Source of the DNA: Candidatus Aenigmatarchaeota archaeon
GTDB lineage: Archaea; Aenigmatarchaeota; Aenigmatarchaeia; QMZP01
Length of the DNA: 64,000 nucleotides
Assembly: GCA_016185435.1 (NCBI GenBank)
Contig: JACPNN010000021.1
Coordinates: 269-64,268 of the forward strand
Direction: 5' to 3'
Part shown: positions 1 to 64,000 of the stretch, one piece after another
How the letters are laid out: every line of letters starts with the position of its first letter
Numbering within the stretch: the stretch's first letter is position 1
The notes under the pieces: generated by a model
Told to the model about the DNA's origin: nothing
The model's input: only the letters and a program-made list of their open reading frames with translations
The model's database searches: none
Made by a program: the position numbers and the translations under genes

Positions 1-860
1 TTATCTCCGGAATATTTCCTCGGGCAGGCGAAAAATTTTCCTCCCCTCTCTCTGCACATTATATCAAGCATTTCGCACAGTCTTCTGTTTGCGGCTACGC
101 CTCCTGTAACCACCAGTTCATCCTTTTCGGCATGGGCCATGGCCCTCTCAGCCACTTCCGTAACCATTGCAAAGGCAGTCTCCTGCAGGCTGAAGGAAAC
201 ATCTTCCAATTTTTGCTTTTTTTCCAGCAGCCTTGAGGCATGTGTTATAAGGCCGGAGAAACTGAGATCCATCCCCTTCACAGTATACGGCAGCTCCATA
301 TACTTCCCGTTTTTTGCCAATTCTTCGATTTTGGGCCCTGCAGGGAATCCAATTCCTGCGGACCTCCCGAACTTGTCAAGGGCGTTGCCGAGGCCTATGT
401 CCTGCGTCTCGCCCAGAATGCGGTATCTGCCCTCCATATAGCCTATTATCTGGGTGTTTGCACCTGACACAAAAACCACTATCGGATCCTTTGCTTTTGC
501 CAGAAGTTTTGCTATTTCTATATGGGCTAAACAGTGATTTACTCCTATTAATGGTTTTTTGTATTCTCTTGATACTGATTTTGCTATATTCATCCCGACA
601 GAAAGGCAGGGAGGCATGCCGGGGCCTGCGGCAACCGAAATTATATCTATTTCACCCATTTCTATTTCGGCTTCCGCCAAGGCATTTTTCACTATAGAAT
701 CAGCATGCAGCTTATGATGATTGGCCGCATCTGCCGGCTTTATGCCCCAGCCTTCAGGGGGCTTGAAAATCGCCCTCTTGTCTGCAAGAATCTTTCCCCT
801 GCCATCCGCAATGCCGATGCCAATTGTATGGGCTGTTGATTCTATTCCCAGGGATAGCAT
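1..860 (-). CDS. kae1: Kae1/TsaD-family t6A tRNA-modification protein, 3' part cut by window edge
   Basis: Reverse-strand translation from the ATG (complement of 858-860) gives MLSLGIESTAHTIGIGIADG...HHKLHADSIV...GPGMPPCLSVGMN, matching Kae1/TsaD N-terminal and His-motif signatures. It is absent from the ORF track because it runs off the edge; + strand ORFs 139-697 are antisense to it. Confidence 0.6.
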   Translation of the reverse strand, partial: MLSLGIESTAHTIGIGIADGRGKILADKRAIFKPPEGWGIKPADAANHHKLHADSIVKNALAEAEIEMGEIDIISVAAGPGMPPCLSVGMNIAKSVSREYKKPLIGVNHCLAHIEIAKLLAKAKDPIVVFVSGANTQIIGYMEGRYRILGETQDIGLGNALDKFGRSAGIGFPAGPKIEELAKNGKYMELPYTVKGMDLSFSGLITHASRLLEKKQKLEDVSFSLQETAFAMVTEVAERAMAHAEKDELVVTGGVAANRRLCEMLDIMCRERGGKFFACPRKYSGD

Positions 861-926
861 AGAAAATATGCTGCTTTAGGGCATAAGTATATAAATCTAT
901 TATACTAAGTATACTAAGTAGTAAAA

Positions 927-1181
927 GTGGTAATTATGCCTCTGAAGACGATCAAAATAGGGGAGAAAAGCTATAAGGAGCTGAACAGGTATGCTGGAAC
1001 CCTGAGAGTCATGGAGAACAGGCCAGTTTCCCTGAATGAGGCGCTGCTGAATCTCCTGAAGAAAAACAGGGATGCTGACATAGGAAGGTTTGCAGGAGGC
1101 TGGAAAATGACAGACAAAGAGCTTGAGAGGATAAAAGCGGATTTGGGGAATCTATGGAAGACATGGAAGACAGAATTGTAG
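927..1181 (+). CDS. small antitoxin-like protein (VapB-type partner of the downstream PIN toxin)
   Basis: 84-aa ORF immediately upstream of a PIN-domain gene and overlapping it; charged, helix-rich small protein typical of type II antitoxins. Confidence 0.45.
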   Translation: MVIMPLKTIKIGEKSYKELNRYAGTLRVMENRPVSLNEALLNLLKKNRDADIGRFAGGWKMTDKELERIKADLGNLWKTWKTEL

Positions 1182-1570
1182 TTGATTCCGATATCCTTGT
1201 GAACTTCCTCCGCAATAAAAAGGAGGAAGTTGAATTGTTGAAAAGGATGAGCCGGCAGGCCACACTTGCCACGACGGACATCAACGCATTCGAGCTGTAT
1301 TACGGGGCTTACAAAAGCAGCAAACAGGATGAAAACCTCGCTGCGACCAAAGGTCTTCTCAATTCTCTTTTGCTGCTAAGCACAAGTGAGGATAGCATGG
1401 AGATGGCAGGTAAGATCATCACAGACCTGGAAAAGAGGGGGAAGCCTATGGAAATAAGGGACCTTCTGATAGGCTCCATATGCCTTACAAATTCTATTGC
1501 TCTTTTAACCGGCAACAGGAGGCACTTCGAAAATATGGAAGGCCTCAAAATCATTGAGACGAAGCTTTAG
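1154..1570 (+). CDS. vapC: PIN-domain ribonuclease toxin (VapC-like)
   Basis: N-terminal IVVDSDILVNFL motif (first conserved Asp of PIN domains); ~135 aa; overlaps upstream small ORF. Confidence 0.65.
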   Translation: MEDMEDRIVVDSDILVNFLRNKKEEVELLKRMSRQATLATTDINAFELYYGAYKSSKQDENLAATKGLLNSLLLLSTSEDSMEMAGKIITDLEKRGKPMEIRDLLIGSICLTNSIALLTGNRRHFENMEGLKIIETKL

Positions 1571-1621
1571 CAAATCATGGCTGCATGAAGATTCAAATTA
1601 GGATGCGGATAATTATATTTC

Positions 1622-2407
1622 ATGAAATGGGTTGAGGATGCCTGGAAGCAGAAACAGATTTACATAATGATGGTTTTCTCCCTGCTTTTCCTCATCATAA
1701 TTTCCCTGCCCTCCAACCCCTCCTTCAAGACTTCACCCTTGGATATCCTTTTCCATTTCCTTTCCGCCACGATTCCTGCAGTAGCAATTGACCTTGCCAT
1801 GATGAAAAAAAGAAAGCAGGTGTCATTCCCATACTCTGCCATCATCACAGGCCTCATAGCAGGAAGCCTCCTGCCTGTAGCGAACCATCTCTCTGTTTTT
1901 GCTGCAGGTCTTTTTGCTGGATTGTCAAAGCGCATTATCAAGATAAATAACAGGCATATGTTCAACCCGGCGGCATTCGGGATAGGCCTTGCAATCCCGC
2001 TTTTTGTCCAGACAGACGCATGGTGGGCCGTCCCCTATTCAAATTTCCTTCCTGCATTTATTTTATTGATGGCTCTTGGGATTGTTGTTTCAAATAAGAT
2101 AAGAAAACTATATCTCTCTTTTTCATTCCTTCTGGCATATCTCATCCTTTCATTTTTCATATTCAAAGGGGATGCAGCCGCTCTCATTTCAGGCCTCCCC
2201 TTCTACATGGCCTTCTTCATGCTTACTGAGCCCAAGACGAGCGCTGCCCTGCCGCGGGACCAGCTCATATCAGGAGCATTCACAGGATTGGCATGCATCG
2301 GCCTTTCCTTCATCGCACCAACAGGATTCCTGATATACGGCCTGCTTCTCAATAACATTTTTGTATTTCTGATGCCGAAAATAAGAGCCTCTCTTGCCAA
2401 AAAATGA
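1622..2407 (+). CDS. polytopic membrane protein, possibly A24-family prepilin/preflagellin peptidase-like
   Basis: Multiple hydrophobic segments; candidate Asp-containing motifs (AIDLAMMKK, FKGDAAAL) reminiscent of the two catalytic Asp of A24 peptidases; weak. Confidence 0.3.
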   Translation: MKWVEDAWKQKQIYIMMVFSLLFLIIISLPSNPSFKTSPLDILFHFLSATIPAVAIDLAMMKKRKQVSFPYSAIITGLIAGSLLPVANHLSVFAAGLFAGLSKRIIKINNRHMFNPAAFGIGLAIPLFVQTDAWWAVPYSNFLPAFILLMALGIVVSNKIRKLYLSFSFLLAYLILSFFIFKGDAAALISGLPFYMAFFMLTEPKTSAALPRDQLISGAFTGLACIGLSFIAPTGFLIYGLLLNNIFVFLMPKIRASLAKK

Positions 2408-2432
2408 AGCGCTTCAGGCCCTTTTCAGGATG

Positions 2433-3080
2433 TTACCATGGAAGGTCTATCCTTGCTTCATCGCTGGCATACTTTTCTCCGGTCTCAGTGTCAAGTTTGT
2501 CTTCGTAATAAAACGGATCAATGAAAAAGGTTTCCGGAGAGCCGTCTGGGTTAGCTCTCATAACAAATTCGCGGTCCTCGTGAAATTTAGGAACAATTCT
2601 CAATGCTTTTCCTTGGCTGATATCCTCAGTGATTAGAATCGCAGACTGGCGGTGCAGTTTTCCGGGACCCTCATTATTCCACGCGACTATACCGGTGAAA
2701 TATGGCGGATTTTTGTGGGTATTGAAGGCCCTTTCAAAGGCCCCCAGCTCCCTTATGGCGTCAGGGCCTTCCAGCATGTATGGCCTTTTTTTTACGACCC
2801 GCAGCGCCACATGGATTTTCCGGCCATCTATTGAGTCGTCTATTGCCCCTACACTGTAAACTGAATGCATTTGTCCGTGCCCCAGCACCATGATGTCCTC
2901 AGGCAAAGCTTCACCCAGGTACTGATGCGTGAATGTGCCTTTTATCCTGGATATCATGGCCCTGTCTCCAAGAATGAAGGGCTTGAGCCTCAGCACTCTC
3001 CCGTAATATTCGCCAGCGCTGGCAACGTCGGACTGCGGTTTGGAGGCATAAATTGAATCCATCTGCAGAAATAATTGCAA
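2433..3080 (-). CDS. metallophosphoesterase-like protein (MJ0936/Vps29-like), N-terminal motif not evident
   Basis: Motifs FILGDRAMIS and VLGHGQMH resemble phosphoesterase motifs II and GHxH; assignment tentative. Confidence 0.3.
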   Translation of the reverse strand: MQLFLQMDSIYASKPQSDVASAGEYYGRVLRLKPFILGDRAMISRIKGTFTHQYLGEALPEDIMVLGHGQMHSVYSVGAIDDSIDGRKIHVALRVVKKRPYMLEGPDAIRELGAFERAFNTHKNPPYFTGIVAWNNEGPGKLHRQSAILITEDISQGKALRIVPKFHEDREFVMRANPDGSPETFFIDPFYYEDKLDTETGEKYASDEARIDLPW

Positions 3081-3092
3081 GCTATATAAAGG

Positions 3093-3353
3093 CTATATTA
3101 TCTTCTCTCCAGTCTCTTTGTTTATTATGTGTATCACATTGACAGGGCAGCCCTCCGCCGCCATCTTGGCATTGGCCAGCTGGCTCTCGTCCATCTCCTT
3201 CTCGAAAACCATGGTATTGCTGTCCTTCAGCTCGCTGCCCATAAGGTCTGCTTTCCCGTCCTTGTTCATCACAAAGTTGTCGGGATTGACAGCTGCGCAT
3301 ACGCCTGCCCCTATGCAGCCTTTCCTCTCGTACTGGATTATGTATGTGGCCAT
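3093..3353 (-). CDS. fdx: small 4Fe-4S ferredoxin
   Basis: MATYIIQYERKGCIGAGVCAAVNP...EGCPVNVIHI: CxxAxxC...CP cluster-binding pattern. ORF track start at 3392 is probably too far upstream. Confidence 0.55.
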   Translation of the reverse strand: MATYIIQYERKGCIGAGVCAAVNPDNFVMNKDGKADLMGSELKDSNTMVFEKEMDESQLANAKMAAEGCPVNVIHIINKETGEKII

Positions 3354-3425
3354 CCTTATCGCCTGAATGTGAATTAATTGTTTCGGTAGCAATATATATT
3401 TGTTTCAGAGGGCAGCCAGAAATTT

Positions 3426-4088
3426 ATGAAAAACAGGATTCAGCAAATATACGGCAGGCTTTTGAAGCATTACGGAAAGCAGGATTGGTGGCCTGTAAGA
3501 AGATCCTTTGAGCCTGAGTGGTTTGAGATTTGTGTCGGTGCCGTATTAGCCCAAAACACAAGCTGGAAAAATGTGGACAAAGCCCTTGACGGACTGATGA
3601 GAGAAGGCATGACAAGCCCGTCTGCTGTTCTGAAAGCTGATCCAGATAAGCTGAAAAAAGCAATCAGGCCGTCAGGATTTTACAACCAGAAGGCAGAGAG
3701 ATTAAAAATCCTTTCCACTCTCATCCTGGATTCAGGCATAGATAATTTCCAGCAAAAGATGACAAGGGAAAGTCTCCTTTCGGCCAGAGGGATAGGGAAG
3801 GAGACGGCAGACAGCATCCTGCTTTATGCGTGTGACAGGCCTGTTTTTGTAGTCGATGCATACACAAAAAGAATATTTTCCAGGATCGGGCTTATGGAAG
3901 AAAAACTGGAGTATGAAAAAATAAGGGAATTGTTTGAGAATGCCATTGAAAAGGATTCTGGTTTATTCAGGGAATACCATGCCCTGATAGTTGAGCATGC
4001 CAAACAGACATGCGGAAAAGAACCTCTCTGTAGAGAATGCTGCCTTCTTCAAGTGTGCAAATATGGAAAAGGGAAAGCAAATCAGTAA
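3426..4088 (+). CDS. nth: HhH-GPD family DNA glycosylase (endonuclease III-like) with C-terminal Fe-S cluster loop
   Basis: LLSARGIGKETADSILLYA...VVDAYTKRIFSRIG helix-hairpin-helix/GPD region; C-terminal CGKEPLCRECCLLQVC (Cx6Cx2Cx5C-like). Confidence 0.65.
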   Translation: MKNRIQQIYGRLLKHYGKQDWWPVRRSFEPEWFEICVGAVLAQNTSWKNVDKALDGLMREGMTSPSAVLKADPDKLKKAIRPSGFYNQKAERLKILSTLILDSGIDNFQQKMTRESLLSARGIGKETADSILLYACDRPVFVVDAYTKRIFSRIGLMEEKLEYEKIRELFENAIEKDSGLFREYHALIVEHAKQTCGKEPLCRECCLLQVCKYGKGKANQ

Positions 4089-5110
4089 TCCACCCTGAAC
4101 CTCAGCATCGCTGCTATTCCCCCGAGATGCAGCAGCTTTTCTCCGGACTCGTGATCCGAGGAGATGAAAATGATTTTCGAGGAAATTTTTTCTGCCGAAT
4201 CTATCATATCCCTGAAATCCATCATCTTCTCCTCTGATACCAGAAGAAGCTCAACTGCGCCATATTCTATCGCCTTTTTTGTCTCCTTTTCGCCATAAAC
4301 GGCCTTCCCTTCAGGCTTTGCAATTTCTTTCAGGAGGTTTTCCACAAGATCGGTTTCCATGGCAATTCTCGTAGTCCGCAGGATCCTGTTGGCAGATTTC
4401 TTGATAACCTCCTTTGCGCCTGATATTCCTATGTAGCTTGAATGTTCGAGCAAAGCTTTTGCAGCCAATGGATTCTTATTTTCTTTCAGGTATTCCAGGA
4501 AGTTCTCCCTCTCGAAGCCAGGCCCCGCGATTATCAGCATGCTGAAGCCTTCCTTCTGCTGGATGTATTCTGCAACCTGCCTGTAGAAGGCATTCTTGCC
4601 CTCTTCCTGCTCCTTTTCCCTCGAAACCTTCTTGAAGCTGATGCTTGCAAGCATCTCCAAGCCCTCATCGGAATAGACTGCAAAATCAGCCTCCTCCCTG
4701 TCTATCAGGCATATCAGTATCCTCTGGCCCTTCGTCTTTGCCTTTTCAAGCCTCTCAAGCTGGTGCCTCTTCCACTGCTTCCTGATCTGAAGGGCCACGC
4801 CTGCCTTAGCATCCATGGTATGGTGGCTGGCTAATTTAATGTCTTCAGGCCCTGAAACTATTTTCCCGGACAATCTAAGCCTTGAAGTGTCCTTGTGGTA
4901 TGAGAATTTCTCCAATTCAATTGAGAGTATGACGGGCTTCCTTTCACCATAATCTATTTCCTGCTGCCTCTTTATCGTGGTCTTCCTCCTCGTCTTCCCC
5001 GTTATTATGTCCCCGGCCTCCAGCATCTTCTGCAGGTGCCACAGGTCTTCAGGGCCCTCTATCTTCAGCTTTACGATGCCTTCCTTCAGCCTTCTCTTGA
5101 GGATTCTCAT
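4082..5110 (-). CDS. pelA: Pelota/Dom34 mRNA surveillance (no-go decay) factor
   Basis: 342 aa, eRF1-like domain architecture, length and composition typical of archaeal Pelota. Confidence 0.65.
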   Translation of the reverse strand: MRILKRRLKEGIVKLKIEGPEDLWHLQKMLEAGDIITGKTRRKTTIKRQQEIDYGERKPVILSIELEKFSYHKDTSRLRLSGKIVSGPEDIKLASHHTMDAKAGVALQIRKQWKRHQLERLEKAKTKGQRILICLIDREEADFAVYSDEGLEMLASISFKKVSREKEQEEGKNAFYRQVAEYIQQKEGFSMLIIAGPGFERENFLEYLKENKNPLAAKALLEHSSYIGISGAKEVIKKSANRILRTTRIAMETDLVENLLKEIAKPEGKAVYGEKETKKAIEYGAVELLLVSEEKMMDFRDMIDSAEKISSKIIFISSDHESGEKLLHLGGIAAMLRFRVDY

Positions 5111-5130
5111 AAGAAGAATTGGATTCCTTA

Positions 5131-6537
5131 TTAATCAAGCAGGCCGTGCTGCCTGGCCAAATTCCGCTTCGGATCGTATGGGTCCGAGAGGTCCACTATC
5201 AGCCACTTCTCGCCTACTCTGACATCCACCTTTTCCCAGCATCTCTCCGTGAAGCGTATCGTGCCCTTTCCGACGGCATTTCCCCTGTAAAAGGCTCTCG
5301 TGTCGTTTGGCGGAGCTGATACGGCTTCCTCAATCTGTCGGTCTGTCACGATTCTTTCGGTAGCGCCTCTGGCCTGCAGCATGTAGAAAAGTCCATCCTC
5401 CCCAAGAAGGTGGTAGTACAGATCGAAGGTTTCAGCCTGTTGGTCCCCAAGCGAAAAGCCTTCCTTGGCCATCAAATCCTCGAGCATGGCAAGCTTAAGC
5501 CAGCAGTCGTACCATCTGCCGAGCCTCCAAGGATTTTCCACTGGGTTTCTTGAAAGCTCGTCGAGAGTGTACTCCCACCTGTTGAGTATGTCCGCACTCT
5601 CTCTGTCTTTCTTCCACTCCCTGTTCTCCTTCTGCATCCGCCTGGCCTCGTCAAGAAACGCCCTCTGTATTTCGACGGCCGTGGCTTTGGCACCTCCGGG
5701 AGAGGACAGGGCTGCCTTATGTTGCAGAGACAGATCGCATGCTATGTCATAGAAGCTTTTTACTGCATCCTCGAGAACGTTGCCCGGATGCCTGCCTGCA
5801 TTCAGCAGGCTGAGCACTATTGCAGTGGTGCCGGCTTTCATGTATGTTGCCATCTCTGACATGTTCGCATCTCCGTCGCGCACCGAGAGCCTCCCTGACA
5901 CTTGAAGTTTGCTAATGTTGTTCGGAGACCTGAGTTTCTGGGAAAGTGTGTAGGAGCCTTCCCGGACAGATCCTGAGCCTGTGAATATCTGCCTTGTCGC
6001 GAGGAAAGATGCGAGATGCTTGGAGTCTGCAATCAGGACCAGCTTTTCCGGCACATAATAGTTCTCATGACAGCCGTAGACGCTGATCTTCCTGCGGGCA
6101 GACTTGGAATTTTCGGGGTGGCCAAAATCGGTTCCAGCATTGTTCTTGAATACGGCATGGCGTGGGAAGCGCTTTTCTATAATCCTTTCCCCTGCCTTGT
6201 CATCAATGACGAGATTTGCGGGGCCGGAGCATTCAGGTGTGCTATACTCCACATGGCAACCTACATCAATGTAAGTCAGGCCGCCGTTCGGCAGCCACTG
6301 ATAGAGGTATGGCACAGTACCGTCTCCGTTCATGCCTCCGAAATATATTGGTCTCGCAGCATGTCCCTCGTCCATCGGCAATGGATAGCCCTTGCTGCAT
6401 TTTTTGATTTGTCTGAGATCGACTTTCCTTCCTACAAATGTCCGAATTACCTCCCTCAGATGCGCCCTGAAATCGTTGTCGAGCGAGCCTGTCGTCATTA
6501 TGCTGTATTCAGTCTCCAGACCCATTATGGTTTTCAT
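5131..6537 (-). CDS. PafA/Dop-family (Pup ligase / depupylase-like) carboxylate-amine ligase
   Basis: From the internal Met, MKTIMGLETEYSIM matches the PafA N-terminal RIxGxEtEYG block. Further matches to M. tuberculosis PafA: YIDVGCHVEYSTPEC, FKNNAGTD...YGCHENYYV, LATRQIFTGSGSV, DANMSEMATYMKAGTTAIVLSLL, TDRQIEEAVSAPPNDTRAFYRGNAV. About 469 aa, PafA-like length with no Dop-loop insertion. Confidence 0.65.
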   Translation of the reverse strand: MKTIMGLETEYSIMTTGSLDNDFRAHLREVIRTFVGRKVDLRQIKKCSKGYPLPMDEGHAARPIYFGGMNGDGTVPYLYQWLPNGGLTYIDVGCHVEYSTPECSGPANLVIDDKAGERIIEKRFPRHAVFKNNAGTDFGHPENSKSARRKISVYGCHENYYVPEKLVLIADSKHLASFLATRQIFTGSGSVREGSYTLSQKLRSPNNISKLQVSGRLSVRDGDANMSEMATYMKAGTTAIVLSLLNAGRHPGNVLEDAVKSFYDIACDLSLQHKAALSSPGGAKATAVEIQRAFLDEARRMQKENREWKKDRESADILNRWEYTLDELSRNPVENPWRLGRWYDCWLKLAMLEDLMAKEGFSLGDQQAETFDLYYHLLGEDGLFYMLQARGATERIVTDRQIEEAVSAPPNDTRAFYRGNAVGKGTIRFTERCWEKVDVRVGEKWLIVDLSDPYDPKRNLARQHGLLD

Positions 6538-6671
6538 TGCCCTGCATCTCTTCCATCGAAACTGCATCTGAATTGGGAAGGAAGCAATTTAACCCTTCTC
6601 TAAAAACGGCATTTGAATATCAGTTTGTGAGGCAATCTCTTTTTATTACTTGAAAGGCCAAATATCAAATA

Positions 6672-7820
6672 ATGGGTTCCGGAAATCGTTCCAGAGAAAT
6701 GAAAGGAGAGGAGAAAGGCGACAATGGCTTCATTTATGTCCTGATAGCAGGAGTGGTTGTGCTGGCGGCGCTTTTCATTCTTGGCCCGATGATACAGCTC
6801 CCGGAAGACACAGGCAAAGTGAAGGCCGTCCACACATTCTCAGTGGGCAAGGTCGGCGTGTCCGCAGGCAGCTTCAAGAGCCAGACAATAGGCACTTTCC
6901 AGGTTGGTGAGACACAGAAAGAGGTGCTGAAGCTGCTTGGAAGAGTGGAGATAGAAAACGGCATCCCAGGCACAAAAACTCAGGAATATCCAATAGCAAT
7001 CCCTGACTATCTTCTTGAATCCCTTAAGGACATAAAAGTTTCCTTTGACATTGTGGAGACAAACCAGTATGGAGAGCTTATATTCGAATGGAACGGGAAG
7101 GAGGTGTTCAGAAGGAAGGCGGCCAGCAGGGAGTGGAGCTTCACCATACCAAGGGATAATGTGGGCAGGCTCAACACGCTTAAGGTGCATGCCTCTTCGC
7201 CAGGCCTCATATTCTGGGCATCGACCGTATACAAGCTCGAGCCATTCGAGGTGTCTGCAGAATACGGCCCGTCAAAGCTCTTCGGCTTCCAGCTGAGCCA
7301 AAAGGAGCTGGAGACGTTCAGCAGGGGGGAGATAGAGTTTTATTCGCTTTCAGGGGCCAAGCTTTCCGTAAGGATCAACGGCAGGCAGATATTCAGCAGG
7401 CCTCCTGAAGGCACAGAAAAGCTCATATTCGATTTCAGCACTGCTCCTGTCTTCTTCGGCCAGAATGTCCTGTCCTTCGAATCATCTTCGCCCGTCACTA
7501 TTGACGGCGCAAGGCTCAAGCTCTATGTGCAGGCCCCTGCAACGGCCTTCCTGGAAAGGTTCAACCTCACAAAGGCCAATATCAACAGCATGAAGAACAA
7601 CAAGGGGAGGGTGAAGGTGGCCGTATCCAGTGTTGACAGGCCGGGAAGCCTCGCAGTTATGCTCAATGGAAAAACGATAGGATCGGAAACTGTTCTGGAG
7701 GTCGCATCCCCCACTTACAAATTTGACGGGGCCGATGCGAGAGAAGGCATGAATGAGATACAGATAACAGGGACAGGGGAGTTCGAGATTGGCCAGGCGG
7801 TTGTGGGGGTTGAGGGGTGA
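6672..7820 (+). CDS. membrane-anchored extracellular protein of unknown function
   Basis: N-terminal TM helix (FIYVLIAGVVVLAALFILG) followed by ~340-aa hydrophilic domain; last 23 aa duplicated downstream at 8519-8590. Confidence 0.45.
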   Translation: MGSGNRSREMKGEEKGDNGFIYVLIAGVVVLAALFILGPMIQLPEDTGKVKAVHTFSVGKVGVSAGSFKSQTIGTFQVGETQKEVLKLLGRVEIENGIPGTKTQEYPIAIPDYLLESLKDIKVSFDIVETNQYGELIFEWNGKEVFRRKAASREWSFTIPRDNVGRLNTLKVHASSPGLIFWASTVYKLEPFEVSAEYGPSKLFGFQLSQKELETFSRGEIEFYSLSGAKLSVRINGRQIFSRPPEGTEKLIFDFSTAPVFFGQNVLSFESSSPVTIDGARLKLYVQAPATAFLERFNLTKANINSMKNNKGRVKVAVSSVDRPGSLAVMLNGKTIGSETVLEVASPTYKFDGADAREGMNEIQITGTGEFEIGQAVVGVEG

Positions 7821-7885
7821 TATTGCCGATATGACATTAATTGAGCCAACTGCTGCTGGTATTCTCAGCGATATTCTCTATATTT
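7749..7885 (+). repeat. copy A of ~137-bp direct repeat (spans 3' end of gene 6672-7820 and 5' end of gene 7831-8517)
   Basis: Aligns at ~80% identity with 8519-8655, including ATGAATGA(R)ATMCAGAT...GCCAGGCGGTTG(Y)GGGGGTTGAGGG and CCAACTGCTGCTGGTATTCT. Confidence 0.7.
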
Positions 7886-8517
7886 ATGTAAACCTGATAT
7901 TGCCTCTGTTATTTGTGTTTATGGTTTTTCGCACCCTTGACAAGAAGCGCAATATTTTCCTCAGGCTCGCGATTTCTTCGGCCGCATTTATCATAATGGT
8001 AGCATTTATGTCTTCAATACCACATTTTTTCCCTTCTTCTGCTTGGAGCTCATTATGGATCCCTTCTCTGGCAATCGCTTCCCTTTTTTATGCCACTTTC
8101 AAAGAGAAAAACAAAGCTGGCAAAAGGCTGACATTGTCCATAGGCGTTTTTGTTGCCCTGATAGCTGTGGGACTAGTCATTTCTGAGCTTTTAGGTGAAG
8201 AGGTGTTTAGGGGTCTTGGTGATAGTTTGATTATTCCTGAAGGTCCTGCAGTTTGCCAATACGGGATAATAGAGGCATTTGCTAGCACAACAGATGAGAC
8301 TTTGAATGCCGATTCCATAGTATTGAAAGAGCTTCGGGATTCAGAGGGAAACCCGGTAAAAGGTTTCGATGTGCTTCCTGACGCTTTCCCCCTCAGGAGG
8401 GGAGAGCCGGCCAAGAAAATCATAAGCTTCAACTGCGGAGGAACATGCACAGGTACCTATACGATGATTCTTGTAAAAAACATCAAGAGAATAACTCGCA
8501 CTGTGACATGCGAATAA
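7831..8517 (+). CDS. 4-TM membrane protein with Cys-containing C-terminal domain, unknown function
   Basis: MTLIEPTAAGILSDILYIYVNLILPLLF... hydrophobic N-terminal half; C-terminal FNCGGTCTGTYTMILV...VTCE; flanked by direct repeats. Confidence 0.4.
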   Translation: MTLIEPTAAGILSDILYIYVNLILPLLFVFMVFRTLDKKRNIFLRLAISSAAFIIMVAFMSSIPHFFPSSAWSSLWIPSLAIASLFYATFKEKNKAGKRLTLSIGVFVALIAVGLVISELLGEEVFRGLGDSLIIPEGPAVCQYGIIEAFASTTDETLNADSIVLKELRDSEGNPVKGFDVLPDAFPLRRGEPAKKIISFNCGGTCTGTYTMILVKNIKRITRTVTCE

Positions 8518-8518
8518 T

Positions 8519-8655
8519 ATGAATGAAATCCAGATTACGGGAATGGAAGAGTTTGAAGTGAGCCAGGCGGTTGCGGGGGTTGAGGGATGAGATGTTGTGA
8601 CAGTAATTGGGCCAACTGCTGCTGGTATTCTAGATTATATTCTCAATGTTTATAT
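8519..8655 (+). repeat. copy B of ~137-bp direct repeat (degenerate duplicate of upstream gene end and gene-X start)
   Basis: Encodes relic 23-aa ORF MNEIQITGMEEFEVSQAVAGVEG (compare C-terminus ...MNEIQITGTGEFEIGQAVVGVEG of gene 6672-7820) and a truncated VTVIGPTAAGILDYILNVYMYGKFPWLLCCS copy of the gene-X N-terminus. Confidence 0.7.
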
Positions 8656-8738
8656 GTATGGCAAATTTCCATGGTTACTCTGTTGCTCTTAAACAGCGAG
8701 CCACATACCTATTTATAAGCAGTTGGGCAAATAGTATC

Positions 8739-9383
8739 ATGAATTCTAATGTAAAACGCGCACTAATTGAGCTTAAGGAAGGCAAGATGATTGTACTGTA
8801 TGATGAAGACAAACGAGAAGGCGAAGCTGATTTAATTTTTCATGCGGCCTCTGTAAACCCTGAAAAGATTGAAACGCTAAGAAGACATGCGGGAGGGTTA
8901 ATTTGTCTGGCAATCGGTAAGAATATAGCAGAAAGACTTAACTTGCCTTTTATTAGCGATGTTCTTGCAAGCAATCAGACAGCTGCAAAAATGATAGTCA
9001 AGAAAACGGCTTATGGAGATAAACCTGCATTTTCTATTGCTATCAATCACAAAAGCGTGTATACCGGGATACCGGATAACGATCGTGCACTAACGATAAG
9101 GGAGTTTGCAAAAATAATAAATGAAAATAATAGAATAGAAGGAAAGTTTGTAAACAACTTCTATACGCCTGGGCACGTTTTTCTTTTGATCGATCGTGGA
9201 TTAGAGGTGCGAAGAGGGCACACCGAACTTTCGATAGAACTTGCGAAACGATCAGGATTAAGCGAAGCCATGGTACTTTGCGAAATGCTCGGGGAAGGCA
9301 AGGCGCTTAGCAAAAAAGCTGCGATGGAATATGCTAAAAGTCGCAACTTAGTTTTCTTAGAAGGGAGGGAGATATATGGTTAA
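8739..9383 (+). CDS. ribB: 3,4-dihydroxy-2-butanone 4-phosphate synthase (RibB)
   Basis: LYDEDKREGEADLIFHAA and TPGHVFLL motifs of DHBP synthase; AT-rich codon usage unlike the flanks. Confidence 0.7.
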   Translation: MNSNVKRALIELKEGKMIVLYDEDKREGEADLIFHAASVNPEKIETLRRHAGGLICLAIGKNIAERLNLPFISDVLASNQTAAKMIVKKTAYGDKPAFSIAINHKSVYTGIPDNDRALTIREFAKIINENNRIEGKFVNNFYTPGHVFLLIDRGLEVRRGHTELSIELAKRSGLSEAMVLCEMLGEGKALSKKAAMEYAKSRNLVFLEGREIYG

Positions 9384-10272
9384 AGAGAGAGAAAAGAAAA
9401 AGATTGGTATTGTCGACACGATGTTCTCAAGAATAGATATGGGTGCGATAGCTCTGGATGAACTTAAAAAAGCGAAAGGACTACAAATAAGTAGGAGAAC
9501 TGTTCCTGGGATAAAAGATATTGGAGTTGAATGCAAACGCTTAATCGAAGAAGATGACTGTGATGCGTGTTTGGCTTTAGGTTATGTTGGCGGTGCAGAA
9601 ATAGATAAACAATGCGCGCATGAGGCATCTCTAGCCATAATGCAAGCTAAGCTTTTAACCAACAAACATATTCTGGAGGCGTTTGTATTTGAGGACGAGG
9701 CATGGAACGAGACAGAGTTATTGGAAATTGCAGAAAATCGCGTTCGCAAGCATGCGCAAAATGCTGTTGCGATTGTAAAAAATCCAAAAGCACTTACTAA
9801 ATTTGCTGGAAGAGGAATAAGACAAGGAAAGGAAGATGAGGGAGAGATAGAAGAAACGAATAAGAAATTTGCTATGGGCGTTGTTGTTTCTGAATTTAAT
9901 AAGGATATTACTGGAAAAATGGAAAGTATCGCTAAGCAGTATGCAGAGAAAAGGGGGATTACAATAAATAGAATAATCAAAGTTCCAGGTGCATATGATA
10001 TTCCGTTAGCAGCTAAAAGATTGCTAAGCGAAAAGGATGTAGATGCAATAGTAACGCTAGGGGCAATTCTAAAAGGAGAAACAAAGCATGATGAGGTAAT
10101 TGCACAATCAACTGCTATGATGCTTTCCCAGCTAGCGTGTGAATTTAGGAAACCTGTGGCGTTAGGGATAATAGGTCCAAAAGTTACATGGGAACAGGCA
10201 AGCGAACGCGCAGAAGGCTATACAAAGCGCGCTATAGACGCTGCGATTAAATTATACGAGGCGATAAAATGA
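9376..10272 (+). CDS. ribC-ribH: archaeal-type riboflavin synthase (RibC) fused in frame to lumazine synthase (RibH)
   Basis: N-terminal half KKIGIVDTMFSRIDMG...RTVPGIKD...CAHEASLAIMQAKLLTNKHILEAFVFEDEA matches archaeal RibC (MJ1184-like). C-terminal half ...KVPGAYDIPLAAKRL...GAILKGETKHDEV... matches the RibH fold. Single continuous 298-aa ORF. Confidence 0.6.
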   Translation: MVKEREKKKIGIVDTMFSRIDMGAIALDELKKAKGLQISRRTVPGIKDIGVECKRLIEEDDCDACLALGYVGGAEIDKQCAHEASLAIMQAKLLTNKHILEAFVFEDEAWNETELLEIAENRVRKHAQNAVAIVKNPKALTKFAGRGIRQGKEDEGEIEETNKKFAMGVVVSEFNKDITGKMESIAKQYAEKRGITINRIIKVPGAYDIPLAAKRLLSEKDVDAIVTLGAILKGETKHDEVIAQSTAMMLSQLACEFRKPVALGIIGPKVTWEQASERAEGYTKRAIDAAIKLYEAIK

Positions 10273-10436
10273 GCGTCAAGCATATTGCAAACTCTCTATT
10301 CTTCCAACACAGTTTGGCAAATTTATGGTTCATGCGTTTGTTGATGATGACAAAAAAGAGCATATCGCATTAGTGAAAAAAGTAAGAGTGATATGACAGC
10401 AGTGCGCATCCATTCAAAATGTTTTACTGTCGCGCA

Positions 10437-10480
10437 AACCCCCTCAACTTGACCTCCTGTACAAGCGAATTCCAGTTGAT
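10437..10480 (+). repeat. intergenic ~38-bp conserved motif, copy 1 (GTCGC(G/A)CA...CCCTCAACTTGACCTCCTGT(A/G)CAAGC)
   Basis: ctgtcgcgcaaaccccctcaacttgacctcctgtacaagcgaat; related copies at 11784-11829 and 12661-12700, all same orientation, each at a cassette boundary. Confidence 0.6.
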
Positions 10481-10591
10481 TGGCAGGATACAGAGCACAA
10501 ATCCTGCAGTCTGCAATCCATTGGACGGCAGGAAATTTTTCGTGAAAAAGGCCGTATTGGCCATCCTTGCAAAGGCCGTTTTCGGCATGAT

Positions 10592-11158
10592 ATGAAATGG
10601 TACAAGAAATACCATGATTTTGGTAAAGTATTTAAATATCAGAAAGAATATACCATTAAAGTGGTAAAAATGGTCTCAGTGGAAACATTGATGAAGGAAG
10701 GCAAAGTAAGCAGGATAAGGGAGCTTGAAGTGGAAAGATACGTGAATTTCTTTGAGAATTCATACAGGGACAATCTGGGGCACTGCATGTTCAGCCTAAA
10801 GGAATTCCCGAGATGGAGCATCATTTCAGGGTATTACGCCATGCACGACATCACTAAGCTGCTTATTGCAAAGAAGTACAGGCTGAAAATAGAGCTGGAA
10901 GTTCATGCAACCACCATAAAAGTCCTGAAGGAATTATTGGGGGACAGGGTAATTCTGCGGCTGATCGAGAGGGGATACAGGGAATTCATTTCTTTGGCCA
11001 ACGATCTTGCCGAAGCAAAGAGGCAGCGAACTCGGGCGCAATATTACACAGGCACAGAATACATGAAAGAGCATTTCGGAAAGATGTCCGAAGAGTTCCT
11101 TGCTGCAACAGTCAATCCGTACGTGCAACGCATCAGAAAGCTCCTGGAGGCGGCGTGA
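10592..11158 (+). CDS. HEPN-domain protein (toxin component of HEPN/MNT module); internal start at 10670 possible
   Basis: GYYAMHDITKLLIAKKYRLK... HEPN-like helices; 4-bp overlap with downstream nucleotidyltransferase gene. Confidence 0.55.
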   Translation: MKWYKKYHDFGKVFKYQKEYTIKVVKMVSVETLMKEGKVSRIRELEVERYVNFFENSYRDNLGHCMFSLKEFPRWSIISGYYAMHDITKLLIAKKYRLKIELEVHATTIKVLKELLGDRVILRLIERGYREFISLANDLAEAKRQRTRAQYYTGTEYMKEHFGKMSEEFLAATVNPYVQRIRKLLEAA

Positions 11159-11724
11159 TTATGATAAGCCAGATATTCGACAGCGGGTCCTTCAAAGTGC
11201 TGGCGCTGTTTGCGCTGTCGCCGGGCTCGAGGTTCAGGAGAAAGGAGATAAAGGAAAGGATAAAGTTACACAATGTGCCGCTGGATAAATCTCTTTCCAA
11301 GCTTGCCAGTTCGGGCATGATAAAAAAAGAAGGCGCCTACTATTCCATAAACTTTGGAAACAGTCAAACGGAAAATGTCATAACCATTGTTGCACAACAG
11401 CATAAGCAGCTGAAAAACATCCCGCTGGATGTCCACTTGCTGCTTGCTGATATTGCTGCAGAGATCGCTGCCATCAAAGGGCTGGAGATCTGGCTTTTCG
11501 GCTCTTATTCAAAGCTGGTATACAGCGAAAAATCAGATGTGGATGTTGCGGTTCTCGGGCCGGAAAGCATCGATAAGCAGCGCATCAGAAGGCTTTTCAA
11601 AAGGCTGGAAAGGCATTACGGCAAAGAGATAGGGGAGCATTTTTTCGAGCTGCATGCCTTTTACAGGAATAAAAAGGACCCGCTCGTGAAGGAGATACTG
11701 CAACATGGGATACGTCTTCTATAG
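11155..11724 (+). CDS. minimal nucleotidyltransferase (MNT) of HEPN/MNT pair
   Basis: LEIWLFGSYSKLVYSEKSDVDVAVLG = GS...D.D nucleotidyltransferase-fold motif. Confidence 0.6.
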   Translation: MIMISQIFDSGSFKVLALFALSPGSRFRRKEIKERIKLHNVPLDKSLSKLASSGMIKKEGAYYSINFGNSQTENVITIVAQQHKQLKNIPLDVHLLLADIAAEIAAIKGLEIWLFGSYSKLVYSEKSDVDVAVLGPESIDKQRIRRLFKRLERHYGKEIGEHFFELHAFYRNKKDPLVKEILQHGIRLL

Positions 11725-11783
11725 CCTCAAAATTTGCTGACAATCATTGTCATCCGGCCACATTTTTGAAATCGTCCATTAGT

Positions 11784-11829
11784 TTGTCGCACACATCCCT
11801 TTCAACTTAACCTCCTGTGCAAGCACAAT
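11784..11829 (+). repeat. intergenic ~38-bp conserved motif, copy 2
   Basis: ttgtcgcacacatccctttcaacttaacctcctgtgcaagcacaat. Confidence 0.6.
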
Positions 11830-11870
11830 GGTAGGTTAAGCCAGCAGGCTGTTTATGTTTTATTGGATAA

Positions 11871-12635
11871 TTAAATTTTTGATTGTAAAGTTTTTTCCGA
11901 AGCGGAAATCAAATCGCAATACCAAAAGCCAGTTGTGGGATGTGTATTTGTTCCGCAAGCATAACCCGTATCATTTTCTTTCTTTGGTTGTGGAACATAT
12001 TTGCGATATACGGTTTCGCCTTTTGTGAATTGAAGTGATTTTTGGAAAATAGGACCATCATAAACGAAAGTATGAAACTCTCCGTATTCACCGCAAGGGT
12101 CAATTTTTTCGGGCAAGTCATTTAAAAAATGTTGGTCAAATTCTCTGCCGGCAAAGGATTGGTCCAGATGTTTTTCATCCACACAAATTATTATGGCTTT
12201 AAATGCTAAATCAATAAATTCCTTGGCTAATTGTTTGGTTGAAAGCTGCCAGAGAGGAAATACGCCTTTGAAATCAGCAAGGGCTAACTGTTCCTCCCTG
12301 TATTTTCGCAGGTCGGCTAAAAAAATATCTCCGAAAACAGCATGATGAATATTTTCTTGCTTGAAATTGTAAAGTGCGTCTGACATCATTTGATTGTATG
12401 TTTCCATTGTGGGCCAGTCGGGCATAACGAGTTTGTGCAAAGGAATTCCAATGCTGTGGGCTTGCTGTTCTAATAGTTCTGCACGAACGCCGTGCATTGA
12501 AATGCGATTATATTTCTCACTGATAGAAGTTACCAAATATGGAATTTCGTATTCTCCGTTTTGTAAAATTTTATGGAGTGCAAGAGAAGAATCTTTTCCA
12601 CCGCTCCAGTTGAATATGGCTTTTGGTTTTGTCAT
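11871..12635 (-). CDS. PP-loop ATPase of the MJ0570/Dph6 (diphthine-ammonia ligase-like) family
   Basis: N-terminal NWSGGKDSSLAL PP-loop; C-terminal CGEYGEFHTFVYDGPIF block typical of this family; very AT-rich relative to neighbours. Confidence 0.55.
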   Translation of the reverse strand: MTKPKAIFNWSGGKDSSLALHKILQNGEYEIPYLVTSISEKYNRISMHGVRAELLEQQAHSIGIPLHKLVMPDWPTMETYNQMMSDALYNFKQENIHHAVFGDIFLADLRKYREEQLALADFKGVFPLWQLSTKQLAKEFIDLAFKAIIICVDEKHLDQSFAGREFDQHFLNDLPEKIDPCGEYGEFHTFVYDGPIFQKSLQFTKGETVYRKYVPQPKKENDTGYACGTNTHPTTGFWYCDLISASEKTLQSKI

Positions 12636-12660
12636 AGATTATTTTATTTGCCCGTTTCAT

Positions 12661-12700
12661 CCATCCGAAAGGTCGCACACCCCCCCCTCAACTTGACCTC
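12661..12700 (+). repeat. intergenic ~38-bp conserved motif, copy 3
   Basis: ggtcgcacaccccccctcaacttgacctcctgtgcaaac. Confidence 0.6.
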
Positions 12701-12786
12701 CTGTGCAAACTAATGCGAAAAAATATCTTCTTAACCCCATAAAAACCAAAATTAAAATGGGGGCAAGCCAGCAAATGCCGGAAGAA

Positions 12787-12927
12787 TCAGCCGCCAATCC
12801 TGAACATCTTTGTGCCGCACTTCGGGCACGAACCCTTGATTGCAGCCTTCTTGTTCTTCAGTGTCACTTTCTGCGGATTGCTCATCTCTCTTTTTGCCTT
12901 GCACTTCACACAGTATGCCTGTGTCAT
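12787..12927 (-). CDS. 46-aa C4 zinc-ribbon protein (absent from ORF track, below size cutoff)
   Basis: Reverse translation MTQAYCVKCKAKREMSNPQKVTLKNKKAAIKGSCPKCGTKMFRIGG with CxxC...CxxC. Confidence 0.4.
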   Translation of the reverse strand: MTQAYCVKCKAKREMSNPQKVTLKNKKAAIKGSCPKCGTKMFRIGG

Positions 12928-13089
12928 CAAATCACCTCATGATTTAACCTGGCAAACATTTTCATGAATGCCGAAGATAGACTATTTTCAAAGGGCTACT
13001 TATAAAGATATGCAGGAATCTGTTCACATATTTTTACTATCTGGAAGTTGTCCTCTGGCCACAGTGTTAACGCCAAATGGGGCCAGACA

Positions 13090-13105
13090 CGCCTATTTAT
13101 CCTCT
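13090..13105 (+). promoter_or_regulatory. candidate TATA box for histone gene (leaderless transcript)
   Basis: gcctatttatcctc about 23-28 bp upstream of ATG 13124. Confidence 0.25.
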
Positions 13106-13123
13106 CAATAACAGAATTTAACC

Positions 13124-13345
13124 ATGTCAAATCTCCCACTGGCCACCTTCGAGAAGATCCTCAAAGCCAGCAAACAGGGAATAAGGGTCAGCGACAAGGC
13201 CACAAAGGAGTTCATCGGGGCCATAGACAGCATCGCAAAGGAGATAGCGTCAGAGGCCAGCACGCTTGCCGAGCACGCCAACAGGAAGACAATAATGGAC
13301 TCCGATGTCAAGCTGGCCGTCAGGAAGTTCATGGAGAAGAAGTGA
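13124..13345 (+). CDS. archaeal histone (HMf-like histone fold)
   Basis: MSNLPLATFEKILKAS...RVSDKATKEFIGAIDSIAKEIASEASTLAEHANRKTIMDSDVKLAVRKF aligns with HMfB-type archaeal histones across the whole length. Confidence 0.8.
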   Translation: MSNLPLATFEKILKASKQGIRVSDKATKEFIGAIDSIAKEIASEASTLAEHANRKTIMDSDVKLAVRKFMEKK

Positions 13346-13346
13346 T

Positions 13347-13643
13347 CTAAACCGATGAGGATGCGGCCACAAGGTTTTTGCGGAGTCTGCCGTCTTTGAA
13401 ATAAGCATAAGCTGCTTCTACCTGTTCTTGTATAGTATCTTTCCAGAAAGGATGCTCATCAGGCAGGGTGTTCACATAGCCGAATGCTTTTTCCATTTCT
13501 TCTATCTGCTGGCTGTCAAGAGGACCGTCATCCAGAACCAAGTCATAGGCACCCTTTTTCTGGAGCTCCCAAATTTCATACTGCCTTACAGCAGTCTGCA
13601 CACAAAATATATGTGCTCGATGAGATTTGGCATCCTCTTGCAT
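13347..13643 (-). CDS. hypothetical acidic small protein
   Basis: ORF only; no recognisable motif. Confidence 0.2.
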   Translation of the reverse strand: MQEDAKSHRAHIFCVQTAVRQYEIWELQKKGAYDLVLDDGPLDSQQIEEMEKAFGYVNTLPDEHPFWKDTIQEQVEAAYAYFKDGRLRKNLVAASSSV

Positions 13644-13679
13644 CGTCTATATTGAAATGAAGCATTAAAAACCTGAAAC

Positions 13680-14807
13680 TCATTCTCCTTCCAGAGCCTT
13701 CACAATCCTCTGGTGCGTCCTCTCTATGATTTCCCCTTCAGCGCCTGTGTTGATTATTATGCACCTTGCCCTTTCCATCTCCTTCCTGAAGAACCTCTCC
13801 TGCCTCCTGTCATCCCTCACGAGCAGATAGGGGTTGTACCAGGGCTCTTTTCCCATCTTCCCCCACATCTCCCTGGGGCCAGCCCCCGGCCTTATCATGT
13901 ATTCCCCTGATCTTAAAATCTCAATCGCCTTGTCAGGGTCGAGCTCCTCGTATGCCGGGCTTTTATTGTCCCTTCTCAGCAGGACTATGAGATCCAATGG
14001 CGCCTGCTCCGCAACCCTGCCCGAAGACAGGACATGCCTGTCAGCAATGGCCCTTGCATTCGCGAAGCCCCAGAAGCAGCATCCGTGCCCCATTTCAATT
14101 CCGCAAATATCCCCTTTTTCATGGCTGCACTCGCCCCTTTTTTCTATCACATTCTCGCATTTGCTTTTTTGCAGAATAGGAATGAGCCATTTCTGTTCCC
14201 TGGCATTCTCAGTCCTTATGTACAGCTTCCTTTCAGGCTGGACAGCTGAAAGATCTTTCCTCCTCTGGTCAATATGCACCCAGTCATCGCCTATCAGCCT
14301 GCCTTTCTCGGACATGAAAATCACGGATGTCTGCGTCGTCTTTCCTGTCCCTGTCGGAGCGACTATAATCACGCCCTTTCCATTATAGACTGCGCTTGCC
14401 GCATGTATGGAATGTATCCCATCAGCCTCCATTATCTTCGAGGCCATCCCCAGGGCCCAGCTCTTGCACTGGCCGTAGTATTCCGTGTTGACAAACACAG
14501 CAGTGTCTAGCTCTCCGCAATACTTTGCGGATGGCTTCTGGCCCCCTATCCCGTTCACTGAATAAATTACAGCGTCAGGCCTTGCCTTGGAAGATTTGTT
14601 CCAGTTTTCTGTCCAGAAGTCATGCTGATGCAGACTATTGGTTATCAGGCGCACGCATATCCCATTTATATCCGCATCAGAGGCAAAGGATTTTGATTTT
14701 CTGAGCTGCTCCTCGGCCATAAGGACAGATTCCTTCACAGATTCTTTGGCTGCACTTTTCTCCGACTCAACCCTGGCCTTCGAGGCCGTGGCGTAATTCG
14801 ACAGCAT
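13680..14807 (-). CDS. HprK-related P-loop kinase-fold protein
   Basis: GKGVIIVAPTGTGKTTQT P-loop followed ~19 residues later by RLIGDDWVHI, mirroring the HprK/P GxSGxGKSE...LVADD arrangement. Confidence 0.4.
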   Translation of the reverse strand: MLSNYATASKARVESEKSAAKESVKESVLMAEEQLRKSKSFASDADINGICVRLITNSLHQHDFWTENWNKSSKARPDAVIYSVNGIGGQKPSAKYCGELDTAVFVNTEYYGQCKSWALGMASKIMEADGIHSIHAASAVYNGKGVIIVAPTGTGKTTQTSVIFMSEKGRLIGDDWVHIDQRRKDLSAVQPERKLYIRTENAREQKWLIPILQKSKCENVIEKRGECSHEKGDICGIEMGHGCCFWGFANARAIADRHVLSSGRVAEQAPLDLIVLLRRDNKSPAYEELDPDKAIEILRSGEYMIRPGAGPREMWGKMGKEPWYNPYLLVRDDRRQERFFRKEMERARCIIINTGAEGEIIERTHQRIVKALEGE

Positions 14808-14937
14808 AAGACTATTTCATAATGCGAAATAGAAGTTAAAAAGGTATGCCGAAATCATGTACAACTAAGTGTGCTATATAAGCATGCTCAACCAATTATA
14901 TTAGAGAATTAGTTTTTTGCTAATTCTTGGTCGAAAC

Positions 14938-15228
14938 ATGAAAATAACAGACCTGAAGCCAGGGATGAACAGGGTCAACCTCGAGGCCAAGATCGACCAG
15001 CTTGATGAGACCCAGGAAGTGATGACAAAGTTCGGCATAGTGGCCAAGCTCACAAACATCATGATATCCGACGATTCAGGCAAGATAAAGCTTGTCATCT
15101 GGGGCGACACCCCTGTAGGGATAAAGAAGGGCAGCAAGCTGGACATAAAGAATGCGTTTGTCAAGGCCTTCAGGGGGGAGAAGCAGATCGGAGTCGCAAG
15201 GAGCGGGAAGATAGAAGTCGTCAAGTGA
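14938..15228 (+). CDS. OB-fold nucleic-acid-binding protein
   Basis: MKITDLKPGMNRVNLEAKI...KIKLVIWGD...IKNAFVKAFRGEKQI, typical anticodon-binding/SSB-like OB-fold pattern. Confidence 0.45.
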   Translation: MKITDLKPGMNRVNLEAKIDQLDETQEVMTKFGIVAKLTNIMISDDSGKIKLVIWGDTPVGIKKGSKLDIKNAFVKAFRGEKQIGVARSGKIEVVK

Positions 15229-15330
15229 AAGTTTCTCATCCTTGAATTTCCAGCCTTATCAGGGCGCTCTGCCTCAGCCTTCCCGGAAAACATGATCAGG
15301 CACTTGCCGATGCCCTGCCTCATGACTCTT

Positions 15331-16153
15331 TTAGGTGATTAGGTCATTTCCGGACCAAATTACCTCCTTTTGTTATATTGACCAACAACTTAAAAACATC
15401 TTCGTTCCGGTGGTTGAACCGGAACTCCATTTCCTTCAGATAGAACGGATAGTTGACCATGTTGATGCCGTGATATTTGTGGAATCGTTCCTTGGCATAT
15501 GACCAGAATCCTTCTATGCCATTGATGTGATTGTGGGACTTGCCAAAAGTGTATCCATGATTGATTTTGTTGTGCTTGCCGAACTGTTTCAGGGACTTGT
15601 ATGACTTGAAGTAGTCTGTGTAGAACACAGAACCCTTCACAGACTTCTTCTTTATCTCACCCATCAGCGTCTTGGCTTTGACATTGATCACGACTTTGGT
15701 GTAGACCTTGCCATTGCGTTCCAGTATGCCGAATACGATAGCCTTGTTGAATGCCCCACGACCTCTCTTGCCCTTCCTCTTGCCGCCGAAATATGTCTCG
15801 TCAAGCTCCAGTTGTCCGGCGAGCTTAACGAATTCCTGGTCTAGATGCGCCATTATGGACATTCTGAAATCCATGTATCGGGCATGAACGGTCCTATACG
15901 GCACTGAAAGCTCTTTGGCGGCTTTGAGCGCTGATACTTCGATATAGAAGTAGTACAGAATCTCCAGGTCTCTCCTTAACTTGTGCAGGCTGTATGCACG
16001 TCTGCAATGTCTGCATTTTTTCCTTCCGTCGGCAAGTTTGTACAGGCCGTACTTGCCGCAGTAGAAGCACTTTTTGCCGTTGAAAATGTTGTCTGGCACT
16101 CTTTTCGATAGCATTATACCCTTTTTTGGTACGGAACTTTATCAATCACCTAA
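15331..16153 (-). mobile_element. IS1595-family insertion sequence (~823 bp) with ~29-bp imperfect terminal inverted repeats
   Basis: Left end TTAGGTGATTAGGTCATTTCCGGACCAAA (15331-15359); right end reverse complement TTAGGTGATTGATAAAGTTCCGTACCAAA (16125-16153); single transposase ORF inside; no clean target-site duplication seen. Confidence 0.7.
15344..16114 (-). CDS. tnp: IS1595-family (ISH4-like) transposase
   Basis: N-terminal CxxC...CxxC zinc finger, DETYFGGKRKGKRGRGA...VFGILER...TDYFKSY...HNKINH conserved blocks. Confidence 0.7.
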   Translation of the reverse strand: MLSKRVPDNIFNGKKCFYCGKYGLYKLADGRKKCRHCRRAYSLHKLRRDLEILYYFYIEVSALKAAKELSVPYRTVHARYMDFRMSIMAHLDQEFVKLAGQLELDETYFGGKRKGKRGRGAFNKAIVFGILERNGKVYTKVVINVKAKTLMGEIKKKSVKGSVFYTDYFKSYKSLKQFGKHNKINHGYTFGKSHNHINGIEGFWSYAKERFHKYHGINMVNYPFYLKEMEFRFNHRNEDVFKLLVNITKGGNLVRK

Positions 16154-16195
16154 TTTTTTTTATATCTTCTTAATCCAGTTTCTTCATGATTACCA

Positions 16196-17407
16196 ATGGA
16201 AGCCTTTGCATACATGCTGGGCAAGAACCGCATACTTTCCATAGCGGAGCTTGCCAGCCATTTCCATTTCAATGGCATCGGGTTCAGGGTCCTTGAAAAC
16301 AGGCAGGATTTCTTCATAGCCGAGTCTGAGAGGCCCGCTGATGCTAATGCGCTTGGAGGGCTGATAAAGGCCGCTGAAATACGGAATGTGATAGGCAGAA
16401 AAGAATTGCCAGGGTTCCTTAAGCATGATTCTGATATGAATTTATTTTTCATAAAAACAGATGATAGCAGGCTTGTCTTTGGAGTGAGCATCTATCCATG
16501 GAGCAGGAAGAATATAGAGCTCCACAAGAGAATCAGCCTCATAATAAAGAAGAGGCTGAGGGAAGAGGGCCTCAAGGCCCATTATTTCAACCTGCCAAAG
16601 GACAGGTGCTCTCTGACGCATGTGGAGGTAATCAGGCAGGAAATCATTGAAAAATCATTCGAAATTGTTCTTCTTATTTGTGATAGCAGGATATACATAG
16701 GAAAAACAGTTGGCTGCCATAACCCCTTTGAATTCCAGAAAAGGGATGTGGAGAGGCCGGTTGTGAGAAGCGAATTGTCCACTTCCCCAAGGCTCTCAAG
16801 GATTCTTATCAATTTGACCGGCTACAGAAAAGGGGACAAACTTATAGACCCCTTCTGCGGAACAGGGACAATCCTTCAGGAGGCGGCTGTGATGGGACTT
16901 GATTTCTATGGCCTTGATCTGGACAAGAATATGGCTGATGCCGGCAGAAAGAACCTGTATTGGATTTCAGAAAAATATAAACTGAACCTTGAAAATCTGC
17001 ACGAAAAAATAAAGCAGGGCGATGCGAGAAATTCTTCAGATGTTTTCCCAAACAACGGATTCGATGCGATAGCGACCGAGCCTTATCTGGGGCCTTTGCT
17101 GAAGAGGAGGCCGGACTTGAATCATGCAAAAGGGATAATAAGGGAAATAGAGCCTTTATATGAGGCTTTCCTTAAGGAAGCACATAAGATTCTCAGGCCA
17201 GGAGGCAGGATTTCGATCGTCTCCCCCAGATTCATCACAGAAAAAGGCATAGTCAGGCTGGAGACAGAAAGGCTCGCAGGAAAATCCGGCCTGCAGCCCT
17301 TTGACATACTGCAGTTGTACAAAATAAATCATCCGCACCCCCTTACAGATTTCGAGGAGGGCCAGTTCCTTGGGAGGGAGATACATATTTTCGAGAAGGC
17401 TGAATGA
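16196..17407 (+). CDS. THUMP-domain RNA methyltransferase (Trm14/TrmN-like tRNA m2G methyltransferase)
   Basis: ~400 aa; DPFCGTGTILQEAAVMG SAM-binding motif I preceded by THUMP-like region. Confidence 0.55.
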   Translation: MEAFAYMLGKNRILSIAELASHFHFNGIGFRVLENRQDFFIAESERPADANALGGLIKAAEIRNVIGRKELPGFLKHDSDMNLFFIKTDDSRLVFGVSIYPWSRKNIELHKRISLIIKKRLREEGLKAHYFNLPKDRCSLTHVEVIRQEIIEKSFEIVLLICDSRIYIGKTVGCHNPFEFQKRDVERPVVRSELSTSPRLSRILINLTGYRKGDKLIDPFCGTGTILQEAAVMGLDFYGLDLDKNMADAGRKNLYWISEKYKLNLENLHEKIKQGDARNSSDVFPNNGFDAIATEPYLGPLLKRRPDLNHAKGIIREIEPLYEAFLKEAHKILRPGGRISIVSPRFITEKGIVRLETERLAGKSGLQPFDILQLYKINHPHPLTDFEEGQFLGREIHIFEKAE

Positions 17408-17495
17408 TGCGGTTTCAATTCTTATGCGAGGTGGAGACTCTTATTTCACAGAAGGCTGCTGAAACCCGGGAAAAATGACAGCCAAACATATCGGT

Positions 17496-18119
17496 TTACA
17501 AAGTATCTGACCACAATTCGTCAACAGTGTAGCTTATTTTGTTCTGTTTGAGAAAGCCCAGTATTTGTTCCCTGTTTTCCATTGGAATCAGGATGACGGC
17601 TTTCCCCAGTTTTTTGCCCTTGAACTTTTTAACCAGGCCCATTCCGGTATAAACCTTGTTTCCAACCTTCTGCTTATATCCATACAGCTTCCTCCATATC
17701 CTCATTTGCCTGGACGGCCCGATGCCTTTCAAACTCATCTTTATCAGCATATAATAACAGATTTTTTCCGGCATTTCATTATACTTCCCATACAGCAATA
17801 TTCCAGAGCTTATTACCTCCCTTCTTAAAGACCATTCTCTAAGATTTCCGACTTTGACCGTGATTTCATTGGCTACTCCTTTCAGCTTCCAGATTTCATA
17901 AATGCTGGACATTCTGAAGAGAGACAGCAGTTTATCAACCTCCTTTTCAATGTCCACATGCGTATCTACAAACAGATCCACATCACTTTCCTCATCAAAG
18001 TCACCTCTCGCGACAGAGCCAAAAAGGATTATTTTGTCTATTTTATCGGCTATTTTGCTGTCCAGCAAGAACGAGGCAAAACTCATGGCATAACCCATCA
18101 GACTATTTCTCTCCGCCAT
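17496..18119 (-). CDS. minimal nucleotidyltransferase (MNT) of HEPN/MNT pair 2
   Basis: ILFGSVARGDFDEESDVDLFV motif; paralog of 48162-48794 (LYGYKQKVGNKVYTGMGLV vs LYGYRQKTAYYKGMIEL). Confidence 0.6.
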   Translation of the reverse strand: MAERNSLMGYAMSFASFLLDSKIADKIDKIILFGSVARGDFDEESDVDLFVDTHVDIEKEVDKLLSLFRMSSIYEIWKLKGVANEITVKVGNLREWSLRREVISSGILLYGKYNEMPEKICYYMLIKMSLKGIGPSRQMRIWRKLYGYKQKVGNKVYTGMGLVKKFKGKKLGKAVILIPMENREQILGFLKQNKISYTVDELWSDTL

Positions 18120-18504
18120 ACATCACCTCCTTTATTATCCTTTCAAGCCCCTGAAATATTTCAACCGCTTTCCTTGCCATCTCAGCCTGCTTTGGGGCGC
18201 CATATGACAGTTTCTCGCAAATCTTTTCCAATTCAAGCATTTTGTTTATAATGGCGGCCCTGTTCCTGAATTCCGGCAATCTGCCAAAAACCTTTTCAGA
18301 TTTAAACCATGTATGGTTTATTTGAAACCCCTCTTCTATCTTCTTTTCTTTGTGCAAACATGCAGACAGCAGCTCTACAATCCCTTTGGAGGCATTATCG
18401 CCTATAATCCTCTGGGAATTCTCAAGACCCCTGACTTCGATTGCCCACTTGAATATCGTCTCCTTCCTTTCCTCAAATGCCTCTAAATGTTTTTCAGGCC
18501 TCAT
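18103..18504 (-). CDS. HEPN-like partner of MNT (pair 2)
   Basis: 133-aa helical protein overlapping the MNT gene by 17 bp; paralog of 47771-48169. Confidence 0.45.
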   Translation of the reverse strand: MRPEKHLEAFEERKETIFKWAIEVRGLENSQRIIGDNASKGIVELLSACLHKEKKIEEGFQINHTWFKSEKVFGRLPEFRNRAAIINKMLELEKICEKLSYGAPKQAEMARKAVEIFQGLERIIKEVMYGGEK

Positions 18505-18765
18505 ATACTATTTTAGTAAGTAACTATATAAGCTTTTCGTTAGTGTCTTACATATGTCAGTGACTATATAATTATTATGTAAGTTACTTAATTAAGAGAA
18601 TATGGCATAGGGCTCTGGAACTTGATATCTATGCCTACAGGCCTCCACATCATATCTGTCGTGTTTCAGCCGGACTCTTCTATCATAACCTCAGGAAAGC
18701 AAGTTCCAGATTTTGCCAGAGGTATGGATGGGCAAGAAGTGTTTGGCATCATTAAGCTGAACATT

Positions 18766-20046
18766 TCAATTTGTATATGCTTCCATTATCCAAATGTCTC
18801 TTCCTTCCATTACAACAAAATTCAGTTTCTTACCGTCTGGGGAGAATTGAGGATAAAAGTAGGTAGGGCCATAGTACCGGCTCCTTTTCTTGCCAATTTC
18901 TATGAATGAGCCTCTTAATGAGAACATTTCATACACAGCTTTCTTACCATCAGGACTAAAAACGGGCAATGCCAGACTATTAAATGACCTGCTTTCCTTA
19001 CCATCAATAACGACATAGTATTCGATACGATCCGGAACAATAGGACTCAGGACATTCTTTGGCTTTCTTGAGGCGGCAAAGTATATTTTGCCGTCTGGTG
19101 AAAAGTACACTTCTGAATTTAAATCATCATAAGTTAGTTCTGTCTCTTCGTATTCCCTGAGGCTGGTATCTGTAACAACAAGGTAATATTTTCCTTTATT
19201 TCTTGCATGAAAGGCTATTCTTCGGCCATCGGGAGAAAAAACAGGATCTGAAGCTATGCTATCATACTTTCTTCCTTCTTTTTCCCCCACCACAAGAAAA
19301 CCCTTCATATTTCCATATTCTCCCTCATTTATTACATATGCGACAAGTTTGCTGTCTGGGGAAAATACCGGACGAATATAGGGATTTCTTGATTTGTACA
19401 CTTTACCTTCCTTTCCGTTAACTACAACAAACAAATCATCCCAATGGCTTCCTGTTGCACCATAAGCGACATTTTTGCTATCAGGCGAGAAAACAATTTG
19501 TCCCACGCCCTCATACTGTTTGTGTTCGCTGTCGTCTACTGTTACAAACTTCTTTTCCCCTGCTTTCATAGCATATGCAATACGCTGGCTGTCAGGACTG
19601 AATGTGAAGTACATGACTCCGTCATGTTTCCTGATCTCTTTGCCGTCGAGCACAACAACCTCTTGTTCTCCGTCCCTCGCCTCATAAGCGACGTGTTTCC
19701 CATCCGAGCTGAATATGAACAACCAATCGATGTAGTCATAAGGCCTGCCTACCACCCCGTCTATGACAGCGATTGCTTTTTCTCCTTTATACATTACATA
19801 TCCCACTCTGGTGAGATTCGGGTCAAGAAAAATCAGAGAATGTGAAACATCTCCATATTCTTTCGGTATTGTCGCCACTTTTGTAACTTTGGTCTCATTC
19901 AGGGGCTTGAACTGGAAGTCCTCTGCAAAAGAAGATATTATCAAAGGCAGTATTATAATTGAAATCAAAATTACATATAGAACTATGACCAATGCAAGCA
20001 ATCCTACAGGGATGAGCAGAAGCTTCCTTTTGTCCACAATAATCAT
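18766..20046 (-). CDS. membrane-anchored beta-propeller protein with PD40/TolB-like repeats
   Basis: N-terminal TM helix; repeated ...FSPDGK/FSPDSK... units at regular spacing. Confidence 0.55.
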   Translation of the reverse strand: MIIVDKRKLLLIPVGLLALVIVLYVILISIIILPLIISSFAEDFQFKPLNETKVTKVATIPKEYGDVSHSLIFLDPNLTRVGYVMYKGEKAIAVIDGVVGRPYDYIDWLFIFSSDGKHVAYEARDGEQEVVVLDGKEIRKHDGVMYFTFSPDSQRIAYAMKAGEKKFVTVDDSEHKQYEGVGQIVFSPDSKNVAYGATGSHWDDLFVVVNGKEGKVYKSRNPYIRPVFSPDSKLVAYVINEGEYGNMKGFLVVGEKEGRKYDSIASDPVFSPDGRRIAFHARNKGKYYLVVTDTSLREYEETELTYDDLNSEVYFSPDGKIYFAASRKPKNVLSPIVPDRIEYYVVIDGKESRSFNSLALPVFSPDGKKAVYEMFSLRGSFIEIGKKRSRYYGPTYFYPQFSPDGKKLNFVVMEGRDIWIMEAYTN

Positions 20047-20067
20047 TCCTCCCCCTTCCTAATATTA

Positions 20068-20841
20068 TCAACTTGTCCTGAAGTATTCCAAAACTCGCCC
20101 ATGGAGCTTTCTGTTTGCAGCCAGGCAGGTTGATGTCTCCATTCCTATCGGTCTTCCATGAATGTCGGTCATTATCCCGCCAGCCTCGTCTATGGCCACC
20201 TTCAGGGCCGCTATGTCCCAGATTTTTACATATGGTTCAACCGTGATTTCAGCCCTTCCTGAAGCGAGAAGGTGGTACATCCAGAAGTCGCCGTATCCCC
20301 TGTCCTTGTAGCAATCCTTTATCAGCCTCAGCATGCCATTGAGAAGGCCCTTTTCCCCGAAGAATTTGAGGCCGCTGTAGCACACCATTGCTTTTGAGAT
20401 TTCTTTGGTAGAAGAAACATGGATTCGGTTTCCATCAAGAAACGTTCCTTTCCCCTTTTCAGCAAACATGAGCTCTTTCATGGCTGGCCCATTGGAAACG
20501 CCCAATATTACCTCGCCTTTCCTCATGAGGGCGATCTGGGTGCTGAATACGGGGATTTTCCTGATGAAGTTTTCTGTCCCGTCCAAGGGATCTATTATCC
20601 AGATGTATTCCGAACCGGCATTTTCGCTCCCTGACTCCTCTCCCAGGAAGCCGTGCTCAGGAAAGGCATTTTTTATTGTTTCTTTGATCATTCTTTCTGC
20701 TTCCCTGTCCGCTTCTGTCACAGGTGTGCTGTCAGGCTTGAAGCTCGGCCTGATTTCATCTGCTGAATAATAATCCATTATTACTTCTTCTGCTGCTTTT
20801 GCGGCCTTGAGGGCGGTTTTGAGGAACGGGCTTTGGGACAT
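20068..20841 (-). CDS. suhB: inositol monophosphatase / fructose-1,6-bisphosphatase family protein
   Basis: WIIDPLDGTENF and EESG motifs of the IMPase superfamily. Confidence 0.65.
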   Translation of the reverse strand: MSQSPFLKTALKAAKAAEEVIMDYYSADEIRPSFKPDSTPVTEADREAERMIKETIKNAFPEHGFLGEESGSENAGSEYIWIIDPLDGTENFIRKIPVFSTQIALMRKGEVILGVSNGPAMKELMFAEKGKGTFLDGNRIHVSSTKEISKAMVCYSGLKFFGEKGLLNGMLRLIKDCYKDRGYGDFWMYHLLASGRAEITVEPYVKIWDIAALKVAIDEAGGIMTDIHGRPIGMETSTCLAANRKLHGRVLEYFRTS

Positions 20842-20888
20842 CAGAATAATTGCACTTCAGGCTTAAAATCCGAATAAAAAGTGAGTTC

Positions 20889-21575
20889 TTATTTCCTCTT
20901 CTCCTGCTTCTCGGCTAGCCTCAGGAATTTCCTCAGGAAATCCTTTGCCTCGTCCCTTATCGCAAGGCCGAAGCCGATACCGAGAGCGAGGGCGGCAGCG
21001 AAGAGGGCTGCGGCCGTTATCAGGAGGATGATGTTCTCAGCAAGGGAGAATTTCAGGCCGAACTGCTCGATGGCCGTGAAGGCAAGAACAATGATAAGGA
21101 ATGCCCTGACAATCCTTATTGCGCCGCTGAACAGCTTGTCCCTTGAGATGATTCTGAGCGTGAAGAAATCGATAATCACAATGCCTACCGCTATCACTAT
21201 TGCGGCCAGCACGAGTTTTGTAAGCCAGAACATCAGCAGCTGGGCAAACGGGGATAAAAATCCTAGGTCAATGGCCTCAAAAAGTCTGCCTGCAAAGACT
21301 GCAAAAAGAGACCATTTTGCAGCGGAGCCAAAGATGGGCGCAAGGCTAGTGGCACCGAATGTGTCCTTCCTGTCCTCAGCCCTGAGCAGCCTGTCTATGC
21401 GGATCCTGTGGAGGACGTTCTTCACGGCAAGGCCGACAATATATGCGCCTATGTATATGAGGGCAAGGAATACCAGCACTATGAGCAGCTTTGGCAGAAG
21501 GGACACAGATTTGGAAAAGAACTCTGACAACGGGATAATGAAAATCTGCTGGAGCATCTCGCCAATATCAGCCAT
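20889..21575 (-). CDS. multi-pass membrane protein with repeated conserved TM-helix units (MscS N-terminal-like)
   Basis: Several ~20-aa hydrophobic helices separated by short charged loops; + strand ORF 20881-21603 is its antisense. Confidence 0.4.
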   Translation of the reverse strand: MADIGEMLQQIFIIPLSEFFSKSVSLLPKLLIVLVFLALIYIGAYIVGLAVKNVLHRIRIDRLLRAEDRKDTFGATSLAPIFGSAAKWSLFAVFAGRLFEAIDLGFLSPFAQLLMFWLTKLVLAAIVIAVGIVIIDFFTLRIISRDKLFSGAIRIVRAFLIIVLAFTAIEQFGLKFSLAENIILLITAAALFAAALALGIGFGLAIRDEAKDFLRKFLRLAEKQEKRK

Positions 21576-22878
21576 ATTGAATGTTGGAAAGCCTGCTTAT
21601 TAACTTTTCGGCCTTCTCTGTTTCCTTGGCCATGCCAGAAGCAAATTTCAGGGAAAGTTCAGCAGCCTGCTCATTTTCCAGACTTTCAGTTGCTCCCATT
21701 CCTCTGGCCTTCTTTATTATCCTGTCTGCAACCGTCTCCCTATCTTCTGTCATTTTCTCGAAAATCTGCAGCAATTTCCTATTTGCAGGGGATATAGAAC
21801 AAAAATCAAGCAGAGCCTTGCAATACCTCCTGACTTCTTTGCTTCCCATCCCTCTCTTTGCAGAGTGCAGCTGCAATCTGTCCACGAAATCGAAAGGAGG
21901 AATAAATAAAACCCCGTCTTCGGTTCTGAATGGCTCGTCAGCGGACTCACTGAAGGATACAGTCAGCCTTCCTTCCCCGATCTCCTTCAGCACATGCACT
22001 ATAATAACAGATGCTGAAAGCATATTGGAAAAGGTGCTCATGTCCATGCCCCTCATCTCGAATGTTCCTATGGAGTTCACCTTAATAGGCGACCAGTTCG
22101 TGTCAAGGGCTGCGCCATAGACTGAAAGCGCATTTGACCTAAGTCTCAGGATCCTCATTTTCCTTGACCATTCGCCGAACCTATCCTCGGCCTGGTAAAT
22201 CAGGGAAGTCACAGTGTGCCTGTAGGGAGGCAGCGCCCCGAATTCCTGGAATTCCGAATAAAGGCCTTCCACGCCGAAAAGCCTGTTTCCCCTGTAGAAC
22301 ATCATCCTTGCGTCCTTTCCGCAAAGCCTCCCCTGGTAGAAAGGGGATGACTGCAGGAATGCGCACAAGGCAGGATCCATGGCGACCATCATGTTGTAGC
22401 TGTCTATTGTCCGCTGGTTGAGGGATGGATTAAGAAGCAGACGCATGTTCCTGCTGAACCTGCTGAATATGCCCCTTGGAAGGGTATAGTGGAAATGGAA
22501 GCCTGTACACCTGCCAGCTATCTTCCATCTCTCCTTCCCGAATATCCTTTCCTTTATCCTGTATGCAGCCTCCTTCCTCATTTCAGGGTCGAAAGAGCCC
22601 GGATATGTGGAATAAGGATAAACATGCAGCATATGCTTTTCGGCAGCCGAAACAAGTAGCCTGATCTTTTCGAGCAGATCCCCCATTGAATCAGCCAGCA
22701 AAGCATACGGTTTCGAGGCGATTTCGATCATCCCTTTTGCGCACTCCTTTTTTGCTTGGCCAGTCATCTCCTTTATTATGACATCTGCCTTGTCTGAAAC
22801 TAACCCTTTCCCATCAATCAGATGAAATTCGGCCTCAAAGCCTGCAAGCCTCTGCTCCCTGAATCCGAACATATACAT
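21568..22878 (-). CDS. GCS2/YbdK-family carboxylate-amine ligase (gamma-glutamylcysteine ligase-like)
   Basis: N-terminal GFEAEFHLID block analogous to the GxExEF motif of GCS2 enzymes; ~430 aa. Confidence 0.45.
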   Translation of the reverse strand: MYMFGFREQRLAGFEAEFHLIDGKGLVSDKADVIIKEMTGQAKKECAKGMIEIASKPYALLADSMGDLLEKIRLLVSAAEKHMLHVYPYSTYPGSFDPEMRKEAAYRIKERIFGKERWKIAGRCTGFHFHYTLPRGIFSRFSRNMRLLLNPSLNQRTIDSYNMMVAMDPALCAFLQSSPFYQGRLCGKDARMMFYRGNRLFGVEGLYSEFQEFGALPPYRHTVTSLIYQAEDRFGEWSRKMRILRLRSNALSVYGAALDTNWSPIKVNSIGTFEMRGMDMSTFSNMLSASVIIVHVLKEIGEGRLTVSFSESADEPFRTEDGVLFIPPFDFVDRLQLHSAKRGMGSKEVRRYCKALLDFCSISPANRKLLQIFEKMTEDRETVADRIIKKARGMGATESLENEQAAELSLKFASGMAKETEKAEKLISRLSNIQYG

Positions 22879-22978
22879 AGTTACGTCTTAATTGTTAAAT
22901 ATAATGGCCTACATGAGGCGGAAGCGTGTCTGACCGGAAATTAAATGGATACGGCAGATGCCCAGGCAACGCAAATCA

Positions 22979-24040
22979 TTAACTGTGCACATATACAGTC
23001 TGTGTTGGGAAGGCCATCTCTATGTCTTCTTTCTCGAACCTCTCCTTGATTGTCAGGTTGATTTTTTGCTGCACATCCATGTAAACGTTGTAATCGCCGC
23101 TGTTCACAAAATACACCACCTCATAAATGAGGCTGAAGTCTCCGAAGTTTTTGAAGTGGACCCTGTCCAGATCAGTGTTCTCTATTTTCCCTATGATATC
23201 CTTCACGATTGAGTTAATCTTCCTCAGCTTTTTTACAGTGGTGCTGTATGTAACGCCAAAGGTGAACACTATCCTTCTCCTCTCCATTCTTTTGTAATTA
23301 TTTATCCTGCTTTCTGTCAGCTCTTTATTGGAAACAATAAGCTCTTGGCCCTGCAGGGTCTGTATCCTTGTCGACTTGATGCCTATTTTCTTCACTATGC
23401 CGCTGTCGTTTCCAATCACTATAAAATCGCCTACCCTGAAGGGCTTGTCAAAATAGATCGAGAAGGAAGCAAATATGTCGCTCAGCACATTCTGGAGGGC
23501 AAATGCAATAGCTATGCCTCCTACCCCGAGGCCTGCAATCATCGGGGTTATATCGTACCCGAGGTTGGTAAGTATGAAGAAGACCGCAAGGACCCATACA
23601 AAAATCTTCACCAGCTTTCCAAGAAGGTCAATTACTGAAGTGTCAGTCTGCTTCTCCTCCCTGAGCCTTTCTTTGATCATTTTCCCAACAGCATAGTCTG
23701 TCAGTTTCTGCAAACCTCTGACTACATAATATGTGACTGTGACAAGAATGGAAAGATACAGGACTGACGACAACATTTCCGGCATTTTCAGGGATTGGGA
23801 AGCAATGTACAGCGGCAGAATCATGTACAGCGGCCATCCAATGGAGTCTATGCTACGGATAATGACGTCATCGAGCTCTGTTTTTGTCTTTTTAGCTATT
23901 CTCATCAGATGCTGGACTATGATATGCTTGAACACCTTAAGGGCAACAGCGGCCGCAATAAAAACAAGGAATGCCACAATATACTCCCCGTAAGGGCTGC
24001 CTGCTATTTCTTTCAGCAGAAAGTCTATGTCAAAGGCCAT
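22979..24040 (-). CDS. mscS: MscS-family mechanosensitive channel
   Basis: GLGVGGIAIAFALQNVLSDIFASFSIYFDKPFRVGDFIVIG... pore-lining TM3 and beta-domain signature. Confidence 0.7.
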   Translation of the reverse strand: MAFDIDFLLKEIAGSPYGEYIVAFLVFIAAAVALKVFKHIIVQHLMRIAKKTKTELDDVIIRSIDSIGWPLYMILPLYIASQSLKMPEMLSSVLYLSILVTVTYYVVRGLQKLTDYAVGKMIKERLREEKQTDTSVIDLLGKLVKIFVWVLAVFFILTNLGYDITPMIAGLGVGGIAIAFALQNVLSDIFASFSIYFDKPFRVGDFIVIGNDSGIVKKIGIKSTRIQTLQGQELIVSNKELTESRINNYKRMERRRIVFTFGVTYSTTVKKLRKINSIVKDIIGKIENTDLDRVHFKNFGDFSLIYEVVYFVNSGDYNVYMDVQQKINLTIKERFEKEDIEMAFPTQTVYVHS

Positions 24041-24174
24041 GATATGGAATTGATTCGCTTATATAAAAAATTTCCATTTTGCATTAGCCACATTAGTCAG
24101 CTTCTGGAACAGTGCTATGACATCGCACAGGGAAATAGCGCAAGCTTTTATGTAACGGTTTGATAGGGGTTCAT

Positions 24175-26427
24175 ATGAGGCTCCTTATAGTGTCGAACAG
24201 ATTGCCGATCACAGTGCTTAAAAAGAACGGGGATCTGAAGTTTCAAAAAAGTGTTGGAGGGCTTGCATCAGGGCTGAAGGCATTTCTTGATGCCGGCATG
24301 CCCTCTTCAGGTGCCACAGGATACCTGTGGGTCGGCTGGCCAGGAGTATCGGTTGAAGGCAAAGCAAAAGAAAAACTGAAAGACATGCTGGCCAGGCATT
24401 ACGCCTATCCTGTTTTTCTTTCCCAAAAAGAGATGGACAAATTCTACAACGGCTTCTGCAACAAGACTATATGGCCCCTTTTCCACTATTTTCCTTCCTA
24501 TGCAGTGTATGAGGAAGAATATTGGAAACATTACAGGCGGGTGAATGAGGCCTTCTGCGATGCCGTTATGGAAGTCGCAAAGCCGGGCGACCTGATATGG
24601 GTGCATGACTACCATCTCATGCTGCTTCCGAAACTCCTGAGGAAAAGGCTCGATGGGGCCATGATAGGCTTCTTTCTCCATATACCTTTCCCCTCCTTCG
24701 AAATATTCAGGCAGCTCCCGAAAGAATGGAGAAACAGTATGCTAGAGGGCCTGTTAGGGGCAGACCTTATAGGCTTTCATACGCATGACTATACGCAGGA
24801 TTTTCTCAGATGTGTCCTGCGGCTATTGGGACATGAGAACAACATGGGACAGATTTTTACAGAGGAGCGCACCCTGAAAGCCGATACATTTCCGATGGGA
24901 ATAGATTTCCAGAAATTCCACACTATGGCGGCGGATCCCAAAGTACGGAGGCATATGGACAGCCTGAAGAAGAGATTGGAAGATTCAAGGACAATACTCT
25001 CCATCGATAGGCTGGATTACACAAAAGGCGTCATTAACCGCCTGCAGGGATATGAGATCTTTCTCGACAGAAATCCCCAGTGGCACAAAAAGGTTGCAAT
25101 GATACTGATTGTTGTTCCATCGCGTCCGGGGGTTGAGCATTACCAGCAGATGAAGAGGCAGATAGACGAGCTTGTGGGAAGGATCAACGGAAAATTCAGC
25201 AGCATTGGCTGGACGCCCATATTGTACCAGTCAAAGTTCCTGCCGTTCGCTTCTCTTGCGGCCCTCTACAGCATAAGCGACGTTGCCCTGGTAACGCCGC
25301 TGAGGGACGGGATGAACCTGATCGCAAAGGAGTACGTGGCATCCAGGCCAGACATGACAGGAACGCTTGTTCTCAGTTATATGACAGGCGCCGCAAAGGA
25401 ACTAGGTGAGGCTATCCGCGTCAATCCGAATCACAGGGAAGACATTGCCGATGCGATAAAGGAAGCCCTGGAAATGACGCATGAAGAACAGGTCAGAAGA
25501 AACCGGATCATGCAGGACAGGCTGAGGCGCTATGATGTTCACAGATGGGCCGGCGATTTCATTAAGGATCTGCATGCAGTAAAGAAAGTCCAGGAGAAGT
25601 TCAATGCGAGGCTCCTGAATCCCGCCATAAGGGAGCGGTTGATAACGGATTACAGCAAAGCACGCAGGAGGCTGATTCTTCTCGATTACGATGGCACCCT
25701 CGTCCCGTTTGCAGACCATTACCAGAACTCATTGCCAGGCGAGGATGTCAAAGGACTTCTCCGCTTGATTTCAGGGAATCCCAAAACTGATGTTGTTCTG
25801 ATAAGCGGCCGCGACAGGAACACGCTCAAAGAATGGTTCAGCGGCCTTGACATAGGATTTGTTGCAGAGCATGGGATATGGATCAGGGAAAGGGGCAGTG
25901 AATGGAACTTGGCAAAAGCGCTGGCGAATGACTGGAAATCCGGGGTTCTGCCGATACTGGAAACCTTTGTTGACAGGCTCCCGGGATCCTTTGTTGAGGA
26001 GAAGGAGTATTCCATAGTCTTCCATTATAGAAAGGCGGACCCTGAGCTTGGCTCTGTAAGGGCCAAGGATCTCATGGACACGCTGCTGAACTTCACAGCC
26101 AATATGGATGTCCAGACACTGCAGGGGAACAAAGTGATCGAGATCAGGAGTGCCGGGGTCAACAAGGGCACTGCTGCTGGTCATTTCCTTTCAAAAGGCA
26201 GCTATGATTTCATACTGGCGATAGGGGATGACATTACCGATGAAGATCTCTTCCGCATCCTCCCCGAAACGGCCTATTCGATAAGGGTGGGGATAGCGAA
26301 TACTCATGCAAGGTGCAGCCTTTACAGCCAGAAAGATGCCATAGAACTGCTGGATGAAATCGGACAGAAGAGTCAGAAAAACGGAAAACGCTTCCATGAG
26401 CGAGCAGATACATATATTACACCCTAA
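24175..26427 (+). CDS. otsAB: bifunctional trehalose-6-phosphate synthase / trehalose-6-phosphate phosphatase (OtsA-OtsB fusion)
   Basis: N-terminal GT20 region (LLIVSNRLPITV...WVHDYHLMLLP...); C-terminal HAD phosphatase LLDYDGTLVPF...GDDITDEDLF. Confidence 0.7.
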   Translation: MRLLIVSNRLPITVLKKNGDLKFQKSVGGLASGLKAFLDAGMPSSGATGYLWVGWPGVSVEGKAKEKLKDMLARHYAYPVFLSQKEMDKFYNGFCNKTIWPLFHYFPSYAVYEEEYWKHYRRVNEAFCDAVMEVAKPGDLIWVHDYHLMLLPKLLRKRLDGAMIGFFLHIPFPSFEIFRQLPKEWRNSMLEGLLGADLIGFHTHDYTQDFLRCVLRLLGHENNMGQIFTEERTLKADTFPMGIDFQKFHTMAADPKVRRHMDSLKKRLEDSRTILSIDRLDYTKGVINRLQGYEIFLDRNPQWHKKVAMILIVVPSRPGVEHYQQMKRQIDELVGRINGKFSSIGWTPILYQSKFLPFASLAALYSISDVALVTPLRDGMNLIAKEYVASRPDMTGTLVLSYMTGAAKELGEAIRVNPNHREDIADAIKEALEMTHEEQVRRNRIMQDRLRRYDVHRWAGDFIKDLHAVKKVQEKFNARLLNPAIRERLITDYSKARRRLILLDYDGTLVPFADHYQNSLPGEDVKGLLRLISGNPKTDVVLISGRDRNTLKEWFSGLDIGFVAEHGIWIRERGSEWNLAKALANDWKSGVLPILETFVDRLPGSFVEEKEYSIVFHYRKADPELGSVRAKDLMDTLLNFTANMDVQTLQGNKVIEIRSAGVNKGTAAGHFLSKGSYDFILAIGDDITDEDLFRILPETAYSIRVGIANTHARCSLYSQKDAIELLDEIGQKSQKNGKRFHERADTYITP

Positions 26428-26441
26428 ACCAATTAACAGTC

Positions 26442-27677
26442 ATGGTAGAGCCATCCTCGGTGTTCGCAGTCATCAGCGGCATCATAATATTCGGCTTCCT
26501 TGCTGAATTCCTCTTCAGGAAATACCATATACCTGACATACTGCTTCTCGTCATCATGGGCTTCGTCCTCGGCCCATATGTCCTGAAGATTGTCCTGCCT
26601 GAACAGGTTGTCTCCTTTGCCCCCTTCTTCACAACCTTCGCTCTGCTCTTCCTTATTTTCGACGGCGCTTTCAACATAAACCTAGTGTCTTTTGCCAATG
26701 GGCTCACAAGGAGCCTCTCGCTGTCTCTTTTCAACTATATCATATCATTCGCTGCGATAACCGGCATCCTTCTGGCCTTCGGCTTCGACATCCAGACTGC
26801 ATCTCTGCTCGGCCTCATCCTCGGAGGCATCTCCTCGGCCTTTGTGATACCGGTCATCAAGCAGGTGAAGATAACAAAAGATACCTACTCTATCCTGCTT
26901 TTTGAATCAGCCTTCACCGATGTCTTCAGCATAGTCTTCTCGATTGCGGCCATGACAATCATATCCCTGAAGATATTCGACCTGAAGGAAATAGCAAGCA
27001 CCATAGCCTCCCTGTTTGCTGTGGCAGGCTTCATAGGCATAATAGCGGGCATAGCATGGATCATAATCGTGACCAGAATACTGAAGCAGCACAAGTCCTA
27101 CATGCTCACTATAGCATACCTGCTGATAGTCTATACGATAACGGAATTCCTGGGAGGCAATGGGGCGATAGCGGCGCTTTTCCTTGGCCTCATGCTGAAA
27201 AACTCCAGGCAGCTTGCGGAACTGTTTGCGGGAATCAGGAAGCAGGAGGCCGCCGACGGCAACAATAAGGAAAAGAAGATATTCATCTCTGTCACCTCGC
27301 CTGAAGAGGAATTCTTCTACTCCCAGATATCCTTCTTCCTGAAGACCTTCTTTTTTGCATATATTGGGATCCTGTTCAACCCCACAGATATCAATTCCCT
27401 TCTTATAGGCGCAGCAATAGCCTTTTCCCTGCTGGTAGCCAGGAACGCATCATCCCTCCTCACCAAAAGTCTTCCTGCTTTCGACAGGAGAATGGTCAAC
27501 TCCATTTTCGCAAGGGGCCTGGCGGCAGCAGTCGTGGCCCAGCTTGCAATTCAATATAACATCCCTCAGGCTGACATGATACTCAGGATTGTCTACACTG
27601 CTATCATCTTTTCCATAATCCTCAGCTCTGCAAGGATATTCATGGTGATGAATAAGGAGAAAGGTGTTGCCTCATGA
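26442..27677 (+). CDS. cation:proton antiporter (CPA1/NhaP-type Na+/H+ exchanger)
   Basis: ~12 predicted TM segments with Na+/H+ exchanger-like composition. Confidence 0.55.
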   Translation: MVEPSSVFAVISGIIIFGFLAEFLFRKYHIPDILLLVIMGFVLGPYVLKIVLPEQVVSFAPFFTTFALLFLIFDGAFNINLVSFANGLTRSLSLSLFNYIISFAAITGILLAFGFDIQTASLLGLILGGISSAFVIPVIKQVKITKDTYSILLFESAFTDVFSIVFSIAAMTIISLKIFDLKEIASTIASLFAVAGFIGIIAGIAWIIIVTRILKQHKSYMLTIAYLLIVYTITEFLGGNGAIAALFLGLMLKNSRQLAELFAGIRKQEAADGNNKEKKIFISVTSPEEEFFYSQISFFLKTFFFAYIGILFNPTDINSLLIGAAIAFSLLVARNASSLLTKSLPAFDRRMVNSIFARGLAAAVVAQLAIQYNIPQADMILRIVYTAIIFSIILSSARIFMVMNKEKGVAS

Positions 27678-27809
27678 TAATGCCCTTGCTGATTGTTTTC
27701 TTCAGCAGTCCGTCAAAAGCGAGGTAGCATCTCTTGATTGCAGTGGATTTTTTCAAAAAGAACAACACAAAGCAATGAGGATATTGGAGGAGACATGACT
27801 GACAGTTCC

Positions 27810-27893
27810 TCACCAATATTAACACCCAACCACAATTTCTTTTATGGCTCCAATCCTTTATCAGTATTTCCTGAATTTCCCCCTAAGGTCAGA
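27810..27893 (+). repeat. ~80-bp direct repeat copy 1: duplicate of the BatA-like gene start region
   Basis: tcaccaatattaacacccaaccacaatttcttttatggctccaat...ttcctgaa aligns at ~85% with 29220-29297, which contains the real start (MASILDQYFLNPY) of gene 29254-31107; copy 1 would encode MAPILYQYFLNFP then stop. Confidence 0.65.
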
Positions 27894-27898
27894 AGTTT

Positions 27899-28264
27899 CT
27901 ATGTATGGCCTTTATTCTCCAGCACAACCCTGTTCTCATCCAGGTCCATAAAAAGCGTCAGCCCAAAGAGCATCTCAGTTCCCATCAGCCCATCCTCAGA
28001 TTCCGTTGCAACGGCCTGCACGATTCGCTCTCTCCCAAACCAGCTGATTTTCCCACTATAGATGGTGGTTTCCACGATGGAGCCGTCTGCAAGTTCCGCT
28101 TCTGACTTCATGCTGTATTTGAAGCCCAAACCCTCAAGCATGAGACGGGGCAGCATCAATTCCCCGTTGAATCCCGTATCAACCACGACGCTGATTTTCT
28201 TTCCTGATATGGGGATTTCTATGTGAGGGGAGAAGGATTCATCAAAGGAACCCTCGATTTTCAT
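27899..28264 (-). CDS. retropepsin-like (clan AA) aspartic protease
   Basis: VVDTGFNGELMLP contains the D-T/S-G catalytic triad in retropepsin context; ~120 aa, consistent with homodimeric retropepsin-like proteases. Confidence 0.55.
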   Translation of the reverse strand: MKIEGSFDESFSPHIEIPISGKKISVVVDTGFNGELMLPRLMLEGLGFKYSMKSEAELADGSIVETTIYSGKISWFGRERIVQAVATESEDGLMGTEMLFGLTLFMDLDENRVVLENKGHT

Positions 28265-28265
28265 A

Positions 28266-28538
28266 TTATAGTGATGTGCGGTGTTTGAAGCTCACAGCAG
28301 CTTTGTAGCCTACCTTTGCGAGGAAGAATCTTTTGCCTGGATGTTCAGCGGCTGCCCTTTCATAGGCCTCGGACATTGTGTGGCCCAAGTAGTAGGCGCC
28401 GGAGTCAGGTTCAATGGCTACGTATTCTCCTTTGTGCTCCTGCTCAAGGATGGCTTTGAGACTGGTCTCGTAAATCCTTTTGCCTCTGCTCACAAGCTCG
28501 CCATTCCCTGCATCCCCTGTTTTCTGCATTATGGTCAC
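28266..28538 (-). CDS. small conserved partner protein of retropepsin-like protease
   Basis: 90-aa ORF; stop 1 bp from the protease start codon; no catalytic motif. Confidence 0.35.
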   Translation of the reverse strand: MTIMQKTGDAGNGELVSRGKRIYETSLKAILEQEHKGEYVAIEPDSGAYYLGHTMSEAYERAAAEHPGKRFFLAKVGYKAAVSFKHRTSL

Positions 28539-28635
28539 CCATTATCATTTGCTGAAAGGCCTTAAAAAGGAAAAATTTATGCCAGCCGCACATCCCCTTC
28601 CAGTGAGATGCCATCTGCAAGACGCTAGTAGTATC

Positions 28636-29020
28636 CGTTCGGTAAGAAGCAAGGGGTACAATGTAAACCTTTTGTAGGCGCTATAAATCCAAAAGGTTTA
28701 ATCCAAAAACGTGGTTGCTGGGGGGGGGTATATTGGGGAAATTCGTATATGTTCGGCAAGAAGCGAGGGGTAGAATGTGAACCTTTTCGAGATGAATTCG
28801 TTAAAAGGTTCAATCCAAAACAAACATCTGTAATGTTGGTTGCTCAGGGGAATAATGGGGAAATTCGTATATGTTCGGCAAGAAGCGAGGGGTAGAATGT
28901 GAACCTTTTCGAGATGAATTCGTTAAAAGGTTCAATCCAAAACAAACATCTGTAATGTTGGTTGCTCAGGGGAATAATGGGGGAGTTCGTACATGTTCGG
29001 CAAGAAGCAAGGGGTATAAT
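28636..29020 (+). repeat. tandem repeat, ~122-bp unit x ~3.5 (diverged partial unit, two near-identical full units, one partial)
   Basis: Units start at 28711 (124 bp), 28835 (122 bp) and 28957 (partial). Unit = gttggttgctcaggggaataatggggaaattcgtatatgttcggcaagaagcgaggggtagaatgtgaaccttttcgagatgaattcgttaaaaggttcaatccaaaacaaacatctgtaat. Unit length is not a multiple of 3. Confidence 0.8.
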
Positions 29021-29219
29021 GGGGACGGCACGTCCCCATGCTGGAGGCCCCATGGGACAGCATGTCCCCATAAGTGCAGTTTTGTTTTGGAATCGATAGC
29101 GCCGAAGTTAATGGATATGGAACTTTCCTTCAAGCTCATGGATGCCAACCCTTGGAATCCGGGCATGTTTTGAGGAATAAGCGCCCGCATTTGCCGCACA
29201 GTAGGGATATGAGAAATAT

Positions 29220-29297
29220 TCACCAATATTAACACCCTTCCACAATTTCTTTTATGGCGTCAATACTCGATCAATACTTCCTGAACCCCTACGGCCT
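29220..29297 (+). repeat. ~80-bp direct repeat copy 2 (authentic BatA-like gene start)
   Basis: See 27810-27893. Confidence 0.65.
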
Positions 29298-31107
29298 TTT
29301 AGGCCTGCTGGCCCTCATCCCTCTCATAATAATCTATCTCAAGAGGCCCAGGCCGAGGAAGATTGCCTTCCCGTCCATAGAGTTCATCATGGGCGCCAGG
29401 AAGAGGAAGAGCCTCTTTAGCTTCCTGAGCTACTTCATACAGGATTACCTTTTCCTCCTTCAGGTGCTGATATTCATAATATTTGCCGCAGCAATGGCCT
29501 ACCCGTATGTGAGCATGAAGCAGAGCGAAGCAGTATCAAATGCAGTGATTATACTGGACGCCTCGGCAAGCATGCAGACAATCCATAAGGACAATACAGG
29601 AGTTGAAATCGATAAACGGACACGCTTTGAAAGGGCCAAGCAGACAGCCGTACAGAACCTTGCTGATATCAACACAGTCATACTTGCCGCTGATTTTCCT
29701 GAGGCCCTTGTAACTGAAGCTGACAAAGGAACTGCCACAAGGCTGATCCAGGAAGCCAGGCCAAAATCAACCCTGACGAACCTCTATGATGCAATGATAC
29801 TGGGCGATGATTACCTGGAAGGCAAGCAGGGCAAAGTTGTCGTTATAAGCGATTTCCTGCACAATGCCAATGACAGGAGCCTCCTGACAGCAAGGAGCAT
29901 CCTTGAATCCAAAGGCATTGCCGTGGAATTCAGGAGCCTGGCAGGCAACGCCAGCAACGCCGGTATAGTTGACGTGAAGGTTGAAGGAAAGAAAGTGAGA
30001 ATCAAGGTGAAAAATTTCAATCAGAAGCCTCTTGCATCCACAGTGGCATATGGGGAGACATCAAAAACATTCAATATCGACCCGTTAGGCCTGGAAAGCA
30101 TAGAGCTGGACGCCAGGGAAGGCGCATCAGAAATAAGCCTCCTGCCAGAAGATGACTTCATGCCTGACAACAGGGCCTACATAAGCATGCAGCAGAACGC
30201 TTCAGTCAGGCTCCTGCTGATAACAAACAACAGGAGCAGATTCCTTTACACAGCCCTGGAGCTCCTTCCGGGAGTGAAAGTGGATGTCGCTGAGCCGCCG
30301 GTGATACCAAGACTTGACTATGAAATCTTTATCCTGCATAACATAGAGCCAGGCAAGCTTCTGCCCGGCGCCGTGAAGGATATCGCTGAAAAGGTGGGCA
30401 AGGGAGCCGGCGTTGTCATCGCAGCGCACAGGGGAATGGAGAACATAGACTACAGGGAACTGGTGGATTTGCAGGCAAAAAGGGTGAAGAAGCCTCTGCA
30501 GGCAATAAGGAAAGAGTCCAGGCTCACGGAAGGGATGGATTTCGGCCGGGTCGGGGAATATTATGACGTCAGCTTCCCCAACACTACAGAGCTCGCTTAT
30601 GGCAATGACGGCAATCGCTCTGCGCCTCTGATAGCCTTTGCCGCAAAGGGCTCAGGCACAATACTATACTACGGCCTTGATGAGGCATCATCATCATTCC
30701 ATTATGAGCTCCTCTATCCTGTCTTCTGGAAGCGGATGATAGAGCAGATGGCAGGCAAGCTCGATGAGCGGCAGCTGAACATGAAGACAGGCAGCATACT
30801 GTCCCTTGACGGATTGAAGGAGGTTGAATATCCTGACGGTTCAAAAAGCGCCTCAAAAACCCTTGTGCTGGACCAGTCAGGGATATACACTATCAGGCCT
30901 GAGGGGAAAAAGATTGCGGCAAACCTGGCCCAGGAGATGGAGTCGGCAGTAAGCTCAGCCTTTGCTTCAGAAGAGTCAAAAAAGCTTCTGTCTCCAGCAG
31001 CCCAGGAAAGAGAGGCCAAGGTTGAAATGACACATCTTGCCGCTCTGCTCCTGCTCCTGCTCCTTTTCCTTGAATTGTTTATACTGAAATACAGGGGAGA
31101 CGTGTGA
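29254..31107 (+). CDS. BatA-like membrane protein with von Willebrand factor A domain
   Basis: N-terminal aerotolerance-regulator-type TM region (YFLNPYGLLGLLALIPLIIIYL); vWA start VIILDASASMQT; C-terminal TM. Confidence 0.55.
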   Translation: MASILDQYFLNPYGLLGLLALIPLIIIYLKRPRPRKIAFPSIEFIMGARKRKSLFSFLSYFIQDYLFLLQVLIFIIFAAAMAYPYVSMKQSEAVSNAVIILDASASMQTIHKDNTGVEIDKRTRFERAKQTAVQNLADINTVILAADFPEALVTEADKGTATRLIQEARPKSTLTNLYDAMILGDDYLEGKQGKVVVISDFLHNANDRSLLTARSILESKGIAVEFRSLAGNASNAGIVDVKVEGKKVRIKVKNFNQKPLASTVAYGETSKTFNIDPLGLESIELDAREGASEISLLPEDDFMPDNRAYISMQQNASVRLLLITNNRSRFLYTALELLPGVKVDVAEPPVIPRLDYEIFILHNIEPGKLLPGAVKDIAEKVGKGAGVVIAAHRGMENIDYRELVDLQAKRVKKPLQAIRKESRLTEGMDFGRVGEYYDVSFPNTTELAYGNDGNRSAPLIAFAAKGSGTILYYGLDEASSSFHYELLYPVFWKRMIEQMAGKLDERQLNMKTGSILSLDGLKEVEYPDGSKSASKTLVLDQSGIYTIRPEGKKIAANLAQEMESAVSSAFASEESKKLLSPAAQEREAKVEMTHLAALLLLLLLFLELFILKYRGDV

Positions 31108-31129
31108 TGAAAGAATATGGGGATAACAC

Positions 31130-33514
31130 ATGGCAGGCATAGAATTGGTCTCGCCTGAATGGCTTTTATTGGCAGTTCCTTTGCTGGCAATAATCATAGC
31201 CGTATCCAGAAAAAATATTTTCAAATTAAGCGAGAGGCAGGACAGCAGCCTCTTCACCATCATCTTCAGGAGCCTTGCGGTTTTGCTTATAATCGCATCC
31301 CTTTCCCATCCGGTCTATATATCAAAAGGCCTGGCTCAGGTCCCTCCGACAGCAAGGCTCCTGATCGACAGCTCTGATTCAATGAAAATATTTGACACGT
31401 CCTTCATCCCGAAGCTGGAGGAAAGCCTTGCGAAAGAGCTGCCCCTCGATGTCAAAGTGATAGCCAATGGAACAGAATCGAGGATAGGCGATGGCATCAT
31501 GTCCAGCCTTGCAGACCAGTCAGGCCTCCTCCTCATATCCGACGGCCAGGCAACTGATGGCTCAGGCCTTTCAGACGCCGGCCTTCTTGCCTCCAAGCTG
31601 AACGCTTCCATCAGCGCTATCAGGCTCATTCCGGCTGTCAGGGATGCGGGCGTCACTATTACCGCCCCTTCCAAGACAGCCAAAGGCGTGGAGACCCAGC
31701 TCCTGGTCGAGGTCAATGGAATAGAAGGCATCGATCGTCCAACAGGGAAAATAGACGTGGAAATAGACGGCCAGAATGTGAAAAGTTCTCCCTTGACAGA
31801 GAAATCCTTTGTGATTTCAAAGCGATTTGAGGCAGAAGGCAGCCATGTGATCAGGGCAAAGATAACGCCTGATGATGATTTTTTTGAAGCAAACAATGAG
31901 TTCTACAAGACCATCAAGGTTGTAGGGAAGCCAAAGGTGGCATACATAGGCGACAAAAGCAACCCATTGCTTGAGATCCTCGGCCAGCTCTACAGCACTG
32001 ACACATTTGACAATATCCCTTCCAAGGATGAGCTGGACAAGTACCATGCATTGATAATTAATGATATGCCTGCAAAGGGCATCAGGAATATAGACGCCCT
32101 CAAGGATTTCATAGCCGACGGCAACGGCCTCGCGGTTATCGGCGGCTTCAATTCCTATGATTTCGCTGATTACAGGAACTCGGCCTTTGAAGCCCTGCTT
32201 CCCGTCAGGATTGGACAAGGGGCAGAGAAAAGAGGGAGTGCGAATGTCATCCTGCTGGTGGACATATCGGGCAGCACCACAGAGTCGACAGCAAAAGGGG
32301 CAGTGATAGTTGATGTCGAAAAAGCCCTTGCTGTAAATATAGCAGACGTCCTCTCGTCCAGGAATTCTGTAGGATCTGTGGCATTCAATACTGAAAGCTA
32401 TATCGTCTCGGATCTGGAGATCCTGCGGGATTCAAAGGACAGGCTGATCTCAAGGATATCGAGGCTGAAGAATGGAGGAGGAACCTCAATAAGCACAGGG
32501 CTGGGAGGGGCGTACAGGATGCTGAAAGGAAGGCAGGGCAGCAACAATATTATATTGATTTCCGACGGGGTTTACAACTTCGATCTGGACAAGGAAAAGA
32601 GCCTGCAGATCGCCAGACTTCTGAAAGATGAAGGCATAAAGCTTTATACCATAGGCGTCGGTGCAAACCACAAGAAATCCTTTCTCTCAGAGCTGGCATC
32701 TCTGACTAATGGCATTTACCTCTCAGCGGACGAATCCAATAAGCTGTCTGTCGTTTTTGGAGAGAAAGGGGAGCTTCCAAGAGGCAGCACATTCGAGCTG
32801 CTTGTGATAGACTCTACCCATTTCATCACCCAGGGCCTTCACCCAAGGCCTTTGCTCGATGCCTACAATAAGGTCATCCCAAAGGAAGGGGCCAGGCTGC
32901 TCGTCACTACAGGCAATGGCGACCCGGCCCTTACCGTATGGAGGTACGGGCTTGGAAGAGTAGCCTCTCTTAATGCCTTCACCTCTGACAATAACCTGGG
33001 CCAGCTCCTGTCGAAGGATAACTCCAAGCTGATCGCAAGGATGCTGAACTGGAACATAGGGGATCCTGAAAGGAAGCTGGATGAATCGGTCGATGCAAGC
33101 GATGCCAGGATAGGCGAAACAGTCACAATAAAGGTCAGGACAAAGGGCTACCCAAAATCAAACCTGACCTTTTTCAAGGCAGGGGAGGACACATATCTGG
33201 CCAGAACCCGCCATTACCATGCAGGCATATACTCGGTAGAGTCGGCCAAATATGCTGTCAATTATGAGAAGGAATATGAAAACCTTGGCATGAGCAAACA
33301 GCTTGAGACCATAATTCAATTGAGCGGCGGAAGATTATTTAACCAGAGCGACACAAATAGCATACTTGAACTGCTGAGATCAGGGGCAAAAAAGGAGCAG
33401 ATAGTTGAGAATAACATAAGCTGGCTCTTCCTGCTCCTTGGGATGCTGGCATACCTCGCCGAGGTGGCCTTAAGGAGGCTTGACCTATGGAAAAATATTT
33501 TCAGAAAAGCCTGA
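31130..33514 (+). CDS. BatB-like large vWA-domain membrane protein
   Basis: N-terminal LVSPEWLLLAVPLLAIIIAV TM; MIDAS-type vWA motif VILLVDISGSTTEST; C-terminal TM. Confidence 0.55.
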   Translation: MAGIELVSPEWLLLAVPLLAIIIAVSRKNIFKLSERQDSSLFTIIFRSLAVLLIIASLSHPVYISKGLAQVPPTARLLIDSSDSMKIFDTSFIPKLEESLAKELPLDVKVIANGTESRIGDGIMSSLADQSGLLLISDGQATDGSGLSDAGLLASKLNASISAIRLIPAVRDAGVTITAPSKTAKGVETQLLVEVNGIEGIDRPTGKIDVEIDGQNVKSSPLTEKSFVISKRFEAEGSHVIRAKITPDDDFFEANNEFYKTIKVVGKPKVAYIGDKSNPLLEILGQLYSTDTFDNIPSKDELDKYHALIINDMPAKGIRNIDALKDFIADGNGLAVIGGFNSYDFADYRNSAFEALLPVRIGQGAEKRGSANVILLVDISGSTTESTAKGAVIVDVEKALAVNIADVLSSRNSVGSVAFNTESYIVSDLEILRDSKDRLISRISRLKNGGGTSISTGLGGAYRMLKGRQGSNNIILISDGVYNFDLDKEKSLQIARLLKDEGIKLYTIGVGANHKKSFLSELASLTNGIYLSADESNKLSVVFGEKGELPRGSTFELLVIDSTHFITQGLHPRPLLDAYNKVIPKEGARLLVTTGNGDPALTVWRYGLGRVASLNAFTSDNNLGQLLSKDNSKLIARMLNWNIGDPERKLDESVDASDARIGETVTIKVRTKGYPKSNLTFFKAGEDTYLARTRHYHAGIYSVESAKYAVNYEKEYENLGMSKQLETIIQLSGGRLFNQSDTNSILELLRSGAKKEQIVENNISWLFLLLGMLAYLAEVALRRLDLWKNIFRKA

Positions 33515-33996
33515 ACACATATCTTGCAGCCGCATTCGTCGCGGTGCTTATAGCGCTGAGCATATATGCCGTCTACTACCAGAACATTTTCGGGACCATA
33601 ACGCAGAATCTCAGCTCATGCACCTCCCAGTTCCAGTACTGCTCCTCGAAGCTGCAGGCAGCCCAGACAGAGCTTGACACCAAAGCCAAGGACCTTTCAA
33701 GGCTCCAGGGACTGTATGACAGCCTCCAGACCTCCTACACCGTCCAGACAGGCGAGCTTGAGGCTAAGAAGAAGGATCTTGAGAAGACTACTGCCGAGCT
33801 GACCAGCCTGAAGAACCTTTATGTGGAGAGGCAGATAGAACTTGAAAAGATGAAGAAACAGCTGTCAAGCATGGCGGAGGAGGCAAAGGCGCTCAATGCA
33901 AGGATAAGGGAACTCGAGCTGTCTATGGCAAGCTGCAAGAGCCAGCTTAGCACATGCCAGACTAACCTGGCCAACACGACGAATTCGACTGGGTAA
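33487..33996 (+). CDS. membrane-anchored coiled-coil protein
   Basis: N-terminal TM then heptad-rich Q/L/E/K region. Confidence 0.4.
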   Translation: MEKYFQKSLNTYLAAAFVAVLIALSIYAVYYQNIFGTITQNLSSCTSQFQYCSSKLQAAQTELDTKAKDLSRLQGLYDSLQTSYTVQTGELEAKKKDLEKTTAELTSLKNLYVERQIELEKMKKQLSSMAEEAKALNARIRELELSMASCKSQLSTCQTNLANTTNSTG

Positions 33997-34005
33997 CTGA
34001 TTTGC

Positions 34006-34692
34006 ATGAAAAAACTGATTCTGTTTGATATTGACAATACCTTATCTGTTGCCTCTAAAGCGCATATGGAGGCCTTTTCCCTTGCGATGAAGGATGTGTA
34101 TGGTATTGAAGGGAGCGTATGGGATGTCAAGTATTACGGAAAGACAGACTGGCAGATAATAATGGAGGCTCTGAAGGAGAAGGGGATACCTGGGAAAAGG
34201 ATAAGATCAGGGCTGAAGGAATGCATGAAGAGGATGGTTGAATATTACAGCAAAATGGCTGGCAATGACAAAATCGTCCTGATGGATGGCGTAAAAGAGC
34301 TGCTGAAAGGGCTCGAAGGGCATGGCATTCTTATGGGCCTCGTGACAGGGAATCTTGAAGAGATAGCATGGGCGAAAATGGAGAGGCTGGGGATAAGGCG
34401 CTACTTCAAGGCCGGCGGCTTCGGGAGCGATGACAAAAGCAGGGCAAAGCTTGTCAGAATTGCCATAAGAAGGATGGAAAAGCACTTTGGCCATATCCCA
34501 AGGGAAAACATTTTCGTGATAGGGGACACGCCGCTGGATGTGAAGGCCGGCAGGGAGGCCGGGATAAAAACGATAGCTGTGGCCACAGGGGTATATGCAA
34601 AGGATGAGCTTATGAGCGGAGAAGGAGGAGGGGCTGATTTTGCTCTGGAAAACTTAAAGGATACCGCTGCTGTGCTGGAAATAGTTCTATGA
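34006..34692 (+). CDS. HAD-superfamily hydrolase (subfamily IA, phosphoglycolate phosphatase-like)
   Basis: LILFDIDNTL motif I, GLVTGN motif II, GDTPLDVKAG motif IV. Confidence 0.6.
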   Translation: MKKLILFDIDNTLSVASKAHMEAFSLAMKDVYGIEGSVWDVKYYGKTDWQIIMEALKEKGIPGKRIRSGLKECMKRMVEYYSKMAGNDKIVLMDGVKELLKGLEGHGILMGLVTGNLEEIAWAKMERLGIRRYFKAGGFGSDDKSRAKLVRIAIRRMEKHFGHIPRENIFVIGDTPLDVKAGREAGIKTIAVATGVYAKDELMSGEGGGADFALENLKDTAAVLEIVL

Positions 34693-34745
34693 CTTGTTCG
34701 TTTATATGACATTGAAATAAGTACTCAACTTGCTAATTTACAATT

Positions 34746-35483
34746 ATGGACATCCAGGAAATGTTCAGGGCCATGGAGGGAGAGAGGCTTAAAATAGCGC
34801 TCTTTAAGTCTGCCCTCAACTCCATGCTTGTTTTCCTCGCATCCAATCTTATAGCCTCAGCTTTCAGCCTCCTTGCCCTGAGCCTGCTGCTGGCTTTTCT
34901 CACTTTTTTCGCCAGCCTCTATTTCTATGCTAAGCGCTACAGCATGGGCTATATTGAGGCCAGGAACCCGCAGCTGAAGGAGATGCTCACCACGGCCAGG
35001 GAAAACATTTCAAGAAAGGACGTGCTTACAGGCATACTTTTCAGGCAGGTTCTGGCCCGGGCCAGGACAATATCCTTCGAGGCCATGGCAAGCATCAACA
35101 CGGTCTATCTGCGTGTCTTTATCATAGTCATCCTTGCGTTTGCAACCACCCAGATATCCCCAGCCTATGTGGCCGGCCAGATAGAAAGCTTTGGCAAGTA
35201 TTTTTCAGGCAAGAAGGTTGTGATGGATGTGGAGCTCAAGAACAGCGAGGACATATTCGGGGAGGAGAGGCTGATAAGGCTGGGCAATGACACCCTCCAG
35301 CTGGCCCTTCAGGCCTCCAACAACGAGATAGACCTGAATTCAGCGGAGGAGCCTGACAAAAAGGCCTTCGAAAGAAGCGAGTTCATGTTTGACGTTGAAG
35401 GCTCAGCGGCAGAGACGAGCCAGGAGAAGCTGCCTGAGGACTTCGAGCTGGTGAAGGCGTACAGTTTGAAGATAAGGGAATGA
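34746..35483 (+). CDS. membrane protein of unknown function
   Basis: Two to three hydrophobic helices then acidic C-terminal tail; its last 35 nt are duplicated at 36409-36443. Confidence 0.4.
   Translation: MDIQEMFRAMEGERLKIALFKSALNSMLVFLASNLIASAFSLLALSLLLAFLTFFASLYFYAKRYSMGYIEARNPQLKEMLTTARENISRKDVLTGILFRQVLARARTISFEAMASINTVYLRVFIIVILAFATTQISPAYVAGQIESFGKYFSGKKVVMDVELKNSEDIFGEERLIRLGNDTLQLALQASNNEIDLNSAEEPDKKAFERSEFMFDVEGSAAETSQEKLPEDFELVKAYSLKIRE
35445..35479 (+). repeat. 35-bp perfect direct repeat copy 1 (3' end of gene 34746-35483)
   Basis: gagctggtgaaggcgtacagtttgaagataaggga identical at 36409-36443. Confidence 0.85.
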
Positions 35484-35796
35484 TATTGAAGCATAGATGG
35501 GGCGGCTTTGTGACAAAACTAGTTATGATCTCTATGAAAAAACTAATCATATCTCTCCTTCTATTTATCATTTGTTTGTCTACCAATAAATACCTCCAGG
35601 ACCAAATATATAGCAGAGCTGTTGTGCAAAAACACGATCCAGTACATGCTTTTCAGCATGGATATTCAATCGAAGAAATATTGCCGCAATAAAGGGAGTC
35701 TACTTTTCTTCTGGATGGGTATTTGAGTTTTGTCGCAAGCCCTAGATGGGGCAGAACCTTTAAATATCCAGAATATAATATTTCAATAGAGATATC

Positions 35797-36075
35797 ATGG
35801 AAGAGCCATCGGTCTATCCGCACTATCAGGACAGGCCGATAATCCCTTCTCACATGTCTCAGAGGGAGATGGACTCTTTGCGGATGGATCTGTGGAAGGT
35901 CAAAGAAATACTGGAAGGCGGTTATGACTGCTCTGTCAGCAGAAGAAAGCCAAACATCATTGAGAAGTGCATCAGGAAAAAGGGCAAGGAGATCAGGGTT
36001 GTTGTCGCCCTGATTGAGTGGGAGAATAAAAGCTTTTGGAGGTTAATCCATGTCGGCAAAACAGGTAAACATTGA
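35797..36075 (+). CDS. DUF4258-like putative toxin
   Basis: SHMSQREM...KGKEIRVVVALIEWENKSFWRLIHV resembles the DUF4258 pattern (N-terminal HxxxR(M), C-terminal HVVVA...(I)ITV). Confidence 0.4.
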   Translation: MEEPSVYPHYQDRPIIPSHMSQREMDSLRMDLWKVKEILEGGYDCSVSRRKPNIIEKCIRKKGKEIRVVVALIEWENKSFWRLIHVGKTGKH

Positions 36076-36385
36076 CAAATGGGAGAAAATACCCTGCGAG
36101 TGCGGGAAGATGGCAGATAAGGCCAGCTTAACCTACAGGAATTATCAGGTGAGAGGCTGGAAATGCCATAAATGCGGCAAAAGTTACATACATCCTGCCG
36201 ATTCGCTAAAGATAAGCAAGCTCGAGAAGCTTTCTGGCATGAAGGTCAAGATAGGCGTTGTCGGCCAGAGCCTCGTGCTTCGGATACCCAAGAGCATGGC
36301 AGAGTTATATGATCTGGAGAAGGGGGAACTTGTGGAGCTTGTGCCTGAGGACCTGAAGAGGCTGGAAATAAAAATCAAGGGCTGA
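36050..36385 (+). CDS. Zn-ribbon plus AbrB/SpoVT-like swapped-hairpin DNA-binding protein (putative antitoxin/regulator)
   Basis: CECGK...CHKCGK zinc ribbon, then KIGVVGQSLVLRIPKSMAEL AbrB/MazE-like motif; overlaps upstream ORF. Confidence 0.45.
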   Translation: MSAKQVNIDKWEKIPCECGKMADKASLTYRNYQVRGWKCHKCGKSYIHPADSLKISKLEKLSGMKVKIGVVGQSLVLRIPKSMAELYDLEKGELVELVPEDLKRLEIKIKG

Positions 36386-36408
36386 CTTGGCCAAACTAGC
36401 CAAATTCT

Positions 36409-36443
36409 GAGCTGGTGAAGGCGTACAGTTTGAAGATAAGGGA
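36409..36443 (+). repeat. 35-bp perfect direct repeat copy 2
   Basis: See 35445-35479. Confidence 0.85.
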
Positions 36444-36448
36444 GTAGT

Positions 36449-36616
36449 ATGAGTAAAAGAAGACGTCTGAATTTGTTTCATATTGCCGGCAAGTTAACCG
36501 AAGAGCAGGCGGCAGAACTCAGAAAGCATATCTTTGATAGAAGGAAAGAGATGAGGAAAAGATTGCAGAAAACACGAAAAGCATTGAGTTTCTTCAGTGC
36601 GAAAAAGCATTTATAG
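36449..36616 (+). CDS. 55-aa highly basic small ORF (not in track)
   Basis: MSKRRRLNLFHIAGKLTEEQAAELRKHIFDRRKEMRKRLQKTRKALSFFSAKKHL; starts 6 nt after repeat copy 2; may be a relic or a small nucleic-acid-binding protein. Confidence 0.25.
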   Translation: MSKRRRLNLFHIAGKLTEEQAAELRKHIFDRRKEMRKRLQKTRKALSFFSAKKHL

Positions 36617-36640
36617 CCTTACAGAACAATTACTTACATT

Positions 36641-39475
36641 ATGTCCCTGCTAGCAAAGAAGGATGACTTCAGCCTGCATTCGATTGACGAGTCTGAACTG
36701 AAGATGGCCCTGTCCAGGCTCCAGCATCTGAAAAAGGAGATCTCAAAGGTGGTCATAGGCCAGAATGAGGTCCTGGATCAGCTGCTTATTTCTTTCCTTG
36801 CCAATGGCCACGCCCTGATGGAAAGCTACCCAGGGATGGGGAAAACCCTGATGGTGAAGACCATGGCTGCAGTGACAAGCCTCAGGTTCAGTAGGGTGCA
36901 GTCAACGCCTGACCTTCTCCCTGCCGATATCATAGGAACTTACATAATACAGGACACAGACGGCAGGAAGACCTTCACATTCAAAAAGGGCCCCATATTC
37001 GCGAACATACTGCTTGCCGACGAAATCAACAGGGCGACTCCCAAAACCCAGTCAGCCTTCCTTGAGGCCATGCAGGAGAAGCAGGTGACTGTGGGAAATG
37101 AGACCATGAAGCTTGAGGAGCCTTTTTTTGTGCTTGCAACGCAGAATCCGATAGACATGGAGGGCAGCCTGAGTCCTGAGCAGAAGGTTTTCATCAATGG
37201 CGGGATAAAGACTGGAGAAGAACTTATAGAAGTCGCAAAGAAAATGCCTTTTATCGAATCGAAAAGTTGCAGGATTTACGGTCTCGGAGACTCATACACT
37301 TATTCCTTGGACAGTAAAGGCAGAATTGAAAAGAGAAAATGCGGCCTTTATGTTTTGCCTTATGAGGGCGAGGTGGTTTCGATAAGAACAAGGACAGGCA
37401 GATTGATAAAGGTAACAAAAAACCACCCATTCCTTGTTTCAGAAAATGGACACGTAAAGTGGAAAAGGGCGGAAGAGCTAACGCTTGGCGATTTCCTTAT
37501 TTCTCCTGCTAAACTGCCTCCAGGGGATGAAAGGGAAGAGCTGATGACGCATGGCGAGACCATCGAAGAGTTAAAATCGAGATATAATGTGATTACTCAT
37601 GAGGATTTGCTGGAATTGAGACATATTTCCAAAGGATTTAGCGATTTCTCTTCCCTTGATGGGGCAGGTTTTGACAAGCTCAGAATATCCCTCAGTTTGG
37701 GTGTCAAACAGTTGGCTGCAAATCTTCTGCTAGACAAAAAAGGATACTGGAAGCTTGTTAGGTATTTGAGGGGAAATAGGCGAAATGAAGAATTAAAGAG
37801 GCTGCTGGCAGGGTTCTTCTTGGAGAGCAAGCCTATGCTCAGCGAGGAAACGGATTTCATCGAAAGCTACAGGATAACAAAAATAAGGAGGTTCAGGGCT
37901 GATCCCGATATCGCATTTTTCATCGCATTTCTGCTTTCTGATGGGACTGTTTCCGATGATTATGTCGCTGCCTATCAGAAAAATTATTCCGCATCACTTG
38001 ACAGGTTTATCTCTATTGCAAAAAGGATAGGTCTGGCGGTCGGAATATGTGAGAAAAAGGGTGGGAGAACAGCCAAAATACTTTCCAAGCCTTTTGCAGA
38101 TTACATGAAATTGAGGTTCGGAATTGGGAGACCTTCTTGGCTTCTCTCATTTCCAGAAAAGTTGAGAAAGGAGTTCCTGAGGACATTCATTGCCATGGAA
38201 TCCCATCTTGATTTGAAAAGGAGGAGGATTCTGTTCTCACAAGCCTCAGAGGAAAAAGCGAATCTGATTTCCTATATGCTTCTGAAGGAAGGCATCATTT
38301 CTTGGGCGAGATTCGAGAAAAAAGGGAAGGGCATCTTTAGAATCAAAATACAAGGCAGCGATTTTGCAAGGTACTTGGAGAATATAGGCTGGCTGGAAAA
38401 AACATTCGATTTTCACAAAGAGGGGATTGTAGGAAGCATATCAACCCACAGGACCGTCCCTGTGAGCAAGAAGATGCTGACAGATGTAGTCAAGCTGCTT
38501 GGTTTGGATTCCTTCAGGTTTCCAGGAAGGAAAGAATTTGCCCAAAGAGGCTGGTACAATGCCTACAGAAATGTCAAGGGGGGGAGGGAATACATGTCTG
38601 AAGCTCTGTTCAGGCAGATGATCTCTGATCTGAAAGGGGAAATAGAATACAGAAAATCCATTGACATAAATTCCCTTGTGCGAAAAGAGCCGAGGAAGGC
38701 AGCCGCACTTTGCGGCCTGCCAATGACAGAGATAGCAAAAAATACGGTTTTCAAAAAGCATGAGGTATGGAATCTGTATTCTGGGCAGCAGCATGAGTCG
38801 CATGAGGCCATTTCAGAACATATAGAGATGGTATTTTCCCAAAGGCTCGTTTCTGCCGAAAAGCTCATATCGTATTTTGAAGGCCTCTCCACAGACTTCA
38901 TATTTTACGACAGGATAAGGAGCATGAGATTCGAAAATTATGAAGGCCCTGTCTTTGGCCTGATGGTGCCCGGGACGCACAACTACGTTGCAGGCTTCGG
39001 AGGCTGCGGTATAAACCACAACACATATCCTCTTCCTGAGGCCCAGGTGGACAGGTTTCTGGTCAAGATACTTCTTGACTACCCCAGCAGGGATGAGGAA
39101 AAAATAATAGCGGAGATGTATTCTGCTGTGGAGGGAATTGCAGCTTTGAACCGGGTGATGGACCGCAATGACGTAATGAAGCTGCAGAAGCTCACGAGGA
39201 TGGTTCCTATTTCCACTGAAGTGAGGGACTATGCCCTTGATATAGTCCAGAAAACAAGGAAGCACGAGCACATAGAGTTCGGGGCTTCTCCCAGGGCCTC
39301 GATAGGCCTCATAGTTGCTGCAAAGGCATACGCCTTGCTGAACCAAAGGACATTTGTCAGCAAGAAGGACATACAGTATGTGGCCCTGCCGGTATTGCGG
39401 CACAGGATTATTCTGAATTTCCAGGCCGAGAAAGAGGGTTTGAAGGCGGATGACGTGGTGAAGAAACTTTTGTAA
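36641..39475 (+). CDS. MoxR-family AAA+ ATPase interrupted by a large intein
   Basis: Exteins: Walker A SYPGMGKT, Walker B ILLADEINRA, sensor-1 VLATQNPIDMEG, then ...TYPLPEAQVDRF...; extein total ~325 aa, typical of MoxR; the 944-aa ORF is explained by a 619-aa insertion. Confidence 0.7.
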   Translation: MSLLAKKDDFSLHSIDESELKMALSRLQHLKKEISKVVIGQNEVLDQLLISFLANGHALMESYPGMGKTLMVKTMAAVTSLRFSRVQSTPDLLPADIIGTYIIQDTDGRKTFTFKKGPIFANILLADEINRATPKTQSAFLEAMQEKQVTVGNETMKLEEPFFVLATQNPIDMEGSLSPEQKVFINGGIKTGEELIEVAKKMPFIESKSCRIYGLGDSYTYSLDSKGRIEKRKCGLYVLPYEGEVVSIRTRTGRLIKVTKNHPFLVSENGHVKWKRAEELTLGDFLISPAKLPPGDEREELMTHGETIEELKSRYNVITHEDLLELRHISKGFSDFSSLDGAGFDKLRISLSLGVKQLAANLLLDKKGYWKLVRYLRGNRRNEELKRLLAGFFLESKPMLSEETDFIESYRITKIRRFRADPDIAFFIAFLLSDGTVSDDYVAAYQKNYSASLDRFISIAKRIGLAVGICEKKGGRTAKILSKPFADYMKLRFGIGRPSWLLSFPEKLRKEFLRTFIAMESHLDLKRRRILFSQASEEKANLISYMLLKEGIISWARFEKKGKGIFRIKIQGSDFARYLENIGWLEKTFDFHKEGIVGSISTHRTVPVSKKMLTDVVKLLGLDSFRFPGRKEFAQRGWYNAYRNVKGGREYMSEALFRQMISDLKGEIEYRKSIDINSLVRKEPRKAAALCGLPMTEIAKNTVFKKHEVWNLYSGQQHESHEAISEHIEMVFSQRLVSAEKLISYFEGLSTDFIFYDRIRSMRFENYEGPVFGLMVPGTHNYVAGFGGCGINHNTYPLPEAQVDRFLVKILLDYPSRDEEKIIAEMYSAVEGIAALNRVMDRNDVMKLQKLTRMVPISTEVRDYALDIVQKTRKHEHIEFGASPRASIGLIVAAKAYALLNQRTFVSKKDIQYVALPVLRHRIILNFQAEKEGLKADDVVKKLL
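37166..39022 (+). other. intein (619 aa) with LAGLIDADG-like homing endonuclease region, inserted after MEG of the MoxR sensor-1 region
   Basis: Begins SLSPEQKV (block A-like, Ser1) and ends GGCGINHN followed by Thr; internal FIAFLLSDGTVSD (LAGLIDADG-like) and FLRTFIAMESHLD. Confidence 0.6.
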
Positions 39476-39560
39476 TATTGGTTGCTCAGGGGAAGAATGG
39501 GGATGCGCAGCCTTTGGCTGGCATGCCTTCGCAAAGCGAAGAGCATCGCTGGAAACCCCA
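39471..39560 (+). repeat. single copy of the repeat family seen in the 28.7-kb tandem array, followed by short hairpins
   Basis: tgtaatattggttgctcaggggaagaatgggg matches tgtaatgttggttgctcaggggaataatgggg (30 of 32 nt); downstream ccccatgctg is also shared with 29033-29042; hairpins cagcc-ttt-ggctg and ttcgc-aaa-gcgaa. Confidence 0.55.
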
Positions 39561-39626
39561 TGCTGCTGTAATCAGCTCTTATTTTCGATATGCAGTTAAA
39601 TATATTACGGCACATAATTCAATTAT

Positions 39627-40481
39627 ATGCCGATTGATCCATCCTTCCTGAAAGAGCTTGACAAGTTCAGGATAGCCATAAAAAGGAGGGTGCACAGCAA
39701 CCTGAAGGGCTCGAGGGAATCGACTGCCACAGGGGAAGGCCTTGTCTTCGAGGACTATGTGCCCTACACGCCTGGCGATGACATCAGGCACATAGACTGG
39801 AACGTGTTCGCAAGGACTGAAAAGACCTTCATAAAGAGGATGGAAGAGGAGAAGAATTCCATTGTGCATATAGTTCTCGATGCAAGTTCGAGCATGAACT
39901 TCGGGAACAATATAAAAAAATTCGAGTATGGGGCCATGATAGGCCTGGGTTTTGCCTACATGGCTGCAAAGGCCAATGAGAAATTCGAATTCACAGTCTT
40001 TTCCAACAAGCTTGATTTCATCAGGGCCAAGGCAGGCTCAAGGGGCATCATGGGCCTTGTCGAGCAGCTGAACAAGGCTGATATCGGGGGAAAAAGCAAG
40101 CTCAAGGAAAGCCTGCTGGAATACAAGAAGAACATACACTCCAGGTCAATAGTCGTGATAATTTCAGACTTCCTTTATGACATAAATGATATCAGGGAAG
40201 TCTTGTTGAGATACAAGCGAAGCCAGGCATATCTGGTCCAAATTCTGGACCCGGTGGAAAAAAACCTGAAGCTTTCGGGAGACGTCATACTTAAGGATCT
40301 GGAAACAGACACAAGCATGCAGACCTACATCTCGGCCAGGACAAGAGAGCAGTACAGGCAGAGGCTGCAGGAGCATATAATGCGGATAGATGACATATGC
40401 TCGCATCTGGGGGCGAAATTCATTTCGATGACGACCGACCAGCCTGTGTTTGATTCTTTCTACAGGATACTGTTCAATTAG
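39627..40481 (+). CDS. DUF58-family protein (MoxR partner, vWA-like)
   Basis: VPYTPGDDIRHIDWNVFARTEK...IVLDASSSM, the DUF58 signature downstream of MoxR. Confidence 0.65.
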   Translation: MPIDPSFLKELDKFRIAIKRRVHSNLKGSRESTATGEGLVFEDYVPYTPGDDIRHIDWNVFARTEKTFIKRMEEEKNSIVHIVLDASSSMNFGNNIKKFEYGAMIGLGFAYMAAKANEKFEFTVFSNKLDFIRAKAGSRGIMGLVEQLNKADIGGKSKLKESLLEYKKNIHSRSIVVIISDFLYDINDIREVLLRYKRSQAYLVQILDPVEKNLKLSGDVILKDLETDTSMQTYISARTREQYRQRLQEHIMRIDDICSHLGAKFISMTTDQPVFDSFYRILFN

Positions 40482-41184
40482 GCGTTGCCATTCTCCAGAG
40501 AACATTGAACTGGCTCAGGTAGGATTTCGCTATGTCGCTGTTGTTAATGAGGATCTGGATGTAAGGCTCCTTCCAGATGAACAGGGCCACCTTGTCGCCA
40601 TAGATGAGCATGCTTGAAAGGAGAATGTACTTTTTAGGCAGGTATCTGTATTCGCCCCTTTCCGCTTCTATTATTTTTTCCCCATCGACCATTATATGTC
40701 TTTCTTTTAGGCCTTTTTTGTTCATTCTGCTGACGAATTGTTCTATATACAGGGGCATGATGTCCTCGAACCTCTTGATAGTTCCTATACCCACGAAATC
40801 ATGCCCTTGCTTAATGATATCACTCAAGATGGTCTTTATGCCTTCTTTTCCTTTGTACACTTCCACAGCCACATCTGTTTTGTACTTCTCTTTCAATTTG
40901 ATTAGCTCAGGCATTAGCTTTTCTACAGCATCAATTTTCTCAACAAGATATTCTTTGAGTCTCTCGGGATCAGCCGCCTGGAAATATTGCCTGTTCTCTT
41001 CTGCCATCTGGCTGACCAGGCCTTTTTCCCTCAGTTTTTCGATAAGATCGTATATGTAGGTTCTATGTATCCCTGTTTCCTTCGTCAAGGTTGTCACTGT
41101 GGCCTTTCCCAATCTCAACAAAGCAAGGTATATATCTGCCTCGCTCTTGCCCAGTCCGATATCAATTAGCTTTTCCTTGTCCAT
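40474..41184 (-). CDS. TrmB-family transcriptional regulator
   Basis: N-terminal winged HTH LGKSEADIYLALLRLGKATVTTLTKETGIHRTYIYDLIEKL plus C-terminal TrmB-like domain. Confidence 0.6.
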   Translation of the reverse strand: MDKEKLIDIGLGKSEADIYLALLRLGKATVTTLTKETGIHRTYIYDLIEKLREKGLVSQMAEENRQYFQAADPERLKEYLVEKIDAVEKLMPELIKLKEKYKTDVAVEVYKGKEGIKTILSDIIKQGHDFVGIGTIKRFEDIMPLYIEQFVSRMNKKGLKERHIMVDGEKIIEAERGEYRYLPKKYILLSSMLIYGDKVALFIWKEPYIQILINNSDIAKSYLSQFNVLWRMATPN

Positions 41185-41282
41185 TATTATTTGTTGTCTC
41201 TTTTACTATTTAATGTTTTCGTCTTTTTTAAGACAACAAAAGTATTAATAGTCTATAGATTACTATCAAATAGTGATAAAAT

Positions 41283-42107
41283 ATGATAACAAAAAAACGA
41301 GTAGGCTATCAGGAAGCAGTGGAGAAGCTGAAACATAACAGCCTCGATTCGCCTCTTGGTGAAGAGCTGTCAGATAAAATCTACCAGTTTACTGAAGGCC
41401 TGCTGCAATACATCGATGACAGCGGTTTAATGGATAGGGTATGGTTCAATTCTACTGATATTGATGAAAAAGAAGAAATCCGCTCAACTACTGACAATCT
41501 TAATGTGGTGGTATGGAGACCAGATGAAAGGGGCTATGCCAAGACAGGGGCAAGCATTTATGGGCGTACTGAAGTGCTTAAACCAGAGACAAGAGACGAG
41601 CTTCTTTATGCACTTGAAAAATTGTCCGAAGATTCTCGCTACCAGAATTTGGGCCATCTTAGGGATAGGGCAGAATCAATGAAACCGGGTGCTTATGTCA
41701 CCCTGGAGTCTCATATACCTGCAGAATGCGGGGAAAAGCTTACAATCAGTAATTGGATAACTTTATGCAAAGCAGGGCCTCTTAAAGAAACAGAATCATG
41801 GGAAAAAATCAGCGAAGCTGCCAGGAATATGGCCCAGTATGGTATATCGAAAGGCAATGTGAATATGAGAATCAATTACTACACTCCCAAAGAGTTTGAG
41901 CAAGAAAGAGAAGGCGAGAAAACACTAAAGTGGCAGATAGAGTATATCAAAACATTCGATGAAGTTAAGGAAGAGAGTATCACCCTCGAAGCAGAGATGG
42001 ATGGCCCAATCGTTTCTGAGAAAAAACTCATTGTGAGCGGTTACCCGCACAGCATAGGTGCTGAGAACATGCTTAGCCGACTTTTCCTGTTTTCAAGGAT
42101 TATTTGA
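41283..42107 (+). CDS. hypothetical protein (274 aa)
   Basis: ORF with good coding appearance, divergent from TrmB regulator; no recognisable motif. Confidence 0.35.
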   Translation: MITKKRVGYQEAVEKLKHNSLDSPLGEELSDKIYQFTEGLLQYIDDSGLMDRVWFNSTDIDEKEEIRSTTDNLNVVVWRPDERGYAKTGASIYGRTEVLKPETRDELLYALEKLSEDSRYQNLGHLRDRAESMKPGAYVTLESHIPAECGEKLTISNWITLCKAGPLKETESWEKISEAARNMAQYGISKGNVNMRINYYTPKEFEQEREGEKTLKWQIEYIKTFDEVKEESITLEAEMDGPIVSEKKLIVSGYPHSIGAENMLSRLFLFSRII

Positions 42108-42387
42108 GAGTTGAAAGAGATATTCTGTGGTTTCTGGCTGACGGGGTTTATTTTCTCGACAAATGGCCTCCAACTGCAAATGCTTTATTTGGGATCAGTT
42201 TGAGAAACCTAGAAAGCATTCCTTGAAAAGGAGCAAAGAGTTCTTCCACTTCAGGAACAAGACAATAAGGCTGCTTGGGGATTACAGGTGAAGACGCTGC
42301 TATTTGGGAGGGGAAATGTACAGCAAAGTCCACTCCTTGCGGCAAACTGCGAAGCCCTATTAATATAAGGGCCTAAAAAATCATATT

Positions 42388-43323
42388 ATGAGGTCCTATT
42401 TCCTTCTCATTTTCCTCCTCCTTCCGGCGATTTCCGGCGCTGAGGAAATCTCCCTTTATTCCGTAAAGTATTCGGTGCAGGAAGACCTCTCAGTCCATGA
42501 GACAATAAGAATCACTTATGCTTCGCCTTTTCAGTCCGGGGAGAGCACATACATAATATTGGGCGATTTTTCAGGGCTGGAAATAAAGGCCGATGGAAGG
42601 CAAATCGCATACAGCGTGAAGGACTACGGGGACTCAAAAAAGGTTGAATTTGCCGTTCCGAAAGGAGCCGAAAGCCTGCTGATAGGTTTCCAGACAAAGG
42701 AGCTTGTGTTCAGGAACGAGAATGCCTACAGCTTCCAGGCATACTTCAATCCACCTGACAATGTCGGCCTTCTTAAAATAGAGATCGAACTGCCCGAAGG
42801 ATATTCCCTGTACAGAAACTTTGTTTCCCCTGAAAATTCCAGCATTGTATCAGATGGAAAAAAGATTAAGTTTTTATGGAATTTTTCTAGAAAAACAGGG
42901 GAGATACCGGTTTCCCTTGCCTTCTATCCTTCAGGAAAGATTTATTATCCCCTTTTTTATATTATCATTCTCTTTGCCTTAATCGTGATTTTTCTCCTCA
43001 TTTTCTATTTCAGAAAGAGGGTGAAGGAAGAATTCCTTGCAGGATTCACAGAAGAGGAAAAGAAGGTTATAGAGCATCTGAAAGAAAACAAGACAGTATA
43101 CCAAGACAAAATCAGCAAGCAATTCGGCTTCACAAGGGCCAAGACAACAAGGATGATGAAGAGGTTCGAGGAGAAAGGCCTGATAGAGAAATTGCCTGTG
43201 GGGAGGAAGAATAAGGTAACATGGATTTTTGGAAAGAAAAGGGAGCAGAAAGCTGAAAAAAAAGGAAAAAATGAGCAGGAAGGCAGGGAAAAGGACGCCA
43301 CAGGATGGGGGAACTATTCATAA
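42388..43323 (+). CDS. membrane-anchored regulator: signal peptide, extracellular domain, one TM, cytoplasmic winged-helix domain
   Basis: MRSYFLLIFLLLPAISGAEE signal; TM YPLFYIIILFALIVIFLLIFYF; then EEEKKVIEHLKENKTVYQDKISKQFGFTRAKTTRMMKRFEEKGLIEK (HTH-like); Lys-rich tail. Confidence 0.45.
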   Translation: MRSYFLLIFLLLPAISGAEEISLYSVKYSVQEDLSVHETIRITYASPFQSGESTYIILGDFSGLEIKADGRQIAYSVKDYGDSKKVEFAVPKGAESLLIGFQTKELVFRNENAYSFQAYFNPPDNVGLLKIEIELPEGYSLYRNFVSPENSSIVSDGKKIKFLWNFSRKTGEIPVSLAFYPSGKIYYPLFYIIILFALIVIFLLIFYFRKRVKEEFLAGFTEEEKKVIEHLKENKTVYQDKISKQFGFTRAKTTRMMKRFEEKGLIEKLPVGRKNKVTWIFGKKREQKAEKKGKNEQEGREKDATGWGNYS

Positions 43324-43692
43324 TTCCCTGCTGCCAAATGAATATATAATTTACTTCTACATTGCAGCTATGGAGAAATACAGGGCAGTCATCCTCAGAT
43401 GGGACAAAACGGAAGGGCTGAAAAGGGAGCCTTTGCTGTATGAGGGGAAAGAGATTTATGCCGAGTCATTTGATCCTTTCAGGGCAAGGGATAGTTTCAG
43501 AAGATTCGTGAATGACTTCATAAAGGATACCAGAAGTATAGATGTATATGCACTTCCACTGGATGAGGTTGACGGCCAATACATAAAACTGGCTGTCCTG
43601 CCTGTTCTGGAGCAGTGAGCCGATGTTTCGCCATGTTTCAGCGAGTTTTTATCTGGGCGAAACAATATATCTTAATGAGGGTGATTTGAAAA

Positions 43693-44721
43693 ATGAAAAC
43701 TATGGCAATTGCTGTGCTTGCCATCCTGCTGATTTCGGCAGGTGCGTTTGCGCAGCTCGGTGAGCAGAGACAGCTTCCGAAACCGGTGATAAAGACTATC
43801 GGAGTGATGGGCCAGGGCCTGGCGGTATCGCAGCAAAGTGCCTCTGATTTCGAGAGGGTGCAGATTGCGATAGTGAGAGTGGCCGTAAGCCTTGCTGACG
43901 ACAGTAAGGCGGTTGAAACAGGGATACTGAAGATAGGTGGAGAGACATACAGGCTCAGGAATGTGAGCATATCCAACGCTTCAGCTACAGCGGACCTCTA
44001 CAGAAACGGCACGCAGGTCGGAACCCTGAGCGTGGCAGCTACTGTCAGGAGCGAGCATGAGGTGTGGTTCGGCAGCCTTGAGATAAGCGGCAAGCTCTAC
44101 AACCTTTACATCCTCGGCATAGAGAGGAAAGTGAAGCCGCTGGAGAAGGCAGAGAATATCAGGGAGGAATGCAAAGAGAACCCGGAGAAATGCAAGGAAA
44201 TAGCCAAAGGGATCGGGAACATCTGCGACAACGAAGGCAGCGAGAACTGCAGGGACAAGATAAAGGAGTACTGCGAGAAGAACCCTGAGGACAACAGATG
44301 CGTGGCTGTTTTCAGGGATTACTGCGTGACGCACACGGATGACGAGAGATGCAGGAACCATCTGAGAGACTTTTGCAAGGATAATCCCGGAGATGAGAAA
44401 TGCAAAGGATTCTGCAAGGAGCATCCGCTTGTCTGTGTGAAGGCCGAGACAAAAGAGGCGGCAGAGGCAGTGAAGGAAGCGAGACAGGAAGTGAAAGAGG
44501 CAGCCAAAATAAGGCAGGAAGTCATGAAGAAGCAGCGGGAAGAGATGCAGAAGAGGATGGAGAAAGTCAAGGAAAGGGCCAAGCAGCAGAGGAGAGTGGT
44601 GGGAGAAGGCATAAACCCTCCTGTTGTTGAACCCGCAGCAACCGTATCAGGAACAGTCCAGGGTGGTGCAGGAGCGAATGCGACAGTGATAGCCACTATA
44701 GATACAGGACTGGGAGGCTAG
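43693..44721 (+). CDS. secreted cysteine-repeat protein with coiled-coil C-terminus
   Basis: Signal peptide MKTMAIAVLAILLISAGAFAQ; six-fold C-x(5-9)-C repeats (CKENPEKC, CRDKIKEYC, CEKNPEDNRC, CRNHLRDFC, CKDNPGDEKC, CKEHPLVC); E/K-rich helical tail. Confidence 0.5.
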   Translation: MKTMAIAVLAILLISAGAFAQLGEQRQLPKPVIKTIGVMGQGLAVSQQSASDFERVQIAIVRVAVSLADDSKAVETGILKIGGETYRLRNVSISNASATADLYRNGTQVGTLSVAATVRSEHEVWFGSLEISGKLYNLYILGIERKVKPLEKAENIREECKENPEKCKEIAKGIGNICDNEGSENCRDKIKEYCEKNPEDNRCVAVFRDYCVTHTDDERCRNHLRDFCKDNPGDEKCKGFCKEHPLVCVKAETKEAAEAVKEARQEVKEAAKIRQEVMKKQREEMQKRMEKVKERAKQQRRVVGEGINPPVVEPAATVSGTVQGGAGANATVIATIDTGLGG

Positions 44722-44722
44722 C

Positions 44723-44965
44723 ATGGACAGCAAGCTTGTGGCTGTTGCGGCAGCACTCATCGTGGTAGTTGCAGCAGCCATTTTTGTCGCCATGCAGAGG
44801 CCACCAGAGGTAAATCAGGGACCTGCAGAGACGCCAGTGCAGCAAGCTCCCGTGACAGGCGAGATTACAGAGGACCAGGCAGCGCAGGCGGCCGAGCAGG
44901 AGCTTGACAGCTCCCTTCAGGAGATCAGCACAGGAGAGCTGGAACAAGCGTTGCTCTCTCAGTAG
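44723..44965 (+). CDS. small membrane-anchored acidic protein
   Basis: Start overlaps the upstream stop; TM VAVAAALIVVVAAAIFV then Q/E/A-rich tail. Confidence 0.4.
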   Translation: MDSKLVAVAAALIVVVAAAIFVAMQRPPEVNQGPAETPVQQAPVTGEITEDQAAQAAEQELDSSLQEISTGELEQALLSQ

Positions 44966-45029
44966 TTTGATCCAAAAACTTTTTTCTTTTTTCCTTTTGT
45001 TTTTATTCTGAACAGCGGAAATAGGGAAT

Positions 45030-45599
45030 ATGCCAAAACAAGATACAAGGCGATGCGAATGGGCCAGAAGCGGCCTGATGATAAGATACCATGACACCGA
45101 ATGGGGCGTGCCTGTCCACGATGACAGGATGCTTTTCGAGCCGCTCGTTCTTCAGGGATTCCAGGCCGGACTTTCCTGGGAGACCATACTGAAAAAAAGA
45201 AAGAATTTCAGAAAGACCTTTGGTAATTTCAATGCAGATAAAATTGCTTCCTACACTGAAAAAGATGTGAAGAGGCTGCTGGCAGATGAGGGCATAATAA
45301 GGAACAAGTTGAAGATAGAGGCTGCAGTAAACAATGCTCAAAGGTTTCTTGAGGTGCAGAAGGAATTCGGCTCCTTTGACAAATATATCTGGCAATTTGT
45401 GGGCTACAGAGCCATTAAAAATTCTTTCAGCTCTTTATCAGAGCTTCCGGCCCAAACAACAGAATCAGGTGTAATGAGCGAAGACCTCAGGAAGAGGGGC
45501 TTCAGGTTTGCGGGCCCGACAATCTGTTATGCCATGATGCAGGCTGTCGGGATGGCGAATGATCATCTTGTGCACTGTTTCAGGCATAATAAAATATGA
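45030..45599 (+). CDS. tag: DNA-3-methyladenine glycosylase I (Tag)
   Basis: RCEWA...YHDTEWGVPVHDDRMLFE...LSWETIL... canonical Tag motifs including zinc-binding Cys/His. Confidence 0.7.
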   Translation: MPKQDTRRCEWARSGLMIRYHDTEWGVPVHDDRMLFEPLVLQGFQAGLSWETILKKRKNFRKTFGNFNADKIASYTEKDVKRLLADEGIIRNKLKIEAAVNNAQRFLEVQKEFGSFDKYIWQFVGYRAIKNSFSSLSELPAQTTESGVMSEDLRKRGFRFAGPTICYAMMQAVGMANDHLVHCFRHNKI

Positions 45600-45601
45600 T
45601 A

Positions 45602-46285
45602 TCACAATCTTGCCAGCCCATAAATAGCAACCTTCTTCCCCAGCCTGTATGCCCAGCAGCTGTCGCCGTAGCTCCAGTGCCACCATTCGCCCGGATAATT
45701 GGTGAAGCCTGCGCCGGACATTGATTTTATCAGGATTTCCCTGTTTTGCCTTGCTTCCCCTGAAATTAATCTGGAATATGTGCCAGACACTTTCATGGCT
45801 TCAGGAGAGGGCCATTTGAAAGGGGAAGTCATGTCTATTGGCCTTCCTTCGGAAGTGCAGACTGTGAGATCAACCGCCCCGCCTGTGCAGTGGCCAGGAG
45901 GTGTTCTTGCATCAGGGGGATGGACATATTTGTTTGCTTCTCTTCTGAGAACGTGATATGGCCACTCTGGATGCTCTTTTTTGAGCATTTCCATTATCCT
46001 TTCATATGCTTTCTTCTGCTCTTCTATTGTCCTGTATGCGCTGAGAAGAAGAAAACTGTAATTTTTTGGAAGAAAAGAAGCAGCTTCTGAAAGCATAAGC
46101 GCAACTGTTTTTCTCAGATAGAACTTCCTGGCCTTCGGATCTTCTATCGGACATATGTCCCATTTTTCCCTGTCGTTCCTCACAAACAGATGTTTGCAGG
46201 CCTTCGAAATATCAGTAAGAAGCTCTCCATTGTCCCTGATTATTATTTTGTCCAACTCTGACAGGGGTTCGGAAAACCTGAACAT
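45602..46285 (-). CDS. VanX/DdpX-like D-Ala-D-Ala dipeptidase (peptidase M15D)
   Basis: HPPDARTPPGHCTGGAVDL (HxxGxAxD zinc site) and GEWWHWSYGD (EWWH motif). Confidence 0.6.
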   Translation of the reverse strand: MFRFSEPLSELDKIIIRDNGELLTDISKACKHLFVRNDREKWDICPIEDPKARKFYLRKTVALMLSEAASFLPKNYSFLLLSAYRTIEEQKKAYERIMEMLKKEHPEWPYHVLRREANKYVHPPDARTPPGHCTGGAVDLTVCTSEGRPIDMTSPFKWPSPEAMKVSGTYSRLISGEARQNREILIKSMSGAGFTNYPGEWWHWSYGDSCWAYRLGKKVAIYGLARL

Positions 46286-46342
46286 AAGAAAAATAAGGAA
46301 GCTGCAAATAAGTATTAATAGGGCCTAGGAAGAAATATCTAT

Positions 46343-46729
46343 ATGCACCCGAAGATGAGCAGGTTCGGGGACGCGAAGGCCGAGATAAAGAAGGCCTCAT
46401 CGCTTCCCGGAGCCGAGTTCCTGGATAAGGCCTACAGAATCCTGTATTCCAGATGCAAATACACAGGGTTCGGCCTTTTTGGAGAGAACGGCCAGAAGGC
46501 TGTTTTCGGGGCTATTGGAGCGGATTCTGAAAAAGCAATTGAAAAGGCAAAAGCATCCGGTAAAATATCGACCTCAGGGAAGGCCATTTCAGCTCCCATA
46601 GGAAACAATGGCAATGTACTGGCATATATGGCGATAGAGAGCTTCCTGCCTTTCTTTGATGACCTTGACAGGAATATTGTCGAGTTCTTGGCAAAGACGC
46701 TGGAGGAGAAGATGGGGGAGCTGCAATAA
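46343..46729 (+). CDS. GAF-like small protein, paralog 1
   Basis: 128 aa; KYTGFGLFGENGQKAVFG... resembles the GAF/fRMsr-like core; 85% identical paralog at 47266-47652. Confidence 0.35.
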   Translation: MHPKMSRFGDAKAEIKKASSLPGAEFLDKAYRILYSRCKYTGFGLFGENGQKAVFGAIGADSEKAIEKAKASGKISTSGKAISAPIGNNGNVLAYMAIESFLPFFDDLDRNIVEFLAKTLEEKMGELQ

Positions 46730-46863
46730 GCTGCTTTTCTGGATCATATACAATTGTACCTACTCGCATGCCTGATCTTATAATCAAAACAAAATCCAAA
46801 AGGAAAAAAATAATTGCGCCCTACTTCCGCTTTCCAGGCTTTATCCGCCTTTAGCGCGTCAGA

Positions 46864-47037
46864 TTAGAACCTTCTTTCAGGCTTGTGTTTCTGGAAGCAG
46901 TCCCTGCAGTAAACAGGCCTGCCTTCAGTGGGCTTGAAAGGCACTTTGCATGCCTGACCACAGTCCGCACATGTTGCATCGTGCTCTTCCCTGGGGCCGA
47001 AGCTTCTGCCTCCGAAGCCACCTTCTCTGAATGCCAT
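46864..47037 (-). CDS. 57-aa CxxC...CxxC zinc-ribbon protein, copy 1 (not in track)
   Basis: MAFREGGFGGRSFGPREEHDATCADCGQACKVPFKPTEGRPVYCRDCFQKHKPERRF; conserved second copy at 48907-49086. Confidence 0.5.
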   Translation of the reverse strand: MAFREGGFGGRSFGPREEHDATCADCGQACKVPFKPTEGRPVYCRDCFQKHKPERRF

Positions 47038-47265
47038 TTTTTCACTCCTCTTTTCTTATATGCCAAAACAGACTCAATTGAAGCTGCCTTGGAGATGCCG
47101 GCCAAAGAATCAACTTCCTTGCTAGGGCTGTATGCCGCCCAACATCCAGTTAAATAATGTACGACTGGTTTTTAAAGGCATACTCTCGGCAGGGGAGCCG
47201 CTATGGAGCGTCAAAAGAACTGCTTTCTTTATTTTTTGAAATAGGGCCTCGGAAGAAATATCTAT

Positions 47266-47652
47266 ATGCACCCCAAGATGAGCAGGTTCGGGGACGCGAA
47301 GGCCGAGATAAAGAAGGCCTCATCGCTTCCCGGAACCGAGTTCCTGGAGAAGGCCTACAGCATACTGTATTCGAGATGCAAGTACACAGGGTTTGGACTT
47401 TTCGGAGAAAACAACCAGAAAATTGCTTTTGGAAATATCGGCACTGACTCTGAAAAAGCAATTGAAAAGGCAAAGGCATCCGGTAAAATATCGACATCTG
47501 GAAAAGCTATTTCCTCATCCATCGGAAACAATGGAAACGTTACCGCTTATCTGGCCATCGAGAGCTTCCTGCCTTTCTTTGACGATCTGGACAGGAATAT
47601 GGCGGAGTTCCTGGCGAAAATATTGGAGGAGAAGGCCGGAGAGCTGCTATAG
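47266..47652 (+). CDS. GAF-like small protein, paralog 2
   Basis: Tandem paralog including duplicated upstream region. Confidence 0.35.
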   Translation: MHPKMSRFGDAKAEIKKASSLPGTEFLEKAYSILYSRCKYTGFGLFGENNQKIAFGNIGTDSEKAIEKAKASGKISTSGKAISSSIGNNGNVTAYLAIESFLPFFDDLDRNMAEFLAKILEEKAGELL

Positions 47653-47770
47653 ACCTTTTTGTGCGAATTCTTCTGACAGGTTCAGATATATACAATTGTA
47701 CCAACTGATAGCTACAAAAGTAGAAAATCTTTATATACAAGTGTAGCTAAAATTATATACAAGTGTAGCT

Positions 47771-48169
47771 ATGAACAGGGAGACGCATAAAAGGAACATT
47801 ATGGAAAGCGTGGAAGTAATCAGGGAATGCATAGACAAAGGCGTTGAAAAGAGGCAGAGAACGATAGGCTTTCACTGCTCTTCAGCAGCTACAGACATGC
47901 TTGAGCTGTTTCTTCACGAGAACAATCTCATAGATCCGGGCGCAAACATAAAGCATGACTACTTCTCCTCCATCAGGAAAGCAGAGGAAAAGCTGAATTT
48001 CGAGTTTCCGAACAAGCAAAAAATAATAAAGCTGCTGGTTGAAATCGAGAATAAAAGGAATCTCCTGTGCTATGGAAAGCCGCAGGAAAAAGAAGAAATA
48101 GAAAAATATATTGAGTTGTTCAATACTTCAAAGAGTGTTTTTGAAAAGGCGGGGATTAGATATGAATGA
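47771..48169 (+). CDS. HEPN-like partner of MNT (pair 3)
   Basis: Paralog of 18103-18504; overlaps downstream MNT gene. Confidence 0.45.
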   Translation: MNRETHKRNIMESVEVIRECIDKGVEKRQRTIGFHCSSAATDMLELFLHENNLIDPGANIKHDYFSSIRKAEEKLNFEFPNKQKIIKLLVEIENKRNLLCYGKPQEKEEIEKYIELFNTSKSVFEKAGIRYE

Positions 48170-48794
48170 TCTTAGCAAAATGCTGCTTGCTTATACTATG
48201 GACTTTGCTTCATTTCTTGCTTCCAGCCTGAGCAGGGAACAGTTTGCCAACATAAAATCTGTAGTTGTTTTTGGATCTGTTTCAAGGGGCGAGGCAGAAA
48301 AGGGCAGCGACATAGATGTTTTCATTGATGTGATAAGGCAGGACAGCATTGAAAAAAAGGTTGCCGGAATACTGAAGGATTTTTACGAAACAGAGATTTT
48401 CAGGAGATGGAAGCTGAAAGGCATTGAGAACAAGATAAACTGCATAACCGGCAATCTGGATTCCTGGAAAGAACTAAGAATTTCGGTGCTAGCCAATGGG
48501 ATTGCAATCTATTCGAAATACGCAGGACGGTCCAATGGAAAGCAGTATGTCATCATCTACTGGAATGCGATAAAATCGGCGTCGAAACGTGTGCAGCTGA
48601 GCAAGAAGCTGTACGGTTACAGGCAGAAGACTGCGTACTATAAAGGGATGATTGAGCTGACAGGCTCGATCAAGCTCGGCCCGAACTGCATGCTTTCGCC
48701 CCTTGAATCGGCAAAAGCTGTTATTGATGTTATTCGCAATTCTGGAACCGCTGCAAGAACAATATATGTGCAAAGGATAGATGATGTTGGCTGA
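48162..48794 (+). CDS. minimal nucleotidyltransferase (MNT) of pair 3
   Basis: VVFGSVSRGEAEKGSDIDVFIDV motif; paralog of 17496-18119. Confidence 0.6.
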   Translation: MNDLSKMLLAYTMDFASFLASSLSREQFANIKSVVVFGSVSRGEAEKGSDIDVFIDVIRQDSIEKKVAGILKDFYETEIFRRWKLKGIENKINCITGNLDSWKELRISVLANGIAIYSKYAGRSNGKQYVIIYWNAIKSASKRVQLSKKLYGYRQKTAYYKGMIELTGSIKLGPNCMLSPLESAKAVIDVIRNSGTAARTIYVQRIDDVG

Positions 48795-48906
48795 GGTGCA
48801 GAATGTTAGAAATTTCTGAAAAACTGCAAAACAAAATCCAAAAGGAAAAAAAATAATTGCGCCCTACTTCCGCTTTCCAGGCTTTATCTGCCTCTATCGC
48901 GTCAGA

Positions 48907-49086
48907 TTAGAACCTTCTTTCAGGCTTGTGCTTCTGGAAGCAGTCCCTGCAGTAAACAGGCCTGCCTTCAGTGGGCTTGAAAGGCACTTTGCATGGCTGT
49001 CCGCAGTCCGAACAGGTTGCATCGTGCTCTTCTCTCGGGCCGAAGCTTCTTCCGCCGAATCGGCCGCCGCCTTCTCTGAATGCCAT
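48907..49086 (-). CDS. 59-aa zinc-ribbon protein, copy 2 (not in track)
   Basis: MAFREGGGRFGGRSFGPREEHDATCSDCGQPCKVPFKPTEGRPVYCRDCFQKHKPERRF. Confidence 0.5.
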   Translation of the reverse strand: MAFREGGGRFGGRSFGPREEHDATCSDCGQPCKVPFKPTEGRPVYCRDCFQKHKPERRF

Positions 49087-49375
49087 TTTTTACACTCCTC
49101 TTGCTTTATATGCCAAAAACAGTCTCATTCCGAGAGCTGCCTTGGAGATGCTTGCCAAAGAAACAAGTTCCTGGCTATGGCCGAAAGCCACTCAACACCC
49201 AGTTAAATAATGTACAATTGCTTTTTAAAGGCATACCCCCTGTAGCGTGCCGCTATGACATCAGTTCTCAGGCGTGATCCAGGGGAAGAAACGGTGGCGC
49301 TCTCCAGCGGCCTTTTTAAAACGTATTTAAATGCATGCTACTATAGTATTAACATCAATTTTGAGCCCCTCCACT

Positions 49376-49600
49376 ATGGATATCCTGTCGCATGCGCTTG
49401 TGCCAAAGCACGAGCTCTTGAGTGAGAAGGACAAGCATGAAGTTCTTTCAAAATACGGTATCCCTGCCGGCAAGCTCCCAAAAATGCTTGCTTCTGACCC
49501 TGTCGCCCAGGTTATCCAGGCCAAAGCAGGCGATGTTGTCAGGATTCTCAGGAAAAGCGAGACAGGCGGAGAGGGCATATATTATCGGCTTGTAGTGTGA
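49376..49600 (+). CDS. rpoH: RNA polymerase subunit H (Rpb5-like)
   Basis: MDILSHALVPKHELLSEKDKHEVLSKYGIPAGKLPKM...GDVVRILRKSETGGEGIYYRLVV matches RpoH; track ORF start at 49331 is likely too far upstream. Confidence 0.75.
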   Translation: MDILSHALVPKHELLSEKDKHEVLSKYGIPAGKLPKMLASDPVAQVIQAKAGDVVRILRKSETGGEGIYYRLVV

Positions 49601-51057
49601 TCATGTATACGCAGCTTCTCAAAAAATTCGAGGAAGAGAGGGGATTTATCAGTTTTCAGATTAGGAGCTTCAACAAATTCATAGAGAATGATATCCAGAC
49701 AATAATGAGCGAGATAGGAGAGGTCAACCTCACCCCTGAAACCAATGCCATGAAGCTGCTTTTTGGGGAAGTCGAGCTCGGAAAGCCTGTCATCAAGGAA
49801 GCCGACGGCTCAACGAGGCAGATTTACCCCAACGAGGCCAGGATAAGGAACCTCACCTATTCCACGCCCATTTTCGTCTATATGATCCCTGTGGTGGAGG
49901 GTGTGAAGGAGAAGCCTGAGAAAGTCCATATTATCGACATGCCCATCATGGTGAAGAGCAAGCTCTGCTCCACCTCCGGCCTCTCGAAAGAGGAGCTGAC
50001 CGAAAAAGGCGAAGATCCTGAAGACCTGGGGGGCTATTTCATTGTTAACGGGACCGAAAGGGCCGTTGTGATGATAGAGGAGATAGCCAATAATATACCA
50101 ATCTTCGAGAACGACAATGGCCTGATAAAGGTCAGGATAAATTCAGAAAGGTCAGGCTTCAAGCAGAAGCATCTGGTGGAAATGAAGCCTGACGGAGAGA
50201 TAACAATCACTTTTGCAAACATCAGAAGGCTTCCTATAGTCACGCTTCTCAAGGCCCTTGGGATGGAGACAGACAAGCAGATATGCGACAATGTCTCCCA
50301 GGACGAGAAAGTTCTCAATGAGTTCTATATCAACCTCTACAAAGAGGAGGTAATCACAACAGAGGATTCGAAAGAGGCCATAGGCAAGAGGCTGAAAATC
50401 GCGAGAGAGTACAGGGATGAGAGGATAAACCAGATACTTGACAAGTATCTTCTGCCTCATATAGGCCAGACGCCCGAGGAAAGGTCCCTCAAAGCGATGG
50501 CCATAACCCGCATAATAAGGAAGTCAATATCCCTTTACCTCGGAGAGATATCAGCCGATGACATTGACCACTACTCGAACAAAAGGCTGCTGATGGCCGG
50601 GGACCTGCTGGGGCAGCTGTTCAGGAGCATCCTTCTGGGAAGGTGGGGGCTGATAGCCAAGATGAATTACAATTACCAGAAGCTCGTCAAGAGAGGAAGG
50701 ACGCCCTCCATACAGGGCATAGTGGAGGCTGATGCGGCCACAAAGCAGATACTCTCGAGCATCGCAACAGGCAACTGGATAGGCGGCAGGACAGGAGTGA
50801 GCCAGAGGCTTGACAGGAGCAGTTATGTGAGGACAATCAGCCACCTGAGGAGCATTGTCTCGCCGCTGACATCGACGCAGGAGCATTTCTCAGCAAGGGA
50901 GATACATCCGACAGAATGGGGCAAGATATGCCCTGCAGAAACGCCTGAAGGAAGCTCAATAGGGCTGAGGAAGCATCTGGCAATCCTTGCGGAAATTACA
51001 GCCGGGATGAGCCCTGAGGAGAGCGAGAAGGTTTCAAAGTTCATCCAGGCGCTTTGA
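49597..51057 (+). CDS. rpoB2: RNA polymerase subunit B'' (N-terminal part of split RpoB)
   Basis: Conserved RpoB N-terminal blocks; start overlaps rpoH stop. Confidence 0.8.
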   Translation: MIMYTQLLKKFEEERGFISFQIRSFNKFIENDIQTIMSEIGEVNLTPETNAMKLLFGEVELGKPVIKEADGSTRQIYPNEARIRNLTYSTPIFVYMIPVVEGVKEKPEKVHIIDMPIMVKSKLCSTSGLSKEELTEKGEDPEDLGGYFIVNGTERAVVMIEEIANNIPIFENDNGLIKVRINSERSGFKQKHLVEMKPDGEITITFANIRRLPIVTLLKALGMETDKQICDNVSQDEKVLNEFYINLYKEEVITTEDSKEAIGKRLKIAREYRDERINQILDKYLLPHIGQTPEERSLKAMAITRIIRKSISLYLGEISADDIDHYSNKRLLMAGDLLGQLFRSILLGRWGLIAKMNYNYQKLVKRGRTPSIQGIVEADAATKQILSSIATGNWIGGRTGVSQRLDRSSYVRTISHLRSIVSPLTSTQEHFSAREIHPTEWGKICPAETPEGSSIGLRKHLAILAEITAGMSPEESEKVSKFIQAL

Positions 51058-51065
51058 GGGATATT

Positions 51066-51320
51066 ATGGCAAAAGACATCATACTGTCGACAACACAGGA
51101 AATACCGGGAAGGGGGAGTGGCAAAGATCCTTGGGATAGTCAAAGGAAACTCCATACGCTCGAGAGGCGTCGGAGGGCATATAGCGCTTCCCTTGAAAGC
51201 CTTCTCGGAGGGGAGATAACAGCTTATCTGGAGAAGCGCATGAAGATAGAGTCTTCAGAAGTGATGCAGAACGCCGCTGAAATATTGGCATATGGGACAA
51301 CGATAAAATTGAGATCATAA
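51066..51320 (+). CDS. 84-aa ORF in the extra DNA between rpoB'' and rpoB'
   Basis: MAKDIILSTTQEIPGRGSGKDPWDSQ...; stop TAA overlaps the rpoB' ATG (TAATG); no recognisable homology. Confidence 0.3.
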   Translation: MAKDIILSTTQEIPGRGSGKDPWDSQRKLHTLERRRRAYSASLESLLGGEITAYLEKRMKIESSEVMQNAAEILAYGTTIKLRS

Positions 51321-53137
51321 TGGGGGATAAAGGAATGGCTGAACCGAAATTCGCTGATGTCTATCTGGACGGAAAATTCATCAAGACGATAAACAATCCT
51401 GAAAAATTCGTGAATGAGATTAGGGACAGACGAAGGAAGGGTTTGCTGCCATACCAGCTCAACGTAGGCTATTATCCCCAATCAAACGAGATCAAGGTGT
51501 TCACGGACAATGGCAGGGCGAGACGGCCCCTTATAATCGTCGATAACGGGAAGCCCAGGCTGACAGAGCAGCATCTCAAGGATCTGAAGACAGGCAAGAT
51601 AGACATTTCATATTTGCTGAGGAACGGAATAGTCGAGTTTCTGGATACTGCCGAAGAGGAAAACGCTTTCATAGCATTGAAGAATGAAGACCTGACGCCT
51701 GAGAACACGCATCTGGAAGTGGATCCAATCGCCGTCTTCGGGGTATCCGCAGCCCTCATACCATATGCCGAATACAACCGCGGGGACAGGGTGAACTATG
51801 GCGCCAAGATGGCGTGCCAGGCCATAGGAGTCTTCGCATCCAATTATATCCTGCGCACTGACACCAAATCAAATATCTTCACCTATCCCCAGGAGCCTCT
51901 TGTGGCCACAAAGATGGGCACTGTGCTGAAGAAATATCCCCAGGGGCAGAATGTGATAGTGGCCATAATGAGCTATGACGGCTACAACATGAACGACGCG
52001 GTGATACTTAACCGCGCTTCAGTCGACAGAGGCCTGTTCCGCACCTTCTATTTCCGCACTTATGAGGCAGAGAAAAGGAAATATTTCGGCGGCCAGGAGG
52101 ATGAAATCTCAATCCCTCAGCCTGGAACGAAAGGCCACAGGGGAGAAAAGGCGTACAAGGATCTGGCCGAGGACGGGATAGTAAGCACTGAAACGCCTGT
52201 TGAAAGCGATTCTGTCCTTGTCGGGAAGATATCGCCCCTGAGATTCCTGTTCGGCGAGGAGTTTGCCGCAGAGCTGGACAACAAGAGGGAGGCCAGCATA
52301 ACTGTGAGGCATGGCGAAAGAGGGATTGTAGATGCCGTGGTTCTCAGCGAGACCCTTGACGGTGCCCAGTTAATCAAGGTCAGGGTGAGGGATGAAAGGA
52401 TACCTGAAATAGGCGACAAATTCGCCTCAAGATACGGGCAGAAAGGCGTCTCAAGCCTTCTGATGAATAGCGAGGACATGCCTTTCACCTCTGAAGGCAT
52501 AGCGCCTGACATAATCTTCAACCCACACGCCATACCAAGCAGGATGACGATAGGCCAGCTTCTGGAGCTGCTGAGCGGCAAGTATGCGGCAATGGCAGGC
52601 AGGCAATTTGATGCCAGCCCTTTCAACCATATGAAAGAGCAGGATGTGAGAAATGCGATGAGGAAGATGGGCTTCAGGGATGACGGGAAGCAGACTTTGT
52701 ATGACGGAAGGACAGGGAGGAAGTTCGACGTTCTGATATTCGTGGGCCCATGCTATTACTTCAAGCTCGACCACATGGTCACAGACAAGATACATGCAAG
52801 GAGCAAGGGGCCTGTGACACTTTTGACAAAGCAGCCGACTGAAGGGCGGGCCAAGAGAGGCGGGCTCAGGCTTGGGGAAATGGAGCAGCAGTGCATCCTC
52901 GGCCATGGGGCTGCGCTCACGCTTAAGGAGAGATTCGATTCGGACAAGACATCCCTGCCCGTCTGCACCAAGTGCGGCATGCTTGCGATCCATGAGACGG
53001 CAAAGCACAAGATATACTGCAGCATGTGCAAGTCAAGCGAGATCAAATGGGTGGAGACAGGCTATGCATTCAAGCTCTTCCTGGATGAGCTCAAGGCCAT
53101 AGGCATATACCCCAAGCTGGAAGTGGAGGAAATCTGA
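51320..53137 (+). CDS. rpoB1: RNA polymerase subunit B' (C-terminal part of split RpoB)
   Basis: Conserved RpoB C-terminal blocks and C-terminal zinc ribbon CTKCG...CSMCK. Confidence 0.8.
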   Translation: MGDKGMAEPKFADVYLDGKFIKTINNPEKFVNEIRDRRRKGLLPYQLNVGYYPQSNEIKVFTDNGRARRPLIIVDNGKPRLTEQHLKDLKTGKIDISYLLRNGIVEFLDTAEEENAFIALKNEDLTPENTHLEVDPIAVFGVSAALIPYAEYNRGDRVNYGAKMACQAIGVFASNYILRTDTKSNIFTYPQEPLVATKMGTVLKKYPQGQNVIVAIMSYDGYNMNDAVILNRASVDRGLFRTFYFRTYEAEKRKYFGGQEDEISIPQPGTKGHRGEKAYKDLAEDGIVSTETPVESDSVLVGKISPLRFLFGEEFAAELDNKREASITVRHGERGIVDAVVLSETLDGAQLIKVRVRDERIPEIGDKFASRYGQKGVSSLLMNSEDMPFTSEGIAPDIIFNPHAIPSRMTIGQLLELLSGKYAAMAGRQFDASPFNHMKEQDVRNAMRKMGFRDDGKQTLYDGRTGRKFDVLIFVGPCYYFKLDHMVTDKIHARSKGPVTLLTKQPTEGRAKRGGLRLGEMEQQCILGHGAALTLKERFDSDKTSLPVCTKCGMLAIHETAKHKIYCSMCKSSEIKWVETGYAFKLFLDELKAIGIYPKLEVEEI

Positions 53138-53419
53138 TATGAGAGCCATGCTTGATTTTCTGGCCGCGGGGATTTCACAGGCAGCATGTGCAATCAGGCC
53201 CAAGCTTGCAGCTATCGCCAGCTCTATCAGCCCCTTTTCTTTCGCCTCTCCTTCATTTTTTTCTCCCCGCCTTTTTTCTGCAAGCCAGAAAGATACAGCC
53301 CATTCAAAATCAAGCTATATCTCCACTCTCGATCTCGTCTGTTCCATGCCTTTGGCTCCGCATATTTCTTCCATGTTCCCGTTCAGGCTGCACGAGCTGC
53401 CTAAGAAAGGAGGGACAAT

Positions 53420-55906
53420 ATGCCGGCACGGCTGAAATCGCTCGAATTCATCCTTCTTGATTCCGAAATAGTGAAGAATATTGCCAGAGTAAGAATTGTG
53501 AACAGCGAGCTTTACGATGCCGACGGCTACCCGATAGAAGGAGGGGTCATGGACCCAAGGCTCGGAGTCATTGATCCCGGCCTGTACTGCAGGACATGCA
53601 ACTGCGGCATAGGGGAATGCATGGGCCATTTCGGCTACCTGGAATTTGCAAGGCCTGTGATCAATGTGCTTTATGTGAAGATCATCCATGAGCTCATGAA
53701 GAAGATATGCTGGAAATGCAGCAGGCTGATCAACCCGGCAGACATAGTGGAAGAGACGAGCACCCAGCCTTCAAAATGCTCCTATTGCGATGCAGTCCAG
53801 AGGAAGGTTAAGTTTGTCAAGCCTTACACATTCTATGAGGACGGCAATGAGCTTGATGCGCTGACGATAAGGGAGAGGTTTGAAAAGATTCCTGCAGGAG
53901 ACACGAAGACGATGGGCTTCAATGGGGGAAGGCCTGAATGGCTGATAATGACCCTCTTCCCTATCCCGCCTGTCACAATGAGGCCTTCCATCACGCTTGA
54001 GACAGGGGAAAGGAGCGAGGATGACCTGACGCACAAGCTTGTCGACATCGTCCGCATCAACCAGTCCCTCAAGGAGAATATAGACATCGGCGCGCCGGAA
54101 TTCATCATAAGGGACTTATGGGAGCTTCTTCAGTACCATGTCTCGACATACTTTGACAATGAGCTGACTGGGGCTCCCCTGGCAAGGCACAGGTCCGGCA
54201 GGCCGCTGAAAGGGATAATACAAAGGCTGAAAGCCAAAGAAGGCAGGCTGAGAGGCAATCTCCTTGGAAAGAGGGTCAACTTTTCTGCCCGGACAGTGAT
54301 TGCGCCCGACCCGAGGCTGAGCATAAACGAGGTTGGCGTTCCAGAGCTTGTGGCAAAGGAAATCACCATCCCGGTGTCCGTCACCAGCCTTAACACAGGC
54401 CATGTCAAGCAGCTGATAAAGGAGGGGCTGGTCAATTATGTCACGAGGCCGGACGGCAGGAAGATAAAGGTCACGGAGGACAACAAGAAGGAAGTTGCGG
54501 AGAACATCAGCCTTGGATGGAGCATCGACAGGCAGCTCATGGATTCTGATGTTGTGATATTCAACAGGCAGCCAAGCCTGCACAGGCCCTCCATAATGGC
54601 CCACAGGGTCAGGGTTATGCCAGGCAAGGCCTTCAGGATCAATCCTTCTGTATGCTTCCCGTACAACGCTGACTTCGACGGCGATGAGATGAACCTCCAT
54701 GCACTGCAGAACGAGGAGGCGAGGACAGAGTCAACTGGCCTGATGCTTGTCGAGAACAATATCATAAGCCCCAAGTTCGGAGGGCCTATAATAGGCCTTG
54801 ACCTTGACCAGCTTTCAGGCTCTTATCTGCTGACAGCCAATGATGTGGAGATGACAAGGGAGGAGGCATGCCAGCTGCTGGCTTTTGCCGGGATAGACAT
54901 TGTGCTTCCGGAAAAGAAGACCTTCAGCGGCAAAGAGATATTCAGCTTCCTGCTCCCTGGAAAGTTCAGCATGGAGCATGATGCGCATTTCGCAAAAAGC
55001 CTCGACAGCAAAGAGAAGGAGAAGCAGGACGGGATAGTGACAATAAGGGACAGCATGCTTGCAAGAGGGAGGGTTGATGAGGCCTCTGTAGGCGCAGAGT
55101 CAGGCTATATAATAGGAAGGATAATAAGGCTTTTTGGCAATGCAGCTGCTGCGCAATTCATAGACAATGCCGCCAGGCTTGCGACAAGCTTCCTCCTCAG
55201 GAGAGGGTTCTCTGCGGGGCTCTCAGATCTTGACCTCCCTGAAAGGGTGAAGAAGGACATCAAGGGAAGGCTGCAGCAGGGAATGAAACATTCAGAGGAT
55301 CTGATCTCGCAGTACAAGGAAGAGGAGCTTGAGATACTTCCGGGCATGACGCCTGAGGAAAGCCTTGAAACCCATATACTCAATGCGCTCTCAAAGAGCA
55401 TAAGCGATGTCAGCACCACAGTTTCTCTTCACATCAAGGAGTCAGACATAGTGGCAATGGCAAAATCAGGGGCAAAGGGCAGCTTCATCAACATATCCCA
55501 GATGATCGCCGGAGTGGGCCAGGAAACCATACTTGGCGAGAGAATAAATTCAGGCTATATAGGCAGGACTTTGCCGCATTTCATGGCCAATGATTTGTCA
55601 GCCACAAGCAGGGGCTTTGTGGGCAGAGGGTTCAGGGAAGGCCTGATGCCATATGAGATATTCTGGGACATCATGAATGGAAGAGAAGGCCTGATGGACA
55701 AGTCCCTCAGGACAAGGAAATCAGGGTACATGCAGAGACGGCTGGTAAATGCCCTGCAGGACCTCAAGGTCAAGAATGATCTGACGGTAAGGAATTCAGT
55801 CAATGAGATTGTCCAGTTCAAGGCCGGGGAAGACGGGATGGATGTGAGCAAAACCGATTTCGGGACGCTGAACTGGAAGAGCATTATCGAGCAGGAAGGG
55901 CTATGA
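53420..55906 (+). CDS. rpoA1: RNA polymerase subunit A'
   Basis: Conserved A' N-terminal blocks (YDADGYPIEGGVMDPRLGVIDPGLYCRTCNC..GECMGHFGYLEFARPV) and the NADFDGDEMN active-site motif. Confidence 0.85.
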   Translation: MPARLKSLEFILLDSEIVKNIARVRIVNSELYDADGYPIEGGVMDPRLGVIDPGLYCRTCNCGIGECMGHFGYLEFARPVINVLYVKIIHELMKKICWKCSRLINPADIVEETSTQPSKCSYCDAVQRKVKFVKPYTFYEDGNELDALTIRERFEKIPAGDTKTMGFNGGRPEWLIMTLFPIPPVTMRPSITLETGERSEDDLTHKLVDIVRINQSLKENIDIGAPEFIIRDLWELLQYHVSTYFDNELTGAPLARHRSGRPLKGIIQRLKAKEGRLRGNLLGKRVNFSARTVIAPDPRLSINEVGVPELVAKEITIPVSVTSLNTGHVKQLIKEGLVNYVTRPDGRKIKVTEDNKKEVAENISLGWSIDRQLMDSDVVIFNRQPSLHRPSIMAHRVRVMPGKAFRINPSVCFPYNADFDGDEMNLHALQNEEARTESTGLMLVENNIISPKFGGPIIGLDLDQLSGSYLLTANDVEMTREEACQLLAFAGIDIVLPEKKTFSGKEIFSFLLPGKFSMEHDAHFAKSLDSKEKEKQDGIVTIRDSMLARGRVDEASVGAESGYIIGRIIRLFGNAAAAQFIDNAARLATSFLLRRGFSAGLSDLDLPERVKKDIKGRLQQGMKHSEDLISQYKEEELEILPGMTPEESLETHILNALSKSISDVSTTVSLHIKESDIVAMAKSGAKGSFINISQMIAGVGQETILGERINSGYIGRTLPHFMANDLSATSRGFVGRGFREGLMPYEIFWDIMNGREGLMDKSLRTRKSGYMQRRLVNALQDLKVKNDLTVRNSVNEIVQFKAGEDGMDVSKTDFGTLNWKSIIEQEGL

Positions 55907-55910
55907 TATG
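55893..55910 (+). repeat. 18-bp perfect direct repeat copy 1 at the rpoA'/rpoA'' junction
   Basis: aggaagggctatgatatg also at 56075-56092; contains rpoA' stop TGA and what would be the overlapping rpoA'' ATG. Confidence 0.85.
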
Positions 55911-56074
55911 GAATATCAACACCAGTATCTAGAGGGATGTAGTATAGGCTTTTCTTCCAAAGAAAAGCCCATCCGGCAAAAGAAGGATATACCAATGATA
56001 AGCATATCCTTCGGTTGCTGGGGGTTGATAAGGGCCCGCAGAGGCCCTTATTGGGATACTTCCCTTCTGCGCCA

Positions 56075-56092
56075 AGGAAGGGCTATGATATG
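56075..56092 (+). repeat. 18-bp perfect direct repeat copy 2 (contains actual rpoA'' start codon)
   Basis: See 55893-55910; 164 bp of unrelated sequence lies between the copies. Confidence 0.85.
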
Positions 56093-58714
56093 ACGAAGAA
56101 AATAGAAGACAATAGCTTAGAAGGAGTGATTGACAAAACAATGGATGAAATGCTTGAAACTTTCCCCCAGAAGCTGAGGGAAGATGTTCTCCAGTACATG
56201 GACGAAAAAGCCCTGCCTTTCGACAAGAGAGAGAGGATTGTGCAAAAGGTCTTCCAGCTCTACAGGCAAAGCCTGTACAACCCTGAGGAAGCCATAGGCA
56301 TTGTTACTGCCCAGAGCCTGTCCGAACCCGCCACCCAGATGTCACTGGACTGCTCTGAGAAGGTCATAGTGAAACGCAACAAGGCGATTAAAATAATCCC
56401 TATCGGCTCTTTCATAGATCTTATTATGGAGAATGAGGGGAGGAAAATGATTAATGGATGGGAGGTATGTGATGTGTTAGGTCTAGAGCTATATGTTCCG
56501 AGCATTACGCAGAATGAAAAAATAGAATGGAGACAGATAAAGGAGGTAAGCAGGCATCCTGCTCCTGAAACGCTGCTGGAAATAAGAACAAAGTCAGGCA
56601 GGAAAATTGTGGCCACAGATTCCCATTCTTTTTTCGTAAGGAAAAATAACAGGATAATTGCAGTTTCCGGGGCAGAGCTGGAGGCGGGTGAGAGGATACC
56701 TGCATTATCATTCCTCCCTGAAAACTGCATCCAGCACTTAGAGACAAAACAGATAGTCGGGGACGGGAAATATGCCAAAAAGCGTTTGGCAGAGACGCTT
56801 CAGCTGAATGGCAGGTTGGGGTGGCTTTTCGGGGCTTATCTGGCAGAAGGAAATGCGGCCAAATTCTATGTCTCCTTCTCGAACACAGACAAGAGGTTTT
56901 TGTCCCAGATAAGGGATATTGCGAAATCGTTTGGCTTCACGTTCAATGAGTATGACAACAACAGAGGATTTGCCTTGGGCCATGGCATCAGGATAAACTC
57001 GAAGCAGCTTTCCATGCTGATGGAAAGGGCATGCGGGGTAGGCGCAGCGAATAAGAAAGTGCCTGATTTTGCCTTCAGCGCAAACGCTGATTTTGTTTCA
57101 GGTATCCTGAGGGGATATTTCGATGGTGATGGAAGCGTGTCTGTTGAGAGAAAGGTAATAAGGGCGTCATCAAAATCATCGGAGCTTATTGATGGTATAG
57201 CTCTCCTCTTGACAAGGTTCGGGATATTTGCCAGAAAATCAAGGGACAAGCAATACACGCTTTCGATACCATACAAGCATGCAAAGGCATTCAGCAAGAT
57301 AGGCTTTTCAGTTGGTTACAAGGGTGAGCAGCTTGATATGCTGTGCAATCTTTTTGAAAAGGATAAAGACAGATATGAGGACTTCATTGACATGGTAGGC
57401 GGGTTTGACGATATAATGGTCAGTCTTTCTAGGAAGCTGAACCTGCCTGCAAGATATGTAAACAGCTGCACAAAAAGGCAGAAGATTGGAAGGACAGCGC
57501 TTTTGAGGCACATTGAAAGGTTCAAAAGGGCTTCCATGGAAAAATCCATAGATATTGAAAAGGAGCTGGCCGTATTAAAAAGAATGCACGAATCTGATGT
57601 TGTGTGGGATGAGATAGTTTCTATTGGCAGGATGAGGCCTTCCAGCAGCTATGTTTATGACTTCAGCGTGCCTGGAACAGAGAGCTTTACAACATTTGAC
57701 GGCATAGTCACGCACAATACCATGCGTACCTACCATTTCGCCGGCACAGCAGGCATACAGGTTACATTAGGTTTGCCCAGAATGATAGAGATATTCGACG
57801 CGAGAAGAGAGCCTACCACCCCGACAATGATTGTCTACGTGAACAGGGGATTGCAGGACAAGGAGAAGGTGAAGAAGATAGCCGAGAACATCAAGGAAGT
57901 GAAGGTGAAGAACATAACCATAAGCGTCTCAATGGACCTGACAGAATCCATAATACGGTGCAGGATGAACGCAAAGAAGCTCAAAGAGCTTGAAATCGAT
58001 CCCAAAAAACTCCCCAGCATGATGAAGATAAGGGGGAACAAGGTGGAGGTTGAGGGGGACGACCTTATCATAAGGACAAAGAAAAAGGATCTGAGGAATC
58101 TCCACAAGATCAAATTCGCTTTGCTTGACAGCAGGATAAAGGGAATAAAAGGCATAACACAGGCGATAGTCCTCAAGGAAAGGAACGAGTGGGTGATAAA
58201 CACACTCGGGAGCAATCTAAAGAAAGCCATACTGATAGAAGGCGTGGATACAGACAGGACGACAAGCAACAACATCTTTGAGGTCTGCGAGGTGCTGGGA
58301 ATAGAGGCTGCAAGGAATGCGATAATCCATCAGGCAGCCTATGTCATGGAGGAGCAGGGGCTGAACGCTGACATGAGATACCTGATGCTGCTTGCTGACA
58401 TGATGACGGTGACGGGCCAGATAAGATCCATAGGGAGGTACGGGATTTCAGGCGGGAAGAGCAGCGTGCTCGTAAGAGCCAGCTTCGAGGAGACAAAGAA
58501 GCATCTTGTAGGGGCGAGCGTTAAGGGAGAGAAGGATGAGTTCAGGGGAACCATAGAGAACGTGATGGTGAACCAGCTTGCTCCCATAGGCACGGGCGCC
58601 TTCAACCTTGTCGGGGAGATACCGTCTATTGGAGAAGAGAAGAAAGAGGGAGACAGGAAGAAAGAAAAGGAGATAAAGGTCAAGGAAGCCAAGAAAAAGG
58701 GGAAGGAAGAATAA
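56090..58714 (+). CDS. rpoA2: RNA polymerase subunit A'' interrupted by an intein
   Basis: Exteins ...AQSLSEPATQM | TMRTYHFAGTAGIQ... reconstitute the conserved EPxTQMTxRTFHxAG motif; extein total ~415 aa. Track ORF start (TTG 56015) is probably too far upstream; ATG at 56090 sits in the duplicated junction. Confidence 0.8.
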   Translation: MTKKIEDNSLEGVIDKTMDEMLETFPQKLREDVLQYMDEKALPFDKRERIVQKVFQLYRQSLYNPEEAIGIVTAQSLSEPATQMSLDCSEKVIVKRNKAIKIIPIGSFIDLIMENEGRKMINGWEVCDVLGLELYVPSITQNEKIEWRQIKEVSRHPAPETLLEIRTKSGRKIVATDSHSFFVRKNNRIIAVSGAELEAGERIPALSFLPENCIQHLETKQIVGDGKYAKKRLAETLQLNGRLGWLFGAYLAEGNAAKFYVSFSNTDKRFLSQIRDIAKSFGFTFNEYDNNRGFALGHGIRINSKQLSMLMERACGVGAANKKVPDFAFSANADFVSGILRGYFDGDGSVSVERKVIRASSKSSELIDGIALLLTRFGIFARKSRDKQYTLSIPYKHAKAFSKIGFSVGYKGEQLDMLCNLFEKDKDRYEDFIDMVGGFDDIMVSLSRKLNLPARYVNSCTKRQKIGRTALLRHIERFKRASMEKSIDIEKELAVLKRMHESDVVWDEIVSIGRMRPSSSYVYDFSVPGTESFTTFDGIVTHNTMRTYHFAGTAGIQVTLGLPRMIEIFDARREPTTPTMIVYVNRGLQDKEKVKKIAENIKEVKVKNITISVSMDLTESIIRCRMNAKKLKELEIDPKKLPSMMKIRGNKVEVEGDDLIIRTKKKDLRNLHKIKFALLDSRIKGIKGITQAIVLKERNEWVINTLGSNLKKAILIEGVDTDRTTSNNIFEVCEVLGIEAARNAIIHQAAYVMEEQGLNADMRYLMLLADMMTVTGQIRSIGRYGISGGKSSVLVRASFEETKKHLVGASVKGEKDEFRGTIENVMVNQLAPIGTGAFNLVGEIPSIGEEKKEGDRKKEKEIKVKEAKKKGKEE
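56342..57718 (+). other. intein (~459 aa) with LAGLIDADG homing endonuclease in RpoA''
   Basis: Begins SLDCSEKV (Ser1) directly after conserved QM; ends VTHN followed by Thr; LAGLIDADG motifs LFGAYLAEGNA and LRGYFDGDGSV. Confidence 0.7.
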
Positions 58715-58793
58715 ATCCGGTTAATTTCATATTTCAGAACGATTCACCAGCAAAAACTGCCTATCCATATATTATCCCTTCTCCAAATACTAA

Positions 58794-59753
58794 TTGATGA
58801 TAACTGCCACTACCTTCGATGGCAAGTTCCAGAAGGCGCAGATAGGCGCAAAGGATGTTAAAAGGCTCATAAACTCCCATAAGCTTGTCTGGATAAACTG
58901 TGCTTCGTTATCGCATGGCGAACTGAAATCCGTATTCGAGGGTGTGGAGAGCATACCTCATTTCCTCGTTGATTACTGCACAAGAAGGCAGAGGCCCAGG
59001 ATAGACCAGCACGGAGACACAGTCTTCCTTGTTTTCGATATGCTCAGCTATGAACACTCTTTAAGGAACGAGCAGCTGAACGCTATTGTAGGAGGGAATT
59101 TTGTTTTGACAATCACAGGCAAGAATCTACGGCAGATTGACAGGATTGAAGAGCTTGCAGGAACCAATTCTGCTCATATAAGGAAACTGGGAAAGGCATA
59201 TCTGCTTTACCTTATACTCGACAGCATAGTGGACGACTATGGTCTGATCCTCGACAAAATAGATGAGGACATGGAAAGGCTCGAGGCGTCGCTGCTAGAA
59301 GGGTCCAAGGAAAACATGCACCATAAGATCATCCAGATGGGAAAGATCATGGCCAAAATCTGGAGGAGCATAATGCCGGAGAAAGAGATTTTCCACAGTC
59401 TGGGGAGGAGCGAGTTCAATATGCTGGGAGGCCATGCAGCAGTATATTTCAGGGACACGGCCTCTGACTTGCTGACGATTTCCGAGAGGATTGAAATGCA
59501 AAGGGAGACGATTTCAAACCTGATGGAGGTCTATGCCTCTTCTATTTCAAACAGCCTGAGCACCATAATGAAGATGCTTACTGTCCTGACAGCGGTCCTT
59601 CTTGTTCCAACGCTTATATCAGGCATATATGGCATGAATCTTGCCTATCTTCCCATTGCAAACCATCCCAACGGCTTCCTGGTAATGATAATTATCATGA
59701 TCATTTCCATGCTGCTGCTTCTGCTCGCCTTCAGACTGAAGAAGTGGATATGA
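58794..59753 (+). CDS. corA: CorA-family Mg2+/Co2+ transporter
   Basis: C-terminal two TM helices with YGMNLAYLP (GMN motif). Confidence 0.7.
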   Translation: MMITATTFDGKFQKAQIGAKDVKRLINSHKLVWINCASLSHGELKSVFEGVESIPHFLVDYCTRRQRPRIDQHGDTVFLVFDMLSYEHSLRNEQLNAIVGGNFVLTITGKNLRQIDRIEELAGTNSAHIRKLGKAYLLYLILDSIVDDYGLILDKIDEDMERLEASLLEGSKENMHHKIIQMGKIMAKIWRSIMPEKEIFHSLGRSEFNMLGGHAAVYFRDTASDLLTISERIEMQRETISNLMEVYASSISNSLSTIMKMLTVLTAVLLVPTLISGIYGMNLAYLPIANHPNGFLVMIIIMIISMLLLLLAFRLKKWI

Positions 59754-59834
59754 CATGGGAAACTAGAATTTCTGGTAAATCTATTTTTCGCTATAGGAAA
59801 CAGAATTGATATGCTTAGAGTTGACTAGCAGAGA

Positions 59835-61475
59835 TCAGATCGGGCAGACAAGCTTGCCAAGCTTCTCTGTCAGCCTCGCATTCTCAGAATAATCCACGGG
59901 GACATCCATAATCACTATATTGTCCGTTTCCAGAGCCTTTTTCAGGGCAGGCATGAATTCCCCTGCCGAATTTATCCTTATCCCGATGCACCCAAAACTC
60001 TCCGCATACATGACAAAATCAGGATTGGTGAAAGACATTCCAAATTCTGATCCAAACTCTTTTACCTGCTTCCACTCAATCATTCCGTATTTGCTGTCAC
60101 TGAAGATTATCACCACAAACGCCAGGCCCAGCCTTTTTGCAGTCTCTATCTCCTGCGAATTCATCAGAAAGCCGCCATCGCCTGTAATCGCCACTATTTT
60201 TCTGTCAGGGTGGACAAGCTTTGCAGCCACGCAGCCCGGGAGAGCTATCCCCATCGTGGCAAACCCGTTTGATATTATCACTGTGTTGGGTGAGTAAGCC
60301 GGATACAGCCTTGCTATCCACAGCTTGTGCATCCCGACGTCGCTCAGAATTATGTCCTTATCCCCCAGAGCCTGCCTGACATCATAAAGTATCTTCTGCG
60401 GCTTCATGGGGAAATGGCTGCTGTTTCTGAACTCCTCGAACTCGCCTTTTGTCAGTTTTTTGAGAGAATTCATGTATTCAAAGCTCTTGTTGAAGCCTGT
60501 CAGCCTTGTCAGCTTGTAGAGAATAGTTTTCATTTCTCCGACAAGCTCCACGTCAGGATCATAGTGGGCATCCACTTCCGCCCTCACGCTGTCTATGTGT
60601 ATCAGTTTCTTGTCGCCCTCCGGATTCCAGAACGCGGGGGAATATTCGGCTATGTCATACCCCACAGTTATCACCAGATCTGCCTTCTCGAATCCGCACA
60701 TTATGTAGTCCTTTGCCTGCAGGCCTATGGTAGACACAAAAAGCTCATGCTTTGCAGAAATGGCTCCCTTGGCCATGAACGTGTTGGCCGCATAAATCCT
60801 GTTTTTCTCTGCGAAATCGGCCAGCTCCCTGCACGCTTCGGCCCTGATCACGCCATTGCCCGCAAGTATTATGGGGTTTTTCGAATTTTTTATGAGAGTT
60901 GCCGCAGCTTCAAAGGCATCTTTTGTCGGCCTGAAGGAAGGGTTACTTGCAACCTTCAGCGGCTTAAGATCCTTTTCCAGATCCAGGCATGCTATTGCCT
61001 CTGATATCTCGATATGCGCCGCGCCTTTCTTCTCGATCTGCGCTATCCTGAATGCCTTTCTTATCACTTCGGGTATCACATCGGCATGATGCACCCTCGC
61101 GTTCCATTTGGTGATGGGCCTGAATGCATTGACAATATCTATGTACTGGTGGCTCTCTTTATGGGCCCGCCTCAGGTCAGCCTGGCCTGTTATGGCAATC
61201 AATGGAGCACGGTCCATGTTTGCATCTGCGACCCCTGTAAACAGGTTGGTCGCTCCTGGCCCCAAAGTGGAGAGGCACACTCCGGCCTTGCCTGTCAGCC
61301 TGCCATAGACATCGGCCATGAAGGCAGCGCCCTGTTCATGCCTTGTCAGGACAAACTTTATCCTGGAATTCCTCAAGGCCTCAAGGATGTCCAGATTCTC
61401 TTCCCCCGGAAGGCCGAATATGTATTCTGTTCCCTCATTCTCGAGGCACTTCACAAACAGCTCTGCGGCTTTCAT
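59835..61475 (-). CDS. ilvB: thiamine-diphosphate-dependent enzyme of the acetolactate synthase large-subunit family
   Basis: 546 aa; ThDP-binding GDGGF...N fold (ITGDGGFLMNSQEIETAKR) and N-terminal Pyr-domain blocks. Confidence 0.6.
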   Translation of the reverse strand: MKAAELFVKCLENEGTEYIFGLPGEENLDILEALRNSRIKFVLTRHEQGAAFMADVYGRLTGKAGVCLSTLGPGATNLFTGVADANMDRAPLIAITGQADLRRAHKESHQYIDIVNAFRPITKWNARVHHADVIPEVIRKAFRIAQIEKKGAAHIEISEAIACLDLEKDLKPLKVASNPSFRPTKDAFEAAATLIKNSKNPIILAGNGVIRAEACRELADFAEKNRIYAANTFMAKGAISAKHELFVSTIGLQAKDYIMCGFEKADLVITVGYDIAEYSPAFWNPEGDKKLIHIDSVRAEVDAHYDPDVELVGEMKTILYKLTRLTGFNKSFEYMNSLKKLTKGEFEEFRNSSHFPMKPQKILYDVRQALGDKDIILSDVGMHKLWIARLYPAYSPNTVIISNGFATMGIALPGCVAAKLVHPDRKIVAITGDGGFLMNSQEIETAKRLGLAFVVIIFSDSKYGMIEWKQVKEFGSEFGMSFTNPDFVMYAESFGCIGIRINSAGEFMPALKKALETDNIVIMDVPVDYSENARLTEKLGKLVCPI

Positions 61476-61775
61476 GCCAAAGTTTTTTTGATCTATAATT
61501 TAAAAAGCAGTATCTGAGATGAATGCCTTTATTCATGACATGGAGGCCGACATAGCCCTCGGCGATACGATGAACAGGCCTGCTTTTCTAAACCCCGACG
61601 GCTCGCTGAGGAAGTTTGTTATGGTGACCGCAAATTCCATCTCCTCCGTTGCCTTCACGGTAGACGCATCTACCAAGCTTTTCTAGTGCAAGACAGAAAA
61701 GCTCTGCTTGAATTCTTAGGCACAATCCAACGGCAACCATCTCTTTAAAAAACTGTTCCCTTAATACTTAAGAGG

Positions 61776-62036
61776 ATGATTCCCATGGCCTACAATACTG
61801 ATGATGTTGCCAATGAAATCGAGAAAATGTGCTTAAATCTAGCTGGCAAACTGCGCGGAATTGTGGATGATTTGAAATCATACCCGCCTGAAGTGCTTCA
61901 GAACTATGTAAAGGGCAACGTCCACTATTTCAAACAGTTTAGGGAGATCGATCAAATACTGCAAGGAACGAATCTTCACGAAAGAGAGGAGTATATCAGC
62001 AGTGCTCTAAGAGAACTGAAAGAGGAACGCAAGTGA
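61776..62036 (+). CDS. hypothetical protein (86 aa)
   Basis: ORF only. Confidence 0.25.
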   Translation: MIPMAYNTDDVANEIEKMCLNLAGKLRGIVDDLKSYPPEVLQNYVKGNVHYFKQFREIDQILQGTNLHEREEYISSALRELKEERK

Positions 62037-62146
62037 TAAAGCAGTCCCTTTTAGGTTGTCAACACCCTTTTACTGTCAACCAGCCAGAGCAACAACACGT
62101 TTTGGCTCTTCAATGCTACGGCCGAAAAGAAAGCCTTCATCCCGGC

Positions 62147-63517
62147 TCATTGGCTGTTGACTACAACAGTCTTAATATTCACAAACTCCCTTATGCCGAA
62201 TTCCCCCAGCTCCCTCCCATATCCTGATTTCTTCACGCCGCCGAAAGGCAGCTTGGGATCGCTTTTGACTATCGTGTTCACAAAAACATTTCCTGCCTCT
62301 ATCTGCCTTGCAAGCCTTTCCGCCTTTTCAGTGTCTGAAGACCATATGCTTGCGCCAAGGCCATAAGGGGTGCCATTAGCTATTCTTACCGCTTCCCTTT
62401 CGTCTTCCGCTGTTATCATGGGCATGACAGGCCCGAAGACCTCTTCCCTGTAAACTTCCATATTATCCTTTATGCCTGAAAGGAGGGTCGGCTGGTAGAA
62501 GAATCCCCTGCCTCCAGGCCTACCCCCTCCAAACAATATCTTTGCTCCCTTCGTCCTTGCATCCTCAACTTTCCTTTCCACATCCTCAAGTATATCCCTT
62601 TTAGCCAGGGGGCCTATGTCTGTCGATTCCTCAAGAGGATTCCCGACTTTAAGCTTTTCAAGATTCCTGACAAGCGTGTCCTCAAATTCACTTTCAATCC
62701 CCTTTACCACAATGAACCTCTTTGCGGCTATGCAGCTCTGGCCCGCATTTTTCATCCTTGCATCCACAGCATTTGAAGCGGCTTTCCCAATGTCCGCATC
62801 CTCCAGGACTATGAAAGGGTCTGATCCCCCCAGCTCCAGCACGCATTTCTTGATGTTTTTTCCTGCAATTGAAGCGACCTGCATCCCCGCTGATGTGGAG
62901 CCTGTAAGGCTTACGGCATCCACATGGTCCGATTCCACCAGCCTCATCGCGGCAGAAGAATCGACCAATAAGCTTCTGAAAACAAACTCAGGAAAGCCGG
63001 AATCGGCAAAAATCTCCTGAATTTTCAGTGAACACCGGGGCACATTGCTCGCATGCTTCAGGACCACAAGATTTCCTGCAATCATAGCAGGGAGAGCAAA
63101 CCTCATCACCTGCCAGAAGGGGAAGTTCCATGGCATGATTCCCAGGACAAGGCCCAGCGGCTCAAAGGTTATATAGCTTTTTTTATTCTGCGTGTCTATT
63201 ACCTCCTTTTCCAGGAATCCTTTTGCTGATTTTGAGTAATAATCGCACAATAAGGCGCATTTCTCTATTTCAGCAATGGCCTCCCTTATCGGCTTTCCCA
63301 TCTCATCCGTCACTATCCTTGATAATTCATTTTTCCTCCCGAGCAGCCTTTCCCCAAGGGCTTCTGCCAGCCTCAGCTTTTCGCCTATATCCGTGTTTTT
63401 CCATTCATGGAACCTGCCCTTTGACTCTTTCAGGGCAGCAGATGCCTGTCTGTAATCCATTCCCTCAAATTCGGCCATCACCTCTTCTGTGGCAGGATTG
63501 ACTGAGAAGAATTTCAT
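62147..63517 (-). CDS. NAD(P)-dependent aldehyde dehydrogenase (succinate-semialdehyde dehydrogenase-like)
   Basis: LELGGSDPFIV (catalytic Glu motif), GQSCIAAKRFIV (catalytic Cys), GTPYGLGASIWS. Confidence 0.7.
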   Translation of the reverse strand: MKFFSVNPATEEVMAEFEGMDYRQASAALKESKGRFHEWKNTDIGEKLRLAEALGERLLGRKNELSRIVTDEMGKPIREAIAEIEKCALLCDYYSKSAKGFLEKEVIDTQNKKSYITFEPLGLVLGIMPWNFPFWQVMRFALPAMIAGNLVVLKHASNVPRCSLKIQEIFADSGFPEFVFRSLLVDSSAAMRLVESDHVDAVSLTGSTSAGMQVASIAGKNIKKCVLELGGSDPFIVLEDADIGKAASNAVDARMKNAGQSCIAAKRFIVVKGIESEFEDTLVRNLEKLKVGNPLEESTDIGPLAKRDILEDVERKVEDARTKGAKILFGGGRPGGRGFFYQPTLLSGIKDNMEVYREEVFGPVMPMITAEDEREAVRIANGTPYGLGASIWSSDTEKAERLARQIEAGNVFVNTIVKSDPKLPFGGVKKSGYGRELGEFGIREFVNIKTVVVNSQ

Positions 63518-63776
63518 AAATCTCTCCTTGAATTATAATGAAGGCAGGTTTAAATAAAAATTTCAGTTCGGAACAGATACCCTGCAAGAGGCAGTTATGG
63601 CTTTATTATATGGTAAGCACAAATACTTAAGTGATAGGAACATGGCAGCAAAAAAAAGAAAGGCGGCAAGGAAGAGATAAGGGATATTTCATTTTCATTT
63701 CAAATCCCGTTTCGATTTTTATTTTCAATTTCTCATTTGTTTTTCATCAGTAAGGGAGGCAGCTATCTATTTGAAT

Positions 63777-64000
63777 AAGGCGCTAATTTCCTTTTTTGAA
63801 AGAATCAGCTTGAATTTTCTGAATTCGATTTTCTTGTCATCAAAAAACTCTTCAACCTTTTTCTCATCCTTCTCTTCAACGGCCAGACAGCATCTGGCAA
63901 GCTTGGCATATGAAATCGAGCCGAGGAGGCCTTTCCTGTTGTATGTGTATTTCCCACTTTTCGACTTGTCCTTATAGCCGAAAAGGCCCCTGCTTATCTT
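63777..64000 (-). CDS. hypothetical protein, 5' end beyond window
   Basis: Reverse-strand ORF ending ...EEFFDDKKIEFRKFKLILSKKEISALFK with stop at 63777-63779; track lists only an antisense + ORF here. Confidence 0.3.

Follow-up and report, generated by a model that had tools for sequence, protein, structure and literature searches.

A probable class-1 intein with a LAGLIDADG homing endonuclease in the AAA+ core of an archaeal MoxR ATPase

Results

The window analysed here is a stretch of 64,000 nucleotides of archaeal DNA. On its plus strand, a single open reading frame of 2.8 kb (36641..39475; 944 codons and a stop, without interruption) encodes a MoxR AAA+ ATPase precursor of 944 aa that contains an intein. 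Pfam finds five domains on the precursor, AAA_3, AAA_lid_2, bpMoxR, Intein_splicing and LAGLIDADG_3. The flanks of the insert carry AAA_3 (185.5 bits, spanning precursor aa 57-177) and AAA_lid_2 (81.5 bits). An identical protein, P0001, is found at NCBI, where it stems from the metagenome-assembled genome of a Candidatus Aenigmarchaeota archaeon, a member of the DPANN archaea, and is labelled 'AAA family ATPase'. This annotation conceals both the intein and the true MoxR product of 325 aa.

The N-extein (36641..37165, plus strand, aa 1-175) is delimited by the AAA_3 match and by gap-free alignments with PDB 2r44 and with intein-free homologues. A motif search locates in it YPGMGKT (36827..36847), LLADEINR (37010..37033) and the strand VLATQN (37130..37147), which we take from general AAA+ knowledge to be Walker A, Walker B and sensor 1, respectively. 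The C-extein (39023..39472, plus strand, aa 795-944) begins with the Thr+1 nucleophile and includes AAA_lid_2. Its first residues, TYPLPEAQVDRF (39023..39058), hold a putative Arg finger in DRF, and a sensor-2-like GASPRAS follows at 39281..39301. The host protein hence combines the AAA_3 core and AAA_lid_2 of the MoxR family with Walker A and B, the sensor-1 Asn and the Arg in DRF. DUF58 (VWA-like) proteins are the usual partners of MoxR ATPases, and such partner genes are present nearby: a DUF58 gene (39627..40481, plus strand; Pfam DUF58 133.7 bits) starts 151 nt downstream of the MoxR gene, and BatA/VWA genes lie upstream at 29254..33514. A scan of the MoxR gene for sigma-70 promoters and terminators, using a model that is bacterial, returned no more sites than are found in shuffled sequence.

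Translation of 37166..39022 (plus strand) yields 619 aa in frame (precursor aa 176-794), with SLSPEQKV as the first residues and GGCGINHN as the last. The insert is preceded by ...ATQNPIDMEG and followed by TYPLPEAQVDRF. An earlier note on this DNA had proposed a 619-aa intein at this place in a MoxR AAA+ ATPase, and its boundaries are right to the nucleotide; the start with SLSPEQKV, the terminal His-Asn and the Thr at +1 that it reported can all be seen in the translation and the flanks. Pfam Intein_splicing matches the insert with 63.1 bits (cut-off 35.8) up to the final intein residue, and NCBIfam TIGR01445 intein_Nterm matches intein aa 2-91 with 44.5 bits (cut-off 24.5). Judged by these sequence profiles and that of the endonuclease, the matches are far above chance.

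Each of the intein blocks A, B, F and G, against which the earlier note had proposed to align the insert, is present. The N-terminal Hint lobe (37166..37516), covered by TIGR01445 and all-beta in the AF2 model, holds block A, SLSPEQKVFI (37166..37195), and block B, VTKNHPFLV (37412..37438, aa 258-266), in which the TxxH motif is TKNH with Thr259 and His262. The C-terminal Hint lobe (38891..39022), covered by Intein_splicing, holds block F, VFGLMVPGTHNYVAG (38951..38995, aa 771-785), and block G, GGCGINHN (38999..39022, aa 787-794), with His793 and Asn794. The features of a class-1 intein are therefore found in Ser176 at position 1, in T259-K-N-H262, in H793-N794 followed by T795, in the match to the Hint fold and profile, and in the in-frame insertion at a conserved host site that is uninterrupted in homologues without the intein. 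The Asp that class-1 inteins frequently have at block F position 4, which is not a defining feature of the class, is replaced by Gly773 in VFGL. We treat this Gly as a peculiarity of the family, where 108 of 109 members have it, and not as a ground for exclusion from class 1. The block F His (aa 780) also varies in the family (Q in 59 members, H in 37), and given these two positions, the splicing kinetics of the MoxR intein may be unusual. Class-3 chemistry was considered as well and is ruled out, with a nucleophile at position 1 and Gly, not Cys, at block F position 4.

The insertion point lies 6 residues past the sensor-1 Asn and 11 residues ahead of the putative Arg finger. When the DNA is rejoined at 37165/39023, the site reads GCAACGCAGAATCCGATAGACATGGAGGGC directly followed by ACATATCCTCTTCCTGAGGCCCAGGTGGAC, and the peptide across the splice junction is ...NPIDMEGTYPLPEAQVDR. 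The spliced product of 325 aa matches PDB 2r44 with an E-value of 1e-78 over residues 16-324 and shows no gap at the junction. Alignment to eight intein-free homologues is likewise gap-free, the identity to intein-free archaeal MoxR proteins is 57-70%, and four of them have exactly the same junction peptide, IDMEGTYPLPEAQVDRF. The expectation that the extein halves rejoin seamlessly at sensor 1 is thus borne out, the exact place being just past the sensor-1 strand, and splicing in silico gives an extein that resembles uninterrupted MoxR homologues with up to 70% identity. The insert is not a regular part of MoxR proteins: intein-free homologues are abundant, and the top 120 extein matches are all 309-346 aa long and all without an intein domain. 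A natural empty MoxR site is found at locus L041, around nt 1652, and the empty site of the closest intein-free orthologue, which has a syntenic DUF7502-MoxR context, is identical to the rejoined window site in 72 of 90 nt.

These data bear on the idea that the insert is a permanent domain that does not splice, or that the gene is a dead pseudogene, with the 944-aa protein as the final product. The exchange of the block F Asp for Gly would fit such a loss of splicing. Against it, the nucleophiles, TxxH and HN are all intact and conserved in 108 homologues, the 2.8-kb reading frame has no interruption, and the ATPase core would be left split where 120 intein-free homologues and 2r44 run on without a break. 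The identity of 57-70% between the extein and intein-free proteins points to selection on a functional, and hence spliced, MoxR. We regard a non-splicing product as very improbable.

The LAGLIDADG homing endonuclease core (37901..38386, aa ~421-582) is supported by Pfam LAGLIDADG_3 (35.5 bits, cut-off 22.5), by the AF2 model and by Foldseek. Two motifs are present; the earlier note had already pointed to LAGLIDADG-like motifs in the insert. The first is IAFFIAFLLSDG (37910..37945; IAFFIAFLLSD434-G) and the second FLRTFIAMES (38174..38203; FLRTFIAME520-S). In the AF2 model of the precursor (pLDDT 91.5) the helices 422-434 and 506-520 terminate at the acidic residues Asp434 and Glu520, and the order alpha-beta-beta-alpha-beta-beta-alpha occurs twice. 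Foldseek matches this part to I-DmoI (E about 1e-6, TMt 0.64-0.72). Two helices with acidic ends, a profile match and a fold match are what characterizes a double-motif LAGLIDADG enzyme. The top Foldseek matches of the model are the TliVMA intein 7qss (E 6e-21, TMt 0.78), PI-TkoII 2cw7, PI-PfuI 1dq3 and the PhoVMA intein, while MoxR 2r44 (TMt 0.86) covers both extein halves.

The large size of the intein is explained by two helical accessory domains. Accessory domain 1 (37517..37900, aa ~293-420) lies between the N-terminal Hint lobe and the endonuclease and contains the HTH-like stretch LRISLSLGVKQLAANL (37679..37726). Modelled in isolation it consists of six helices and a beta-hairpin (pLDDT 92.8), and Foldseek gives a weak likeness to XRE/Cro-type HTH proteins (E about 1, 55 residues aligned, 2.5-3.6 A). 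A subfamily of about 520 aa is without this domain and has gaps at intein aa 139-240. Accessory domain 2 (38387..38890, aa ~583-750), which follows the endonuclease and precedes the C-terminal Hint lobe, is made up of AF2 helices at 610-749 and contains the HTH-like stretch RKAAALCGLPMTEIAKNT (38693..38746). Homologues have sub-threshold Pfam matches at both positions, to HTH_3 and HTH_31 at the first and to HTH_23, HTH_24 and Sigma70_r4 at the second. A Pfam search with both accessory segments alone gave no match at E-values up to 10, and searching the PDB with a profile of the accessory-domain-1 alignment found nothing significant (best E 0.17). The accessory domains are probably of HTH type; this assignment is tentative because the matches are sub-threshold and the Foldseek match of accessory domain 1 has an E-value of about 1 or higher. 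Both domains may serve in DNA binding.

We found the same intein allele in over 100 protein clusters and in 40 GTDB species-level genomes from Woese-, Nano- and Nanohaloarchaeota and Halobacteria. We have aligned 109 family sequences; 108 homologous precursors could be aligned across the junction, and all 108 share the insertion site. Ser1, Asn794 and Thr+1 are each found in 108 of 108 and His793 in 107. The block B His262 is invariant (109/109), and the first block B position is Thr or Ser in 100 of 109. In the endonuclease, position 434 is acidic in 105 members and position 520 is Glu in 106. The hosts of the allele include a Halorussus scaffold and the complete chromosome of Salinirubellus litoreus, and homologues carry the automatic JGI label 'MoxR-like ATPase/intein/homing endonuclease'. 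A faulty assembly or binning that joined a MoxR gene with an unrelated intein would be conceivable for a metagenome-assembled genome, but the same architecture and junctions recur in the >100 independent clusters and 40 genomes. With the complete chromosome among these, such an artefact is ruled out, and we give it practically no weight.

The allele is patchily distributed. No intein is found in the three nearest extein relatives, and on a neighbor-joining tree of the exteins the intein must have been gained or lost at least 13 times. Some haloarchaeal pairs have inteins that are closer to each other than the exteins are (e.g. 55% versus 44%), indicating transfer between divergent MoxR genes. 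The GC3 of the intein is 0.49, compared with 0.62-0.67 in the exteins; weak codon selection in a selfish element could account for this as an alternative to recent transfer.

It might be that the intein is competent in splicing while its endonuclease is now inactive in this lineage, so that it persists as a fixed, vertically inherited passenger late in the homing cycle. The identities to the nearest intein-bearing homologues drop together in extein and intein (60%/54% for P0002, 59%/51% for P0003), which fits co-descent. The LAGLIDADG_3 score of 35.5 bits is modest, and PhoVMA provides a precedent for an endonuclease that looks intact and yet is inactive (PMC8966425). Nevertheless, Asp434 and Glu520 are both present and kept in about 96% of the family, no mini-intein derivative is found among the 108 homologues (the shortest has 452 aa), and the patchy spread, together with inteins that are closer than their exteins in some pairs, speaks for continuing mobility in the family. 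An inactive endonuclease is therefore rather unlikely in our view, if a possibility to be reckoned with.

Discussion

The preceding section gives what was observed: the anatomy, motifs and fold of the insert, its exact place in MoxR, an extein that rejoins without a seam, a patchy spread and conserved catalytic residues. Very likely, in our view, the AAA+ core of MoxR is interrupted in frame by a canonical class-1 intein, which carries a homing endonuclease of the double-motif LAGLIDADG type. Protein splicing, endonuclease activity and DNA binding are what we infer for it. Based on established intein chemistry, the 944-aa precursor would be translated and undergo an N-O acyl shift at Ser176; Thr795 would then attack the resulting ester. 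Cyclisation of Asn794, helped by His793, would free the 619-aa intein, and an O-N shift would yield the 325-aa MoxR with the native ...NPIDMEG-TYPLPEAQ... sequence. Only the spliced product is expected to form the ATPase active site and it would act with the adjoining DUF58/VWA proteins. Once free, the intein probably cleaves MoxR alleles that lack it, at the conserved site coding for ATQNPI(D/E)xEG-TYPLPEAQ, whereupon repair would copy the intein into the cleaved allele. The HTH-like accessory domains probably widen the DNA recognition.

Because the intein sits between sensor 1 and the Arg finger, the unspliced precursor is presumably not an active ATPase. It has thus to be asked whether the intein now serves the host as a conditional switch, responding to redox state, temperature or salt, that gates the MoxR-DUF58/VWA chaperone system. 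The idea of a 'panic button' for ATPase inteins exists in the literature (PMC4760082), and two non-catalytic cysteines, Cys234 and Cys789, are each kept in 102 of 109 family members even though Ser and Thr serve as the nucleophiles. These cysteines do not co-vary, and sequences that lose one retain the other, which speaks against a disulfide switch formed by this pair. Furthermore, the closest orthologues do without the intein, and a retained endonuclease with a patchy distribution is what a purely selfish element predicts. Co-option as a switch appears improbable to us. In a broader form, the formally undescribed allele, widespread in DPANN archaea and Halobacteria and moving between divergent MoxR genes, could mark a distinct subfamily in which conditional splicing gates the MoxR-VWA chaperone system; we attach only slight credence to this. 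Candidate marks of a subfamily are the all-oxygen nucleophiles Ser1 and Thr+1, the block F Gly, the conserved non-catalytic cysteines and the two HTH-like domains.

Returning to the canonical homing intein, its host deserves attention. Archaeal intein hosts described so far are mostly proteins of replication, repair, transcription or nucleotide metabolism. The earlier note had called a MoxR host unusual, and our literature search found no paper that describes a MoxR intein allele or pairs an intein with a MoxR host. MoxR is not among the hosts in the halobacterial intein survey PMC4071816, nor in the main text of PMC4760082. In the genomes, on the contrary, the host is not rare, given the number of clusters and species that carry the allele. 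The finding leaves the understanding of inteins unchanged; what it adds is a chaperone-type host, the AAA+ ATPase MoxR, for large homing inteins. The populous and patchy allele could be used to trace gene flow within the DPANN archaea and from one hypersaline lineage to another. Endonuclease-bearing inteins have been proposed to gain or lose DNA-recognition domains as modules, and the optional accessory domain offers a natural case of this.

The best structural matches of the MoxR intein (E 6e-21 to 8e-15) are TliVMA/PhoVMA (7qss, 7qst), PI-TkoII (2cw7) and PI-PfuI (1dq3). They are also its best sequence matches among solved structures, yet with an identity of only 14-17%. All share the order of Hint domain, LAGLIDADG endonuclease, helical ACD and C-terminal Hint lobe, and the VMA inteins likewise sit in an NTPase core motif. 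The ACDs of TliVMA and PI-TkoII are HTH-like, and accessory domain 2 of the MoxR intein takes the same position as the ACD of TliVMA/PhoVMA (PMC8966425). There are distinct differences. The hosts of the VMA and PI inteins are V-ATPase or DNA polymerase instead of MoxR, and their position 1 is Cys instead of Ser. Between Hint and endonuclease the VMA inteins have a loop of 28-32 residues (PMC8966425), whereas the MoxR intein has a helical domain of about 100 aa; among the compared VMA and PI inteins, only PI-TkoII has a comparable extra domain.

The inteins of MCM/Cdc21 and of the RFC small subunit likewise interrupt AAA+ ATPase domains at conserved motifs. They reside in proteins of replication, at sites described for the P-loop, Walker B and the pre-sensor-1 region, unlike the MoxR intein with its chaperone-type host and its site between sensor 1 and the Arg finger. 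Inteins are concentrated in ATP-binding proteins (about 70% of them, PMC4760082), and the insertion of the MoxR intein in an ATPase motif fits this bias.

The window harbors a second intein, that of RpoA'' (56342..57718, plus strand; 459 aa, SLDCSEKV...GIVTHN followed by T), which is the known rpolA allele (NCBIfam PRK14898). It is also of class 1, with Ser1, HN, Thr+1 and a LAGLIDADG endonuclease, and its GC3 is likewise below that of its host gene. The earlier note had suggested that the two are related elements, a view that the alignments do not support. BLASTP gives 37 bits and 29% identity, confined to 99 aa of the N-terminal Hint lobe, which is generic Hint similarity; against the MoxR-intein profile the RpoA'' intein scores 51 bits in three fragments, and it has no accessory domain 1. 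It is no closer to the MoxR intein than inteins in general. Outside MoxR, the closest relatives are large inteins that interrupt Lhr helicases or the P-loop of archaeal aIF2-gamma (P0249, P0250, P0254, P0257, P0264), which reach 193-295 bits against the same profile and E-values of 3e-42 to 1e-22 in a library search. They share 26-29% identity over nearly all 619 aa, accessory regions included, as well as the terminal HN, the Thr+1 and a site in a P-loop NTPase motif. They differ in the host and in the site, GHVDHGK-T in the Walker A/G1 motif, and they combine Cys1 with an Asp as the fourth residue of block F, in contrast to the Ser1 and Gly of the MoxR family.

Results

The MoxR gene of the window is a single uninterrupted ORF of 944 codons (36641..39475, +), and its translation contains an insert of 619 aa (37166..39022, +) that begins with SLSPEQKV, ends with GGCGINHN and is flanked by ATQNPIDMEG on the N side and by TYPLPEAQVDRF on the C side. 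An earlier note had called this insert an intein from the sequence alone; its coordinates, its length, the first Ser, the last His-Asn and the Thr at position +1 are all correct. Pfam places AAA_3 at precursor aa 57-177 (185 bits) and AAA_lid_2 at aa 871-942 (81 bits), with Intein_splicing (63 bits for the isolated insert, against a cut-off of 35.8) and LAGLIDADG_3 (35.5 bits, against 22.5) between them. The NCBIfam model intein_Nterm TIGR01445 scores 44.5 bits against a cut-off of 24.5, and partial matches fall on the intein portions of the models for intein-containing IF-2, RFC, DnaB, RpoA'' and V-ATPase. The motifs on which the earlier note had made its assignment depend, block B (VTKNHPFLV), block F (VFGLMVPGTHNYVAG) and block G (GGCGINHN), are all found in the insert.

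Excision of the insert in silico yields a 325-aa protein (aa 1-175 joined to aa 795-944, the exteins) that matches the MoxR-family crystal structure 2r44 end to end with a gap-free junction (E 1e-78). Against intein-free archaeal MoxR proteins the spliced extein shows 57-70% identity, and 4 of 8 such proteins aligned share the junction peptide IDMEGTYPLPEAQVDRF exactly. The insert is not a domain common to all homologues, since the 120 proteins that best match the spliced extein in the database are all 309-346 aa long and none has an intein domain. By analogy with AAA+ ATPases in general, we take the insertion to follow the sensor-1 Asn (VLATQN) by six residues and to precede the Arg of DRF by eleven. 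A modelled beta-strand at aa 163-168 supports this placement, and before splicing the precursor should accordingly lack ATPase activity.

AlphaFold2, supplied with 109 homologues, modelled the precursor with a mean pLDDT of 91.5. Leading Foldseek matches in the PDB include the TliVMA intein 7qss (E 6e-21, TMt 0.78), PI-TkoII 2cw7, PI-PfuI 1dq3, the PhoVMA intein 7qst and MoxR 2r44, the last covering both extein halves (TMt 0.86); I-DmoI matches the endonuclease core. By its secondary structure the modelled insert consists of an all-beta Hint N-lobe (aa 176-~292), a first helical domain (aa ~293-420), an endonuclease of two alpha-beta-beta-alpha-beta-beta-alpha repeats in which Asp434 and Glu520 close the respective first helices, a second helical domain (aa ~583-750) and the Hint C-lobe (aa 751-794). 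The insert is a true, canonical intein of class 1 that carries a LAGLIDADG homing endonuclease together with two accessory domains, and we infer that it splices and cleaves DNA.

A search with the precursor returned an identical NCBI protein, annotated 'AAA family ATPase', from a MAG of Candidatus Aenigmarchaeota archaeon, and more than 100 clusters of MoxR proteins of 700-975 aa with intein domains from Woesearchaeota, Nanoarchaeota, Nanohalobium, Halorientalis salina and other archaea. Several of these proteins already carry the JGI label 'MoxR-like ATPase/intein/homing endonuclease'. Across 109 aligned MoxR-intein proteins, with junction columns counted over the sequences covering them, the intein site is identical in every precursor that covers the junction. 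Gly-1, Ser1 and Leu2 are each present in 108/108, the block B His in 109/109, the C-terminal His in 107/108, and Asn and Thr+1 each in 108/108; the LAGLIDADG acidic residues are kept in 105/109 and 106/109. The block F His varies across the family. Block F position 4, Gly773 (38957..38959), is Gly in 108 of the 109 MoxR inteins, whereas many class-1 inteins and the related aIF2-gamma inteins have Asp there. Two non-catalytic Hint cysteines, Cys234 (37340..37342) and Cys789 (39005..39007), are each conserved in 102/109 despite Ser and Thr being the splicing nucleophiles; co-variation of the two among MoxR inteins was looked for and is absent.

Scanning one genome per GTDB species with the block G pattern found 40 loci with the MoxR intein, a lower bound because a single peptide pattern was used. 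Salinirubellus litoreus, on its complete chromosome, and Halorussus sp. AFM4 are among the carriers, and a MoxR extein adjoins the intein wherever the contig reaches the flank. Locus L021 (JACQKJ010000027.1, under the label Candidatus Komeilibacteria bacterium) comes from a CPR bacterial bin; its contig of 5.3 kb holds an archaeal-type MoxR intein and a C-extein 48% identical to that of the window, and is probably archaeal DNA that was binned wrongly. Several bins labelled 'uncultured Methanosarcinales' look DPANN-like at the MoxR-intein locus. At a nanohaloarchaeal locus (L030) the best N-extein match (nt 1901-2377) does not adjoin the intein and lies ~1.6 kb upstream of it, which suggests a second, intein-free MoxR copy beside the intein-bearing one.

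A neighbour-joining tree that combines 104 spliced exteins with 120 intein-free proteins requires at least 13 changes in intein presence, and the three nearest relatives of the window extein on it are intein-free; sampling favoured the query, which makes this result qualitative. The nearest intein-free orthologue has the same DUF7502-MoxR context, and its empty site agrees with the rejoined window site at 72 of 90 nt, with mismatches mostly at third codon positions. GC3 is 0.49 in the MoxR intein against 0.62-0.67 in its exteins; the RpoA'' intein of the window shows a like offset (0.51 against 0.62-0.66). In several hypersaline/haloarchaeal MoxR pairs (database proteins P0066/P0065/P0070 against P0094/P0096/P0100, alignment A1; loci L006 and L039) the inteins are 50-57% alike and the exteins 44-47% (e.g. 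55-57% against 44%), while closely related pairs show the reverse (extein 81%, intein 63%). The pairs with the more similar inteins suggest that the intein has moved between divergent or paralogous MoxR genes.

The MoxR gene has its normal neighbours: a DUF58 gene follows it after 151 nt, and two large genes, BatA/VWA/DUF7408 and VWA/GATase1-like (29254..33514, +), precede the MoxR-DUF58 pair by ~3 kb. A fused trehalose-6-phosphate synthase/phosphatase gene (Glyco_transf_20 + Trehalose_PPase) lies at 24160..26427 (+). DUF7502 and MoxR are immediate neighbours in the closest intein-free orthologue locus (L041/L042), whereas in the window ~1.15 kb (35484..36640, +) separates them. This segment holds two small overlapping ORFs, one of 92 aa without a family (35797..36075, +) and one of 111 aa (36050..36385, +) with a Cys-rich N-terminus and a SpoVT/AbrB-MazE-like match below threshold (23.4 bits, cut-off 24.7), and could be a regulatory or toxin-antitoxin-like cassette that was inserted here.

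Discussion

The RpoA'' intein (56342..57718, +; 459 aa, SLDCSEKV...GIVTHN / TMRTYHFAG, with a LAGLIDADG domain) is the known rpolA allele of the NCBIfam PRK14898 type. It had been proposed as a related element of the MoxR intein, and the two do have Ser1, HN and Thr+1 in common. Kinship beyond the superfamily level is unsupported, because BLASTP aligns only 99 aa of the N-terminal Hint lobe (29% identity) and the MoxR-intein profile gives the RpoA'' intein 51 bits in three fragments, compared with 193-295 bits for inteins in aIF2-gamma and Lhr helicases. Used as query in an exhaustive HMMER search over 1.84 billion representatives, the MoxR intein retrieved MoxR inteins first and then full-length relatives at 26-29% identity, which Pfam identifies as inteins in aIF2-gamma and Lhr helicases. 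These are, by sequence, the nearest non-MoxR relatives. The aIF2-gamma inteins sit in the P-loop (GHVDHGK / C...HN / T); the archaeal examples P0249, P0250, P0254 and P0255 are ~450-635 aa long.

A MoxR host had been considered unusual. This holds for published intein lists: our literature search found no paper that names MoxR as an intein host, and a survey of 118 halobacterial genomes lists 24 intein alleles in 13 genes, rpolA among them and MoxR not (PMC4071816). It does not hold for the sequence data, with their clusters and loci, and the allele is populous yet apparently undescribed. According to Novikova et al., ATP-binding proteins host ~70% of bacterial and archaeal inteins, among them MCM and RFC, which carry inteins in their AAA+ domains (PMC4760082); on that account, a MoxR host interrupted at an ATPase motif fits the known pattern.

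Three length classes can be distinguished among homologous MoxR inteins (~520, 590 and 620-637 aa), and the short class is without intein residues 139-240, the first helical domain. Modelled by itself this domain reaches a pLDDT of 92.8, and Foldseek found no significant structural neighbour for the isolated model; the weak matches are mostly XRE/Cro-type HTH folds (~55 residues, 2.5-3.6 A, E ~1). Some homologues carry the JGI label 'XRE-family HTH', and Pfam HTH matches occur in homologues at both helical domains, all sub-threshold. We tentatively attribute the large size to two DNA-recognition accessory domains, one of them optional in this family. In VMA inteins the link from Hint to endonuclease is a loop of only 28-32 residues, and an accessory domain, HTH-like in TliVMA and PI-TkoII, occupies the same position as the second helical domain of the MoxR intein (PMC8966425).

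Follow-up and report, generated by a model that had tools for sequence, protein, structure and literature searches.

Three unrelated spacers, each crossed by an open reading frame, separate the RNA polymerase subunit genes of a DPANN archaeon

Why should extra DNA lie at each junction between the genes for the two large RNA polymerase subunits in an uncultivated DPANN archaeon? The locus is part of a 64-kb stretch of DNA, the whole of which was analyzed and is referred to here as the window, and gene calls and Pfam matches give the operon order rpoH, B'', B', A', A'' (Table 1). On re-measurement, the spacers have the sizes given in a preliminary description of this DNA: 262 bp at B''/B', 282 bp at B'/A', and 183 bp at A'/A''. 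That description held that these genes normally abut, which is true of most of the Aenigmatarchaeota loci that we fetched, but several other lineages carry spacers of 60–200 bp. No sequence is common to the three spacers or shared by them with the rest of the window. Their distribution also differs: the A'/A'' spacer occurs in this genome alone, that at B''/B' is found at most also in the closest relative, L006, and that at B'/A' is found in six genomes. Taken as a whole, the locus is probably best explained by three unrelated pieces of DNA dating from different times, together with a common principle of ribosome relay.

Table 1. Features of the operon and its spacers (positions in the window)
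Feature	Position	Strand	Basis or remark
rpoH (Rpb5 C-terminal domain), first gene of operon	49376..49600	+	Pfam PF01191; gene call on identical Logan contig L013 (411-635)
rpoB'', N-terminal half of subunit B	49603..51057 (start 49597/49603)	+	Pfam Rpb2 domains 1-3; gene call L013 638-2092
B''/B' spacer, 262 bp, ybjQ-family gene remnant	51058..51319	+	Pfam YbjQ_1, tblastn
ORF84, open frame through ybjQ pseudogene	51066..51320	+	TAA overlaps B' ATG as TAATG
rpoB', C-terminal half of subunit B	51320..53137	+	Pfam Rpb2 domains 4-7
B'/A' spacer, 282 bp	53138..53419	+	Homologous to same-length spacer in L006
ORF98, NCBI MBI2676076.1 hypothetical protein	53139..53435	+	Starts 1 nt past B' stop (TGATATG), stops 13-15 nt past A' ATG
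Pyrimidine (C/T)-rich tract in B'/A' spacer	53231..53280	+	Equivalent in all six spacers
rpoA'	53420..55906	+	Pfam Rpb1 domains 1-5; identical to NCBI MBI2676077.1
Direct repeat copy 1: last A' codons, TGA stop, duplicated ATG	55893..55910	+	Exact repeat search, shuffles
ORF61, spans whole insert, from duplicated ATG (TGATATG) to TGA overlapping A'' ATG (ATGA)	55908..56093	+	
Inserted DNA, 164 bp, without counterpart in relatives	55911..56074		Comparison with relatives
142-bp core of insert	55931..56072		Implied by assembly-graph break points
Hairpin 1: 10-bp perfect stem, 3-nt loop	55947..55969		
Hairpin 2: 18-nt arms, 83% complementary, with 9-bp perfect core	55973..56021		
Hairpin 3: 9-10-bp perfect stem, 6-nt loop	56027..56051		
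Direct repeat copy 2: purine-rich ribosome-binding region and ATG of A''	56075..56092	+	Exact repeat search, shuffles
rpoA''	56090..58714	+	Pfam Rpb1_5, Intein_splicing, LAGLIDADG_3
LAGLIDADG intein interrupting rpoA''	about 56342-57718	+	Boundaries by alignment with intein-free relatives

At the A'/A'' junction, AGGAAGGGCTATGATATG is present exactly twice, flanking 164 bp, and is the sole such repeat within the window. This exact 18-bp duplication, claimed in the preliminary description, outscored 2000 of 2000 shuffles of the junction zones and is the only significant duplication at any of the three junctions; by our own arithmetic, about 2 × 10−4 exact 18-mers recurring within 200 bp would be expected per 64 kb. 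It regenerates both gene ends, as had been proposed: with the stop/start overlap as the target, the A' stop survives in copy 1 and the ribosome-binding site and ATG of A'' survive in copy 2. In L006 (90% A' protein identity) the site is empty, reading TGATTATG with a 2-nt gap, and the A'/A'' gap is no longer than 18 nt in every fetched relative covering the junction, none of which, L006 included, has a counterpart of the insert. Misassembly, which had been raised as a possibility, is excluded because independent Logan assemblies from seven samples reproduce both insert junctions at 100% identity. These comparisons identify the A'/A'' spacer as a genuine insertion of recent date, with the duplicated target on either side. 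A hairpin-rich piece of 164 bp would have integrated between cuts staggered by 18 bp, and fill-in would then have duplicated the target.

The insert itself is non-coding and consists of three long hairpins; of the six perfect hairpins in the whole 64 kb whose stem reaches 9 bp or more, three lie inside it. ORF61, which crosses it, has no Pfam match. One reading is that the insert is a structured or regulatory RNA kept for its function, for instance an antisense small RNA or an element for A'/A'' processing or stability. The very stable four-way junction predicted on the minus strand (fold z-score −6.0, versus −3.2 on the plus strand) speaks for it, as do structured spacers at rpo junctions in L011 and L020 (z −4 to −5.8). 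We nevertheless consider this reading very unlikely, since the 164 bp contain no Rfam family, even at E up to 10, no tRNA, and no terminator-like site, a covariance model run over 250 kb found no homologues for covariation, and the insert is missing from the closest relative and therefore does not represent an old function.

Most likely the insert is a copy of a small, non-autonomous, MITE-like element, presumably mobile. Logan contigs, assembled with k = 31, end at 55960 in three samples and at 55957 in one, and contigs from three other samples start at 56043. Positions 55960 and 56043 are exactly k − 1 = 30 nt inward of 55931 and 56072, and the closing stem formed by the insert's inverted repeat has base 55931 in its outermost pair. 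Such breaks fit a multi-copy element, whose 142-bp core would occur at more than one place in the source community; a shared node of 142 bp would be below the Logan reporting limit of 150 bp. The insert could instead be a one-off capture of foreign or filler DNA, through staggered-break repair or a replication template switch, with the assembly breaks arising from hairpin-linked sequencing artefacts or polymorphism within it. The break points do fall at the loops of hairpins 1 and 3, the inverted repeat lies away from the insert's ends, with 20 bp of unique sequence before it on the left, and no second copy turned up in anything searchable: the window, 335 kb of fetched loci and IMG/VR (three patterns), the protein collection (six-frame peptides), and the 250 kb covered by the covariance model. 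We regard a one-off capture as rather unlikely, however, because the contig ends are identical in six samples (three at each position, with the single 3-nt variant at 55957), which indicates graph topology rather than coverage loss, and lie exactly k − 1 inside the closing stem. The same contigs, moreover, traverse a 9-bp hairpin at 61676–61703 unbroken, and three long unrelated hairpins in 164 bp resemble an evolved element more than random filler.

Likeness to MITE-like elements lies in the insert's small size, its non-coding and strongly self-complementary sequence, its position between genes with a direct target duplication and an empty orthologous site in a close relative, and, by indirect evidence, the possible presence of its core in more than one context. 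It differs in having a short and imperfect inverted repeat that lies subterminally (20 bp and 6 bp inward of the direct repeats), and neither a second copy nor a partner transposase was found; the only transposase in the window, of the IS1595 family (15344–16114), belongs to an insertion sequence with unrelated ends. Eighteen base pairs is an unusual duplication length, longer than that of most DDE transposase families. Casposons, which integrate by staggered-nick fill-in with a Cas1-type integrase, produce duplications of 1 to 27 nt (median 15), and some of their terminal repeats contain palindromes (PMC4046053). The 18-bp stagger falls within that range, which we take as a lead only, but a casposon is about 100 times the size of the insert, the window lacks genes for Cas1 or a family-B polymerase, and we found no description of miniature casposon derivatives in the literature.

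Between B'' and B', the 84-aa ORF with coupled stop and start that had been pointed out earlier is present, beginning either with an ATG 9 nt past the B'' stop or with a TTG overlapping that stop. It was missed by the Logan gene caller and is missing from the protein collection. As a new small gene ORF84 was rejected, since it is a frameshifted, internally deleted ybjQ pseudogene. The real ORF84 scores 25 bits against Pfam YbjQ_1, at its C-terminus only, whereas a chimera joining two frames matches the YbjQ/UPF0145 family (PF01906) over its full length with 57.8 bits (E = 1.8 × 10−15), and tblastn with intact YbjQ proteins gives matches at 51078–51314 and, in the second frame, at 51118–51213. 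The closest intact proteins, 38–42% identical, are bacterial and encoded in non-rpo contexts; the spacer differs from them in being frameshifted twice and lacking about 20 residues, and for that reason we call it a remnant. The frameshifts are identical in independent Logan assemblies. A ybjQ-family gene once lay between the halves of subunit B and has since been eroded by two frameshifts and the loss of about 20 codons. The fold of the spacer is not unusual (z −0.6 on the plus strand, −2.0 on the minus strand). The longest exact repeat at the junction is 6 nt, and the weaker TTGAG...ATAATGG duplication that had been reported there is at chance level (p about 0.41 versus shuffles).

Judged by its distribution, the B'/A' spacer is old and common to six related genomes, and the peptide of its ORF is barely conserved. 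The spacers of the window and L006 can be aligned and are both 282 bp long, those of L001, L044, L045, and L046 measure 169–264 bp, and a C/T-rich tract is present in all six although their GC content ranges from 30 to 66%. The TGATATG described at the end of B' is there and is kept in relatives as TGAnATG or ATGA. In six of six genomes an ORF bridges the spacer, with its ATG offset by −3 or +2 from the B' stop and its end −3 to +15 nt from the A' ATG. No Pfam match in any frame, excess fold structure, or duplication (p about 0.47 versus shuffles) was detected at this junction. The preliminary description had counted it among the insertions; conservation with a small ORF in six related genomes is, by that description's own reasoning, evidence against one. 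The spacer is far older than the A'/A'' insert and holds a fast-evolving small ORF with its start coupled to the B' stop and its stop at the A' start.

ORF98 and its counterparts might encode a real small protein, such as an accessory factor made with RNA polymerase. The ORF is maintained in six genomes and annotated by NCBI in this one, the first two indels that separate the window from L006 have lengths divisible by three, the differences show a weak codon periodicity (37/24/46), and a Ser/Pro/Phe-rich stretch recurs. That composition, however, follows directly from CT-rich DNA, and the peptide is almost unconserved, the window and L006 differing by 48 nonsynonymous and 17 synonymous codon changes. 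Between these two, 41% of aligned sites there differ (63% identity counting indels), a divergence similar to that of wobble positions in the neighboring genes, and strain-level changes are 4 nonsynonymous and 4 synonymous. With counterparts varying from 62 to 98 aa, and neither a Pfam match nor a homologue of ORF98 among 1.84 billion representative proteins, we think such a protein unlikely.

Each of the three spacers is placed exactly at a gene join, with a stop/ATG motif kept at its left edge, as would be expected had a single type of mobile element, or a single insertion process targeting stop/start overlaps, made them all. That reading is already largely refuted and seems to us extremely improbable: the spacers have no sequence in common and differ in age, a duplication is found at one alone, the B''/B' spacer is a pseudogene, and the target repeat is unlike the insert's ends. 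What the preliminary description called three independent insertions are independent events, but not of the same kind, and nothing indicates the targeting element that it had considered; its other suggestion, that selection filtered the insertions, fits the data.

Such selection may have acted on translation. A frame runs from the upstream stop codon to the downstream start codon in three of three operon spacers, versus one of 11 other co-directional gaps of 90–450 bp in the window (p about 0.01, our own Fisher test), and the probability of an open frame by chance is 0.021 for ORF61 (2.1% of insert shuffles), 0.105 for ORF98, and 0.24 for the out-of-frame part of ORF84. Bridging of all three spacers suggests selection for a ribosome relay: after completing one subunit gene, ribosomes would start again on the bridging frame, translate through the spacer, stop, and start once more on the gene that follows. 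Spacers would be retained by selection, or tolerated in the first place, only if they preserved the relay. In published experiments termination–reinitiation coupling was lost at gaps of about 20 nt, and overlaps are enriched among subunits of heteromeric complexes (PMC10666635). The overlap classes ATGA, TAATG, and TGAnATG, shown to couple translation and enriched among complex subunits (Huber et al. 2019, 2023; PMC6728339, PMC10666635), occur here at one or both ends of the bridging ORFs. The difference is that coupling is predicted here, from sequence, to pass through an intermediate ORF with an irrelevant product (from a pseudogene, a recent insert, or a small ORF that evolves fast), an arrangement of which we found no description in the literature, and that two of the ORFs stop 13–15 nt beyond the downstream ATG rather than at it.

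It is possible, though less likely than not, that the bridging ORFs are instead by-products of base composition and history, with neutral spacers and with B', A', and A'' using their own ribosome-binding sites. Being poor in stop codons, pyrimidine-rich strands stay open by chance more often, and the probability of this is 8–32% in three of the five B'/A' spacers tested (0.105, 0.083, 0.043, 0.037, and 0.316). ORF84 derives from a real gene, A' and A'' both have good Shine-Dalgarno-like sequences ahead of them (AAAGGAGGG for A'), the ORF in the L006 B''/B' spacer stops 36 nt short of the B' start, no bridging ORF was found in the spacers of a more distant clade (L009, L011, L020, L021, and L023), and the bridging test was devised once the pattern had been seen. 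Against this, in all six B'/A' spacers the bridging frame opens at a start coupled to the B' stop, two of these spacers being AT-rich with a chance of about 4%, and the product over three independent lineages is about 10−3 (our own arithmetic); ORF61 is open at 2% chance, and the control gaps are bridged in one of 11 cases only. On the side of the by-product reading, B' is likewise preceded by a Shine-Dalgarno-like sequence of its own. No evidence was found that the spacers sequester the sites of A' and B', and, given these sites, A' and B' may do without coupling.

The host is an uncultivated Aenigmatarchaeota archaeon (DPANN), and the RNA polymerase subunit A′ encoded in the window is identical to NCBI MBI2676077.1, a protein encoded on a 97-kb contig. 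The genes for the split subunits B″, B′, A′, and A″ follow rpoH in one operon and are separated by spacers of 262 bp (B″/B′), 282 bp (B′/A′), and 183 bp (A′/A″), each crossed by an open reading frame (ORF84, ORF98, and ORF61, respectively). Between 48966 and 55960, and again from 56043 to 64000, the window is matched at 100% by Logan assemblies of several sequencing runs, and because these assemblies are independent, the spacers, the frameshifts of a ybjQ remnant in the B″/B′ spacer, and both junctions of the A′/A″ insert are real rather than products of misassembly.

Features of the RNA polymerase operon and of other parts of the window (window coordinates)
Feature	Coordinates	Remarks
rpoH		first gene of the operon
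rpoB″	to 51057
ORF84	51066-51320	frame across the B″/B′ spacer
rpoB′	51320-53137
ORF98	53139-53435	frame across the B′/A′ spacer; MBI2676076.1
rpoA′	53420-55906
18-bp direct repeats	55893-55910, 56075-56092	flank the A′/A″ insert
ORF61	55908-56093	frame across the A′/A″ spacer
A′/A″ insert	55911-56074	164 bp
Closing inverted repeat of the insert	55931-55941 / 56057-56068	imperfect, 10 pairs
Hairpins 1, 2, and 3 of the insert	55947-55969, 55973-56021, 56027-56051
rpoA″	56090-58714
N-terminal extension of A″	56090-56140	in L006, 11436-11483
rpoA″ intein	56342-57718	459 residues, LAGLIDADG endonuclease; Ser at position 1, ...HN/T C-terminal junction
IS1595-family insertion sequence	15331-16153	transposase on minus strand (15344-16114), 256-aa DDE transposase
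MoxR-type AAA ATPase gene with intein	36641-39475	Pfam Intein_splicing, LAGLIDADG_3
Tandem array	28611-29026	122-bp unit, three to four copies, 84-98% identical
66-nt direct repeat	27810-27875, 29220-29285	copies 1410 bp apart
Two-copy 300-nt repeat	46317-46616, 47240-47539	87% identical
19-nt motif	46746, 47688, 47733, 47755	four copies

The operon was compared with rpo operons from about 20 related genomes. The nearest relative among them, L006, has an A′ that is 90% identical; a second tier at 67-70% consists of L001/L042/L043, L044, L045, L046, and L047, and the remaining relatives stand at 57-66%. In most of these genomes the junctions overlap or abut. The A′/A″ gap is at most 18 nt in every fetched relative covering the junction (2 nt in L006), whereas B″ and B′ are 167 bp apart in L006 and overlap or are separated by 36 bp or less in the second tier, and the B′/A′ spacer measures 282 bp in L006, 169 bp in L001, 174-186 bp in L044, 264 bp in L045, and 196 bp in L046, with none in L047. 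These distributions differ among the three spacers of the window, which are therefore unrelated events of three different ages. The preliminary description had seen three independent insertions at the gene junctions of an essential operon: the spacers and the duplication that it observed are real, but its interpretation is only partly right, and for the element targeting stop/start junctions that it suggested there is no evidence, one spacer being a conserved small-ORF spacer and another a dead gene. Intrinsic terminators were detected in none of the three. Among the other relatives, rpoB is unsplit in L005 (5513-8785) and L008 (946-4242), with B″ and B′ in one continuous frame, and split in all the rest. 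Members of a distant clade are also spaced at B″/B′ and B′/A′ (L011, 6803-7000; L020, 6835-6967 and 8786-8890); their spacers have no bridging ORF, are strongly structured (z −4 to −5.8), and have the motif AATCGGGAAGAGAGA in common.

The target-site duplication reported at A′/A″ withstood scrutiny: the two 18-bp copies match perfectly, no other repeat of this kind occurs in the window, and all of 2000 shuffles scored lower; L006 has ...CAGGAAAGGTTGTGATTATGAAAGG... at the corresponding position, with no insert, the site being empty also in the other relatives that cover the junction. The insert is small and non-coding, with no protein family (Pfam, any frame) or homologous protein, no Rfam family or tRNA (the best Rfam scores were to microRNA-type hairpin models, 13-22 bits against thresholds of 34-100), and no sequence match in the window or any fetched locus. 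It is made up of three long hairpins; the 64 kb contain six perfect hairpins whose stems reach 9 bp or more, and three of these fall inside its 164 bp. The inverted repeat that closes the hairpins is set in from the direct repeats by 20 bp on the left and 6 bp on the right, and the actual insert ends are not inverted repeats. Compared with shuffles, the fold has a z of −6.0 on the minus strand and −3.2 on the plus strand. A tandem duplication of the junction was rejected, the insert ends being unlike the A″ start or the A′ end, as was a target resembling the insert's own ends (p 0.27-0.78, not significant). Joint arrival of the insert and the rpoA″ intein from a donor resembling L001 was also rejected, because the N-extein of the window is still nearest L006 (0.70 versus 0.51) and the region is fast-evolving in all pairs.

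Indirect evidence for mobility comes from the ends of the Logan contigs, which are built with k = 31 and reported only if longer than 150 bp. Four contigs from four runs stop within the insert at 55960 (one at 55957), and three contigs from three other runs all start exactly at 56043. Such ends match the expectation for a shared node of 142 bp (55931-56072) beginning at the outermost pair of the closing stem, so that this core would be present in more than one context and would be a mobile element. The contig ends also fall on the loops of hairpins 1 and 3, and the breaks could instead reflect polymorphism inside the insert or an artefact linked to the hairpins, although another 9-bp hairpin is crossed by the same contigs without a break. 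Neither the 64-kb window nor 335 kb of fetched loci nor IMG/VR yielded a second copy. Searches with blastn-short and nhmmer of the window and 37 loci gave no further copies; of three patterns scanned against IMG/VR, the two specific ones had zero matches and a generic palindrome had chance matches only. A concatenated six-frame query of insert peptides yielded 589 candidates among 5.8 billion proteins, none of them scoring. A covariance model built on the minus-strand fold and run over 250 kb matched nothing beyond the copy in the window and a contig end of 32 nt.

Mobile elements of DPANN archaea are, to our knowledge, little described, and the insert is a clean insertion case in such an archaeon: a relative has the unoccupied site, and the duplication, at 18 bp, is unusually long. 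It is best filed as MITE-like, with membership unproven. Like a MITE, it is small, non-coding, and flanked by a target-site duplication, albeit of atypical length; its imperfect inverted repeat is subterminal where those of MITEs are terminal. MITEs are present in several copies per genome; the break points would imply more than one context for the insert, and it is single copy in the DNA searched. Its ends are, moreover, unrelated to the sole transposase found in the 64 kb, that of the IS1595-family element, which is flanked by imperfect inverted repeats of 29 nt (TTAGGTGATTAGG...) that the insert ends do not resemble. Palindrome-associated elements of the IS200/IS605 type carry subterminal hairpins and insert without target duplication; the insert shares the hairpins, but its flanking duplication is a mismatch with that family. 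Duplications produced by casposase-type integration range from 1 to 27 nt with a median of 15 (PMC4046053), and the duplication at A′/A″ falls within this published range; a scan of window ORFs revealed no gene for a Cas1-type integrase. Were the insert one of a family of copies, it would indicate an integration enzyme that makes cuts staggered by 18 bp.

The B″/B′ spacer has a different content. ORF84 matches the Pfam family YbjQ_1 (PF01906) with its C terminus only (profile positions 80-102; 25.1 bits, cut-off 23), but when its N- and C-terminal parts are combined with a middle part in another frame (VAKILGIVKGNSIRSRGVGG...), the match rises to 57.8 bits (E 1.8e-15), and tblastn with intact YbjQ proteins gave matches in the same two frames. 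Even with the two frames joined, about 20 residues near the C terminus are missing. Since a full match needs two frames and is still short, ORF84 was filed as a pseudogene of the ybjQ family. It is absent from the Logan gene calls and from the collected proteins. We found no intact ybjQ between B″ and B′ in the relatives; the nearest intact homologs, at 38-42% identity, are in bacterial contexts. The B″/B′ spacer of L006 can be aligned with that of the window over the first ~35 nt only. A weaker TTGAG...ATAATGG duplication had been proposed at this junction, but it is at chance level compared with shuffles, and both of its sites consist of a ribosome-binding-like stretch followed by ATG. Old, decayed duplications at B″/B′ and B′/A′ of the window, L006, and L001 were likewise rejected, at shuffle level (p 0.41, 0.47, 0.19, and 0.62); the junction zones of B′/A′ in L006 gave p 0.02, from an off-register match.

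The B′/A′ spacer, too, had been read as an insertion. The preliminary description had itself named conserved spacers with small genes in related genomes as a result that would refute this reading, and that result was obtained here. In all six genomes with this spacer, an ATG overlaps the B′ stop (ATGA) or follows one base after it (TGAnATG) and opens a frame of 62-98 codons that crosses the spacer and ends no more than 3 nt ahead of or 15 nt past the A′ ATG. The frame stays open in 10.5%, 8.3%, 4.3%, 3.7%, and 31.6% of dinucleotide shuffles in the five genomes tested. The spacers of the window and L006, 282 bp each, can be aligned along their length, with ~41% of aligned sites differing (63% identity counting indels), a divergence equal to that of wobble positions in the flanking genes; in the ORF98 frame, 48 codon changes are nonsynonymous and 17 synonymous. 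No protein family was found in six frames of either spacer, and ORF98 searched by phmmer against 1.84 billion representative proteins matched only itself and two low-complexity sequences. Because the frame is kept in six genomes and the peptide diverges at the wobble level, the spacer is an old conserved feature whose reading frame is conserved and whose peptide is not. All six spacers contain a C/T-rich tract, their GC content ranging from 30% to 66%, and no unusual structure was seen in the spacer. Two islands, CAATCAGGCCCAAG (53198-53211) and TTCTGCAAGCCAGAAAG (53275-53291), are identical between the window and L006 amid the 41% divergence, and the latter can form a 5-bp hairpin. Over 10 kb, 24 sites distinguish L001 from L043, although the A′ proteins of the two are identical. 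Eight of these sites lie within 66 bp of the C/T-rich tract (L001 3722-3787); six of the eight are C/T transitions, and the bridging ORF gains no stop codon from any of them. Hypermutation of the tract was rejected, since SNPs cluster in coding regions too, and patchy recombination suffices to explain the differences.

Each of the three spacers of the window is spanned by an ORF with coupling at both its ends. ORF84 starts at an ATG 9 nt past the B″ stop (or at a TTG overlapping it), and its stop overlaps the B′ ATG as TAATG; ORF98 starts at TGATATG and stops 13-15 nt past the A′ ATG; ORF61 starts at TGATATG and ends at ATGA. The bridging ORFs of relatives have start offsets of −3 or +2 and end offsets of −3 to +15. 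These are the arrangements of termination-reinitiation pairs, in which stop and start share 4 or 1 nt or are a few nucleotides apart. By chance, the out-of-frame part of ORF84 would be open in 24% of cases, ORF98 in 10.5%, and ORF61 in 2.1%, and of 11 further gaps between co-directional genes in the window (90-450 bp), one is bridged likewise. Termination-reinitiation coupling, for which two-reporter constructs have served as the assay (Haloferax or E. coli), collapses at gaps of ~20 nt in one archaeon and one bacterium, and genes for subunits of complexes are enriched in overlaps (PMC10666635). Given this enrichment, the loss of coupling, and three of three spacers bridged against one of 11 controls, we infer a possible, though less likely than not, role for the bridging frames as relay ORFs, selection keeping or admitting only spacers with a frame that connects the stop of one gene with the start of the next. 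The idea is drawn from the anatomy of the operon and was framed after the pattern had been seen. Where foreign or decaying DNA had come between translationally coupled genes of an essential complex, two successive termination-reinitiation events would hand ribosomes on across it, so that translation of the spacer would serve the ribosome path and not the peptide. The three spacers might then represent three stages of such a relay, with a recent insert at A′/A″, a gene in decay at B″/B′, and at B′/A′ an old, fast-evolving small ORF that six related genomes retain.

Several observations speak against a relay: the B″/B′ spacer of L006 is incompletely bridged; the spacers of the distant clade are unbridged throughout, those of L011 and L020 being strongly structured instead; and the downstream genes have ribosome-binding sequences of their own, whose masking by the spacers was not seen. 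Concealment of the downstream ribosome-binding site by the C/T-rich tract or the insert was rejected, the unpaired probability from −14 to +3 lying in the shuffle range in six of seven cases. If true, the relay would supply a simple rule for the insertions tolerated by an essential, stoichiometrically balanced operon and would explain the long persistence of some short, unconserved "hypothetical proteins" between subunit genes. Should neither relay nor mobility hold, the operon still carries the caution that an ORF with coupled stop and start among rpo genes can be a dead gene.

Downstream of the A′/A″ junction, the A″ proteins of the window and L006 have in common a poorly conserved N-terminal extension of 16-17 residues, which precedes the Met aligned with the A″ start of other genomes; both retain the frame that starts at the junction ATG. 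The site of the rpoA″ intein is occupied in L001/L042/L043 and L007 and empty in L006, L044, L045, L003, and L012. A second intein within the 64 kb lies in the MoxR-type AAA ATPase gene, and P0012, a related A′ protein of 1314 aa, has an intein splicing domain, so inteins occur in A′ as well as A″ in this group. Elsewhere in the window, the tandem array of 122-bp units is bracketed by the 66-nt direct repeat. The two-copy 300-nt repeat covers paralogous ORFs of 128 aa without a Pfam match, and just downstream of these ORFs lie the four copies of the 19-nt motif ATATACAA(T/G)TGTA(C/G)CTA.
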